Origin: Caldimicrobium thiodismutans
GTDB lineage: Bacteria; Desulfobacterota; Thermodesulfobacteria; Thermodesulfobacteriales; Thermodesulfobacteriaceae
NCBI GenBank assembly: GCA_002877875.1
Contig: PNIE01000064.1
Coordinates: 1-47,783 of the forward strand
Reading direction: 5' to 3'
Length of the DNA stretch: 47,783 nucleotides
Below the pieces are notes generated by a model. That model did not search any database and was not told the origin of the DNA. It worked only from the letters and a program-made list of their open reading frames with translations. A program made the position numbers and the translations under genes. Shown here piece by piece: positions 1 to 47,783 of the stretch (within the stretch, counting starts at the first letter, position 1; each line of letters starts with the position of its first letter).

Positions 1-255
1 TTCTTTTGGTTTCTCCATTCCCGCTTCTAAGCCCATTCCAACTCCAGGAAGCCCAAACATCACTGTGCTTCCTGTGGAAAAATATTCAAGCTTACCCTCT
101 TTAACAAGTTCGTTGGCAGCATTCTTTATGTCTCTTGGATTGGCATCAGGTATTTCTCTCTGTAAATCCTTAAGATAAATTTTACTTTTACCTCCACTTC
201 CTGCCTTCTTCTGCATTACTTCAAGTATCTTTTGTTTTAAAGTTTCCTTATCCAT
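1..255 (-). CDS. dsrD: Dissimilatory sulfite reductase-associated protein DsrD (3' end runs off the window; absent from ORF track)
   Basis: Manual translation from ATG at 255: MDKETLKQKILEVMQKKAGSGGKSKIYLKDLQREIPDANPRDIKNAANELVKEGKLEYFSTGSTVMFGL...; DsrD-type K-S-K-x-Y and LEY-x-S-x-GST-x-M-x-GL motifs; directly downstream of dsrB; SD-like AAGGGGTGA upstream. Confidence 0.92.
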   Translation of the reverse strand, partial: MDKETLKQKILEVMQKKAGSGGKSKIYLKDLQREIPDANPRDIKNAANELVKEGKLEYFSTGSTVMFGLPGVGMGLEAGMEKPKE

Positions 256-288
256 CCTTCTCACCCCTTAAGATTTTTTTAATTAATA

Positions 289-306
289 CCCGCCCAAGTG
301 GGCGGG
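289..306 (-). other. GC-rich intergenic stem-loop between dsrB and dsrD
   Basis: Perfect inverted repeat CCCGCCCA-ag-TGGGCGGG in AT-rich DNA; no U-tract follows on the transcribed (minus) strand. Confidence 0.7.
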
Positions 307-316
307 AAGATATAAA

Positions 317-1546
317 TTAGTATTCGTAATCTGTCATTACCTCAACATGACTTGTGAATTTGAAATGCACAGAAGTTCTATAAGTATTATAAGCCAATCT
401 GTAATCATCAATCAGGTGCCAAGTAAATGGTATCTCGGTTAGTTCGAAAAATCTCTCCCAACCGATTCTTTCAATCCAATCTCCAACTCTTTCATATTTA
501 TTGGCATATTGAGAATAAGTCTCAAGAATCTTTTTAATCCATTTCACTGCAGTTGGCCAGCGAGGAGGCTCGTTAGGAATGTAAGGTATTACCACCTTAG
601 AAAACTTAGGTGGTGTAATTCTATTAGAAACCTTACCACCTACCACAATGGCAAGTCCATCCCCTTGGCCATCTGCAATAGGCATGGCTGGGCACATAGT
701 ATAGCAGTTCCCACAGAACATACATCTGTCTTCATTTACTCTAACGGTCTTTCTCTTTTCACCGCCTATCTCAACTGTAGCAGGTTTGATAGCACCAAGA
801 GGACAAGCTGCAATCACAAGAGGAATTTCACAAACCTTTTCAAGTCTTTCATCTTCAACAAGAGGAGGTTTTCTATGAATACCAACCACTGCAATATCTG
901 AACAGTGAACAGCACCACACATATTCAAACAACAGGCAAGAGAAATTCTTACCTGAGCTGGGAGTTTATGCGATCCAAAATACTCAAAAAGTTCATCCAT
1001 AATTGACTTAACTACACCTGAAGCATCTATTGCAGGTGTATGACAGTGAATCCAACCTTGAGTATGAACAATGTTAGTTACCGAAGCCCCTGTTCCACCA
1101 ATGGGAAATTTGTAAGATCCGCCTGGGTGTTTCCTGCTTTTCAAATCCTCAAGTAAAGCCCTCAATTTTTCCTCATCAGTTACATGAAACTCAATATTAT
1201 TACGGGTTGTCCAGCGAACATATCCATCGCAATATTTATCTGCTATCTCACAGATTTCCCTTATGTAGTCTGTGGTTTCAAGTCTTGGAGTTCCACAACG
1301 AACTACATACACGACCTCTCCTGATTCAGCCTTGTATTTCAATACTCCTGGTTGAATAATCTCATGAGATTTCCATTTTCCATAATTCCTCTGAATAACA
1401 GGTGGCAAAAACTGCCAATAGTGAGGTGGTCCAATGTCAGTAATTCTATTTTCCATAGGTTTCTGAGGATTATAAAGCTTTTCAGCTAAGGTTGGATCAT
1501 AAGGTTGAGTATAAATTGGATCTGGTTTTTCTGGCCTTTCGCTCAT
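317..1546 (-). CDS. dsrB: Dissimilatory sulfite reductase beta subunit
   Basis: [35 protein letters not shown] motifs; ferredoxin [12 protein letters not shown]. Confidence 0.98.
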
Positions 1547-1587
1547 GTCCCCCTCCTTTTATAATAAATTTTGTATTTTCATCTTAA

Positions 1588-2886
1588 TTAAGCAGGATGA
1601 CGTTTTCTAAATTCAGCCACATCTCTAGTCCATCCGCCTTCAACCTCTTCTTCCTTCCAGAAAATATAAGGGTTAGAACGTGGCTCTCTAACATGCTGAG
1701 GTATTGGCTTAAGTCCAAGAACATCCACTATAAACCTATTAAGTCCAATTCTCTGAATTATTTCTCCAACTCTTTCACGATTTTTTCCGTTTTCCATCCA
1801 ATAGTCCCAAACTTTGTAGATAAGATTCTTAAGATTGTCATAAGGTGGCTCAATCTTTATAAAAGGCACAATCACCGTTGAAAGCTGAGCACCCTCAAGA
1901 ATAGGAGCTTTAGCCCCCATAAGAATTACTGCTCCTCTATCATCACCAGGTCTTAATGCCTCAGGCATAACATTAATACAGTGCATACATCTGTTACATT
2001 CTTTGTTATTTATATAAAGCTTTTTCTCCCTTTCATCCCAATACATACACTTGGTTGGACATAGATCAATGACTTCCTTTTTGATATCAAATGGACCCCA
2101 ATCTCTATCAGAGTGAGCACCTGCATTAGGTTTTAATTCCCCAGCTACATAAGCCCTAACTGCTTCCTGATCAATTTTAATATCATCCCTCCAAATCCCG
2201 ATAATTGAAAAATCCGCACGGGCTATAGCAGCCACACAATCATTGGGACAGCCTGAAACTTTTATCTTGAATTTATAAGGAAAGGCCGGACGATGGAGCT
2301 CATCCTGGAATTGCATAGTCAATTCATAAACAATATCTTGAGTATCAATACAGGCCCATTCACATCTGGACATTCCCATACAACACTCAGGAGTTCTAAG
2401 ATTTGATCCAGATCCTCCAAGGTCCATCTTTAGCTGATGAGTTAAATCATAAAAAACATATTCCAATTGCTCAGTTACAGTCCCAAGAAGAATAATATCC
2501 CCCGTTGATCCATGGAAGTTCACAAGTCCAGAACCACGATGATCCCAAAGGTCGCAGAGCTTTCTTAAAGCTGAAGTATGATACCATTTAGCTGCAGGCT
2601 GATTCACACGAATAGTATGAAAGGCCCAAATAGAAGGAAATTTATCCTGCTGATCAGAATATCTTCCAATAACACCACCACCATACCCGAAAACCCCAAC
2701 TATTCCACCATGCTTCCAATGAGTCTCCTTTTCTTTGTAAGAAAGCTCCATCTGCCCTAGAACATCAAACCCTGACTGTTTCTTGTGCTTCTCAGCATAG
2801 TTATAAATATCATCTACAAAACTTGGCCAGGGGCCAGATTTTAATTGATCCAGCAATGGCGTCTCATGTTTTTTGACCTCTCCCAT
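1588..2886 (-). CDS. dsrA: Dissimilatory sulfite reductase alpha subunit
   Basis: TPLLDQLKSGPWPSFV, HWKHGGIVGVFGYGGGVIGRY, siroheme/FeS motif CMGMSRC...GCPNDC. Confidence 0.98.
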   Translation of the reverse strand: MGEVKKHETPLLDQLKSGPWPSFVDDIYNYAEKHKKQSGFDVLGQMELSYKEKETHWKHGGIVGVFGYGGGVIGRYSDQQDKFPSIWAFHTIRVNQPAAKWYHTSALRKLCDLWDHRGSGLVNFHGSTGDIILLGTVTEQLEYVFYDLTHQLKMDLGGSGSNLRTPECCMGMSRCEWACIDTQDIVYELTMQFQDELHRPAFPYKFKIKVSGCPNDCVAAIARADFSIIGIWRDDIKIDQEAVRAYVAGELKPNAGAHSDRDWGPFDIKKEVIDLCPTKCMYWDEREKKLYINNKECNRCMHCINVMPEALRPGDDRGAVILMGAKAPILEGAQLSTVIVPFIKIEPPYDNLKNLIYKVWDYWMENGKNRERVGEIIQRIGLNRFIVDVLGLKPIPQHVREPRSNPYIFWKEEEVEGGWTRDVAEFRKRHPA

Positions 2887-2919
2887 AATAATCTCCCTAC
2901 AGTTTTTTATATTTTTATA

Positions 2920-2947
2920 ATCCTACTAAGTTATTTTAAGTTGTCAA
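2920..2947 (-). promoter_or_regulatory. Putative sigma70 promoter of dsrABD
   Basis: Minus strand TTGACA (2947-2942), 16-nt spacer, TAGGAT (2925-2920). Confidence 0.55.
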
Positions 2948-3101
2948 GGTGTGTTTTCCAAAATTAATTTTAAAATGCTCATAATTTTGATTTTTTTTTC
3001 TAAAAAATTTTTATTTTTTTAAATCAAAATGCCCAGATTTTTAGTTTTGGTAAAAAGAGTTATAGAATTCTTACCAAAATATCTTAAAATTTAATCTTAA
3101 A

Positions 3102-3563
3102 ATGAAAACTTTCTTCCTTGAAGCCTCATTATCAGGACTTTGTAAATGGCTAAGATTCCTCGGTTATAAAGCCATAATTGCCACGGGTAAACTAACCAAA
3201 GAGGAAATTCTTAAAAATCAGGACAAATTCTTTCTAATAACAAGTCCTAAAACCGCTGAAATTTTAGACAAATTACAAATAGATTATCTCCTCCTTCCTA
3301 GGGATTCTCTTAGAACTCAGCTTTTAATTCTCTTAGGAAAGTTAAATCTAAAACCAGAACTTTCCCTTGATCTCTGCACTCTTTGTGGAACCAAACTTAT
3401 TCCTATTAAAAAAGAAGCTTTCAAAGAAAGGATACCTCCTAAAGTTTGGGAAAAATACTCGGAATTTAACTATTGCCCCAAATGCGATAAACTCTATTGG
3501 GAAGGCGATCACATAAAAAGATTAAAAAGGCGTTTCAAAAAATTAATTAGTCCCTTCTTTTAA
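3102..3563 (+). CDS. Mut7-C (PIN-like) domain protein with C-terminal Zn ribbon
   Basis: L-x-KWLRFLGY N-terminal motif; CTLC...CPKC..LYWEG.H typical of Mut7-C/DUF82. Confidence 0.85.
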   Translation: MKTFFLEASLSGLCKWLRFLGYKAIIATGKLTKEEILKNQDKFFLITSPKTAEILDKLQIDYLLLPRDSLRTQLLILLGKLNLKPELSLDLCTLCGTKLIPIKKEAFKERIPPKVWEKYSEFNYCPKCDKLYWEGDHIKRLKRRFKKLISPFF

Positions 3564-4529
3564 TTGTCTCAAAAGGGCATCGAGTAACTTTTCGGCATCA
3601 ACAATCAAAGCAACATGTGACATTTTTACCAGAGGAGCTTCTTTATCTATATTTACAGCTATTATAAATTCTGAATTTTCCATACCGATGGTATGCTGAA
3701 TAGCCCCAGATATTCCAAAACCTATATAAAGTTTAGGCCTAACAGTTACACCACTTACTCCTATCATGTGATCTTCTTCAGCCCAGCCAGCATAACAAAG
3801 AGGTCTTGTAACCCCAATCTCTGCCTCAAGGATCTCTGCTAGGATCTTTAATTTTTCAAAATTTTCCTTGGTCTTAAGCCCTAACCCCCCTGCAAGAATT
3901 ACTTTGGCTACAGCCAATTTGTTGGGCTCCCTCTTCACAGGCTTGATACTTCTTACTCTTAGTTTACTCACCAAATTTAAAGGCTCCTTTAATTTTATCT
4001 TCTTTAGTTCTGGTTTCTTTGTGTTTTCTCTAATAGGAAAGGCATTAAGAGAAAGGGTTGCCATAATAGGAAAGGTTGTTGAATATAACTTTGCAATGAT
4101 ATTATCTCCGTATGATGGTCTTAGCATATAAAGAGTTTCTCCTTCTATCTCAAAAGAGTTTACATGAGCACAAAGGCCTACCTCAAGCTCTCCTGCCACT
4201 CTTGGTGCAAGAGCCATTCCCTGAAGAGTAGCTGGGAAAAAAACTCCGTAAGGATTGGTCTCTTTAATCAGGTTTACTATAACTTTGCCAAAAAGGTCAT
4301 CCTTAAAATCCTTAAGTTCCCTATTCTCCAAATACCATATTTCATCACAAAGGGCCTTTTCAAGCTCTCTCACTTCCTTAAGCCTCTCAGAGTCATCAAC
4401 AAGCATAAATAAGATAAGTCTCTTTTGCAACTTATCCGCGATTTCTCTTAAAGGCGTAAGAATTTCAAGACTTGCCGGATGAAGTTTACCTGTATGATAT
4501 TCTCCATAGGCAAAAATATAATCTCTCAT
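3543..4529 (-). CDS. etfA: Electron transfer flavoprotein alpha subunit
   Basis: RPSYG, PKLYIGFGISGAIQH..GM, IIAVNIDKEAP FAD-domain motifs. Confidence 0.93.
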   Translation of the reverse strand: MRDYIFAYGEYHTGKLHPASLEILTPLREIADKLQKRLILFMLVDDSERLKEVRELEKALCDEIWYLENRELKDFKDDLFGKVIVNLIKETNPYGVFFPATLQGMALAPRVAGELEVGLCAHVNSFEIEGETLYMLRPSYGDNIIAKLYSTTFPIMATLSLNAFPIRENTKKPELKKIKLKEPLNLVSKLRVRSIKPVKREPNKLAVAKVILAGGLGLKTKENFEKLKILAEILEAEIGVTRPLCYAGWAEEDHMIGVSGVTVRPKLYIGFGISGAIQHTIGMENSEFIIAVNIDKEAPLVKMSHVALIVDAEKLLDALLRQLKEGTN

Positions 4530-4544
4530 TTTTTTCTTACCTCC

Positions 4545-5333
4545 TCAAGCTTTGAGGAATCCTTTTTCTTTTAACAGGGTAATTAATCTTTTAGCAAGCT
4601 CCTCGGGTTCACCCTCCCAGATCTCACCTTTATCTGCAAATTTTTTCTCAAAAACCCCTGAAACCCTGGTAGGTGACCCTGAAAGTCCAAGTTTTTCAAT
4701 ACTAAGTTCAAGATCTTTAGCAGACCAAATTTCCAGCTCTCGATTTTTTACTTCAAGCAATCTTTTAAAGGAAGGAGGTCTAAAATAATCCAATTTGGGA
4801 TATAAGCTTGCAACTATTGGTGGCTCAGCTTCTAATTCTTCAAGGCCATATTCTGTTTCTCTCAAGGCTATAATTTTCTTATCTTCAAAAAAGAGGTCTT
4901 TAACATTTGTAATAGAGGGAATTCCAAGGAGAGCAGCTGTCTCTGGAGGGACTTGGGCTGTTTCCCCATCAGCTGATTTTAGCCCCATAAGTACAAGATC
5001 AAAGGGAGCAAGTTTTTTAATAGCTTGAGCAAGGACTCTACTGGTTGCCAAAGTATCTGCTCCTGCAAAAGCTCTGTCTGAAAGAAGAATGATTCTATCC
5101 GCGCAAATTGAATAGGCCTCTCTTAAAAGAGGAATTACATTGGGAGGCCCCATACTGATAGCAATGACTTCGGCATGGTATTTTTCTTTAAGCCTTGCTG
5201 CTATCTCCAGGGCACTTCTGTCAAAGGGATTAAGCATAAGCTCTGCCGATTCCCTTCTTAAGGTATGAGTTTCAGGATCTACTTTTACCGTCTCTAATTT
5301 AGGAACTCCTTTAATAGAAACAATTATTCTCAC
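4545..5333 (-). CDS. etfB: Electron transfer flavoprotein beta subunit
   Basis: NPFD, SMGPP, SDRAFAGADTLATS, DGETAQVP, GLSGSPTRV. Confidence 0.94.
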   Translation of the reverse strand: MRIIVSIKGVPKLETVKVDPETHTLRRESAELMLNPFDRSALEIAARLKEKYHAEVIAISMGPPNVIPLLREAYSICADRIILLSDRAFAGADTLATSRVLAQAIKKLAPFDLVLMGLKSADGETAQVPPETAALLGIPSITNVKDLFFEDKKIIALRETEYGLEELEAEPPIVASLYPKLDYFRPPSFKRLLEVKNRELEIWSAKDLELSIEKLGLSGSPTRVSGVFEKKFADKGEIWEGEPEELAKRLITLLKEKGFLKA

Positions 5334-5342
5334 CCTTTCCTC

Positions 5343-6497
5343 CTATTTATAAACCTTTGAAAGTTCGCGAGCTATAACATTTTTCTGAATTTCATTGGTT
5401 CCCTCATAAATTTGAAGACATTTGACATCTCTGAAAAACTTCTGGACTGGATAATCTCTCATATAGCCGTAACCACCCATCATTTGAATAGCCCTCTCGC
5501 AAATCCACATAGCCTGATCTGTGGCAAAACACTTGGCCATAGCTGAGGCCCCTGAAAAATCCTTAGCCCCAGCATCAATAAATTTGGCTACCTGATATAC
5601 AAGGGCCCTTGAAGCCTCAAGACGCATTGTCATTTCTGCAAAGGTATGGCTTACTGCCTGAAAGTTATAAACAGGCTGGCCAAACTGAATTCTCTTTTTG
5701 GCATGTTTTATACTAACTTCCAATGCCGCCTGAGCCACTCCAAGAGCTTGAGCTCCAGCCCCACATCTGGCATAATCAAGAGTTTTTAAAGCTACCATAA
5801 AACCCATACCCTCACGGCTAAGAAGTCTATCAGCGGGAATCTTGCAATCATTGAAAATAAGATCAGTAGTGACTGAACTCCTTAGGCCTAGCTTTTTCTC
5901 TTTTTTTCCTGCTGAAAAACCAGGATCACCCTTTTCCACAATAAAGGCACTGGCACCACGGGGACCCTTAGCTGGGTCAGTAAGGGCTATTACTATGTTA
6001 ATATCTGCTAAGCCACCATTGGTTATCCACTGTTTTACACCATTTAACACATAATAGTCTCCTTCTTTTCTTGCTGTGGTTTTAATACCAAAAGCGTCAC
6101 TTCCTGCCTGAGGCTCTGTTAAAGCAAAGGCACAAAGTTTTTTTCCTCTTGCAATATCAGGCAAATATTTCTCTTTTTGTTTTTCGTTACCAAAAAGAAT
6201 TAGAGGATAGGCCCCAAGAAAGGAGGCTGCATAAGTGGTAGAGACTCCAGCACAGTAATAGGATAACCATTCAACAGCAAGGCACATCTCAAAGACTCCC
6301 ATTCCAAGGCCACCATATTCCTTAGGCACAATTATGCCAAAAAGATCAGCATCAGCTAAAGCCCTTATAGGCCTATTGTCAAAACTCTCTTTCTCATCCC
6401 ATTCAAGAGCAAAAGGAGCTATGTATTCCTCTCCAATTCTTTTAATAAGTTCAACAAGAAGACTTTGTTCCTCTGTTAATGAATATTTGACAAGCAT
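5343..6497 (-). CDS. Short-chain (butyryl-CoA-type) acyl-CoA dehydrogenase
   Basis: FALTEPQAGSDA, KQWITNG, GGYGYMRDYP, IYEGTNEIQ. Confidence 0.93.
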   Translation of the reverse strand: MLVKYSLTEEQSLLVELIKRIGEEYIAPFALEWDEKESFDNRPIRALADADLFGIIVPKEYGGLGMGVFEMCLAVEWLSYYCAGVSTTYAASFLGAYPLILFGNEKQKEKYLPDIARGKKLCAFALTEPQAGSDAFGIKTTARKEGDYYVLNGVKQWITNGGLADINIVIALTDPAKGPRGASAFIVEKGDPGFSAGKKEKKLGLRSSVTTDLIFNDCKIPADRLLSREGMGFMVALKTLDYARCGAGAQALGVAQAALEVSIKHAKKRIQFGQPVYNFQAVSHTFAEMTMRLEASRALVYQVAKFIDAGAKDFSGASAMAKCFATDQAMWICERAIQMMGGYGYMRDYPVQKFFRDVKCLQIYEGTNEIQKNVIARELSKVYK

Positions 6498-6530
6498 TCT
6501 CCTTACCCCTTAATGACAGTTTAAGCCATT

Positions 6531-7553
6531 TTAACTTATTTTTAAAACTTTGGCCCCCTTTATTCTGTGATTTTTAAGATCTTCAAGAGCTTTGTAAGCC
6601 TCTTCAAAGGAATAAATCTCAACTTCTGGCTCAATTTGTGCTCTCTCCACTAATTTTAAGAATTCTTCAATATCTTTGCGGGTAATATTAGCCACGGTCT
6701 TTATTTCCTTTTCAAGCCAAAGGTCCCTCTCATAAGAAAGATTTAGAAGAAAGTCTATATCTTGATTCTCCTTTCTTATAGCATTTATAACTAATCTTCC
6801 TCCAGGTCTTAAATATCTTAAAAAGTAAAAAGGAGGTTTCCAAACAGGGGTTGTATCAATTAGGGCATAAGGATAATCCTCTGGTTCCTCCTCAAGATCT
6901 AAGGCAAAATCAGCTCCAAGTCTAAGGGCCATTTCTCTCTGCTTAGGATTTCTTGCAAAAACAATAACAGGAGAATTAGGATATAGAACCTTTGACATTT
7001 TTAAAACTAAGTGATTTGAGGCGCCAAATCCTATCAAACCCAAGATATCCCCATTTTTAATCCCTGAGAGTTTTAAAGCCCTGTAACCAATGCTTCCAGC
7101 ACAAAAGAGTGGAGCAAGCTTTTCAGGAGCCTTTCCTTTGGGTAATTTAAAGGCAAACTCCTCTTTGATTTTGAAATACTCTGCATATCCACCATGGGCA
7201 TCTTTGCCAGTCCCTTTAAATTCAGGACATAGATTTTCAAGGCCCTTTTTACAGAATTCACAGTGCCCACAGGAAGAGTAAATCCAGCCAGCTCCGGCAA
7301 GATCTCCCACTTTAAAATTTTTAACAGCTTCCCCAACTGCAATAACTTCTCCCACTATCTGATGACCAGGAATGATTGGCAAAAAAGCAGGTTCAGCCCT
7401 ACCCTCTATCTCATCAAGTTCAGTATGACAAACTCCGCAAGCCTTAACTTTAAGAAGTATTTCTTCAGATGAAATCTCTGGATCTTTTACCTCAGAGAGA
7501 AAAAAATTTTTAGGACTAAGCTCTCCTACTTCTCTTATAATCCAAGCTTTCAT
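6531..7553 (-). CDS. Zinc-dependent alcohol dehydrogenase (MDR family)
   Basis: CGVCHTE, PGHQIVG, structural Zn CGHCEFC...C, GFGAS dinucleotide motif. Confidence 0.9.
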   Translation of the reverse strand: MKAWIIREVGELSPKNFFLSEVKDPEISSEEILLKVKACGVCHTELDEIEGRAEPAFLPIIPGHQIVGEVIAVGEAVKNFKVGDLAGAGWIYSSCGHCEFCKKGLENLCPEFKGTGKDAHGGYAEYFKIKEEFAFKLPKGKAPEKLAPLFCAGSIGYRALKLSGIKNGDILGLIGFGASNHLVLKMSKVLYPNSPVIVFARNPKQREMALRLGADFALDLEEEPEDYPYALIDTTPVWKPPFYFLRYLRPGGRLVINAIRKENQDIDFLLNLSYERDLWLEKEIKTVANITRKDIEEFLKLVERAQIEPEVEIYSFEEAYKALEDLKNHRIKGAKVLKIS

Positions 7554-7628
7554 AGAAGTTAATTATAGCTCAAATTTTTATAATCAAAAAGATCTCTTTA
7601 GGAAGAAAATATGGACACATAAATCCTC

Positions 7629-7656
7629 TTGACAAGAATACAAAATGGGTTATTTT
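7629..7656 (+). promoter_or_regulatory. Putative sigma70 promoter for tRNA-Val/thrS
   Basis: TTGACA (7629-7634), 16-nt spacer, TATTTT (7651-7656). Confidence 0.55.
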
Positions 7657-7672
7657 AAATCTATTGTAAAAT

Positions 7673-7747
7673 AGGCGCGTAGCTCAGTGGGAGAGCGCTT
7701 GCTTGACGCGCAAGAGGTCGGCGGTTCGATCCCGCCCGCGCCTACCA
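7673..7747 (+). tRNA. tRNA-Val (anticodon GAC)
   Basis: Acceptor stem AGGCGCG/CGCGCCT, D-arm GCTC...GAGC, anticodon arm CTTGC-TT-GAC-GC-GCAAG, T-loop GGTTCGATCCC, encoded CCA. Confidence 0.97.
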
Positions 7748-7782
7748 TTTTAGTCGTTGAAAAGGGAGATTCTACTTAAGAA

Positions 7783-9705
7783 TTGAAAATCTACATAAAA
7801 GATTTCGGCGAATTCTCTTTAGATCCAGAAAAACCTTTAAAAATTCTTCTTCCTGAATTAAAGAAAATAAAATCCGAAAAGGGACTTCCTATAGCCTTTA
7901 AACTAAACGGAGAAATCATAGATTGGCATACTCCGATCTCAGCCTCAGAGACGATAGTCTTAGAACCTATTTATCCTGATACTAAAGAAGCTCTTGAAGT
8001 TTTGAGGCACACTGCCTCTCATCTTTTAGCTCAGGCAGTTAAAGAATTATTTCCTGAGGCAAAACTTGGGATTGGACCAGCTATAGAAGAAGGTTTTTAT
8101 TATGACATCTACTATGAGCGCCCATTCACTGAAGAAGATCTAAAGTCTTTAGAAAAGAAAATCAAAGAATTGATTAAGAGAAATCTTCCCTTAGAGAGAA
8201 GGGAGCTTTCAAAGGATGAGGCCAAGGAGCTTTTTTCAAAGCTTAAAGAGGATTTTAAGTTGGAATTAATTGAAGAATTACCTGATTCCAAGGTAAGCAT
8301 CTACACTCAGGGAGAGTTTATAGATCTTTGCAAAGGTCCCCATCTTCTATCCACAGGGCAAGTTAAGGCTTTTAAGCTATTATCTGTATCCGGAGCCTAC
8401 TGGAGAGGAAATGAAAAAAATCCCATGCTCTGGCGCATCTATGGCACAGCCTTTTTCAAAGATGAGGATCTTGAGAGCTATCTTAACTGGCTTGAAGAGG
8501 TTAAAAAAAGGGACCATAGAAAACTGGGAAAAGAACTTGAGCTTTTCGCTATTGAGGAAGACATAGGGCCTGGCCTGGTCATCTGGTTACCTAAGGGAGC
8601 CTTAGTAAGAAAGATTATTGAAGATCTCTGGAAGGAGGAACATTTGAAAAGGGGCTATCACTTAGTTTATACCCCTCATATTGCCCTCAGAGATCTCTGG
8701 AAGACCTCAGGACATCTTGACTATTATTCTGAAAATATGTTCCCACCCATGGAACTTGAAAACAGAGCCTATCAATTAAAACCAATGAATTGTCCTTTTC
8801 ATATCTATATTTACAATCAAAAGAGAAGAAGTTATAGAGAATTCCCCATAAGACTTTGTGAATTAGGAACAGTCTATAGATATGAGAGAAGTGGAGTTTT
8901 ACATGGCCTTTTAAGAGTAAGAGGCTTTACCCAAGATGATGCCCACATCTATTGTAGAGAAGATCAACTGGAAGAGGAACTCATCCAGGTGCTTGATTTG
9001 GTAATTTATTTTCTCACTCTTTTTGGCTTTAAAGAATATCAAATTTTCCTCTCCACAAGGCCAGAAAAATTTGTGGGAGATCCAGCTATCTGGGACAAAG
9101 CAGAAGAGGCACTTAAACAGGCCCTTGAGGCTAAAGGACTTTCCTATGAGATTGATCCAGGAGAAGGGGTTTTCTATGGTCCAAAGATTGATTTGAAGAT
9201 AAAGGATGTGCTTGGAAGATTTTGGCAGTGTTCAACTATTCAAGTAGATTTTAATCTTCCCGAAAGGTTTAATCTGGTATACATTGGAGAAGACAACCAA
9301 TTTCATCGTCCCATTATGATACATCGTGCCCTTCTTGGGTCTCTTGAGAGATTTTTTGGAGTTTTAATTGAACATTATGGAGGAGCCTTCCCCTTCTGGC
9401 TCTCTCCTGTCCAGATAAAAGTTATGACTCTTACTGACAGAAATATTCCTTACGCTGAAAAGATTTTTCAAGAACTAATAAAAGCTGGTTTTCGTGTAGA
9501 GAAGGATTTTCGTCCAGAAAAAATAAATTATAAAATCCGCTCTGCCCAGCTTGAAAAAATTCCCTATATGGTAATTATAGGCGATAAAGAAGAAATGAGT
9601 CAAACCATAAGTGTGAGAAAAAGAAGCGGTGAGGTTATCCAAAATATTAAGCTCTCTGATTTTATGGAAACTCTTCAAAAAGAAAATCAAATTCAAGTCT
9701 CTTAA
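7783..9705 (+). CDS. thrS: Threonine--tRNA ligase (TTG start)
   Basis: RHTASH, DLCKGPH, RDHRKLG, KPMNCP, RVRGFTQDDAH. Confidence 0.98.
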   Translation: MKIYIKDFGEFSLDPEKPLKILLPELKKIKSEKGLPIAFKLNGEIIDWHTPISASETIVLEPIYPDTKEALEVLRHTASHLLAQAVKELFPEAKLGIGPAIEEGFYYDIYYERPFTEEDLKSLEKKIKELIKRNLPLERRELSKDEAKELFSKLKEDFKLELIEELPDSKVSIYTQGEFIDLCKGPHLLSTGQVKAFKLLSVSGAYWRGNEKNPMLWRIYGTAFFKDEDLESYLNWLEEVKKRDHRKLGKELELFAIEEDIGPGLVIWLPKGALVRKIIEDLWKEEHLKRGYHLVYTPHIALRDLWKTSGHLDYYSENMFPPMELENRAYQLKPMNCPFHIYIYNQKRRSYREFPIRLCELGTVYRYERSGVLHGLLRVRGFTQDDAHIYCREDQLEEELIQVLDLVIYFLTLFGFKEYQIFLSTRPEKFVGDPAIWDKAEEALKQALEAKGLSYEIDPGEGVFYGPKIDLKIKDVLGRFWQCSTIQVDFNLPERFNLVYIGEDNQFHRPIMIHRALLGSLERFFGVLIEHYGGAFPFWLSPVQIKVMTLTDRNIPYAEKIFQELIKAGFRVEKDFRPEKINYKIRSAQLEKIPYMVIIGDKEEMSQTISVRKRSGEVIQNIKLSDFMETLQKENQIQVS

Positions 9706-9768
9706 TGCTTTCAAAAAAGAATTATCTCCCTTTAAAGGAGGTGATAAAAATCAAAATGGGAGGAGAGT

Positions 9769-10293
9769 ATGCAGCAAGAGTTAAAGAGTAAGTACAGAGT
9801 CAATGAAAAGATTAGAGCCAAAGAGGTTAGACTTGTTGGGCCTGATGGAAAGCAAATAGGAATTGTTCCTCTTTCAGAGGCCTTAAGGATAGCTGAGGAT
9901 TACGGACTTGATCTAGTGGAAGTAGCCCCTACTGCCACACCTCCTGTATGCAAAATTATGGATTTTGGGGAGTTTCTTTACCAGGAAGCTAAAAAAGCCA
10001 AAGAGGCCAAGAAAAAACAAACTGTCATCGAGGTCAAGGAAATCAAACTAAGCCCTAAAACTGACAAACATGATCTTGAGGTTAAGATTAAACATATCTT
10101 GAGATTTTTGGAAGACAACTACAAGGTTAAAATACGAGTGGTTTTTAAAGGAAGAGAACTTACTCATCCAGAGCTTGCAGACCGAGTTTTTTCAGCTATT
10201 TTTCAGGCCATAGAAGGTAAGGGGCAAGTGGAAGTTCCTCCTAAACTTGAAGGACGTCAAATGATTGCAGTAATTTCTCCTGTTAAAAAATAA
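9769..10293 (+). CDS. infC: Translation initiation factor IF-3
   Basis: VNEKIRAKEVRLV, LDLVEVAP..PPVCKIMD, FKGRE. Confidence 0.97.
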   Translation: MQQELKSKYRVNEKIRAKEVRLVGPDGKQIGIVPLSEALRIAEDYGLDLVEVAPTATPPVCKIMDFGEFLYQEAKKAKEAKKKQTVIEVKEIKLSPKTDKHDLEVKIKHILRFLEDNYKVKIRVVFKGRELTHPELADRVFSAIFQAIEGKGQVEVPPKLEGRQMIAVISPVKK

Positions 10294-10299
10294 AATCTT

Positions 10300-10926
10300 T
10301 CAAGGTTTCCATTCACAGAAGTTTTTCAAAATAAGAAGGCCTGGTCTTCCACTTTTTTCAGGATGAAATTGAAAGGCTATTAAATTTTCGTATATAATGG
10401 CTGAAGGAAAGTTAATTCCATAAAAAGTATATCCCAAAATGAAATCCTCCTTAGCTGGTTTTGGATAATAACTATGCACAAAATAATATTCAAAATCAGG
10501 ATCAAGCCCATTGATTACAGGATGTTTTCTTAACCATTGCACACTATTCCATCCCATATGGGGAACCTTCAAGACTTCATTATTCCAAATAAGGGGGTCT
10601 GGAAATCGATGAACCTTTCCCGGTATTAAACCAAGGGTTTTTGTACCTCCGTCTTCTTCGCTTTCTTCCATAACAATCTGTGTGCCTAGACAAATGCCAA
10701 AAATAGGTATCCCTTTTTTAAAAGCCTCTTTGAGAAATTCATCAAGGTGAAATTCTCTGAGACTTTCCATAGCAGATCTTGCCGCTCCAACCCCAGGGAA
10801 AATAATTCTCTCACACTTTCTCAATTTTTCTGGATCAGAACTTATCATCCACTTAAAACCAAGATACTGAATGGCTCTGGCAACACTGGTTAAATTTCCT
10901 GCTTTGTAGTCAATAATTCCTATCAT
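10300..10926 (-). CDS. hisH: Imidazole glycerol phosphate synthase, glutaminase subunit
   Basis: PGVGA, GICLG.Q, VPHMGWN, YFVHSY, QFHPEKS. Confidence 0.96.
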   Translation of the reverse strand: MIGIIDYKAGNLTSVARAIQYLGFKWMISSDPEKLRKCERIIFPGVGAARSAMESLREFHLDEFLKEAFKKGIPIFGICLGTQIVMEESEEDGGTKTLGLIPGKVHRFPDPLIWNNEVLKVPHMGWNSVQWLRKHPVINGLDPDFEYYFVHSYYPKPAKEDFILGYTFYGINFPSAIIYENLIAFQFHPEKSGRPGLLILKNFCEWKP

Positions 10927-11483
10927 TGCTCCTCCTGATGAATTAATTTTTCAAGCTCCTCAAGAGGGGGTAAGTCTTTGAGAGAATTTAGACCAAAATA
11001 TTCAAGAAAATAATTAGTCGTTCCATATAGAGCTGGCTTCCCAGGAACTTCCTTTCTTCCTACAACCTTTATAAACCCCCTTTCAAGAAGGGTTTTTAGG
11101 TGAGGTGAGACCTCGACTCCTCCTCTTTTGGCTGAAATTTCTGCCCTGGTTATAGGTTGAAAATAGGCTATTATAGCAAGAGTTTCAAGAAGGGGCTTAG
11201 TCCATTTAAATGTTCTTGGTTGAAGAAATTTTCGCAGATACTCACTTACCTCTGGATCAGACTCCACCCGAAAACCCCCTGCAACAGGCAAAATTTTCAC
11301 TCCCCTAAATTCGTATTCCCTTTGCAATTCCTCAAGAATACTTTCAATCTCTTTAGGAGAAATTTGATTCTCAAAGAGTGAAACAAGTTCCTTTATCCTT
11401 ACAGGTCTACCAGCGCAAAAAAGAACAGCCTCAATAACCTTTTTGTAAAAGGGCCTTCTCATCTCAGGCAAAGAAAGATTCAT
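10923..11483 (-). CDS. scpB: SMC-Scp complex subunit ScpB
   Basis: IEAVLF, LETLAIIAY.QPITRAEI, YGTT..FL..FGL.SL.DLP. Confidence 0.95.
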   Translation of the reverse strand: MNLSLPEMRRPFYKKVIEAVLFCAGRPVRIKELVSLFENQISPKEIESILEELQREYEFRGVKILPVAGGFRVESDPEVSEYLRKFLQPRTFKWTKPLLETLAIIAYFQPITRAEISAKRGGVEVSPHLKTLLERGFIKVVGRKEVPGKPALYGTTNYFLEYFGLNSLKDLPPLEELEKLIHQEEQ

Positions 11484-11492
11484 AGACTTAAC

Positions 11493-12410
11493 TTAGGCTG
11501 AAAAATAAACTTCGCCTTGATAGAGAAGTCTCTTAATTTTACCTTCTTTAATAAGATTTTGAAGAACCCTTTTAAGCTCTTCTGAATCTTTGAAAACTTC
11601 AGTTAACTCTGTAAGAGGAGCAGGCCTTCTTGAAAGATAATCAAAAAGAAGTTCCTCAAGATTCCTTTTAAAAGAAATCCCCTCTATTTTTTTGTCCTTG
11701 GGAGTTATTATCTCAGCTCTTTCTCCAAGATAGGCTCTTACTTTTTCAAGCTCCTCAAAACTTAGAGGTTTAGCTACAGCATAGGCAGGAGGTCTTACTA
11801 CTGTATTCAACTGGACTTTATGGGGATTTATGTATTCAATTACTTCCCTTAAAACCTTAAGATCTTCCTCACTATCATTAACTCCCTTGACAAGCAAAAT
11901 TTCAAGCCAAAGTTCTCCCTTCATCTCTTCTCTGAGGTTCTTTAAACCCATAATAATTTCTCTTAAACTGACTCCTTCTGCAGGTCTGTTAACTAGCTTA
12001 AAGGACTTCTCCCTTGCAGCATCAAGGGAGGCAAGGACATAATCCACTTCAGAAAGAGCTCTTCTGACTGTCTCTATATTTAGCGTTGAACTATTGGTAA
12101 GAACAGAGATAGGTTTTTTAATTAAATTTCTAGCAAACTCTACCGCTCTTTCAAAGTGAATATTTAAGGTAGGTTCACCACTTCCAGTAAAAGTCAACAC
12201 TTCATATTCTTCTTCTCTTTCTTTGGCTTCATAAAGGGCTTTTTCAATTTCTTCCCAGGGAAGGTAAGAAGCTCTCAAGGTCGTAAGAGTAGTTGTTTTT
12301 CCCACCTCACAATAAAGACAATCCATAGAACAGATTTTAGAGGGTACCAGCTCAACCCCAAGGGAAAGCCCAAGCCTTCTTGATTTAACGGGCCCAAATA
12401 AAAGACTCAT
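11493..12410 (-). CDS. Radical SAM protein (TYW1-like/COG0731-type, function unknown)
   Basis: FGPV.SRRLG.SLG, CSMDCLYC, GSGEPTL. Confidence 0.85.
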   Translation of the reverse strand: MSLLFGPVKSRRLGLSLGVELVPSKICSMDCLYCEVGKTTTLTTLRASYLPWEEIEKALYEAKEREEEYEVLTFTGSGEPTLNIHFERAVEFARNLIKKPISVLTNSSTLNIETVRRALSEVDYVLASLDAAREKSFKLVNRPAEGVSLREIIMGLKNLREEMKGELWLEILLVKGVNDSEEDLKVLREVIEYINPHKVQLNTVVRPPAYAVAKPLSFEELEKVRAYLGERAEIITPKDKKIEGISFKRNLEELLFDYLSRRPAPLTELTEVFKDSEELKRVLQNLIKEGKIKRLLYQGEVYFSA

Positions 12411-12571
12411 AATAATTTAAAATATACCTCCTAAATTATGCATTTCCAGAGTGTAAAAGCCTTGTCAACTATAATTAAATCAAAATAAAACCCAGCTCCC
12501 TATTTACATTAATCTTAGGAAAAGGAAATTTAAGGTTTATGATACCCAAAAGGCTCTCATTTAAAAGCTTT

Positions 12572-15500
12572 CTAAGAAAGAAGAGAAATAGCCACAGCTG
12601 AAACTTTGTACTCTGGCGTTTCCATAAGTTCGTCAAGCCCCGGGCTTACTAATAGATTGGTTAAAGCGGTTTCAAAATGAAAGTCTGTATAAAGCTGCCC
12701 TCTGGGAACTCGCTCCTCAAGATGAGCCCTGAAGATAACCTCACCTCTATCATTCCAGACTCTAACCCTTGCTCCTTCGTAAATTCCAAACTCTTTTGCA
12801 TCTTCAGGATTGATATCAATAATAGGTTCAGAGTATAGTTTCTTTAAAGAGGGACATCTTCTTGACATACTGCCTACATTATAGTGATTAAGTCTTCTTA
12901 TAGTGACTAAGAGAAAGGGATATTGGGAGGTGGGTTCCTCAAAGGGAGGAATGTGTTTAGCCATAGCTAAATGAATTTTTCCTTTGGGAAAGCCCGTGGT
13001 AAATAAAATAGGAGTTCCTGGATGATCCTCTTCTGGGCAAGGCCACTGAATTCCTCTTTCTTTTAATCGGGAGTGAAGAATTCCTTTCCAAGCTGGCCAA
13101 ACTCTGCCAATCTCTTCCGCAATCTCTGCAGGAGATTGATAGTTCCAGTTATATCCCAATTTTTGAGCAAGCTTAGTAAGAATTAGCCAGTCAGGAAGGG
13201 CCTCTCCAGGTGGTGAAACTGCCTTTTCAAAGAGCTGAACCCTTCTTTCTCCATTAGTAAAGGTCCCACATTTTTCAAAGACAGAGGCTGCAGGAAGCAC
13301 TACATGGGCATATTTTCCAGAAAGAGGCATGAAAATATCTTGAACTACAAAAAACTCAAGATTACTTAAGGCCTTCCATACCACACCAATGTCGCCATGG
13401 CTCATAGCCACATCATAGCCCATAGCATAGAGACCCTTTACTTTACCAGAAAGGGCCTCTCTTAATAAGGTAGGTAGAGTTTTACCTTCTCTATCTGGAA
13501 GAGAAGTTCCCCATACTTCTTGGAATCTCAATTTTGTAGTCGGATCAAGATAACTCTGATATCCAGGAAGCACATAGGGAAGACCTCCCATATCACAGAC
13601 ACCCTGAACATTGTTTTGTCCTCTTAAAGGCATAGCTCCACAACCTGGTTTTCCCCAGAAACCACAAAGAGTTGCAAGATTAGCTGCTGCCATAGCTGTA
13701 TAAGACCCAGCCCTATGTTCCGAAACACCAAGCCCCCAAAGGATTAGAGCGCTCTTAGCCTGAGAATAAAGATAGGCTGCCTGCTCAATTAAAAAGGGCT
13801 TTAGCCCGGTATATCTACTTGCCTTAGCAAGGTCCCACTCACTTAAAATATAGTGCCTATAAGAATCAAAATTCTCTACGTATTTCTCTACAAATTCATT
13901 GTCATAAAGTTCTTCTTTAATAATTACATAGGCCATACCGTTGAGTAAAGGAATATTAGAGCCTGGTCTTAATGGTAAAAATAGGTTAGATCTTTCAGCA
14001 AAAAAAATCCGCCTTGGGTCAGCCACTATACATTTAGCCCCTCTATCAAGGGCTTTCATAATCTTTTGGGCCACAATAGGATGGGCCTCATAAGAGTTTG
14101 TCCCTATAAGGAAAAGTAGATCTGCATTATAGATTTCATCAAAGTGAACACAGGCAGCTCCAGTTCCTACTGTGGCCGCAAGACCTGCGACCGATGGTGC
14201 ATGTCAGACACGCGCTGGATTATCCACATTGTTTGTCTTAAAAATACCCCTTGCTATCTTTTGCATGAGATAGTTTTCTTCATTGGAACATCTGGCTGAA
14301 CATAGAAATCCTAAAGATTCAGGCCCATACTCTTGACTAATTTTCATTAAATTTTCTGCTACAAATTCAAGCGCTGTATCCCAAGAAACTCTCTCAAACT
14401 CCCTCAAGCGATCTTTACGAATCATAGGATAGGCAAGCCTCTCTGGGCTCTTGTAATACTCAAAACCAAATCGACCCTTGACACAAGTAAATCCATAATT
14501 GGGAGGAAGATCTCTCCCTGTGACTTCTAAAATGGTTCCATTTTTTACCCAAACAGTGAGATTACAGCCTACCCCACAATAGCCACAGACAGATTTAACC
14601 GCGTGAGCCTCACTTCTACTATATGGCACAAGGAGATTCTTCTTGGTTAAAGATCCAGTGGGACATACGTCTACACAGGCTCCACAGTTTACACACCTTT
14701 CTGTAAATCTAAAAGTAATGTATTCTGCAGGCGTTCCTTTATTAACCACTCTAAAGAAAATAGCCTCGTAAGGACAAATTCTAACACATTTCTCACAGGC
14801 TATACATTTATTTAAATCTACTTCAATTAGAGGATGGCTTTTCTGAATGGCATATTTAATTTTCTTCCGTGCCTTAGAAACACCAACATCCTCTTTAATA
14901 ATAATTTCTCTAAAGTCACATTTATGAATGCCAAGACAGCCACATCTCAAACAGCGATTAGCCTCTTTTATAGCCTCTTCCTCTGTTAAACCGATAAGCA
15001 CCTCTTCAAAGTCATGAATGCGCTTTACAGGATCTCTCTCTTTTAATTGGGCTCGCTCTTCAGGCACAAAGAGGTCAAGAAAATTTGAATCAAATTCTTC
15101 TGCCCTTTTTCCTCGAGAAAAATCATATTTAACTGTAATGAGGGCCTTTTTTAAAGGTTTACCCTCAAGAAAGGCGGATATTGCCTGGGCAGCCTTCCTT
15201 CCAGCGGCTACCGCTTGGATAACTGTCTTAGCTCCATGAGCAAAATCTCCACCTGCAAAAACTCCTCTAACGCTTGTCTCAAGAGTTTGGGGATTAACCT
15301 TAATAATTCCCTCAGCAGTAGTTTCAAGCTCTGCCTCAAGGTCACCAAAATTTTTAAATTCATCAGAGGGCGCCTCACCCCATGCCCTAAATACAATATC
15401 AAACTCTTCCTCAAAAGCAGTCTCCGGAAGGGGTTTAATTTCTTTCTTCTCTGTTAAAGAGGTTCTTACAAAAGTTACCCGATAGCCTCTCTCAAGTTTT

Positions 15501-16660
15501 TCAAGAATCCAGGGAGCTGTAACATAGATAAATTTTACACCCTCCTTTTCAGCATATCCTATCTCTCTTTGGGGTATAGTGACTTCCATTCTCGAACGAG
15601 GATAATATATACTTACAGAGGCTCCCAATCTTCTTAGAACTCTACTTAACTCAAGAGCAGTATAACTACAACCAAGAATGGCAATTTTTTTTCCTTCATA
15701 TTCCTTTAAATTTATTAACTCTTTATTGAATTTATAAAGAAATTCAAAGCCACTCTCTGCCAACTCCTCTCCTTGAAAGCCAAAGAATCTCTCCTTTCGT
15801 GCTCCTATCGCAAGGAAGATAGCCTCAAAACCCCTATCCTTAAGATCCCTGAGGGTAAAGTCTCTTCCCCAGACCTTTCCTCCTTGAAATTCAATACCCA
15901 GGTTAAAAATATTTCCAAGCTCCTTCCTCAGAACCTCTCTTGGTAGTTTAAAAGAGGGGATTCCATATCTTAATAAACCACCAGGCTCCTCTTCTTTATC
16001 AAATACTGTGACTCTATAACCTTTAAGCCTTAAAAAATAGGCACAACTTATTCCTGCAGGGCCAGCCCCAACAACAGCCACCCTTCTCTCATTAAGAGGC
16101 GGAAGGTCAAGAGGAAGTTCACCATGCTCAAGACAATAATCAGCCACAAATCTCTTAAGATTATTAATTGCCACAGGCTGATCCACAAGGGAGCGCCTAC
16201 AAACAGGTTCACAAAATCTGGGACAAACCCTTCCTACCACTGCAGGTATAGGAAGCTTCTCTTTAATAAGAGCCAGAGAAGCCTTAAAATCCCCTTGGGC
16301 AATAAAACCTATATAACCCTGAATATTTAAACCACCAGGACAGGGAGTATGACAAGGGGCTTTACAATCTCCATAATGATTGGCTACAAGATTCTCAAGA
16401 ATCTTCTTTCTTATATTTTTTACCTGCGGTGAGTCCGTTTCTACCTCAATTTCTCTCTCTATTACGTAATTACAGCTTCTAACTATCCCCTCTCCTTTAA
16501 CTTCAACTACACAGATCCCACAGGGATTCTTAGGATAGCTTTTGTCTTTTAAATAACATAGGGTAGGTACGTAAAATCCTTCCCTCCTTGCAATCTCAAG
16601 AAGAATTTCCCCTTTTTTAGCTTGAATTTCCTTATTGTTTATAACTATCTTAATTACCAT
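12572..16660 (-). CDS. fdhF: Selenocysteine Mo/W-bis-PGD formate dehydrogenase fused to [2Fe-2S], GltD/NfnB-like FAD and ferredoxin domains (1362 aa, Sec819)
   Basis: The 818-aa and 500-aa ORFs are in frame across TGA 14206-14204, giving NVDNPARV-U-HAPSVAGL (FDH-H active-site motif); the intervening 43 codons are open; LRGQNNVQG; CGYCGVGC...CVKG. Confidence 0.93.
14174..14192 (-). promoter_or_regulatory. SECIS element of fdh
   Basis: GGUCGCA-GGUCU-UGCGGCC hairpin starting 11 nt after UGA, closely resembling the E. coli fdhF SECIS in sequence and spacing. Confidence 0.88.
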
Positions 16661-16741
16661 GCCAACTCCAAACTACAGTTACACTTTACAATTACCCTTA
16701 AGACATTTAAGGTTAAGGAAAAATTTAAAGGCTGCCTATTT

Positions 16742-17638
16742 CTAAAGTTCTAACCATGATTCAGAAAAAATAGTTTGTCCACTAAGCACTTTATAGGTCT
16801 TATAAATCTCAAGCTCTTTAGGAGAGAGAGTTTTAGGATCAGGCTCATCTCCATCCATCATACGATGAACAAGAGCCACCCAGTCAGGATGTTTCCCCTT
16901 AGCAATTTCAACAAGCTCCTTATCATATACATCAACTATGGCACTATAAATATTGTATTTCATAAGCATCATAAGCATTACTCTGTTAAGATAGGGTCTT
17001 AGATGGGAAGCTACTCCATTAGAGACATTGGAGAGCCCAATGGTGCTTTTAGCCCCAGGAGCAATATCTTGAAGCATAGAAAGAAAAAGAAGAGCCTCCT
17101 GTATTTGTTCAGCCCCAAGGGTGATAGGTGTTAAAATAGGATCTACCCAAATTTTTTCGTTAGGTATCCCATATTCATTAAGTTTCATAATTAAATCCAC
17201 AGCAAGAGCTGCCCTCTCATTAGCATCCCTTGGAAGCCCCTCAAGACCCCAAAGCAGAGCAACTACATCACATCCAACCTCTGCTGCAAAGGGACCAAGC
17301 TTTTCTAGCCTTTCAGGCTGAATAGAAATGGAATTCATAAGTATCCTTGAGGGATTCTTGGAAGCTTTAATTCCTGCAATCATAGCCTCGGGATTGGTGG
17401 TATCAAGAGAAAGGGGAGTATCCACTACTTCTTCAACGACCTTCACGATCCAACTTGCAAGTTCTGGACCATCCTTTTTAGCAGGCCCTATATTTAAATC
17501 CAGATAGTCTGCCCCAAGTTCTGTTTCCTCCTTAGCCATCTGTTGAATAGGCAGAGGATTTCTCTCCCTCATAGCAGGACCAATTCTCTTACTCATAATA
17601 TTTATGCTCTCAGCAATGCATACCACCGTATGTGCCAT
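16742..17638 (-). CDS. acsE: Methyl-THF:corrinoid iron-sulfur protein methyltransferase
   Basis: Pterin-binding barrel: IAESINIMS, LDLNIG, LSLDTTN, GLSNVS; acs cluster context. Confidence 0.92.
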   Translation of the reverse strand: MAHTVVCIAESINIMSKRIGPAMRERNPLPIQQMAKEETELGADYLDLNIGPAKKDGPELASWIVKVVEEVVDTPLSLDTTNPEAMIAGIKASKNPSRILMNSISIQPERLEKLGPFAAEVGCDVVALLWGLEGLPRDANERAALAVDLIMKLNEYGIPNEKIWVDPILTPITLGAEQIQEALLFLSMLQDIAPGAKSTIGLSNVSNGVASHLRPYLNRVMLMMLMKYNIYSAIVDVYDKELVEIAKGKHPDWVALVHRMMDGDEPDPKTLSPKELEIYKTYKVLSGQTIFSESWLEL

Positions 17639-17666
17639 CTCTCACCCTCCTTTATTTATTAATTGG

Positions 17667-19037
17667 CTAGGCAGCTTTGGCTTGCTCTCTTAATTCAGCT
17701 GATAACTTTTTCAAAAAAGAAGGAAGTCCACTTGCCTCTCTTGGCCCAACAAGAATCTCCCATCCAGGAAGCTCCTCCTCAAGCTCTCCTTTTATACCTG
17801 CAAGATATCCAGGTATGGTAAGTTTTCTATGTTTTATCTTTTCCTCAATCCCACACCTCTTCACAAACTCCGCAATGGTGTCTGCTCCAAATTTACCTGC
17901 TGCCCAAGCTGTAAGAACAGAAAGCCCATCAGTGTTTTTAATCAAAAGCCAGGTAGGAACTCGGCTTCCCTCAATCTCACCATTCACAATAAAATAGGTC
18001 AAAGCAAAGTTACAAGTAATCACCACAGGAGACCATTCATCTGGCCCGTTGACAGGATAAATTCCCTCTTCCACCACAAGGGGCTTCTGAGGATCTGTAA
18101 AGATATTCATCCGCTCAACAAGGAGATTAAACAAGGCTTCTGCCCTAAGATCGGAGAGTATCATAAGACTTGCATACTTAGCTACAAAAATTCCAGCAAT
18201 AGAATTCTCAAGAAGATAATCCTCCGTATACCTATAAGGAAAAACTATCACAGGAAAACCAAAGGGCTTATAACGTTTTTTAATGGCTGCCCTTCTGATA
18301 ATGATAAGATCCTCAAAAAGCTCTCTCAAGCCCTTTGAGCCTGGATCAAGCACAAAATCTTTAAGCCCTTTCTTTAGAGCTCTATCTGAAAGTTCAGAGA
18401 GTTCATCCAGAGATTCAGCTGAGATAACAAAGGGAGTCTTAGTCTCCTCCGCAAGGGCCGTAATTTCTTCAAAATTCTGAGAAGTGGCTGCATAAATCAA
18501 TGGCTTAAAGTCTCCACAAAGGCTAATTCCCCTTTTTATAGCCTCAAGACTTCCTGAAAGCACTATAGCTAAATGAGGCAATTCTTCTCTTACTCTTTTA
18601 ACAAGAGCTTCAAATTTTGAAAGATCTCCATCTCCTTCAAGCATAACTACATCAGGTCTAAGGGTTATCCCTACTCTATCCCAACTCAATTTTTTATAAA
18701 GTTCTATCCTCCGATTAATTTCAGCCTCATCCATTGAAGTTTTAATATAAGTCCCTAAAAGGGGAGGATTTTCAAAGCGCTTTTCATGCCTGAATAAAAC
18801 TGTCTCTCCTCCAAGAGAATAGGTATAATCTCCACCTCCGATCTTTACAGTTCTTATAGGAGGAGCAGTGGCCTCAGCTATCTCTTCAACTACTTTAGGA
18901 TCCACATAAGGACAGGCTGTAATTTCTGCCTGGCCTGCTGCCACTTTCATAGCAAAAGCCATACAAGTCGGGAAACCACACTCTTTGCAATTCTTCTTAG
19001 GAAGCTTCCCAAGAATCTGAATTCCAGTAAGTCCCAT
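17667..19037 (-). CDS. acsC: Corrinoid iron-sulfur protein large subunit
   Basis: LPKKNCKECGFPTCMAFA...CP; FRHEK; GLSVLTAWAAGKF; VGPREAS. Confidence 0.96.
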   Translation of the reverse strand: MGLTGIQILGKLPKKNCKECGFPTCMAFAMKVAAGQAEITACPYVDPKVVEEIAEATAPPIRTVKIGGGDYTYSLGGETVLFRHEKRFENPPLLGTYIKTSMDEAEINRRIELYKKLSWDRVGITLRPDVVMLEGDGDLSKFEALVKRVREELPHLAIVLSGSLEAIKRGISLCGDFKPLIYAATSQNFEEITALAEETKTPFVISAESLDELSELSDRALKKGLKDFVLDPGSKGLRELFEDLIIIRRAAIKKRYKPFGFPVIVFPYRYTEDYLLENSIAGIFVAKYASLMILSDLRAEALFNLLVERMNIFTDPQKPLVVEEGIYPVNGPDEWSPVVITCNFALTYFIVNGEIEGSRVPTWLLIKNTDGLSVLTAWAAGKFGADTIAEFVKRCGIEEKIKHRKLTIPGYLAGIKGELEEELPGWEILVGPREASGLPSFLKKLSAELREQAKAA

Positions 19038-19064
19038 CGGGCTATTCCTCCTTATTCACAAAAT

Positions 19065-21287
19065 TTATACCAAGGGAGGTAACTTAAGCACAGGATGTTC
19101 CACTTTTTCAATCCAAGCCTTCACTTCCTCTTCAGTTGTGGCCACTGTTTCATCGGCAATTTTATCTATAAGATCGGGAACACCAAGCTCCTCAGCCCTT
19201 TTCTGTAGCTTCTCCCTCAATTCCTCTTTTAACATCTTTGGCATCCAAACTACCCTCAAAAGACCTCCATCTGCAGCTAAAAACTTCTTAGAAGTTATAT
19301 AATGTTTAGAAACTCCCATAAATCCAGGAGTAACCTGCCCTCCTCCTACCATTCCTGCAAGAGTAGAAAACTTCATACCTGTAGGGGTCATACCCATATA
19401 ATCTCTGTTGACAATCATGATTCCATTAACAGATGGTAAGAGAGCTGCTATTCCTTCCATACATCCACAAACAGTCATAGGATCAATGAGAATACTATAA
19501 AGACTTACCCTCTCAACAGCTCCACGAGAGGTCTGTTTAACATATTCATTAACTCCACTAAACTGCCCAAGCACAGGATCTATCAATTCACCCTTAGGGA
19601 TAGGCTGATTTGGCCCAGTAGGATTTATCTGATAACAGGCTTTCCCATCAAGCCAGTTATAAGCTCCACAAGCACCGACTCTCTCAGGAGTTATCACACA
19701 TACATGATTAGGAGCAAAGCTCTGACATAGAGTGCATGAATAAAAAACATCTACTGTTTCATCAGTGAGTCCTGCAAGTCTTGCATCTCTTGCCTCATAA
19801 ACCTTCTTAGCAAGCTCAAGAATCTCTTTAACCTTCTCCTCCTCAGTATAAATAGTGACCTGACACTTATCCACAATAGCCCCATACTCCTGTCTCAGTT
19901 TGGCATAAAGAATTCTTCCAATGTGTTCAAATTTAAATCCCTTTTCTACAGCTTGTTTGCTAAATCTAAGCCACACAAAGTTTCTCTGACCAACATGCAT
20001 GATTCCTTGAGCATAGTTAATTAGATGATGAAACTGTCTTTCAAGAATAGCCTCAAAGTCCTCTTGCATATTCACTCCAGCTACTTTTACAACCACTGCA
20101 AAAGGTAACACATATGGAGGACCCTTTATTCCAAGCTTTTCCACCTCACTTATCTCAGGCCCAATAACTTCTATCTTTCCATCTTCAACTTCCTCTAAAG
20201 AGGCAGAAAGAAGGAGCTCAACTGCTGGAGATCTACCTCCTCCACACTCAAGATAAAGATCATCCTTTCTTACTCGTTCTCCTTCAAAGGCAGGTGCATA
20301 AGATACAGGTATGTCAAGTTTAACAGTCGTAACTTTAAGGCCTCTTACTTCCACAGCCCTATCTACAATCTCCTCGTGTGGCACCCTTGAAACCACATGC
20401 TCATAGGTGCAAATTCCATAGGGCTTAATCTCTGGAATATCCCAGTCAGAGATCACAGGAAAGCCCCAGTTTATGGCACCTGCACCGTTGGCATACCATT
20501 CATCTGAAACCGGGCCAAAGGTTATAGCAAAGGCAAAGGTTCTATCCTTATTGTAAAGGAGATTCCCAAGATAATCTCCTGGTTTGATTCCTCCAAAAGA
20601 CATAGCTACTCTGCAGGCAAAACCAATAGCAAAAACCACCGAGGTATAATCAGGCCCAAAGGGTATCAAACGAGTAGGCCATCCAAGCTGAACTCCTGCC
20701 TCTTTAAGAAGATAGGGCATATAAATTCCGTTGGTCTGATCATGCATAAAGACGTAGAGATTTTTCTCAAGAAGCTCCTGAGCAATCTTCTGAGCAACCT
20801 CTTTATTTGGTGGAGATCCAAGGATAGCCGCAAAACCCGGAGCTGTGCCATCTACAAACTCAACTCCTCTTTTTCTGAAAATAACATCATCAGCTGCTCC
20901 AAGCCATATATTGTCACTTATAGGCTCTTCTGTCTTAGTGTAGAAATTTGGCTCCTCAAGATATCTAATAGCCTCAATGATCTCTTCAGCAAAAAAGGTA
21001 GCCATTCCTGCATCAAGAGCAGGCCCTAAATAGGGAAGCCAAGTTTTCTCAGAGGGTATCTCAGGTAAAAGCCTTTTTGCCTCCTGAAGAACCTCCTCAC
21101 AATCCCCAAGTCTCTTCACTGGATATCCCAGCATAGCATAAATTATAGGAAGATAATAGGCTGTATTAGGAAACCCTATTTCTGCCTCTTTGCCAAATTT
21201 CTTTACCGCTTCTTCATACTTTTCCCAGGCACGCTCAACAATTTTATGAGCACCTCTTATGGCAGCTGTAGCAATTATTTTGGACAT
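19065..21287 (-). CDS. acsB: Acetyl-CoA synthase (bacterial type with N-terminal domain)
   Basis: FPNTAYYLP, FYSCTLCQSFAPNHVC, PMTVCGC A-cluster ligands. Confidence 0.97.
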   Translation of the reverse strand: MSKIIATAAIRGAHKIVERAWEKYEEAVKKFGKEAEIGFPNTAYYLPIIYAMLGYPVKRLGDCEEVLQEAKRLLPEIPSEKTWLPYLGPALDAGMATFFAEEIIEAIRYLEEPNFYTKTEEPISDNIWLGAADDVIFRKRGVEFVDGTAPGFAAILGSPPNKEVAQKIAQELLEKNLYVFMHDQTNGIYMPYLLKEAGVQLGWPTRLIPFGPDYTSVVFAIGFACRVAMSFGGIKPGDYLGNLLYNKDRTFAFAITFGPVSDEWYANGAGAINWGFPVISDWDIPEIKPYGICTYEHVVSRVPHEEIVDRAVEVRGLKVTTVKLDIPVSYAPAFEGERVRKDDLYLECGGGRSPAVELLLSASLEEVEDGKIEVIGPEISEVEKLGIKGPPYVLPFAVVVKVAGVNMQEDFEAILERQFHHLINYAQGIMHVGQRNFVWLRFSKQAVEKGFKFEHIGRILYAKLRQEYGAIVDKCQVTIYTEEEKVKEILELAKKVYEARDARLAGLTDETVDVFYSCTLCQSFAPNHVCVITPERVGACGAYNWLDGKACYQINPTGPNQPIPKGELIDPVLGQFSGVNEYVKQTSRGAVERVSLYSILIDPMTVCGCMEGIAALLPSVNGIMIVNRDYMGMTPTGMKFSTLAGMVGGGQVTPGFMGVSKHYITSKKFLAADGGLLRVVWMPKMLKEELREKLQKRAEELGVPDLIDKIADETVATTEEEVKAWIEKVEHPVLKLPPLV

Positions 21288-21303
21288 AAATCCATCCCCC
21301 CTT

Positions 21304-23886
21304 TTAACTCATACTTAAGCCTCTGAAAAGCTCTTTACAAAGTTCTATGGACTTTGGATGCCTCATGATAAGAAGATCTCCCCCTGCGAGAGCTAAAGTA
21401 ACCCCTGTTAAAGCCTCCATCAAAATACCCCTTGATTCGGCCTTACCCATAAGTTCATCTGTAGGAAGTCCTGCCTCCTTCGTCTTCCAAACCTCTCTAC
21501 CAATACTGCAAATAAAAGGAACCTGAAGTTTTGTATCCTGTGCAAAAAGGGCAGCAAGCCTAATCCTTTCCATCACAGAATAGGTGTATTCAAGACCATA
21601 TCCCAAAGCTCCTATAGAAGGATCCATAAGGATTTTATCTAAGGGAAGCCCCATATTCTCAAGAAGAATATTTAATTGCTTAGCAAGGTTTACATCAATC
21701 GGACTTGAGGCAATCACAGGAGTATTATATCCCATAGCTACCGCTGCAAGAGTTCTGTGGTTAGCCTCAACTATAGGTCCAATCACAGCCCCTCTCTCCC
21801 CAACTATATCCGCTACCTCCCTTAAAACCTCAACATCCTTTTCGGCATTACCTGATCCCCAAACAATTATAGGAACATCCACAGCTTTAACCACTGCCTC
21901 AGCTACCTTCTTGGCATGTTGAGGAGGTAAATTCAAAAAATTAGGATCTGTCCCCACTAAATAGAGACAGATAGCCTCAGCCCCATATTCCTCCACACAC
22001 TTTTTAGCCCAAAGGGCTGGATCATGAAAAACATCTCTATAATACTTGGAAAGACTCTCTGGCCAATCTTCTGGTTTTATATCAAGGATCTCAAAAGCAA
22101 ATTTGACACCATTTTTCATCTCTCCCTCAAAGAAATGAAAATTCAGGGTAGAAACCCCTCCCACTTTAATAGCCCTATCTCCCTTACCAATTACTACTTC
22201 CTTTATCTCCCCAGTAGCCTTCTCCATATAAAGATCCTGAGGAAGATTTTTTGCCCTTTCAGATAATGGCCTGTATATACCCTTTAAGCCCCCAATTTTA
22301 ATAGCCTCAACCTTAACCTCAGGCTCAGGCTTTGTCTCAAGCTTAACCTCAGGTTTTACTTCAACCTTTGTTTTTTCTTCAACAATCTCCTTAGCCTCTG
22401 GCTTCTCAATAACAGGTTTAACCTCTATCTTTTCCTCTTCACGAGGTTTAATCTCTTCAGGTGCTTCTTCTTTTTTGACCTCAGGCTTTACTTCAGGTTT
22501 AACCTCAGGCTTAATCTCTGGCTTTACTTCAGGTTTAACCTCGGGCTTAACTTCTTTTGCCTCAGGTTTTACTACTACTTCTTCAACCTTTTCCTCAATC
22601 TTTGGCTTTTCCTCTATAAAAGTCTCTCTCTCAACAGGCCTTTCTTCAGGTCTTTTTATTACCTCTTTCCTAATAGGCCTTGCCTCTTTCTTTTTCAAAA
22701 ATTCCTCTTCAAGCCTTGCAATTCCCTCCTCTAAGGACTCCATTCCCGCCTTAAGGCTCTTTAAGCTTGCCTTAAGATCAGAGAGAATCTCAATAAGGGT
22801 AAAGATCTTTTCTTCGGCCATTTCACCCTCCAGAGGAACCTCTTTTTCTATTACCTTTTCAACTATTACCTCAACTGGCTTTTCAATAATTTTCTCTACA
22901 ATTACTTCAACAGGTTTCTCCACCACTTTTTCCACCACCTTCTCAACTACAAAAGGTGGCATAAAAGAGGGGGCCTCCTCTCTGGGATAAAGCCCTGCCC
23001 TTTTCACAATCTCAGGAACAGCCTCCTCCCACTCAATAGCCATTATATGGACACCACAAACTCCTGGAATCTCTTTTACCTGCTGAATTATATCTACCGC
23101 AATCTGAATACCCTCTTCCTTTTTGTCTTTGGCATCTTCAAGTCTCTTTATGATTTCATCAGGAACCTCAAGCCCTGGAACATTATACTTCATATATTTG
23201 GCCATTCCGAGAGACTTGGGAGGAGTAATTCCTGCCAGGATGTAAACCTTGTCAAGAAGCCCAAGCTCTCGGCACCTCTCCATAAATTTTCTAAACTTTT
23301 CTACATTATAAATAATTTGCGTCTGAATAAATCTTGCTCCAGCCTTCACTTTTTTGGCAAGTCTTAAAGGTCTAAAATCAAAAGGCTCAGCAAAGGGATT
23401 CTCTGCAGCCCCAATAAAGAAATAGGGCCTCCTTCCCTTTATCTCTTCTCCATTTTCAAATCTTCCCTCCTTTAGTCCTCTTACCAGCTTTATCAATTGA
23501 ATAGAGTCTAAATCAAAAACTGGCTTTGCCTGAGGATGATTTCCAAATTTAGGATGATCCCCTGTCAAACAGAGAAGATTTTTTATCCCAAGGGCACTTG
23601 CTCCAAGGAGATCAGCTTGAATACCAATCCTATTTCTATCTCTACAGGTCATCTGCATAACTGGCTCAAGCCCTTCACTCATAACAAGAACAGCTGATGC
23701 CATACTTGAAACACGAACCACTGCCGTTTGACAATCCGTAATATTTACAGCATCCACATATCCTTTTAGAATTTTGGCCTTCTTCTTAATCACCTCGGGA
23801 TCAGCATTTCTTGGTGGCCCAATTTCAGCCGTAACTACAAACTTCCCAGAAGAAAGAAGCTCTTCAAGATGGCTTTTTATCTCCAA
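21304..23886 (-). CDS. metF-acsD: Fusion protein: methylene-THF reductase MetF + ~250-aa repeat/coiled-coil linker + corrinoid FeS protein small subunit AcsD
   Basis: One uninterrupted frame; N-part VTAEIGPP, QMTCRDRNR, LTGDHP, FIQTQ (MetF); C-part IASSPIDVNLAKQLN, ALGYGLEYTYSVMERIRLAAL, MRHP (AcsD). Probable start is TTG 23886 behind GGAGG (860 aa) rather than 23976. Confidence 0.88.
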   Translation of the reverse strand: MEIKSHLEELLSSGKFVVTAEIGPPRNADPEVIKKKAKILKGYVDAVNITDCQTAVVRVSSMASAVLVMSEGLEPVMQMTCRDRNRIGIQADLLGASALGIKNLLCLTGDHPKFGNHPQAKPVFDLDSIQLIKLVRGLKEGRFENGEEIKGRRPYFFIGAAENPFAEPFDFRPLRLAKKVKAGARFIQTQIIYNVEKFRKFMERCRELGLLDKVYILAGITPPKSLGMAKYMKYNVPGLEVPDEIIKRLEDAKDKKEEGIQIAVDIIQQVKEIPGVCGVHIMAIEWEEAVPEIVKRAGLYPREEAPSFMPPFVVEKVVEKVVEKPVEVIVEKIIEKPVEVIVEKVIEKEVPLEGEMAEEKIFTLIEILSDLKASLKSLKAGMESLEEGIARLEEEFLKKKEARPIRKEVIKRPEERPVERETFIEEKPKIEEKVEEVVVKPEAKEVKPEVKPEVKPEIKPEVKPEVKPEVKKEEAPEEIKPREEEKIEVKPVIEKPEAKEIVEEKTKVEVKPEVKLETKPEPEVKVEAIKIGGLKGIYRPLSERAKNLPQDLYMEKATGEIKEVVIGKGDRAIKVGGVSTLNFHFFEGEMKNGVKFAFEILDIKPEDWPESLSKYYRDVFHDPALWAKKCVEEYGAEAICLYLVGTDPNFLNLPPQHAKKVAEAVVKAVDVPIIVWGSGNAEKDVEVLREVADIVGERGAVIGPIVEANHRTLAAVAMGYNTPVIASSPIDVNLAKQLNILLENMGLPLDKILMDPSIGALGYGLEYTYSVMERIRLAALFAQDTKLQVPFICSIGREVWKTKEAGLPTDELMGKAESRGILMEALTGVTLALAGGDLLIMRHPKSIELCKELFRGLSMS
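22475..22554 (-). repeat. Degenerate 12-nt tandem repeat encoding (K-P-E-V/I)x6
   Basis: EVKPEVKPEVKPEIKPEVKPEVKPEVKK with synonymous variation between units; ends approximate. Confidence 0.9.
22835..22950 (-). repeat. Coding repeat VVEKVVEKVVEKPVEVIVEKIIEKPVEVIVEKVIEKEVP
   Basis: V/I/E/K/P periodic repeat in the translation; ends approximate. Confidence 0.88.
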
Positions 23887-24569
23887 GGCTTTTTCCCTCC
23901 ATTCAGTCTCAAATCTTCTCTTACTCTTACCCTTAAACCATCTCCACCAGCTGGTCTCCAATCCTTGGGCTCCCAAATCTCTAATAGTTTCTCAAGTTCA
24001 CCTCGGGCTTTTAACCTCTCAACAATTTCATGCCAAATACAAGGCATATCCTTTCTTACCTCACATCTCCCACCTTGAGAGCCTCCACAGGGCCCATTAA
24101 GTAAATTTTTAGCACACCTGGCAATGGGACAAAGCCCTGCTGTCCTATCTATAATACAATCTCCACAGCCTCTGCACTTTTCAACCCACTCTCCAAGGGA
24201 AAGATTAGCTCCATAAAAACTTGTATCTACCCCAGGATAAACCCTTATCTCAGGATATAAATCCGCTATCAAATTTACCCCAACTCCACAGGCAAGACTA
24301 ACTACGGCCTCAACCTTCCCTTGATAGTCTTTTAAAGGTTCCAAGTACTCGGGATCACACTGTCTAATAAAGGTATCTTCAAGAACCTCAATAGGCTTTC
24401 CCTGCAAAGTCCTTGCAAGTCTTATGGCCTCTGCTACAATTGAGACCTCCCTATCCCCCCCAGCAGAACAAATAGCCACACATCCTCTACATCCAAGAAC
24501 AAGAATCTTCTGATAATTCTCAATATTCCTTAATATCTCAGGAATAGGCCGCCTCTCAGCAATTATCAT
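23877..24569 (-). CDS. metV: Methylene-THF reductase small Fe-S subunit MetV
   Basis: GCRGCVAIC, RQC, ACGVG, CRGCGDC...CPIARCAK.LLNGPCGG...CEV...C.W. Confidence 0.93.
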   Translation of the reverse strand: MIIAERRPIPEILRNIENYQKILVLGCRGCVAICSAGGDREVSIVAEAIRLARTLQGKPIEVLEDTFIRQCDPEYLEPLKDYQGKVEAVVSLACGVGVNLIADLYPEIRVYPGVDTSFYGANLSLGEWVEKCRGCGDCIIDRTAGLCPIARCAKNLLNGPCGGSQGGRCEVRKDMPCIWHEIVERLKARGELEKLLEIWEPKDWRPAGGDGLRVRVREDLRLNGGKKPWR

Positions 24570-24967
24570 TTCCTCTCTCTCCCCTTTAATTCAAAATTTA
24601 AAATCTCTCGGTAGAAAGCCTTAACTTTGTTTATAAAATCCTCTCCATCAAGCCTATTTACAAAAAACATACTAATTCTCTCTGGTTCAAGACCAATTTC
24701 CTCAAGAATTTTTCTTGCTCCCAGAACTCTTTTTTCTGCCCTTTCACTACCTCTTCCATTATGACAAGTTCCTGGCATACAGCCTGCAACCATAACTCCC
24801 TTAGCTCCCTCCCTTAAGGCCCTAAGCATATCAGTAATCTCAATTTTACCAGAACAGGGATATCTTTTTATCTCAAGGCTAACAGGTACCTCAAAAAAAT
24901 CCTCTCTCTCTGAAAGATTAGTATAATTACAACAGAGGATGGATAGTTTAAAGCCTTTTTCTTCCAT
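24566..24967 (-). CDS. Second MvhD/FlpD-like [2Fe-2S] protein (Cys only)
   Basis: PCSGKI, GVMVAGC..GTCH..G, LEEIGLEPER. Confidence 0.85.
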   Translation of the reverse strand: MEEKGFKLSILCCNYTNLSEREDFFEVPVSLEIKRYPCSGKIEITDMLRALREGAKGVMVAGCMPGTCHNGRGSERAEKRVLGARKILEEIGLEPERISMFFVNRLDGEDFINKVKAFYREILNFELKGRERK

Positions 24968-25521
24968 TAAAAGCTTACCTCCAGATATTCAGGTTTTTCC
25001 CTAAGCTCTATAGCCCTTGCCGGACACTCTCTCACACAAATACCACAAGCTCTGCACTTACTTTTCTCAATAAAGGCATACCTCTCCTCTTTAATACTTA
25101 TAGCTTGGAAAGGACAAGTTCTTACACAGGTCAGACAAAGAATGCACTTCGAAGGATTAACCCTTGCAAAAACACCCAATTCAAAAAGCTTCTCCTCATC
25201 AACGAGGCCTCTATCCAAAACATAGTCCCTTAAAGCTTTTATTACCTCCTTTGGTTTTACATCCATAGGACAAACAGGAACGCAGGACCCACACTGGGAA
25301 CAATACCAGAGAAGCTCATTGAGAACCTCACTTAGCATCCCGTTCAGAAAAAGATGTACAATCTTTCTTGGATCAAAAACAAAGCTTGTCTTCTTTACAG
25401 GGCAGATTCCTGAACAGGCCCCACATCTAAAACACTGATCAAAGGTTATAACTCTATCTTTAACAAATTCCTTAACCTCCCTTTCATTAATGGAAACCTT
25501 CATTAATTTTTCCTCCCTCAA
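24967..25521 (-). CDS. HdrC-like 2[4Fe-4S] domain fused to a C-terminal 2[4Fe-4S] ferredoxin
   Basis: CFRCGACSGICP...DPRK...LWYCSQCGSCVPVCP (HdrC-like) plus CILCLTCVRTCP and CRACGICVRECP. Confidence 0.85.
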   Translation of the reverse strand: MREEKLMKVSINEREVKEFVKDRVITFDQCFRCGACSGICPVKKTSFVFDPRKIVHLFLNGMLSEVLNELLWYCSQCGSCVPVCPMDVKPKEVIKALRDYVLDRGLVDEEKLFELGVFARVNPSKCILCLTCVRTCPFQAISIKEERYAFIEKSKCRACGICVRECPARAIELREKPEYLEVSF

Positions 25522-26228
25522 GTCTTCATAATCTTAGAAAGAATAGGATTTAACTCCTCAACACTTGCTCTTGTTTTTTCAACTATATAATCAAGGCTCT
25601 TTGGCCCATCCTTAAGAAGGGACTTAACCTCTATTTCATAGAGTTTATTTTTAAGCAGGGGCAATAACTTTTCCTCCACCTTCTTATTAATCGTTTCCAG
25701 AGAAAAATCCTGCATCCTTTTCAGTTCCTTAGCCACATTTCCAAAGGCAGTTCGAACCTGCATATTTTTACATACTTCAACTGCTGAGTCAAGATAAAAG
25801 GAAAGATCTTCCTTCTTTAGCCCCTCTGAACTTCCAAGGGGCCCAAGCTCCTTAATCTTTAACATATAAGTCTTTATATCTTCCACCAATTTAGCAGGCT
25901 CAGCACTTGAGATCCATTCCAACTTAAAACGTTCCTCATTAATCCCTATAAGCTTCATAAGATTTCTTACCATCTCTCCCATAATAAGGGCCTGAAAATT
26001 TCCTTCAATATATTTACACTCTCCAAGCTTACATCCACCAACCATTACAGCATCAGCCCCATTTTTAAAAGCCTCCATTACAAAAAGAGGATCCACTCTA
26101 CCACTACACATAACCCTTATAACTCTATGATAAGGTGGATAGGTCTGGCGAGCCACACCGGCCGCGTCAGCTGCGGCATAGCATCACCAATGGCACATAA
26201 AACTAAGTATCCTTGGCTCAAACTCCAT
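25518..26228 (-). CDS. mvhD: Selenocysteine MvhD with C-terminal extension (236 aa, Sec15)
   Basis: ATG 26228 behind AGGAGG gives MEFEPRILSFMCHW-U-CYAAADAAG; TGA 26186-26184 falls at the Cys/Sec of the MvhD CxWC motif; in frame with the 212-aa ORF (VMCSGRVDP, GCKLGECKY). Confidence 0.92.
26145..26170 (-). promoter_or_regulatory. Putative SECIS of mvhD
   Basis: CUG-AC-GCGGCC-[GGUGU]-GGCUCGC-CAG hairpin; loop starts 24 nt after UGA and resembles the fdh loop GGUCU. Confidence 0.7.
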
Positions 26229-26229
26229 A

Positions 26230-29200
26230 TTAACCTCCTGCAATCTCCTCTTTTCTCTCCACTTCTTCTATACGCTCCCTTTCACCAAAGCCTTTAAGTT
26301 GCTCAAGAATAGCCTCTCCTGTAAAGCCTCCAACATCTATGGCAAAAACCGGACAATGGGAAGCACAAACTCCGCACCCTTTACAGGCTGCCTTTATTAC
26401 CCTTGCCTTCCTTCTCTTGTCTACCTTTACCATCTCAATAGCTGAAAAGGGACATACCTCGGCACAAAGAGCACAGCCAATACACCTTGCCTCATCAACT
26501 TCAGCCACAATAGGTGGCACCTCAACAAAGCCCTTAGCAAGAGGTATAGCTGCCTTTCCAGCACCTGCTTTTGCCTGAGCCAAAACCTCTGTTAAAAGCT
26601 GAGGACTATGGGCAAGACCAACAATATAAACTCCATCAGTTGCGGTCTCAACAGGTCTTAACTTCACATGGGCCTCAAGGAGAAATCCCTCTTCACTCAC
26701 AGGAACTTTTAACATATTAACTACCTGGTTATTTTCTGAAGGAATTACTCCCACCGAAAGCACACACAAATCAGCAGGAATTTCAATCTCCTTATTCAAA
26801 AGCACATCAAAGACCCTCACCACAGGTTTATCCCCTTTGATAAAAACCTCTGGTCTTCTCCTCTGGGGAAATCTAACAAACTTAACACCTTTCTTTCTTG
26901 CCTCAAGATAATATTTTTCATAAAATCCATAGGCCCTCATGTCTATGTAAAGAATATAAACCTCTGTATCTGGATTTATCTCCTTAATCTTTAAGGCATT
27001 CTTTAGAGCCTGAACACAGCAGAACTTGCTGCAATGCTTAAGTTCCTCTCCACGTGACCCAGCACATTGAATCATTACCACCCTTTTTGGGAAAGACCTT
27101 TTTGAATTTTTAGAGAGCCTCTCCTCTAGCTCAAGCTGAGTAATCACCCTTTTCCCATCAAAAGGATACCTGGAGGGCCTATACTCCCTCCCTCCTGTAG
27201 CTAATACAACTACTCCATGATTGATAATCTCGGATTTATCACCAATCCTAAGAGTAGTGGTATAATTTCCAATATATCCAGAAATATTATCTATTTCTGC
27301 CTGGGTAAAGACTTTAATTTTGGGATGTGAGGTAACCTTATGGATAAGTTCATTCAAAAAGGCTTGAGGATCTTCCCCTGTAATTAAAAACTTTACTCTT
27401 CTTAGATTCCCACCAAGGTCTTTTTCTCTCTCAACCAGATAGACCTCAAACCCCTGATCAGCCAGCGAGAGAGCTGAAGTCATTCCAGCAACGCCCCCAC
27501 CTACCACCAGGGCCGAAGGAGTAACCTTTACTCTTTGAAGTTCAAGGGGTTTAAGTCTCCTTGCCTTGGCTACAGCCATTCTAACAAGATCTTTTGCCTT
27601 TTCGGTTGCCTTTTGAGGATTATCAGGATGCACCCAGGCACATTGGTCACGAATATTAGCCATCTCAATAAGAGCAAGATTTAAACCAGCCTCTCTCAAA
27701 GTATCCTGAAAGAGGGGTTCATGAGTTCTTGGTGTACAAGCAGAAACTACAATACGATTTAAACGATATTTTTTTATCTTTTCTTTTAATTGCTCAAGAG
27801 AATCTTGAGCACAGGCATAAAGAATATTTTCAGCTAAAACTACATTGGGAAGAGTCTTAGCATAGTCTCTCACTGCTTTAACATCCACCACACCAGCAAT
27901 GTTTACTCCACAGTGACAAACAAAAACTCCAATCCTTGGCTCATCACTCATAAGCTCAACATCCTCTGGCGGATACTCCTTAACCACCGTGGCCTTCCAT
28001 CGTCCTTCCTTTAGTAATTCAGAAACAAGGGCTGCCCCACCAGAGGCCTGTATAACACTCTCTGGGATATCTTTTGGTCCCTGAAAAGCACCGATTACAT
28101 AAATTCCAGGTCTTGTTGTCTCAAGTGGTGAAAGATAAGAGGTTTTAGCAAATTTGAATTCATTTAATTCTATGCCAAAAACTTGCGAAAGCTTTTCCGC
28201 ATCCTCAGGAGGAGAGAGCCCAACAGAAAGCACTATAGCATCAAAATACTCCCTTTTTACCTTGCCCTCCTCGTCAACGTAATTTAGAGCCAACTTTCCA
28301 TCAATTTTGTCAACCTTTCCTGGACGAGCCCTCACAATACGAAAACCATATTTCTCAACAGCATTCCTAAAGGATTCATCAAAGCCCTTCCCTTGAGTTC
28401 TGACATCCATAAAAAAGAGAGTGATTTCTGCTGAAGGCTCATGTTCTTTGATAACAGAAGCCTGTTTTACTGCATACATACAGCAAACACTGGAACAATA
28501 GGGTCTTTCGCAGGTTACATCCCTTGAGCCCACACACTGAATATAGGCAATTTTCTTAGGATGTTTAAAATCAGAGGGTCTAATGACTTCGCCCTCTGTC
28601 GGACCAGAAACACAGGTAATTCTTTCCATTTCAAGAGAATGCAATACATCACTAAATCTTCCGTAACCAAATTTTTCAAGAGCCTCCTTAGGAACTTTTC
28701 CAAAACCTGTTGCTAAGATTATAGCTCCAACCTCTAAGACTCTTTCTTCAGGTTTTTGAGAAAAATCTATAGCCTTTGGCCCACAGACATTAGTACAGAG
28801 CTGACAAGTCTCATGATTTAGTCTCAAACAAGTGGAAGCATCAATATAATACTTGGTAGGAACCGCCTGAGGAAAATCAATACGAGCAGCTCTTGTAAAG
28901 GTGAGATTTTCATTGTAAGTGTCTATAGCCAACCTTGGGCAATACTTCATACAGTCGCCACAGGCTGTGCACTTGTCAGGATCAATATACCTGGGATTTA
29001 CTCTTATCTTTACTCTAAAATTCCCTGGTTCTCCCTCAACAGAAAGAACCTCGGTTAGAGTCAAAATTTCTATGTTGGGAGACCTCCCGGCCTCCACCAT
29101 TTTTGGGGCAAGAATTCAGATACTACAGTCATTGGTGGGGAAAGTCTTATCAAGTTGAGCCATAACCCCACCAATTGAGGCCTTCTTTTCCACAAGATAG

Positions 29201-29292
29201 ACATAATAGCCTAACTCTGACAAATCAAGGGCTGCCTGAATACCCGCAATACCTCCACCCACAACTAATACCTGTCCTTTAGGATCCTTCAT
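26230..29292 (-). CDS. hdrA: Selenocysteine HdrA-family flavoprotein with two FAD modules (1020 aa, Sec59)
   Basis: ATG 29292 behind AAGGAGG; [10 protein letters not shown]...[19 protein letters not shown] (TGA 29118-29116); [18 protein letters not shown]; internal GVFVCHCG domain; second GGGVAG; C-terminal 2[4Fe-4S]. Confidence 0.93.
29078..29095 (-). promoter_or_regulatory. Putative SECIS of hdrA
   Basis: GGAGGCC-[GGGA]-GGUCUCC hairpin; loop starts 27 nt after UGA and begins with GG. Confidence 0.75.
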
Positions 29293-29310
29293 TATATTAT
29301 CTCCCTCCTT

Positions 29311-31353
29311 TTATTGAGCTCTTTTTTCCTCCTCGGGAGTAAGTTTCCCATGAGATCCAAAACAACCAAGACCATGAAAAACAGGCACATACTTTGGACC
29401 TTCAAGAGCCCTTCTCATAGCCATATCAAAGAGTATTCTTGGTTTGGGCTTATCAATTCCAAGGGCCTTTCTTCCCTGATTAATCCTATCTATCATAATA
29501 TTGGCAAACTCATTGGCTGTTCTTGCAACCCTCCAGGAACCACCAAAGTAATTTTCAATTTCGTAAAAGAGAAAATCAGTAACCTTCTTGCTTCCAAGGG
29601 TAGGAAAATCCGGCCCAAAAACTACTTGAACCCCAGAGGTGACAAAATACATTCCAATGGACACCGCCTTTTCACTCATCCATTGAGGGGCAGCACCCAC
29701 GGCAGGGATCTGATAGATATCTTCTCCAAGGCCTCCCGTATGCACTATCTCCGTAGCTGCAATTAAAATCCTTGAATTATCAACACAGGACCCCATATGA
29801 AGCACAGGTGGACAACCAACCGCCTCAAGAACCTCTCTCAAACCAGGCCCTGCAAGTTCTGCTGCCTCAGGGGAAAGAAGGCCTGCTATAGCCATATTGG
29901 TAGCTGAACAACCTGTTGCCAAAACAAGCACATTATTAGCTATAAGTTCTTTGGCAAGCTCAACTTGAATAGGTTCATTTACTCTATATTGATCACAACC
30001 TACAATAGCAGCAATTCCAAGAATCTTTCCATTAATAATGTTCTCATTCAAAGGCTTATAACTTGCTCTAAACCTGCCCCCAAGGATATACATAATGGCC
30101 TCATGGCTAAAACCAGCCACTATATCCACCGTGTGATTGGGAATATTTACCTTTGAAGGATCTCTCTGAGGAAATCTTGAGATGGCAGTCCTAAGAATTT
30201 CTTTAGCTAACTCAAGAGCTCTCTTTTCATCAAAGGGAATATGAATAGCTTCTTCCATCATAGCAATGGGACTTGTTGTTATAACAGCTGTATGAAATTG
30301 TTTAGCAATTTCCACCACATTTTGCATAATACACTGCACATCAACTACCACTGCTTCAAGTGCACCTGTGGCAATAGCAACCTCTTGCTGAATAAAAGAA
30401 CCTGCAATAGGAATGCCTTTTCTCATAAGAACTTCATTTCCTGTACAACAAATTCCTGAAAGATTAACTCCCTTAGCCCCTACCTTTTTAGCCTCAGAAA
30501 TAATTTCCGGATCATAACTTGCTTGAGCAAGGGCATCTGCAAGAAGAGGATCATGTCCATGCACTGCCACATTCACATAATCATGTTTTATTACTCCAAG
30601 ACCAATGTTAACCTTGGCTCTTATAGGCAGAGGATTTCCAAGGAGTAAATCCTGAAATTCTGTGGCAAGCATACTTCCTCCCCAGCCGTCAGCCAGAGAA
30701 CATCTAGCAGCCCCCATAAGAATATTTTTATAATCCTGATCGACTCCAATTGTGGTCCTATGAGTAAGTTCAACCACTTCCCTGTCAACTCCCCTGGGAA
30801 CAACTCCGTATTTTCTCCATTTTTCTAAGAGAGGCTTAGGTGCCCTGTGGGTAAGAATGATTTCTCCCTGTTGCTGTGAAAAAATTCTCAAAGCCTCTTC
30901 TGCCATATCTTTTAGTAACTTCTCCTCAGGTTGATTTGGATCAACCCCAAGGGCTTGGGCAACAACCCTTAACTTTCTCTTATCTCTTACCTCAAAAGGA
31001 ACCTCTCCGTGAACCGCTTCATAAAAAATTTTAGCCACATGTCTTCCATGATCAGAATGAGCAGAAGTGCCAGCTGCAACCATTCTGGCAAAGTTTCTAG
31101 CAACTACCGTTGCAGCTGAGGCTCCACAAACCCCTCGTAATTCCTCAACTCCCTCAACTACCTGACAAGGCCCCATATTACAAACTCTGCAACACGTTCC
31201 ACCCTTCCCAAAGGCACAAGGAAGTGTCCCTCTTCTCGCTACACGCTTAGGAGCAGTTAGAACTTCTTCTTTCAATCTGCTATATAGATCTTCCGCAGTC
31301 TTTGTCTGAATCCCGGGCTTCCCCTTACCAAATCTTGCTCTTTCATCTATCAT
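29311..31353 (-). CDS. cooS: Ni,Fe carbon monoxide dehydrogenase catalytic subunit (AcsA/CooS)
   Basis: CCRVCNMGPC, HSDHGRH, HGHDP, ICCTGNE, DVQC, MGSCVDNSR, WMSEKA. Confidence 0.97.
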   Translation of the reverse strand: MIDERARFGKGKPGIQTKTAEDLYSRLKEEVLTAPKRVARRGTLPCAFGKGGTCCRVCNMGPCQVVEGVEELRGVCGASAATVVARNFARMVAAGTSAHSDHGRHVAKIFYEAVHGEVPFEVRDKRKLRVVAQALGVDPNQPEEKLLKDMAEEALRIFSQQQGEIILTHRAPKPLLEKWRKYGVVPRGVDREVVELTHRTTIGVDQDYKNILMGAARCSLADGWGGSMLATEFQDLLLGNPLPIRAKVNIGLGVIKHDYVNVAVHGHDPLLADALAQASYDPEIISEAKKVGAKGVNLSGICCTGNEVLMRKGIPIAGSFIQQEVAIATGALEAVVVDVQCIMQNVVEIAKQFHTAVITTSPIAMMEEAIHIPFDEKRALELAKEILRTAISRFPQRDPSKVNIPNHTVDIVAGFSHEAIMYILGGRFRASYKPLNENIINGKILGIAAIVGCDQYRVNEPIQVELAKELIANNVLVLATGCSATNMAIAGLLSPEAAELAGPGLREVLEAVGCPPVLHMGSCVDNSRILIAATEIVHTGGLGEDIYQIPAVGAAPQWMSEKAVSIGMYFVTSGVQVVFGPDFPTLGSKKVTDFLFYEIENYFGGSWRVARTANEFANIMIDRINQGRKALGIDKPKPRILFDMAMRRALEGPKYVPVFHGLGCFGSHGKLTPEEEKRAQ

Positions 31354-31432
31354 CTTAACACCCCCTTTAAATTGCTAGTAACTTAAAATTAATCTAAGAA
31401 TGAAATTTTTTTATCAGTTGAGAAAATCTTCA

Positions 31433-32332
31433 CTATCCTACTTCACTAGGAAGCCCGGCCCACATTTTAGCGGATTCTAAGGTATTTTTCATAAGCATAG
31501 TAATAGTCATTGGGCCAACCCCCCCAGGAACAGGGGTTATGTAACTTGCCTTTTCTTTAACCGCTTCAAAATCGACATCTCCACAAAGCTTAGCCTTTCC
31601 CTCAGGGGTAGTACCAATACGATTAACTCCTACATCTATCACCACTGCTCCTTCCTTTACCATATCCGCTGTAATAAACTTAGGAACCCCTGCAGCTACA
31701 ATAAGAATATCGGCTCTCTTAGTGTGTTCAGCCATATTCTTGGTTCCTGTATGGCAAACGGTAACAGTAGCGTTACCAACGGGTTTTCTCTTTTGCATAA
31801 GCAAAATAGCTATAGGTTTCCCCACAATATTACTTCTTCCAACCACCACCACATCGGCCCCACTTACCTCAACCCCTGTCTCTACAAGAAGCATTAAAAT
31901 TCCATAAGGAGTGCAGGGGATAAAGCACGGCTCACCAATCACTAGCTTTCCCACATTAACTGGATGAAATCCATCTACATCCTTTCTCGGATCTATGGCG
32001 TTTATAACCTTTCTCTCATCTATATGCTTGGGAAGGGGAAGTTGTACGAGAATTCCATGAATCTTTGGGTCTCTATTGTACTTCTCAATAAGCTCAAGAA
32101 GTTTCTCCTCTGAGATATTTTCAGGTAAGTTTTCCTGCACGGAATAAAAACCAAGTTCATGAGCTGTCTTTTGTTTGGCTGTAACATAGGATACTGAGGC
32201 TGGATTCTCTCCTACAAGAATGGTCACAAGTCCAGGAATTATGCCCTTTTCTTTCAACTCCTCTACCTCTTTCTTTATGGACTCTCTTATCTTAGAAGCA
32301 ACTAGTTTTCCATCAATGATTTTGGCTGCCAT
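31433..32332 (-). CDS. folD: Methylene-THF dehydrogenase/methenyl-THF cyclohydrolase
   Basis: [38 protein letters not shown]. Confidence 0.97.
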
Positions 32333-32363
32333 AGATCTTCCTCCCTCTTAAAAATCAAATTTC

Positions 32364-34127
32364 TTAGAATAAACCTTTAACCTTACCTGTTTCAACATCC
32401 ACATCAATTCTTCTATAAGCAGGATCAGAAGCAGTTCCTGGCATAAGATTGATATCACCAGCCACAGGTACAATAAAACCTGAACCTCTAAAAATAAGCA
32501 CATCTCTAACTCTTAAAGTCCATCCCTTAGGCACACCCTTCTTGTTAGGATCATCTGAAAGGGATAAATGAGTCTTTACCATACAAATGGGCATTCTTCT
32601 AAGCTCTTCGTTGGCCTCAAGCATTCTTATCTTTTCCTCAGCTGGTGGAAGATAGACTACTCCATCGGCTCCATAAACCTCTTTGGCTATCTTTTCAATT
32701 CTTGTCTTTATAGGTTCATCAAGCTCATAAAGGAATCTAAATTGAGGGGTCTCTTTGCAGGCATCCATTACAGCATCAGCCAGTTCAAGAGCCCCTTCAC
32801 CTCCTTTAAGCCAGTGATCAGAATAAGCTACTCTAACTCCTGCCTCCTCACAAATCCTTCTAACAAGCTTAACCTCATTTTCGGTATCAGCATAAAATTT
32901 ATTTATACAGACTACAGGTATAGCTCCACTTTTTTTGACGATATTAACGCAATGCAGGAGATTTTCACAACCCTTTTCCACCCATTCAAGATTTTCCTCA
33001 AAATATTCTTTGGGAATGGGCTGTCCTGGTCTTGGAATAGGAGCACCACCATGGCATTTTAAAGCCCTAATAGTTGCCACTACTACTGATACATTCGGAA
33101 CAAGGCCAGAAAGTCTGCACTTAATATTCCAGAACTTTTCAAAACCAATATCTGCTGCAAAACCTGACTCGGTAACCACATAATCTCCAAGTTTAAGAGC
33201 TACATAATCTGCAATAATAGAGTTTTGCCCGATAGCAATGTTAGCAAAGGGCCCAGCATGAACAAGCACAGGTTGCCCCTCAATGGTCTGCATCAAATTG
33301 GGATTTATGGCATCAACCAGCCAAGCTGTCATAGCTCCTGCCACTTCAAGATCTTCAGTAGTTATCGGATTCCCAAATTTATCAAAGGCAACCACGATTT
33401 TACCAATACGCTCTCTTAAATCCTTTAAATCCCTTGCTACCGCAAGAATAGCCATAACCTCTGAGGCAACAGCTATCCAAAACTTTGATTCCATAGGATA
33501 ACCATCATTTTTACCACCAAGCCCAATCACAATATGCCTTAGGGCCTGGGCACAAAAATCTATTACCCAGCCCATCTCTACCCTTTTAGGATCTATGTTC
33601 AATCTCCTCAAACCTTTCTTAGCAAGGGTTTCATCATCATAATTGGCCTCATGCTGCATACGAGCTGTTAAAGCAACCATTGCCAGATTATGAGCATTCA
33701 TAACTGCATTGATGTCTCCTGTTAGACCAAGGGAAAACTTATCCAGAGGAATAACTTGAGAAAGCCCTCCGCCTGCAGCTGACCCTTTTATATTAAAAGT
33801 AGGACCACCTGAAGGCTGCCTAATACAACCTATAACATTCTGCCCCCTTTTACCAAGCCCCTGAACAAGCCCAATGAGGGTTGTAGTTTTCCCCTCTCCA
33901 AGAGGGGTGGGAGTAATAGCGGTTACGTTGATGTATTTGCCATTAGGCCTATCTTTGAGCCTTTCAAGAACTCTCTTGTAGTCAATCTTAGCTACATAAT
34001 GACCATAGGGAAGAAGCTCCTCCTTAGTTAATCCCATCTCTTCACCAAGTTGATAAACCGTTTTCATATGCTTTTCTGCTTCATAAGCTATTTCCCAATC
34101 TTTCATCTTAGTTGGATCAAGCTGCAT
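32364..34127 (-). CDS. fhs: Formate--tetrahydrofolate ligase
   Basis: [42 protein letters not shown]. Confidence 0.97.
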
Positions 34128-34310
34128 AATCTCCCCTCCTTTCTTTTATTGAAGTCTTTTTTTTATTATCAAAATTTATGCCATTTTTTTCCATGAAAAT
34201 AAAAATTTCAGAACTCGAAAATAGCAAAAATATTAAAAATATTACACTATATCTCCTGAAGAAAAACTCCCCAGGCACTTAGGCTTTTTTCTATAGGTTC
34301 TTATAGGTTT

Positions 34311-34338
34311 ATGTTACAAAAGTTATTTTTTTCGTCAA
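34311..34338 (-). promoter_or_regulatory. Putative sigma70 promoter of the Wood-Ljungdahl cluster
   Basis: Minus strand TTGACG (34338-34333), 16-nt spacer, TAACAT (34316-34311). Confidence 0.5.
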
Positions 34339-34387
34339 GGAGACCCCTTCAATTTCATAGAATCACTTTTATAATTTTAAGTGTCTG

Positions 34388-36478
34388 ATGAAAGATACCT
34401 TTAAAAGAGTAATTCTTTATTTAGTTCTTTTTTCTTTTGGTATTTTTCTCACTCTTTCCATCTATTCCTTTGATCCTCAAGATCCTGGCTTTGGTGTCAC
34501 AGGAGCTAAAGAGATAAGAAACTATGGTGGAATCTTGGGAGCCTATTTTTCCTCCTTTATCTATTTAGTCTTCGGTTTTTCCTCTCTTTTGATACCTCCC
34601 CTCTTATTTTTGAGCTTTATTTTATATATTCAGAAAATTTCATTAAAAAAGGTGTTATTTTTATTTATTGCTATCCTTTTTGCCTTTTCCTTAACCTTTT
34701 CTCTTCTTTTTGATCTACTTCAGGTAAAAAATCAAAACCTCTGGGGAAAATTTCCTCTTCAGGGAGGAATTCTTGGTGAATTTTCCATTGTTCTTCTCTC
34801 TTATATTGGAATTCCGGGAATTTTTCTCCTCATACTACTTCTCTTGAGCCTATCTGTTTTTATGGTTTTTGAGGGATTTCCCTTTTTTAGAGAAAAGATG
34901 AAAAAGCTCCTTTTATTCTCTAATAGAAAAGGAGGCAATAGAGAGGGGGAGGTTTCCCTTTCTCCAAAAAATGAGACAGTCCCGACAGTTAAAGACGAAA
35001 CTTCTCCCATATCTTTACAAACCAATTTACCGGAGAGCAAGCTTTTACCAGAACCTCCGAAATCTTCCCGAAAGCCCTCTCTGCAACTTCCTCCACCTCT
35101 TGAATTATTAAATGATCCTCCACCAAGTTCTTACAAAATAAAACCTGAAGAACTAAAAGAGCGGGCCTTACTTCTTAAGGCGAAACTTAGAGAATTTGGC
35201 ATTGAGGGAGAAGTCACAGGGATTAATCCTGGTCCAGTTATTACGGTTTTTGAATTTAAACCAGCTCCTGGCATCAAACTTAGCAAAATCCTTAGTCTCG
35301 TTGATGACCTTGCTCTTGGGCTTTCTGCTAAAAGTGTAAGAATAGTTGCCCCTATTCCAGGTAAGAGTGTTATAGGAATTGAAATTTCTAATCCCCAAAG
35401 GGAGTGGGTTTACCTAAAGGAAATTATTTCCCAAGAAGTCTTTAGAGCCTCAGAGTCCCCTTTAACTTTTGCCCTTGGAAAGGATCTATCTGGTAAACCT
35501 GTGGTAGCAGATCTAAGAAAGATGCCTCATTTACTTATCGCAGGAAGCACTGGCTCAGGTAAGAGCATTTTTATTCACAGTATAATTTTAAGTATTATCT
35601 ATAAATCTACTCCTAGGGAAGTTCGTTTTCTTATGATTGATCCCAAGAGAATTGAACTTTCTGTGTACGATGGAATTCCCTATCTTCTTCATCCAGTTGT
35701 GCTTGAGCCTAAAATGGCAACTCGGGCCTTAAGATGGGCCGTTTCTGAAATGGAGAGGCGCTATAGCCTTTTTGAAGAGTTTTCGGTGAGAAATCTCGAG
35801 TCCTATAATGAAGAGTTTGAAGAAAAACTTCCCTATATTGTCATTATAATTGATGAGCTTGCTGATTTAATGGTAGTCTCTTCAAAAGAAGTTGAGACCC
35901 TTCTTACAAGGCTTGCCCAGATGGCAAGAGCAGCAGGGATTCATCTTATTGTAGCTACTCAGAGGCCCTCTGTAGATGTTATCACAGGCCTAATTAAAGT
36001 GAATTTTCCTGCGAGAATCTCCTTTCAGGTAACCTCAAAGGTTGATTCTCGAACCATACTTGACACTCAAGGGGCAGAAAGGCTACTTGGTGCAGGGGAT
36101 ATGCTTTTTATGCCTCCAGGGAGTTCTTATCTTCAAAGGATTCATGCCCCCTTTGTCTCCGAAAAAGAGGTCAAACGGGTAGTAGAATATCTTAAGGCCT
36201 TAGGAGAGCCACAATACTTGGCTGATTTTGATTTGATTGCAGAGGAGGAGACCAAAGAAGATCTCCCAGAAAGGGACTATGAGGATGAACTATATCAAGA
36301 GGCTCTAAAAATTGCTTATCAGTATGGAAAAATTTCTGTTTCTATGTTACAAAGAAAGTTAAGAATAGGTTATAATAGAGCAGCAAGACTTGTTGAAAAA
36401 ATGGAAGAGGAGGGGATCCTTGGTCCAAGTGATGGTGTTCGTCCTCGCCCTGTTATTGGGCCTCGTAAACCCATTTAA
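34388..36478 (+). CDS. ftsK: DNA translocase FtsK
   Basis: N-terminal TM region; PHLLIAGSTGSGKS; IIDELADLM; ATQRPS; gamma domain LQRKLRIGYNRAAR. Confidence 0.97.
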   Translation: MKDTFKRVILYLVLFSFGIFLTLSIYSFDPQDPGFGVTGAKEIRNYGGILGAYFSSFIYLVFGFSSLLIPPLLFLSFILYIQKISLKKVLFLFIAILFAFSLTFSLLFDLLQVKNQNLWGKFPLQGGILGEFSIVLLSYIGIPGIFLLILLLLSLSVFMVFEGFPFFREKMKKLLLFSNRKGGNREGEVSLSPKNETVPTVKDETSPISLQTNLPESKLLPEPPKSSRKPSLQLPPPLELLNDPPPSSYKIKPEELKERALLLKAKLREFGIEGEVTGINPGPVITVFEFKPAPGIKLSKILSLVDDLALGLSAKSVRIVAPIPGKSVIGIEISNPQREWVYLKEIISQEVFRASESPLTFALGKDLSGKPVVADLRKMPHLLIAGSTGSGKSIFIHSIILSIIYKSTPREVRFLMIDPKRIELSVYDGIPYLLHPVVLEPKMATRALRWAVSEMERRYSLFEEFSVRNLESYNEEFEEKLPYIVIIIDELADLMVVSSKEVETLLTRLAQMARAAGIHLIVATQRPSVDVITGLIKVNFPARISFQVTSKVDSRTILDTQGAERLLGAGDMLFMPPGSSYLQRIHAPFVSEKEVKRVVEYLKALGEPQYLADFDLIAEEETKEDLPERDYEDELYQEALKIAYQYGKISVSMLQRKLRIGYNRAARLVEKMEEEGILGPSDGVRPRPVIGPRKPI

Positions 36479-37061
36479 AGAGCTTAAAGCCCAGAGCATT
36501 CAAGAGATCCTAGATCGCATCCAGAACTTTTACGAAAATACTAAAACTCTTAGGGCTACTTTTCTTCAGGAAGACGAATTCCCAAGTGGAAAAAGAATAC
36601 TACGCAAAGGTAAAGTCTGGATGAAAAAACCTGGCCTTTTTCGTTGGGAATATTATGAACCTGAAAAATTTATCATCATCTCAGACGGAAGAAATATTTA
36701 TGTCTATTATCCCGAAGAAAATCAAGCCTTTGTCTATCCAAGTGGTAAAGCAGTAAGTTCTCAGCTTGCCTTAGGTTTTATGAGTGGAAGAGGAGATATA
36801 AGAAAGGATCTAAAACTTGAAAGTTTTAAGGTCTTAGAAAATAACCTCTGGCAACTCAATTTTTTGACCTCCTCTGGAGATTCTCAAATTGAGAAAATCA
36901 CTCTTCAAGTTAATCTTTCAACAGGTGAGGTAAAAGAAATTACTTTATATTATCTCTCTGGTGAAAAGGTCAAAATTGTCTTTAACCATTTGGAATATAA
37001 TTCAGAATTTTCTCCCAAAATCTTTCAATTTAATCCTCCACGGAGGGTTAAGATAAATTAA
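36420..37061 (+). CDS. lolA: Outer-membrane lipoprotein chaperone LolA (start uncertain: 36390, 36420 or 36432)
   Basis: A.F.Q, KKPGLFRWEY..P, IISDG, F.F.PP; hydrophobic signal peptide; typical ftsK-lolA synteny; TTG 36420 has GGAGG 6 nt upstream. Confidence 0.88.
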   Translation: MVQVMVFVLALLLGLVNPFKELKAQSIQEILDRIQNFYENTKTLRATFLQEDEFPSGKRILRKGKVWMKKPGLFRWEYYEPEKFIIISDGRNIYVYYPEENQAFVYPSGKAVSSQLALGFMSGRGDIRKDLKLESFKVLENNLWQLNFLTSSGDSQIEKITLQVNLSTGEVKEITLYYLSGEKVKIVFNHLEYNSEFSPKIFQFNPPRRVKIN

Positions 37062-37066
37062 TTTTT

Positions 37067-38017
37067 ATGCTTTACTCAACTTTTGCTTATAAACCTTTGA
37101 TTGTTCTAAGCAGATGTCTTAACAGAGAGCCTGTCAGATTTAATAGTGAAGTTATTCATGACGAATTTGTAGTCAAACTTCAAAAATATGTGGATTTTAT
37201 TACCGTTTGTCCTGAAGTAGATATAGGAATGCCTGTACCAAGGCCTCCTGTTTTTTTAGCTAAAATAGAGAACACTGTAAGGATGATTGAACCAATTTCT
37301 CAGAAGGACTATACTGAGAAAATGCTAAATTTTTCCCTAAATTTTCTGGAAAAATTAGGAGAAGTTGATGGTTTTCTGCTAAAGGCAAGATCTCCCAGTT
37401 GTGGAGTTGGGGATACAAAGCTTTACAAAGAAGATTTGAAGCATCTTATAGGCAAAACCTCTGGGCTTTTTGCCTTAACAGTTAAAGAAAAATATCCCTA
37501 CCTTCCTGTTGAAGATGAAGGTAGGCTCCACGATTTTTGGATTAGACAAGATTTCTTAACTAAAGTTTTTACCTATGGAGAATTTAGACACCTTAAAAAA
37601 CAAATAACTCACATACGGGAACTCATAAATTTTCATCAAAGGCACAAGTATCTCCTTCTACTCTACTCACCTGCAAATCTAAAAAAGATGGGTTCAATCA
37701 TTGCTAACTGGGATAAATTTGGTTTAGAAAAAACCCTAGCCGTGTATGAAAATCTCTTAAAGGCTACTTTAACAAAAAAACAAAGTGTTAGAGCCCATCT
37801 GAATGTATTACTTCACCTTTATGGACATTTTTCTGACCTTTTAAAACCCGGAGAAAAAAGACAATTTCATCACTGGTTAAATAAATTAAAAAAAGATAAA
37901 GTTTATCTCCTTGTGATTCTTGAATTCATGAAGAGTTTAATTTATAGATTTGAAAACGAATATCTTTCCTCTCAAAAATATTTACAGCCCTATCCCGAGG
38001 AACTTATGAGAATTTAG
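37067..38017 (+). CDS. DUF523 (2-thiouracil desulfurase-like) + DUF1722 (YbgA) protein
   Basis: SRCL...VRF, VCPEV.IGM.VPR, K.RSPSCG, EDEGRL, FH..HKY.L. Confidence 0.88.
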   Translation: MLYSTFAYKPLIVLSRCLNREPVRFNSEVIHDEFVVKLQKYVDFITVCPEVDIGMPVPRPPVFLAKIENTVRMIEPISQKDYTEKMLNFSLNFLEKLGEVDGFLLKARSPSCGVGDTKLYKEDLKHLIGKTSGLFALTVKEKYPYLPVEDEGRLHDFWIRQDFLTKVFTYGEFRHLKKQITHIRELINFHQRHKYLLLLYSPANLKKMGSIIANWDKFGLEKTLAVYENLLKATLTKKQSVRAHLNVLLHLYGHFSDLLKPGEKRQFHHWLNKLKKDKVYLLVILEFMKSLIYRFENEYLSSQKYLQPYPEELMRI

Positions 38018-38127
38018 AAACCAAAATTAAGAGTTCTTATGGAAAAGGTCTAGGACTTGAAAGTTTTTATTTTTGGTGTTCTTTTATATAAAAGAGTTTT
38101 AAGATTGACAGGAAGGAGGTAGGGGGT

Positions 38128-38547
38128 ATGACCAAAAGAATTTATCAATTTTTAAGTATTTTTTTAGTCTTTTCATTTCTTATAGTTTCACTCAATGGTT
38201 GTGTATCAGAACTTGATACTAAGACAAAGGAAGGGGCAACTATTGGAGCTGTAGCGGGTGGTGTTTTAGGTGCTCTGATTGACAAAAACAATCGTTGGCG
38301 TGGAGCAGTTATTGGTGCAGCTTTAGGTGCAGTAGTTGGTGGAACAGCAGCTCATATTATGGATAGAGCCAGTAATGAGGCTGCCAAAACGAAAAAACCT
38401 GTAACCTATGTAAGCGAAGATGGAGTTCAAAAGGTTTATGCCGCACCTATTAAATCAGAGGGAAAATGCGAATGGGTAACAGTGCAATACTACGAACATG
38501 GAAAACTTGTTAAGGAGGAAAAAAGAAAAGTCTGCCCCCAAAGTTAA
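38128..38547 (+). CDS. Glycine-zipper lipoprotein
   Basis: Lipobox LNG-C; GATIGAVAGGVLGA...GAVIGAALGAVVGG. Confidence 0.85.
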   Translation: MTKRIYQFLSIFLVFSFLIVSLNGCVSELDTKTKEGATIGAVAGGVLGALIDKNNRWRGAVIGAALGAVVGGTAAHIMDRASNEAAKTKKPVTYVSEDGVQKVYAAPIKSEGKCEWVTVQYYEHGKLVKEEKRKVCPQS

Positions 38548-38580
38548 GCAACCATTAAATGAAACTACTACCTAAGACTA

Positions 38581-39780
38581 CTAACTAAGTCTTAAAAGGG
38601 CCTCTTTTATCTTTTTACAGGCTAAGATAAGATTCTCTTCAGAAGTAGCAAATGAGATTCTAATGAATTCATCCTCCCCAAAGGCAACTCCTGGAACTAC
38701 AGCAACTCTTGCCTCATCAAGGAGGTATTCGGAAATCTCTACCGAATTGTTGATAATTTTACCTGCTGAGGTTTTCTTTCCGTAGTAGGCTGAAACTTTA
38801 GCAAAAAGATAGAAAGCCCCCTGAGGTGGGATAAACTCAATACCAGGAATCTCCTTGAGGGCTTTACTTAAGACCTCTGCCCTTTTAGCAAAAATCTTAG
38901 CCATTTTTTTGATTTCCTCTTCAGGAGTTTTTAGGGCAGCCTCTGCTCCTTTTTGGGCAAAAGAGGTGGCATGACTTGTGCTCTGGCTCTGGATCTTTAC
39001 ACAAGCAGAAATAACCTCCTTCGGACCAAGAGCCCAGCCTATTCTCCAGCCAGTCATAGCATAGGTTTTTGAAACACCATTTACCAAAAATACTCTATCC
39101 TTTAGCTTGGGCTGAAGAGATAGTATATTTTCAGGTCTCTTTAAATCAAAGCGAAGCTTATCATAAATGTCATCACTTATGACCCAGAGATTGTACTTCT
39201 CAACTATTTCAGCCAGACCCAAGAGAAAGTCCTTAGAATAAATGAGACCTGTAGGATTAGAAGGACTATTGAGGATGATACCTACTGTTTTAGGGCTAAT
39301 TTTCGTCTCAAGGGTAGATAGCTCTGGCTCAAAACGCCTTTCAAAACTTGTAGGAACCACTTTGGGAATTCCCCCTGCACAGGTTACCATTTCTGGATAG
39401 GAAACCCAATAGGGAGAAAGAATTAATACTTCATCTCCTTCATCAATAAGGGCAAGAAGCAAATTAAAGATAGCCTGTTTAGCCCCGGTGGTAACAATCA
39501 CTTCCTCAGGACAATAATCAAGCCCGTAATCCTTCTTTATCTTTTCACAGATAGCTTTTCTTAAGCTTAATATTCCAGGAGATGGAGTATACTTGGTAAA
39601 ACCTTCTTTTAGGGCTTTGATACAAGCTTCTTTAATAGGCTCTGGAGTATCAAAATCAGGCTCCCCTGCCGAAAGATTAATTACATCTATGCCCTGCTCT
39701 TTTAAAGCCTTAGCTTTAGCATCAACAGCAAGGGTAGCTGAGGGTTTTAAGGCCTTTACTCTCTGTGATAGCTTAACCAT
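38581..39780 (-). CDS. aspC: Class I/II PLP-dependent (aspartate) aminotransferase
   Basis: GEPDF, NSPSNPTG, SDDIY, SKTYAMTGWRIG. Confidence 0.92.
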   Translation of the reverse strand: MVKLSQRVKALKPSATLAVDAKAKALKEQGIDVINLSAGEPDFDTPEPIKEACIKALKEGFTKYTPSPGILSLRKAICEKIKKDYGLDYCPEEVIVTTGAKQAIFNLLLALIDEGDEVLILSPYWVSYPEMVTCAGGIPKVVPTSFERRFEPELSTLETKISPKTVGIILNSPSNPTGLIYSKDFLLGLAEIVEKYNLWVISDDIYDKLRFDLKRPENILSLQPKLKDRVFLVNGVSKTYAMTGWRIGWALGPKEVISACVKIQSQSTSHATSFAQKGAEAALKTPEEEIKKMAKIFAKRAEVLSKALKEIPGIEFIPPQGAFYLFAKVSAYYGKKTSAGKIINNSVEISEYLLDEARVAVVPGVAFGEDEFIRISFATSEENLILACKKIKEALLRLS

Positions 39781-39836
39781 CTTTGCCTCCTAAAATTTTT
39801 GCAAATTCATTTTTTCTTTCTAAAAATTTACTCTTG

Positions 39837-40643
39837 TCAAATTTCTACTTCAAAAGGGGGAAATCTATCTATAACTTTTATCTCTTTATACTCGATATGT
39901 TTTAAAATTAGACCTTGGGGTGGAGCTGGAGGAAGGGCTATGGTTCTATCTTTGGCCTCAAGGATCTTCTTAAAATCCTCAGGAGTCAACTTCCCCCTAC
40001 CTACCTCAATTAGAGCCCCTACTATATTTCTAACCATATATCTCATAAAGCCCTTTCCAGTTATTTCAAAAATAAGTAAATGTTTGAAACAGGAAGACCA
40101 CTTAAGCTCTGCTGAATAAATAGTTCTCACTGTAGTTTTAACATCTGTTCCAGATTTACGAAAACTTGCAAAGTCCTTCGTTCCTATAATCTCTGGAAGA
40201 CAAACTTTCATAGCCTCCACATCAAGAGGTTCTGGAACCCAATGAGAATAAAGTCTAAGAAGAGGATTTCTTACAGGATAATTGTAAATATTATATTGAT
40301 AAGTTTTTTTTAAGGCATCTCTTTGAGGATGGAACTTAAAATCGACCTCTTCAACTTGCAAAACTGAAATATCTCTTGGAAGAAGAGCATTTAAGGCTCG
40401 AAAAATGGTTTCAAGAGATTTATCAGAGGTGGTTAAAAAATTAGCTACCTGAAAGAAGGCATGCACTCCGGCATCGGTTCTTCCAGCTGAGCGAATCTTG
40501 ACTTTATGCCCAAGAATTTGGCTTAAAAGCTCCTGTAAAATACCTTGAATAGTTGGGCCCTTAGGCTGAATTTGAAAACCAAGATAGTGAGTACCATCAT
40601 AGGCAAGAATTAATCTTAGGTTTCTAACTATAGGCCCGTTCAT
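39837..40643 (-). CDS. truA: tRNA pseudouridine(38-40) synthase
   Basis: YDGT...GFQ.Q, AGRTDAGVHA, GF.RYMVRNIVG. Confidence 0.96.
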   Translation of the reverse strand: MNGPIVRNLRLILAYDGTHYLGFQIQPKGPTIQGILQELLSQILGHKVKIRSAGRTDAGVHAFFQVANFLTTSDKSLETIFRALNALLPRDISVLQVEEVDFKFHPQRDALKKTYQYNIYNYPVRNPLLRLYSHWVPEPLDVEAMKVCLPEIIGTKDFASFRKSGTDVKTTVRTIYSAELKWSSCFKHLLIFEITGKGFMRYMVRNIVGALIEVGRGKLTPEDFKKILEAKDRTIALPPAPPQGLILKHIEYKEIKVIDRFPPFEVEI

Positions 40644-40664
40644 GCATTAAAGGCTATTTTTACC

Positions 40665-41702
40665 TCACACAAACATTGGACTTTTTGGGAGCCCAAGATC
40701 CTCAGGCAATCCAAACATAAGATTCATATTCTGTATTGCCTGCCCACTTGCTCCTTTAATGAGGTTATCAAGTACAGAAATTATCACTCCCATTCCACGC
40801 TCTTTGTCTTCAAAGAGGGCTATCTTACAAAAATTCGTCCCCTTGACCTCTGAAAGTCTCGGATAACTTCCAAGAGGTAGAATTTCAACAAAGATTTTTT
40901 CTTTATAAAAATCCCTTAAATATTCATAAATTTTTTCAAGAGAGTTTCTAAATTTTACATAAATAGTAGAAAGTATGCCTCTATTTACTGGTAAAAGGTG
41001 AGGAGTAAAAATGAGTCTAACTTGGTTTCCTGAGGCTTCACTGAGTTTTTCTTCCATCTCAGGTGTGTGTCTATGGGTGGTAACTTTATAGGCCTTAAAA
41101 TCCTCATTGACTTCGCAAAAACTATAATAATTTTCTGCCTTTCTTCCGGCCCCACTGGTTCCACTCTTGGAATCGGCAATTATTAAATCAGTATGAATTA
41201 AATGTTCCTTGATAAGAGGTATAAGAGGCAATAAAATAGAGGTGGGGTAACATCCTGGATTCCCAACAAGATAGGTCTTCTTAATTTCTTCGGCATAAAT
41301 CTCTGAAAGACCGTAGACTGCCCTTTTTACAAGCTCTGGAAAGCGATGCTCAATCTTATATGTTTTACTGTAAGTCTCAAGATTTTTAAAACGAAAATCA
41401 GCAGATAAATCAATAACTTTTATACCCTTTCTCCAAAAGAACTCTGCCACCTCTTGAGCCGTTCCAGAAGGGAGACAGAGAAAAACTACCTCGACTCTTT
41501 CTGAGATTTGTTGGGGATCGGGCTTTTCAAAAAAAAGGTCAGCCCATCTGCCTGAAAACCCAAAAACCTCTCTTAGCGTTTTTCCAGCATACTCCCTGGA
41601 GGTTACAACCTTTACCTCTACCTCGGGATGATTCTCAAGAAGTCTTAAAAGCTCAAGACCGGTATAGCCACTTGCTCCAATTATTCCTACCTGGATCACC
41701 AA
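40665..41702 (-). CDS. argC: N-acetyl-gamma-glutamyl-phosphate reductase
   Basis: GASGYTG, DLSADFR, NPGCYPT, SG.SGAG, DNL.KGASGQA. Confidence 0.97.
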   Translation of the reverse strand: MVIQVGIIGASGYTGLELLRLLENHPEVEVKVVTSREYAGKTLREVFGFSGRWADLFFEKPDPQQISERVEVVFLCLPSGTAQEVAEFFWRKGIKVIDLSADFRFKNLETYSKTYKIEHRFPELVKRAVYGLSEIYAEEIKKTYLVGNPGCYPTSILLPLIPLIKEHLIHTDLIIADSKSGTSGAGRKAENYYSFCEVNEDFKAYKVTTHRHTPEMEEKLSEASGNQVRLIFTPHLLPVNRGILSTIYVKFRNSLEKIYEYLRDFYKEKIFVEILPLGSYPRLSEVKGTNFCKIALFEDKERGMGVIISVLDNLIKGASGQAIQNMNLMFGLPEDLGLPKSPMFV

Positions 41703-41710
41703 AAAGCATC

Positions 41711-42103
41711 CTAACGTTTGGAGTATTGCTGACCTCTTCTTGCACCACGTAGACCGTATTTTTTCCTTTCCTTTTCTCTTGGGTCCCTGGTAATATAGCC
41801 TGCCTTTTTAAGAATTGGTTTGAGTTCTGGATTATAAGTCACCAGGGCTTTGGCTATGCCGTGTCTTATAGCTTCTGCTTGAGCACTTTTTCCTCCACCA
41901 CTAACTGTACACATAACATCAAATTTCCCTAAAAGCCCTGTGACTCTAAAAGGAGCATAGATAACATCTTCAGCCACCACATGGTCCTTAAAATACTCCT
42001 TAAAAGGTTTTTCATTCACGATAACTTTTCCCTCACCACCAGGGATTACCCATACTCTTGCTACTGCAGTTTTTCTTTTTCCTGTAGCATAAATTCTATT
42101 CAT
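41711..42103 (-). CDS. rpsI: 30S ribosomal protein S9
   Basis: TGKRKTAVARV...ERKKYG...ARR..QYSKR. Confidence 0.98.
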   Translation of the reverse strand: MNRIYATGKRKTAVARVWVIPGGEGKVIVNEKPFKEYFKDHVVAEDVIYAPFRVTGLLGKFDVMCTVSGGGKSAQAEAIRHGIAKALVTYNPELKPILKKAGYITRDPREKERKKYGLRGARRGQQYSKR

Positions 42104-42120
42104 AATTCTTCATCCCTCCT

Positions 42121-42576
42121 TTAAATTTCCAGTGGTTGCGGATTTTGAGCCTGATGAGGATGCTCCGGTCCAGCATAAATCTTAAGTTTTTTAAGTAATT
42201 TATTTCTTAGTCGGTTTCTGGGAAGCATTCTTTTTACTGCAAGATAGATAAGCATTTCAGGGTTTCTTTCAAGAAGTTGCCTTGCTGTCTCCTGTTTAAG
42301 CCCTCCCATATACCCACTATGTCTCCAATAAAGCTTCTGATCAAGTTTCTTCCCAGTTAATCTAATTTTATCTGCGTTTATAATCACTAAGAAGTCTGCC
42401 TGATCCACATGGGGAGTATAATCAGGCCTGTGTTTCCCTTGAAGTAGATAGGCAATTTTACTTGCCAGCCTTCCAAGAATTTGATTTTTAGCATCAATAA
42501 GATACCATTTTCTCTCAACTTCTTCTTTTTTAACCCAGGGCGTTTGCTTAGTCAAAAAGGATGGAAAAGAAGGCAT
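42121..42576 (-). CDS. rplM: 50S ribosomal protein L13
   Basis: WYLIDA...[23 protein letters not shown]. Confidence 0.98.
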
Positions 42577-42605
42577 AACTAATCCCCTCCAAAAGGTTTT
42601 AGTTT

Positions 42606-42633
42606 AATTTACGCCAAAAATCCAATTTGTCAA
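42606..42633 (-). promoter_or_regulatory. Putative sigma70 promoter of rplM-rpsI
   Basis: Minus strand TTGACA (42633-42628), 16-nt spacer, TAAATT (42611-42606). Confidence 0.5.
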
Positions 42634-42689
42634 GAAAAGACCATCTGAATTGGCTATTCTTACTTATACTCTCTTATACTCTCTCAAGA

Positions 42690-43136
42690 CTAAGTCTGGG
42701 GATACTGAAGAATTATGGTTACAGGGCCATCGTTTATAAGTTCTATCTCCATATGAGCAGCAAATAAACCTTCTTTAACTGGAATTCCCCTCTCTCTTAT
42801 GAAGTTGGCAAGTCTTTCTATTAAAATCTTAGCTTTTTCTGGCTCCTCGGCCAAATGAAAGCTTGGCCGTGTCCCTTTCTTTAAATGTCCACAAATGGTA
42901 AAATTTGAAACAAGAAGAACCTCACCTGAGACATCTCTCACACTTAAATTAAACTTCCCCTCCTCATCGGAAAAAATTCTTAAATTCACTATTTTTTCAG
43001 CCATCCAAGTTAAACTCTTTTCATCATCACCCTTCTCAATACACACAAGTACAAGAAGCCCCCTCCCAATCTCCGAGAAAACCTTACTCTCTATAAAAAC
43101 TTTAGCTTTTTTAACCCTTTGAATAACTGCTTTCAT
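42690..43136 (-). CDS. dtd: D-aminoacyl-tRNA deacylase
   Basis: MKAVIQRV, LRIF.D, VSNFT, NDGPVT. Confidence 0.96.
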   Translation of the reverse strand: MKAVIQRVKKAKVFIESKVFSEIGRGLLVLVCIEKGDDEKSLTWMAEKIVNLRIFSDEEGKFNLSVRDVSGEVLLVSNFTICGHLKKGTRPSFHLAEEPEKAKILIERLANFIRERGIPVKEGLFAAHMEIELINDGPVTIILQYPQT

Positions 43137-43384
43137 TCAGTCAGTTCAATGGAAATTTTTTTATCTTCAGAAAAATTAAATAACAAACTCTTAGCCCTTT
43201 CCACAAAGGTAGTACCTTGAAAAAAGTAAATTAAGGTATTCTCCTCGAAATCTATAAAAGAAGATAATTTTTCCAATTCTTTACTCAAAGCAGAAGGTAT
43301 TTCCTCAGATTTGATCCCCTCCAAAAAAGCCATAAGTTCAACCTTACAACCTATACGAGTTAAAACGAGTTTAATCTTTGACAA
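43133..43384 (-). CDS. Hypothetical protein (83 aa)
   Basis: Fills the gap with overlapping start/stop codons to both neighbours; no recognisable motif. Confidence 0.65.
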   Translation of the reverse strand: MSKIKLVLTRIGCKVELMAFLEGIKSEEIPSALSKELEKLSSFIDFEENTLIYFFQGTTFVERAKSLLFNFSEDKKISIELTE

Positions 43385-43940
43385 TTTTTTTCACCTCCTG
43401 AAAGCCCCGTTGATAAGCCTTTAAATTGGATTCGAAAAGATGGGCCTTTGAAGGGAAAAGCATTTCCTTTAGGGCTTTTTTGAAGGTACTTTCTGAGAAA
43501 ATTTCAAGACATCCATTAAAGGCACCAAGAGCACACATATTTAAGGCCTGAGGTGCTCCAACCTCTTCTGCAAGGGTATTCATGGGTAAAAAAATAACCC
43601 TTTTCCCCTTAATTAGTTCTTCAAAGTTGGTAATCTCCTCTTTTTTTACTAAATCGGAATTAACTAATGCTAGTCCTCCCTTTTTAAGCCTTGGCATAAA
43701 TTTTATAAAGGAAGGAAGATTGAGGAGAATAAGATACCCTGGCTCAAGCACAAGAGGGGAGGCTATTTCTTTATCTGAAAGAATAACAGTGCAGTGGCAA
43801 GTTCCCCCTCTCATCTCAGGTCCATAAACAGGGAGAAAAGTTACCTGATACCTTTGATACATTCCACAGAGAGCTAAAAGATTTCCTGCAAAAAGAATCC
43901 CCTGTCCTCCAAAGCCAGAAAGGATAACCTCAAGCCTCAT
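43371..43940 (-). CDS. 2-oxoacid:ferredoxin oxidoreductase gamma subunit
   Basis: SGFGGQG, YGPEMRGG, NM.ALGA. Confidence 0.92.
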   Translation of the reverse strand: MRLEVILSGFGGQGILFAGNLLALCGMYQRYQVTFLPVYGPEMRGGTCHCTVILSDKEIASPLVLEPGYLILLNLPSFIKFMPRLKKGGLALVNSDLVKKEEITNFEELIKGKRVIFLPMNTLAEEVGAPQALNMCALGAFNGCLEIFSESTFKKALKEMLFPSKAHLFESNLKAYQRGFQEVKKIVKD

Positions 43941-44685
43941 TTTTTCCTTCTGAAAGTTGGTCTTTAAAAACTTTTATAGGAAAGGTTTCTGCAAGTTTAT
44001 CCACGTAACGGGTGGCTGAAATTGGGTCCATCTTCCAGTTTATAGGACAGGCAGATAAAAATTCAAGATAGCTAAAACCAAGCCCCCTAAGTTGAATTTC
44101 AAAGGCGCGCCTAAGAAGTTTTTTAGCCTCAAGAACCCGTTGAGGCGTATTTACGGCTCCTCTGGCACAAAAGGCAACTCCCTCAAAGCCTGCCAAAATT
44201 TCTGCCACCTTAAGGGGATATCCCTCTTTTTTAGGATCTCTCCCATAGGGAGTAGTAGTGGTCTTTTGAAATAGAAGGGTAGTTGGAGAGACTTGCCCAC
44301 CTGTCATTCCATAAACAGTATTATTTATCATAATAGCCGTGATGTTTTCCCCTCTTGAGGCTGCATGAAGGCTATCTCCAAGGCCAATTGCTGCAAAATC
44401 TCCATCTCCCTGGTACGTAAAAACCACAAGATCAGGCCTTGCCCTTTTTATTCCTGTTCCAACGGAACAGGACCTCCCGTGAGGTGCCTCAAGAATGTCT
44501 ACATCAATGTAAAAATAAAGAAAACAGGAACATCCGATAGAGGCCAAACCAATAGTTCTCTCTCTAATTCCTAATTCATCAATTACCTCGCAAAGAAGTC
44601 GATGAATAATACTGTGATGACATCCTGGACAATAGTGAAAAAGGGTCTTTTTTAAACTTTTGGGAAACCTGAAGACTTCAGGCAT
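43930..44685 (-). CDS. 2-oxoacid:ferredoxin oxidoreductase beta (TPP-binding) subunit, VOR-like
   Basis: HYCPGCHH, IGC, HGR, YQGDGD.AAIG, NN.VYGMTGGQ, CP. Confidence 0.93.
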   Translation of the reverse strand: MPEVFRFPKSLKKTLFHYCPGCHHSIIHRLLCEVIDELGIRERTIGLASIGCSCFLYFYIDVDILEAPHGRSCSVGTGIKRARPDLVVFTYQGDGDFAAIGLGDSLHAASRGENITAIMINNTVYGMTGGQVSPTTLLFQKTTTTPYGRDPKKEGYPLKVAEILAGFEGVAFCARGAVNTPQRVLEAKKLLRRAFEIQLRGLGFSYLEFLSACPINWKMDPISATRYVDKLAETFPIKVFKDQLSEGKNEA

Positions 44686-45734
44686 TTTTTGAGCTCCTTT
44701 TCTATATCCTCAGGAAAGGGAAGTATACTGGGTGGATAATATCGGGATATGGCCTCGGCCTTACCGCAGAGAGAAAGTTTAACATCCTCAATCATTTGCC
44801 CACAATTAAGCTCAAAAACTACCAAGCTCACCTTTCCAAGAGATCTTTCTGCCATATTTAAAAGAGCTTTTCCAGGAAAGGGAAAAAGAGTTATAGGTCT
44901 AAAAAATCCTACCTCATAGCCCTTTTCTCTCAGATTTAAAACAGCCTCTTTGCAAATTCTTGCTATAGACCCAAAGGCTACAGCTATCACCCTTTCTTCT
45001 CCACTAAAAATAGCCTCATACCTTATCTCTTTTTCCATAGCCCTGTATTTTCTCTTTAATCTGAGATTTCTTTCAGCCAGTTCTTTAGAATCAAGAAAAA
45101 GACTCTTAATTACCCTGGAAGGTCTTCCCATAGCTCCGGTTAAAGCCCAATCTTCCTTGGGATAAGTCTTTATTTTAAGGGATTTTAAGAGAAGAGGCTC
45201 TTTCATTTGACCAAGAATAGCATCAGAGAGGATCATAACAGGGTTTCTGTATTTATCGGCCAATTCAAAGGCCTTAGCAGTAAGTTGGTAGGCCTCAGAA
45301 CAACTGTAAGGTGCAAGCACAAGAAAGCGCCCATCACCGTGGCCAGGGGCCTTTACAGCCTGAAAATAATCTCCCTGAGAGGCTTCAATCCCTCCAAGCC
45401 CAGGACCTCCTCGCATAACATTTACTACCACACAAGGCAATTCAAGGGCTATAAGATAAGAAAAACCCTCACTCATAAGAGAGATCCCAGGGCTTGAAGA
45501 GCTTGTCATGACCCTTGCACCAACTGCACTTGCCCCAAGCACCATATTAATAGCTGAAGTTTCAGACTCTGCTTGAAGAAAGACCCCTCCCCTCTTAGGA
45601 AGCTCAATAGCCATAATTTCAGGAATCTCATTCTGAGGAGTTATAGGGTATCCAAAGTAGCACTGGCACCCCCCTTCAAGGGCTCCAAGTGCAATGGCCT
45701 CAACCCCTTTTACAAGCACCTTCTTTGCCATCAT
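44652..45734 (-). CDS. 2-oxoacid:ferredoxin oxidoreductase alpha subunit, VOR-like
   Basis: YFGYPITPQ, QAESE, TSSSSPG.SL, RGGPGLG. Confidence 0.93.
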   Translation of the reverse strand: MMAKKVLVKGVEAIALGALEGGCQCYFGYPITPQNEIPEIMAIELPKRGGVFLQAESETSAINMVLGASAVGARVMTSSSSPGISLMSEGFSYLIALELPCVVVNVMRGGPGLGGIEASQGDYFQAVKAPGHGDGRFLVLAPYSCSEAYQLTAKAFELADKYRNPVMILSDAILGQMKEPLLLKSLKIKTYPKEDWALTGAMGRPSRVIKSLFLDSKELAERNLRLKRKYRAMEKEIRYEAIFSGEERVIAVAFGSIARICKEAVLNLREKGYEVGFFRPITLFPFPGKALLNMAERSLGKVSLVVFELNCGQMIEDVKLSLCGKAEAISRYYPPSILPFPEDIEKELKKCLKSSGFPKV

Positions 45735-45934
45735 TCTTCAGAGACAAAAACTAACTCAGGACACATAAGAAAACATATCCCGCAGGCATTACATTTCTCC
45801 TTGGCATAAAACCCAACCACCCGATAACCCTGAAGATTCCTCTTTTCAGAAAAGCCAAGCACTTTCTTAGGACAAAACTCAATACAAAGGCCGCAGCCTT
45901 TACATCTCTCCTCAAGTATCTTTATTTTTTTCAA
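45731..45934 (-). CDS. 2-oxoacid:ferredoxin oxidoreductase delta subunit (2[4Fe-4S] ferredoxin)
   Basis: CKGCGLCIEFCP, CNACGICFLMCP. Confidence 0.92.
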   Translation of the reverse strand: MKKIKILEERCKGCGLCIEFCPKKVLGFSEKRNLQGYRVVGFYAKEKCNACGICFLMCPELVFVSEE

Positions 45935-46845
45935 ATTATCTCCCTTAAGACCTTTTCTATATCTTCACGGGTCTCACCAGAATAACACCTAAAGGGCTTT
46001 CCCTCAAGAATTTGTGAAATAAGCCCTTTAAGCACCTGTTTTGGGCCAAGTTCTATAAAGGTATTTACCCCTTGAGAATAAATGTATTCCACCACCTCAA
46101 TCCATCGAACAGGAGAGGTCATTTGTTTTTTAAGAAGTTCCTTTATCTTCTTTCCCTCCCTTTCTGCTCTTGCCGAAACATTGCTCACAAAGGGTATTTC
46201 TGCATCTTTAAATTCAAGAGTATCAAGAAATTCGGAAAATTCCTCTTCAGCCCTTTTCATAAGAGGACTATGAAAACCTGCACTTACTTTCAATCTCACC
46301 ACTTTGGCTCCTTTTTCTTTGGCCCTCTCTGCAACCTCTGTTAAAGCTGGCTCTTCTCCGCTTATAACAAGCTGTCGAGGAGAGTTATAGTTAGAAATAA
46401 GAACAAGTCCCTTAACCCCCTTTATAAGTTCTTTAAGCTCAGCCTCAGGCATATTTATTACCGCATACATTCCTGAAGGCCTCTCCCCCCCTTCCCTCCC
46501 CATAATCTCTCCTCTTTTCTTAACTGCCTGCAGGGTATCTTCAAAGGAAAGGACTGAACTTGCATAAAGAGCACTAAATTCCCCAAGGCTATGTCCCGCG
46601 GTAAAGCGCACCTTCTCTTTAAAAGCCTCACCCAGAAGCTCCTTTAAATACTCAAAGGCGCAGATATTGACCAAAGTTAGGCAAACCTGAAGATTTTCAG
46701 TTTTAGTGAGTTCTTCAAGGGGTCCTTCCAGGGAGAGTCTTTTTACAGGAATTCCAGTAATAAGCTCAGCCCTCTCAAAAAGGGCACAATCTTTTCCCAT
46801 TCCAAGATATTGAGAACCCTGCCCAGGGAACACCAAGGCAACCAT
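45931..46845 (-). CDS. fabD: Malonyl-CoA:ACP transacylase
   Basis: FPGQGSQ, GHSLGE, N.NSP.Q.VISG, FHSPLM. Confidence 0.96.
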   Translation of the reverse strand: MVALVFPGQGSQYLGMGKDCALFERAELITGIPVKRLSLEGPLEELTKTENLQVCLTLVNICAFEYLKELLGEAFKEKVRFTAGHSLGEFSALYASSVLSFEDTLQAVKKRGEIMGREGGERPSGMYAVINMPEAELKELIKGVKGLVLISNYNSPRQLVISGEEPALTEVAERAKEKGAKVVRLKVSAGFHSPLMKRAEEEFSEFLDTLEFKDAEIPFVSNVSARAEREGKKIKELLKKQMTSPVRWIEVVEYIYSQGVNTFIELGPKQVLKGLISQILEGKPFRCYSGETREDIEKVLREII

Positions 46846-47273
46846 TATTCTTCCTCTTCTACTCCTTTTTCCGGTAAAAGTTCTTCAAATTCTTCAGTAA
46901 GCTTTATTTCGTAATCTTCAGGAGGTAAAAGATCGTCAAGCTCAGAGAGGTCTCTCATTTCAACTTTAATAAGCCAGCCCTCCTCATAGGGGTCTTCATT
47001 AAGAATATCCACTTCATCAAGAACCTTTTCATTTACCTGAACCACTGTTCCAGAAACAGGCATAATCAGATTAAAAACCTCTTCCACAGATTCAAGACTA
47101 CCAAAGACATCCTCTCTGTCGTATTCCTCTCCCTCTTCAGGCAGATCCACATTGATAATTTCAATCTCCCTTGCAGAGAAAAATTCAGTTATTCCAATTC
47201 TTACCACTTTTTTCTTTTCCTTTTTAACCCAGAGATGATTTTCACTGTAAAGCCTGTCCTCAGGAATCTTCAT
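46845..47273 (-). CDS. Glycine cleavage H-protein-like protein lacking the lipoyl lysine
   Basis: H-protein motifs YSENHLW, IGIT, PVSG.V..VN, NEDPYEEGWL; ESVK replaced by ESVE. Confidence 0.85.
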   Translation of the reverse strand: MKIPEDRLYSENHLWVKKEKKKVVRIGITEFFSAREIEIINVDLPEEGEEYDREDVFGSLESVEEVFNLIMPVSGTVVQVNEKVLDEVDILNEDPYEEGWLIKVEMRDLSELDDLLPPEDYEIKLTEEFEELLPEKGVEEEE

Positions 47274-47544
47274 CCCTTCCCTCCGTAACGATTTTTAATG
47301 ATCTTTATAAATAATTGCAAGTCTTTATAAACCAATTTTCCAAAATTATCAAGAGGAATTCAAAGAAAATTTCGTAAAATTTTTCTTGATTTTTTGAGAA
47401 AAAAGTTTTAAATTACCTTAAGAGAGAAAAAGTTTGGAAGAGAAGTTTATAGTTTTTAAGGAGTTTTATCAAAGCTATTTTAGATATGGTGGCAAAAATT
47501 AAAAAAGAGCAATAATGGCTCTGAAATTTTCAAAAATTTTAGAC

Positions 47545-47573
47545 TTGACATTTGGCTTTTACTTTATTATGAT
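47545..47573 (+). promoter_or_regulatory. Putative sigma70 promoter of the pilin gene
   Basis: TTGACA (47545-47550), 17-nt spacer, TATGAT (47568-47573); SD AAGGAGG upstream of ATG. Confidence 0.7.
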
Positions 47574-47606
47574 ATGAATAATAAAAAATTTAAGGAGGTT
47601 TGAGTT

Positions 47607-47783
47607 ATGAGAGGATTTAGAGGAAGGGTTGCAGGTTTTACCTTAGTTGAGTTGATGATTGTTATTGCTATTATCGCTATCCTTGCAAGTATTGCTATTC
47701 CTCAGTATTTGAAATATCAAAAGAAGGCGAAGGTTTCAAGCTATGCTTTACCTGTTGCAAGAGCTTGCGCTATGGACATCGTA
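47607..47783 (+). CDS. pilA: Type IV pilin (5' part; runs off the window; absent from ORF track)
   Basis: [42 protein letters not shown]: prepilin cleavage/N-methylation motif G/F-x-x-x-E. Confidence 0.92.

Follow-up and report, generated by a model that had tools for sequence, protein, structure and literature searches.

The window, a 47,783-nucleotide stretch of a Caldimicrobium thiodismutans contig, carried on its minus strand a metF-tether-acsD fusion gene (21304..23886), which was a single open frame of 860 codons encoding an 860-aa chain of ~96 kDa. Its stop codon was located at 21304-21306 and its TTG start at 23886, with the Shine-Dalgarno sequence GGAGGG (23895..23900, within the 3' end of metV) 8 bases upstream and a 10-base overlap with the metV stop. 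In the window's clade, the start codon at the same position was TTG or GTG in 16/17 sequences and ATG in the remaining one. A start at TTG 23976 would give the longest frame, but it lay deep inside metV and was rejected, as the conserved start and its Shine-Dalgarno sequence are those of 23886.

The MetF-tether-AcsD frame is a real gene. Contigs from four public DNA runs of three studies, one of which may be the window's own source, covered the fusion gene with zero small insertions or deletions. The 22800-23000 region, for which the original prediction asked for a read-level check, was bridged by one contig each in X1, X2, X3, and X5. The sole joint in the bridging contigs was an in-frame 36-base skip within the KPEV repeat. 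An assembly error or a lost stop as the origin of the frame was rejected on cross-genome conservation and on these contigs.

Both domains expected from the original prediction were matched in this frame. The MetF barrel occupied residues 1-303 (22978..23886, minus strand) and was identified by Pfam, Foldseek, and motifs. Residues 7-298 matched the Pfam MTHFR family (PF02219) with an E-value of 8.5e-45, and the barrel aligned to T. thermophilus MTHFR in Foldseek with a TM of 0.79-0.82 by target. The motifs E..PP, CRD.NR, TGD, and QTQ were retained in 66-67 of the 67 fused frames. The AcsD barrel, the small subunit of the corrinoid iron-sulfur protein (CoFeSP), occupied residues 552-860 (21307..22233, minus strand) and was identified by NCBIfam, PDB, and Foldseek. 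The NCBIfam AcsD model matched residues 554-857 with an E-value of 8.4e-112, a score above its cut-off. PDB 2H9A_B aligned to residues 552-854 with 43% identity and a TM of 0.92 by target. A short conserved segment of the YRPLSERA type (22228..22296, minus strand; pLDDT 63-72) was observed before the AcsD barrel.

All neighbouring genes were on the minus strand. Directly downstream of the fusion was acsB (19065-21287), and acsC (17667-19037) and acsE (16742-17638) completed an acsB-acsC-acsE block (16742..21287). Upstream, metV (23877..24569) overlapped the fusion start and contained the NGPCGG motif; metV directly upstream and NGPCGG are features of the MetFV type (PMC8515935). With its complete barrel, its motifs, and metV directly upstream, the MetF half is predicted to fit a MetFV-type methylene-THF reductase. 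Beyond metV, hdrA and mvhD (each with an in-frame TGA), a hdrC-like ferredoxin gene, and a second mvhD occupied 24566..29292, and fhs, folD, and cooS occupied 29311..34127, where cooS was identified by Pfam and NCBIfam and fhs and folD by their translations. The fusion is a member of a CO2-fixation operon. In the genome (84% complete) the fusion alone represented acsD, and the acsC/acsB/acsE context was present. The combination of hdrA, hdrC, and mvhD beside metVF, a feature of the 6S type, was present. hdrB (PF02754) matched only contigs C82 and C86 in the genome and gave zero matches on the window's contig; the fusion cluster, being without hdrB, was therefore not assigned to the 6S type.

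MetF with MetV forms methyl-THF, from which AcsE methylates the AcsCD cobalt; AcsB then receives the methyl group from AcsCD. As the MetF product is never passed directly to AcsD, the tether can only co-locate the enzymes, not channel the methyl group. Co-location of the reductase with AcsCD, AcsE, and AcsB through the tether is plausible. The original prediction had also proposed that the tether could bring low-potential electrons to the corrinoid; in such a reading, electrons from HdrA, MvhD, and MetV would re-reduce Co(II) in AcsCD. The position of hdrA, mvhD, the hdrC-like gene, and metV directly upstream in the window would suit such a route, but in the Desulfobulbia fusions metV, mvhD, and hdrA were absent alongside, with metV elsewhere in the genome in 5/5 cases. 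RACo-family corrinoid activators were encoded in 5/5 genomes tested, with two such genes in the window's own genome, and AcsD itself is not known to carry a redox cofactor. Electron delivery to the corrinoid was weak on this evidence, and we consider it extremely improbable.

The tether comprised 248 residues. Its first disordered half (22822..22971, minus strand) contained VEK-type repeats, and its second (22297..22689, minus strand; E/K/V/P) contained an array of 12-base KPEV repeats at 22478-22551; the E/K/P/V content was 76-80% in both. Between them, a conserved amphipathic helix (residues 358-397; 22696..22815, minus strand) showed hydrophobic residues in 11/13 heptad a/d positions and a five-heptad Leu/Ile pattern, and it is predicted to be an oligomerisation zipper. 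Five-heptad Leu/Ile a/d patterns are typical of self-associating coiled coils. The AF2 model (pTM 0.46) gave two separate barrels, linkers with pLDDT <50, and a helix standing alone, with a pLDDT of only 56-67 on a 23-row alignment.

The tether was longer than 100 residues in 67/67 fused frames, and its sequence was widely variable. A helix profile, derived from the same sequences on which it was scored, matched 63/67 fused frames and 5/5 split ones, with 335 shuffled linkers scoring <=4.3 bits. Across the two clade halves the profile gave only -4 to 6 bits, and its top match fell on the module in 21/23 and 31/35 sequences. The full helix was missing in three fused sequences, and TPR-like domains were observed in the linkers of some lineages. 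Pfam returned nothing under E 0.03 for the tether, and the ESM Atlas returned no usable match. The ~250-residue, E/K/P/V-rich flexible linker described earlier was recovered in its length and its flexible halves, but that description overlooked the conserved helix and the internal start. With its conserved predicted zipper helix and the putative internal start, the tether is more than a simple spacer.

A Shine-Dalgarno-like GGAGG (22827..22831, minus strand), conserved at the DNA level, preceded an in-frame ATG (Met356; 22819..22821, minus strand), which is the predicted start of a 505-aa, 56-kDa helix-tether-AcsD product. This ATG position was also the acsD start of five split loci. In 16 non-duplicate sequences of the window's family, GGAGG preceded the helix ATG in 15/16, compared with 1/271 of the other in-frame ATGs. 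The Glu codon at -3 was GAG in 16/16 (gene-wide mean 0.53; 0/36 conserved Glu columns at 1.0), and the codon at -4 ended in G in 16/16, despite encoding L, V, W, or M (L/V background 0.19-0.22). In the Desulfobulbia, the Gly codon was GGA in 9/9 sequences, compared with 0.11 across the gene and 0.22 in the next conserved Gly column. The Shine-Dalgarno sequence and the ATG are thus conserved at the DNA level in two lineages, the window's family and the Desulfobulbia. This signal is an agreement among related, non-independent sequences, and synonymous shuffles of each sequence were mostly non-significant (p 0.04-0.66 in the window's family). In the window, the pairing energy was -9.8 for both the internal and the full-length site, and the internal codon was ATG; the predicted fold around the internal site was -8.1 kcal/mol, compared with -4.8 at the upstream start. 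Consensus matches for an internal promoter were at chance level (6 vs 5.1 expected). A second, MetF-free product from the internal start is likely.

No conserved internal start was found in 6/6 g5, 11/11 f3, 1/1 f2, and 3/3 short-linker sequences. The Dissulfuribacteria-like members showed a candidate start just before the helix in only ~5/13, and none conserved was seen elsewhere in the tether of the g5, f3, f2, and Dissulfuribacteria-like members. In two closed genomes without the internal start (G017 and G027), the fusion was the sole AcsD match, so the tethered AcsD must function there, unless it is cut. A simple tether, in which only the full-length chain is made, the reductase is held near AcsCD, AcsE, and AcsB, local methyl-THF is raised, and the internal site represents a relic or a ribosome pause signal, must hold in g5, f3, and f2, which have a single acsD and lack the conserved internal start; the length of the tether in all fused frames also suits it. 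As a general explanation we judge it unlikely, because it leaves unexplained the synonymous conservation of GGAGG/GGAG at a fixed distance from the ATG in two lineages, as well as the re-split at that exact ATG.

A further alternative accepts two products but lets the helix bind CooS, AcsB, AcsC, or a RACo activator instead of itself, with CoFeSP docked on CODH/ACS. Among other Desulfobacterota AcsDs, 42 loci had C-terminal tails of 117-239 residues, many of them with a short segment of amphipathic appearance at the end, and 7 were fused to CooS, which suggests that AcsD tends in general to become linked to CODH. The a/d pattern instead points to self-association, the archaeal precedent is homotypic, and the helix profile had no significant match to the C-terminal tails of other AcsDs (best E 0.011). 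Docking of the helix on such a partner therefore appears quite unlikely.

The fusion was intact in 30/39 genomes of the order, so that orthologues in close relatives are not always split, as a refutation of the fusion would have required. The remaining 9/39 comprised 6 contig-end cuts, 1 frameshifted, 1 split, and 1 with no match. In a 401-genome phylum sample, the top-ranked 33 AcsD rows contained 29 fused and 4 split loci. A branch with SH-aLRT 100 separated the fused and split AcsDs together from 71 other AcsDs, and the fusion clade extended to the Desulfobulbia, cable bacteria among them; the window's fusion and the named Desulfobulbaceae loci L044-L046 formed one clade. The fused group required 1 change on the AcsD tree, with contig-end loci L025 and L030 left out or relabelled. 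In 5/5 split loci, a stop occurred right after the MetF barrel and the frame restarted at the helix Met, so AcsD retained the helix. In G024, for example, a stop between the domains gave two genes, 307 and 407 codons long. The four placeable split loci nested within the fused clade (100/99), and an all-fused clade was rejected (p-AU 0.0001). This tree reconstruction shows a single origin of the fusion in a Desulfobacterota clade and a single later re-split.

As one nested lineage re-split the gene, the covalent link is dispensable; of the tether concept in the original prediction, the flexible tether and plausible co-location stood and the covalent link was weakened. The fusion might also be a tolerated accident of gene order after loss of the stop between metF and acsD, serving mainly co-expression or followed by post-translational cleavage, with zero kinetic effect. 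An unfused relative (L074/L139) shares the gene order (metV-metF-acsD-acsB-acsC-acsE), one lineage is viable with the split form, and the linker sequence is variable, all of which would fit an accident. Persistence of the fusion in >=13 family codes, including where metF left the metV/hdr neighbourhood, together with the conserved helix and the TPR-like domains of some linkers, makes an accident very unlikely.

We tentatively favour a gene with two starts whose long and short chains are bundled by the zipper helix, and we place this combined reading slightly below an even chance. One frame would likely yield two chains: MetF-tether-AcsD (96 kDa), from a weak TTG start, and helix-tether-AcsD (56 kDa). 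The conserved site makes it probable that ribosomes use the internal Shine-Dalgarno sequence and ATG, and it is somewhat less probable, by analogy, that the tether helix self-associates like the N-terminal helix of archaeal CdhD. The helix would then bundle chains into groups with a few MetF units and a larger number of corrinoid proteins, and the flexible arm of 130 residues that follows it would allow each AcsCD to move between AcsE and AcsB. With the second start, MetF and AcsD would no longer have to be made 1:1, the ratio that lineages without it would accept. In C. autoethanogenum, AcsD was 2.2-2.5 times more abundant than MetF (PMC9040625). Whether such a bundle corresponds in bacteria to the ACDS scaffold of archaea, as a helix-zipped hub in which short chains outnumber the MetF-bearing long ones and many corrinoid proteins surround, on flexible arms, a methyl-making reductase, is more doubtful.

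In an autotrophic sulfur-cycling clade to which cable bacteria belong, MetF and AcsD usually occur as this fusion. Database names mostly cover the AcsD half alone, and the reductase can therefore be missed or misassigned in pathway reconstructions. If the helix and second start act as proposed, bacteria have arrived at a scaffolded assembly for methyl transfer that had been regarded as archaeal. It would be the first bacterial CoFeSP to form oligomers, and two ribosome-binding sites would set its MetF:AcsD ratio. The two-start fused, one-start fused, and re-split forms would then offer a natural three-state comparison by which the benefit of a tether to the Wood-Ljungdahl pathway can be tested directly.

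The fusion is not new, although the original prediction knew of no characterised example. Melton et al. 2016 (PMC5016858) already carried the label 'mthfr/acsD ... fusion' for Desulfurivibrio alkaliphilus AHT2, in the abbreviation list only, while the text termed DaAHT2_0827 a methylene-THF reductase. The AHT2 gene shares the same two domains in one gene and a Wood-Ljungdahl cluster, and Desulfobulbia fusions belong to the window's clade, but the label came without linker anatomy, internal start, or function. In the mostly open-access literature searched, no function, internal start, or fission of the fusion was described. The Moorella thermoacetica MetFV-HdrABC-MvhD complex (6S type, PMC8515935) shares the metV-metF overlap and the upstream hdrA, hdrC-like gene, and mvhD, whereas the window's cluster lacks hdrB (CCG domain), has two mvhD, and extends MetF by 557 C-terminal residues. 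The AcsD structures 2H9A_B, 2YCL, 4DJD_D, and 9FZY_E share the whole barrel (40-43% identity, TM 0.88-0.92), and acsC/acsB/acsE adjacency is also shared, but the solved AcsDs are free chains of 309-323 residues without N-terminal tether, helix, or MetF.

In archaeal CdhD, helix 45-68 oligomerises CoFeSP and scaffolds ACDS, and oligomerisation of bacterial CoFeSP had not been reported until then (10.64898/2026.07.07.736967). A Leu-rich helix within a disordered stretch ahead of the small-subunit barrel is shared, as predicted here; the CdhD oligomer is demonstrated for residues 45-68, whereas the window's helix of ~40 residues is a prediction likened to it by description. CcmM58/CcmM35, SpaO L/S, and CheA L/S (PMC13515050) share one gene, an in-frame internal start, and a short form with an assembly domain; these proteins are unrelated to the fusion, and both of their forms were detected, whereas here the short form is predicted.

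The metF-tether-acsD fusion ran from a TTG at 23886 to a stop at 21304 on the minus strand as one frame of 860 residues. The MetF part covered residues 1–303 (Pfam match 7–298), the AcsD part residues 552–860 (NCBIfam 554–857; 2H9A_B alignment 552–854), and the intervening tether was 248 residues, in agreement with the original prediction of one open frame with a tether of about 250 residues. An AF2 model (23-row alignment, pTM 0.46) displayed two barrels, disorder at 313–361 and 399–527, and a single lone helix at 358–397. Foldseek ranked CoFeSP small subunits on top (TM 0.88–0.92 by target), with MTHFRs next. The frame was also intact on assembled DNA: contigs of four runs from three hot-spring studies spanned the gene without a small indel, although the window itself may stem from one of these runs, and their sole joint was an in-frame 36-base skip within the KPEV repeat.

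Across 39 genomes of the order, 30 carried the whole fusion in one frame, six were cut by a contig end, one was frameshifted within the AcsD part, one was split, and one gave no match; orthologues in close relatives are thus not always split. The fusion is real and inherited. AcsD was present in 266/401 genomes of the phylum sample, for which the best 150 of 275 AcsD match rows were read. The best 33 of the 275 (E up to 5e-121) comprised 29 fused (one cut at a contig end) and four split; the remaining 117 of the best 150 were frames of 313–557 residues, with five AcsD-CooS fusions as the exceptions. A protein-level search yielded 651 matches at E up to 1e-100, and 119/120 proteins among the matches listed had both Pfam domains. 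Most named proteins among the matches listed were called delta subunit alone, and two JGI names covered both halves.

The original prediction knew of no characterised fusion of this kind. The label is already in print, since the abbreviation list of PMC5016858 has 'mthfr/acsD: ... fusion' while its carbon-fixation section is silent on it; no functional study was found. In passages from PMC4911364, PMC8780430, and PMC12827605, on members of this phylum, no word beginning 'fus' occurs, and a literature search of main texts found no paper on the fusion's function, internal start or fission. The fusion has been labelled before and is unstudied.

In the window the Wood-Ljungdahl gene cluster was complete (fhs, folD, cooS, hdrA, mvhD, hdrC-like, mvhD, metV, fusion, acsB, acsC, acsE, fdh), and the fusion was the only acsD in the genome (84% complete). 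A second, distant metF with an adjoining MetV-like piece lay on another contig (C72, 14925–16421); similar paralogues of ~500–550 aa were present in most relatives. The HdrC-like protein (24967–25521, minus strand) had an extra C-terminal ferredoxin domain and was flanked by the two mvhD genes, and no hdrB-type domain was detected on the contig. Genes for hdrA (26230–29292), the first mvhD (25518–26228), and formate dehydrogenase (12572–16660), all on the minus strand, each had one in-frame TGA read through where Cys or selenocysteine is expected. They likely encode selenoproteins, which is why ORF callers truncate or split them. At 317–6497 (minus strand), dsrAB adjoined etfAB and an acyl-CoA dehydrogenase gene. 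The closest named records were Caldimicrobium and Thermodesulfobacteriaceae MAGs, at 83–92% identity.

A 136-row AcsD tree placed fused and split sequences on one side of a branch and 71 others opposite (SH-aLRT 100). An unfused relative, L074, had the same gene order as the fusion clusters and likely represents the pre-fusion state. A single clade of all fused rows was rejected (p-AU 0.0001). Three fused loci (L041, L117, L118) sat on a long branch and had a short tether (107–116 aa) without a full helix; at these loci cooS-hdrA was replaced by a truncated CooS-like frame (474–493 aa) with a ferredoxin-like end, and this cluster may be changing function.

The tether is built of distinct parts. 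The amphipathic segment at residues 358–397, a predicted zipper, was hydrophobic at 11/13 heptad a/d positions in the window. Its profile, scored on the sequences it was built from, matched (at least 20 bits) 63/67 fused frames, duplicates counted, and 5/5 split AcsDs, with shuffled linkers reaching 4.3 at most. Across the clade's two halves the scores were weak (−4 to 6 bits), with correct placement in 21/23 and 31/35. Tethers of other lineages also held coiled-coil-like and TPR-like pieces. VEK-type repeats (22822–22950, minus strand) in the first tether half occurred across the clade bearing the candidate internal start; they resemble alveolin/articulin repeats, but a Pfam search with them gave no match.

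The window sequence directly 5' of the helix is CTG GAG GGT GAA ATG, the ATG being Met356, a candidate internal start. Sixteen fused sequences from the window's clade, related and hence not independent, were compared after removal of duplicates and of L115, whose spacing is shifted. The Glu codon before this ATG was GAG in 16/16 (gene-wide 0.53), and 0/36 conserved Glu columns were equally uniform. The preceding codon ended in G in 16/16 despite four different encoded residues, and GGAGG occurred at 15/16 candidate internal starts vs 1/271 other in-frame ATGs. In nine Desulfobulbia sequences the matching Gly codon was GGA in 9/9 vs 0.11; this name and 'Dissulfuribacteria-like' are working labels from nearby named loci and proteins. 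The full-length start was TTG/GTG in 16/17 of the window's clade. Single-sequence shuffles at the site were mostly non-significant. The site was absent from three short-linker members of the window's clade, and its conserved form was not seen in three further fused lineages (g5, f3, f2) and most Dissulfuribacteria-like members.

At five loci (L038, L111–L114) metF stopped directly after the barrel and acsD restarted 15–60 bases on, with a Shine-Dalgarno and ATG at the internal-start position and the helix leading. The four with both domains complete formed one clade (100/99) nested among fused members. The simplest path would be a working internal start that pre-existed, with an upstream stop abolishing the long form alone. 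As the re-split also shows, the helix is part of AcsD, and the two halves can do without their covalent link. Three of the four split loci (L112–L114) had in addition lost the hdrA/mvhD block that lies between cooS and metV, and L111 retained hdrA.

Tethers seem to have arisen on AcsD repeatedly, at either end. A second fusion type, AcsD-tether-CooS (1122–1150 aa; L048, L056, L142–L146), required four changes on the AcsD tree; 4/7 had an ATG and Shine-Dalgarno-like stretch before a helix-like segment, 91–111 residues ahead of CooS. One genome (G326) paired this type with a 445-aa tailed AcsD. Another 35 unfused Desulfobacterota AcsD loci (L051–L110) had low-complexity C-terminal tails of 117–239 residues, and roughly three short conserved motifs accounted for the tail ends.

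The MetF product passes to AcsE, not AcsD, so the long flexible tether permits co-location and not channelling. Of the proposed metabolon link, co-location is plausible. The tether was also proposed to bring electrons to the cobalt of the corrinoid protein. This is the least probable explanation, as RACo-family genes occurred in 5/5 genomes tested and Desulfobulbia fusions lacked adjoining hdr/mvh genes. Named Desulfobulbaceae, including Ca. Electronema aureum, had the order cooS-fusion-acsB with no metV adjoining, and metV lay elsewhere in 5/5 genomes so arranged.

We tentatively favour, at slightly less than even confidence, a gene that yields two products clustering via the predicted helix. 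Together with the re-split and the helix, the two-start design makes a concrete, cheaply testable model. A strict fusion would lock MetF:AcsD at 1:1, and a second start would lift this limit. The preference rests on two known systems: in C. autoethanogenum, table values in PMC9040625 put AcsD at 2.2–2.5 times the MetF amount, and in Methanosarcina CoFeSP becomes hexa- to octameric through a Leu-zipper helix that lies in the disordered N-terminal region of CdhD, according to 10.64898/2026.07.07.736967, whose authors knew of no oligomeric bacterial CoFeSP.
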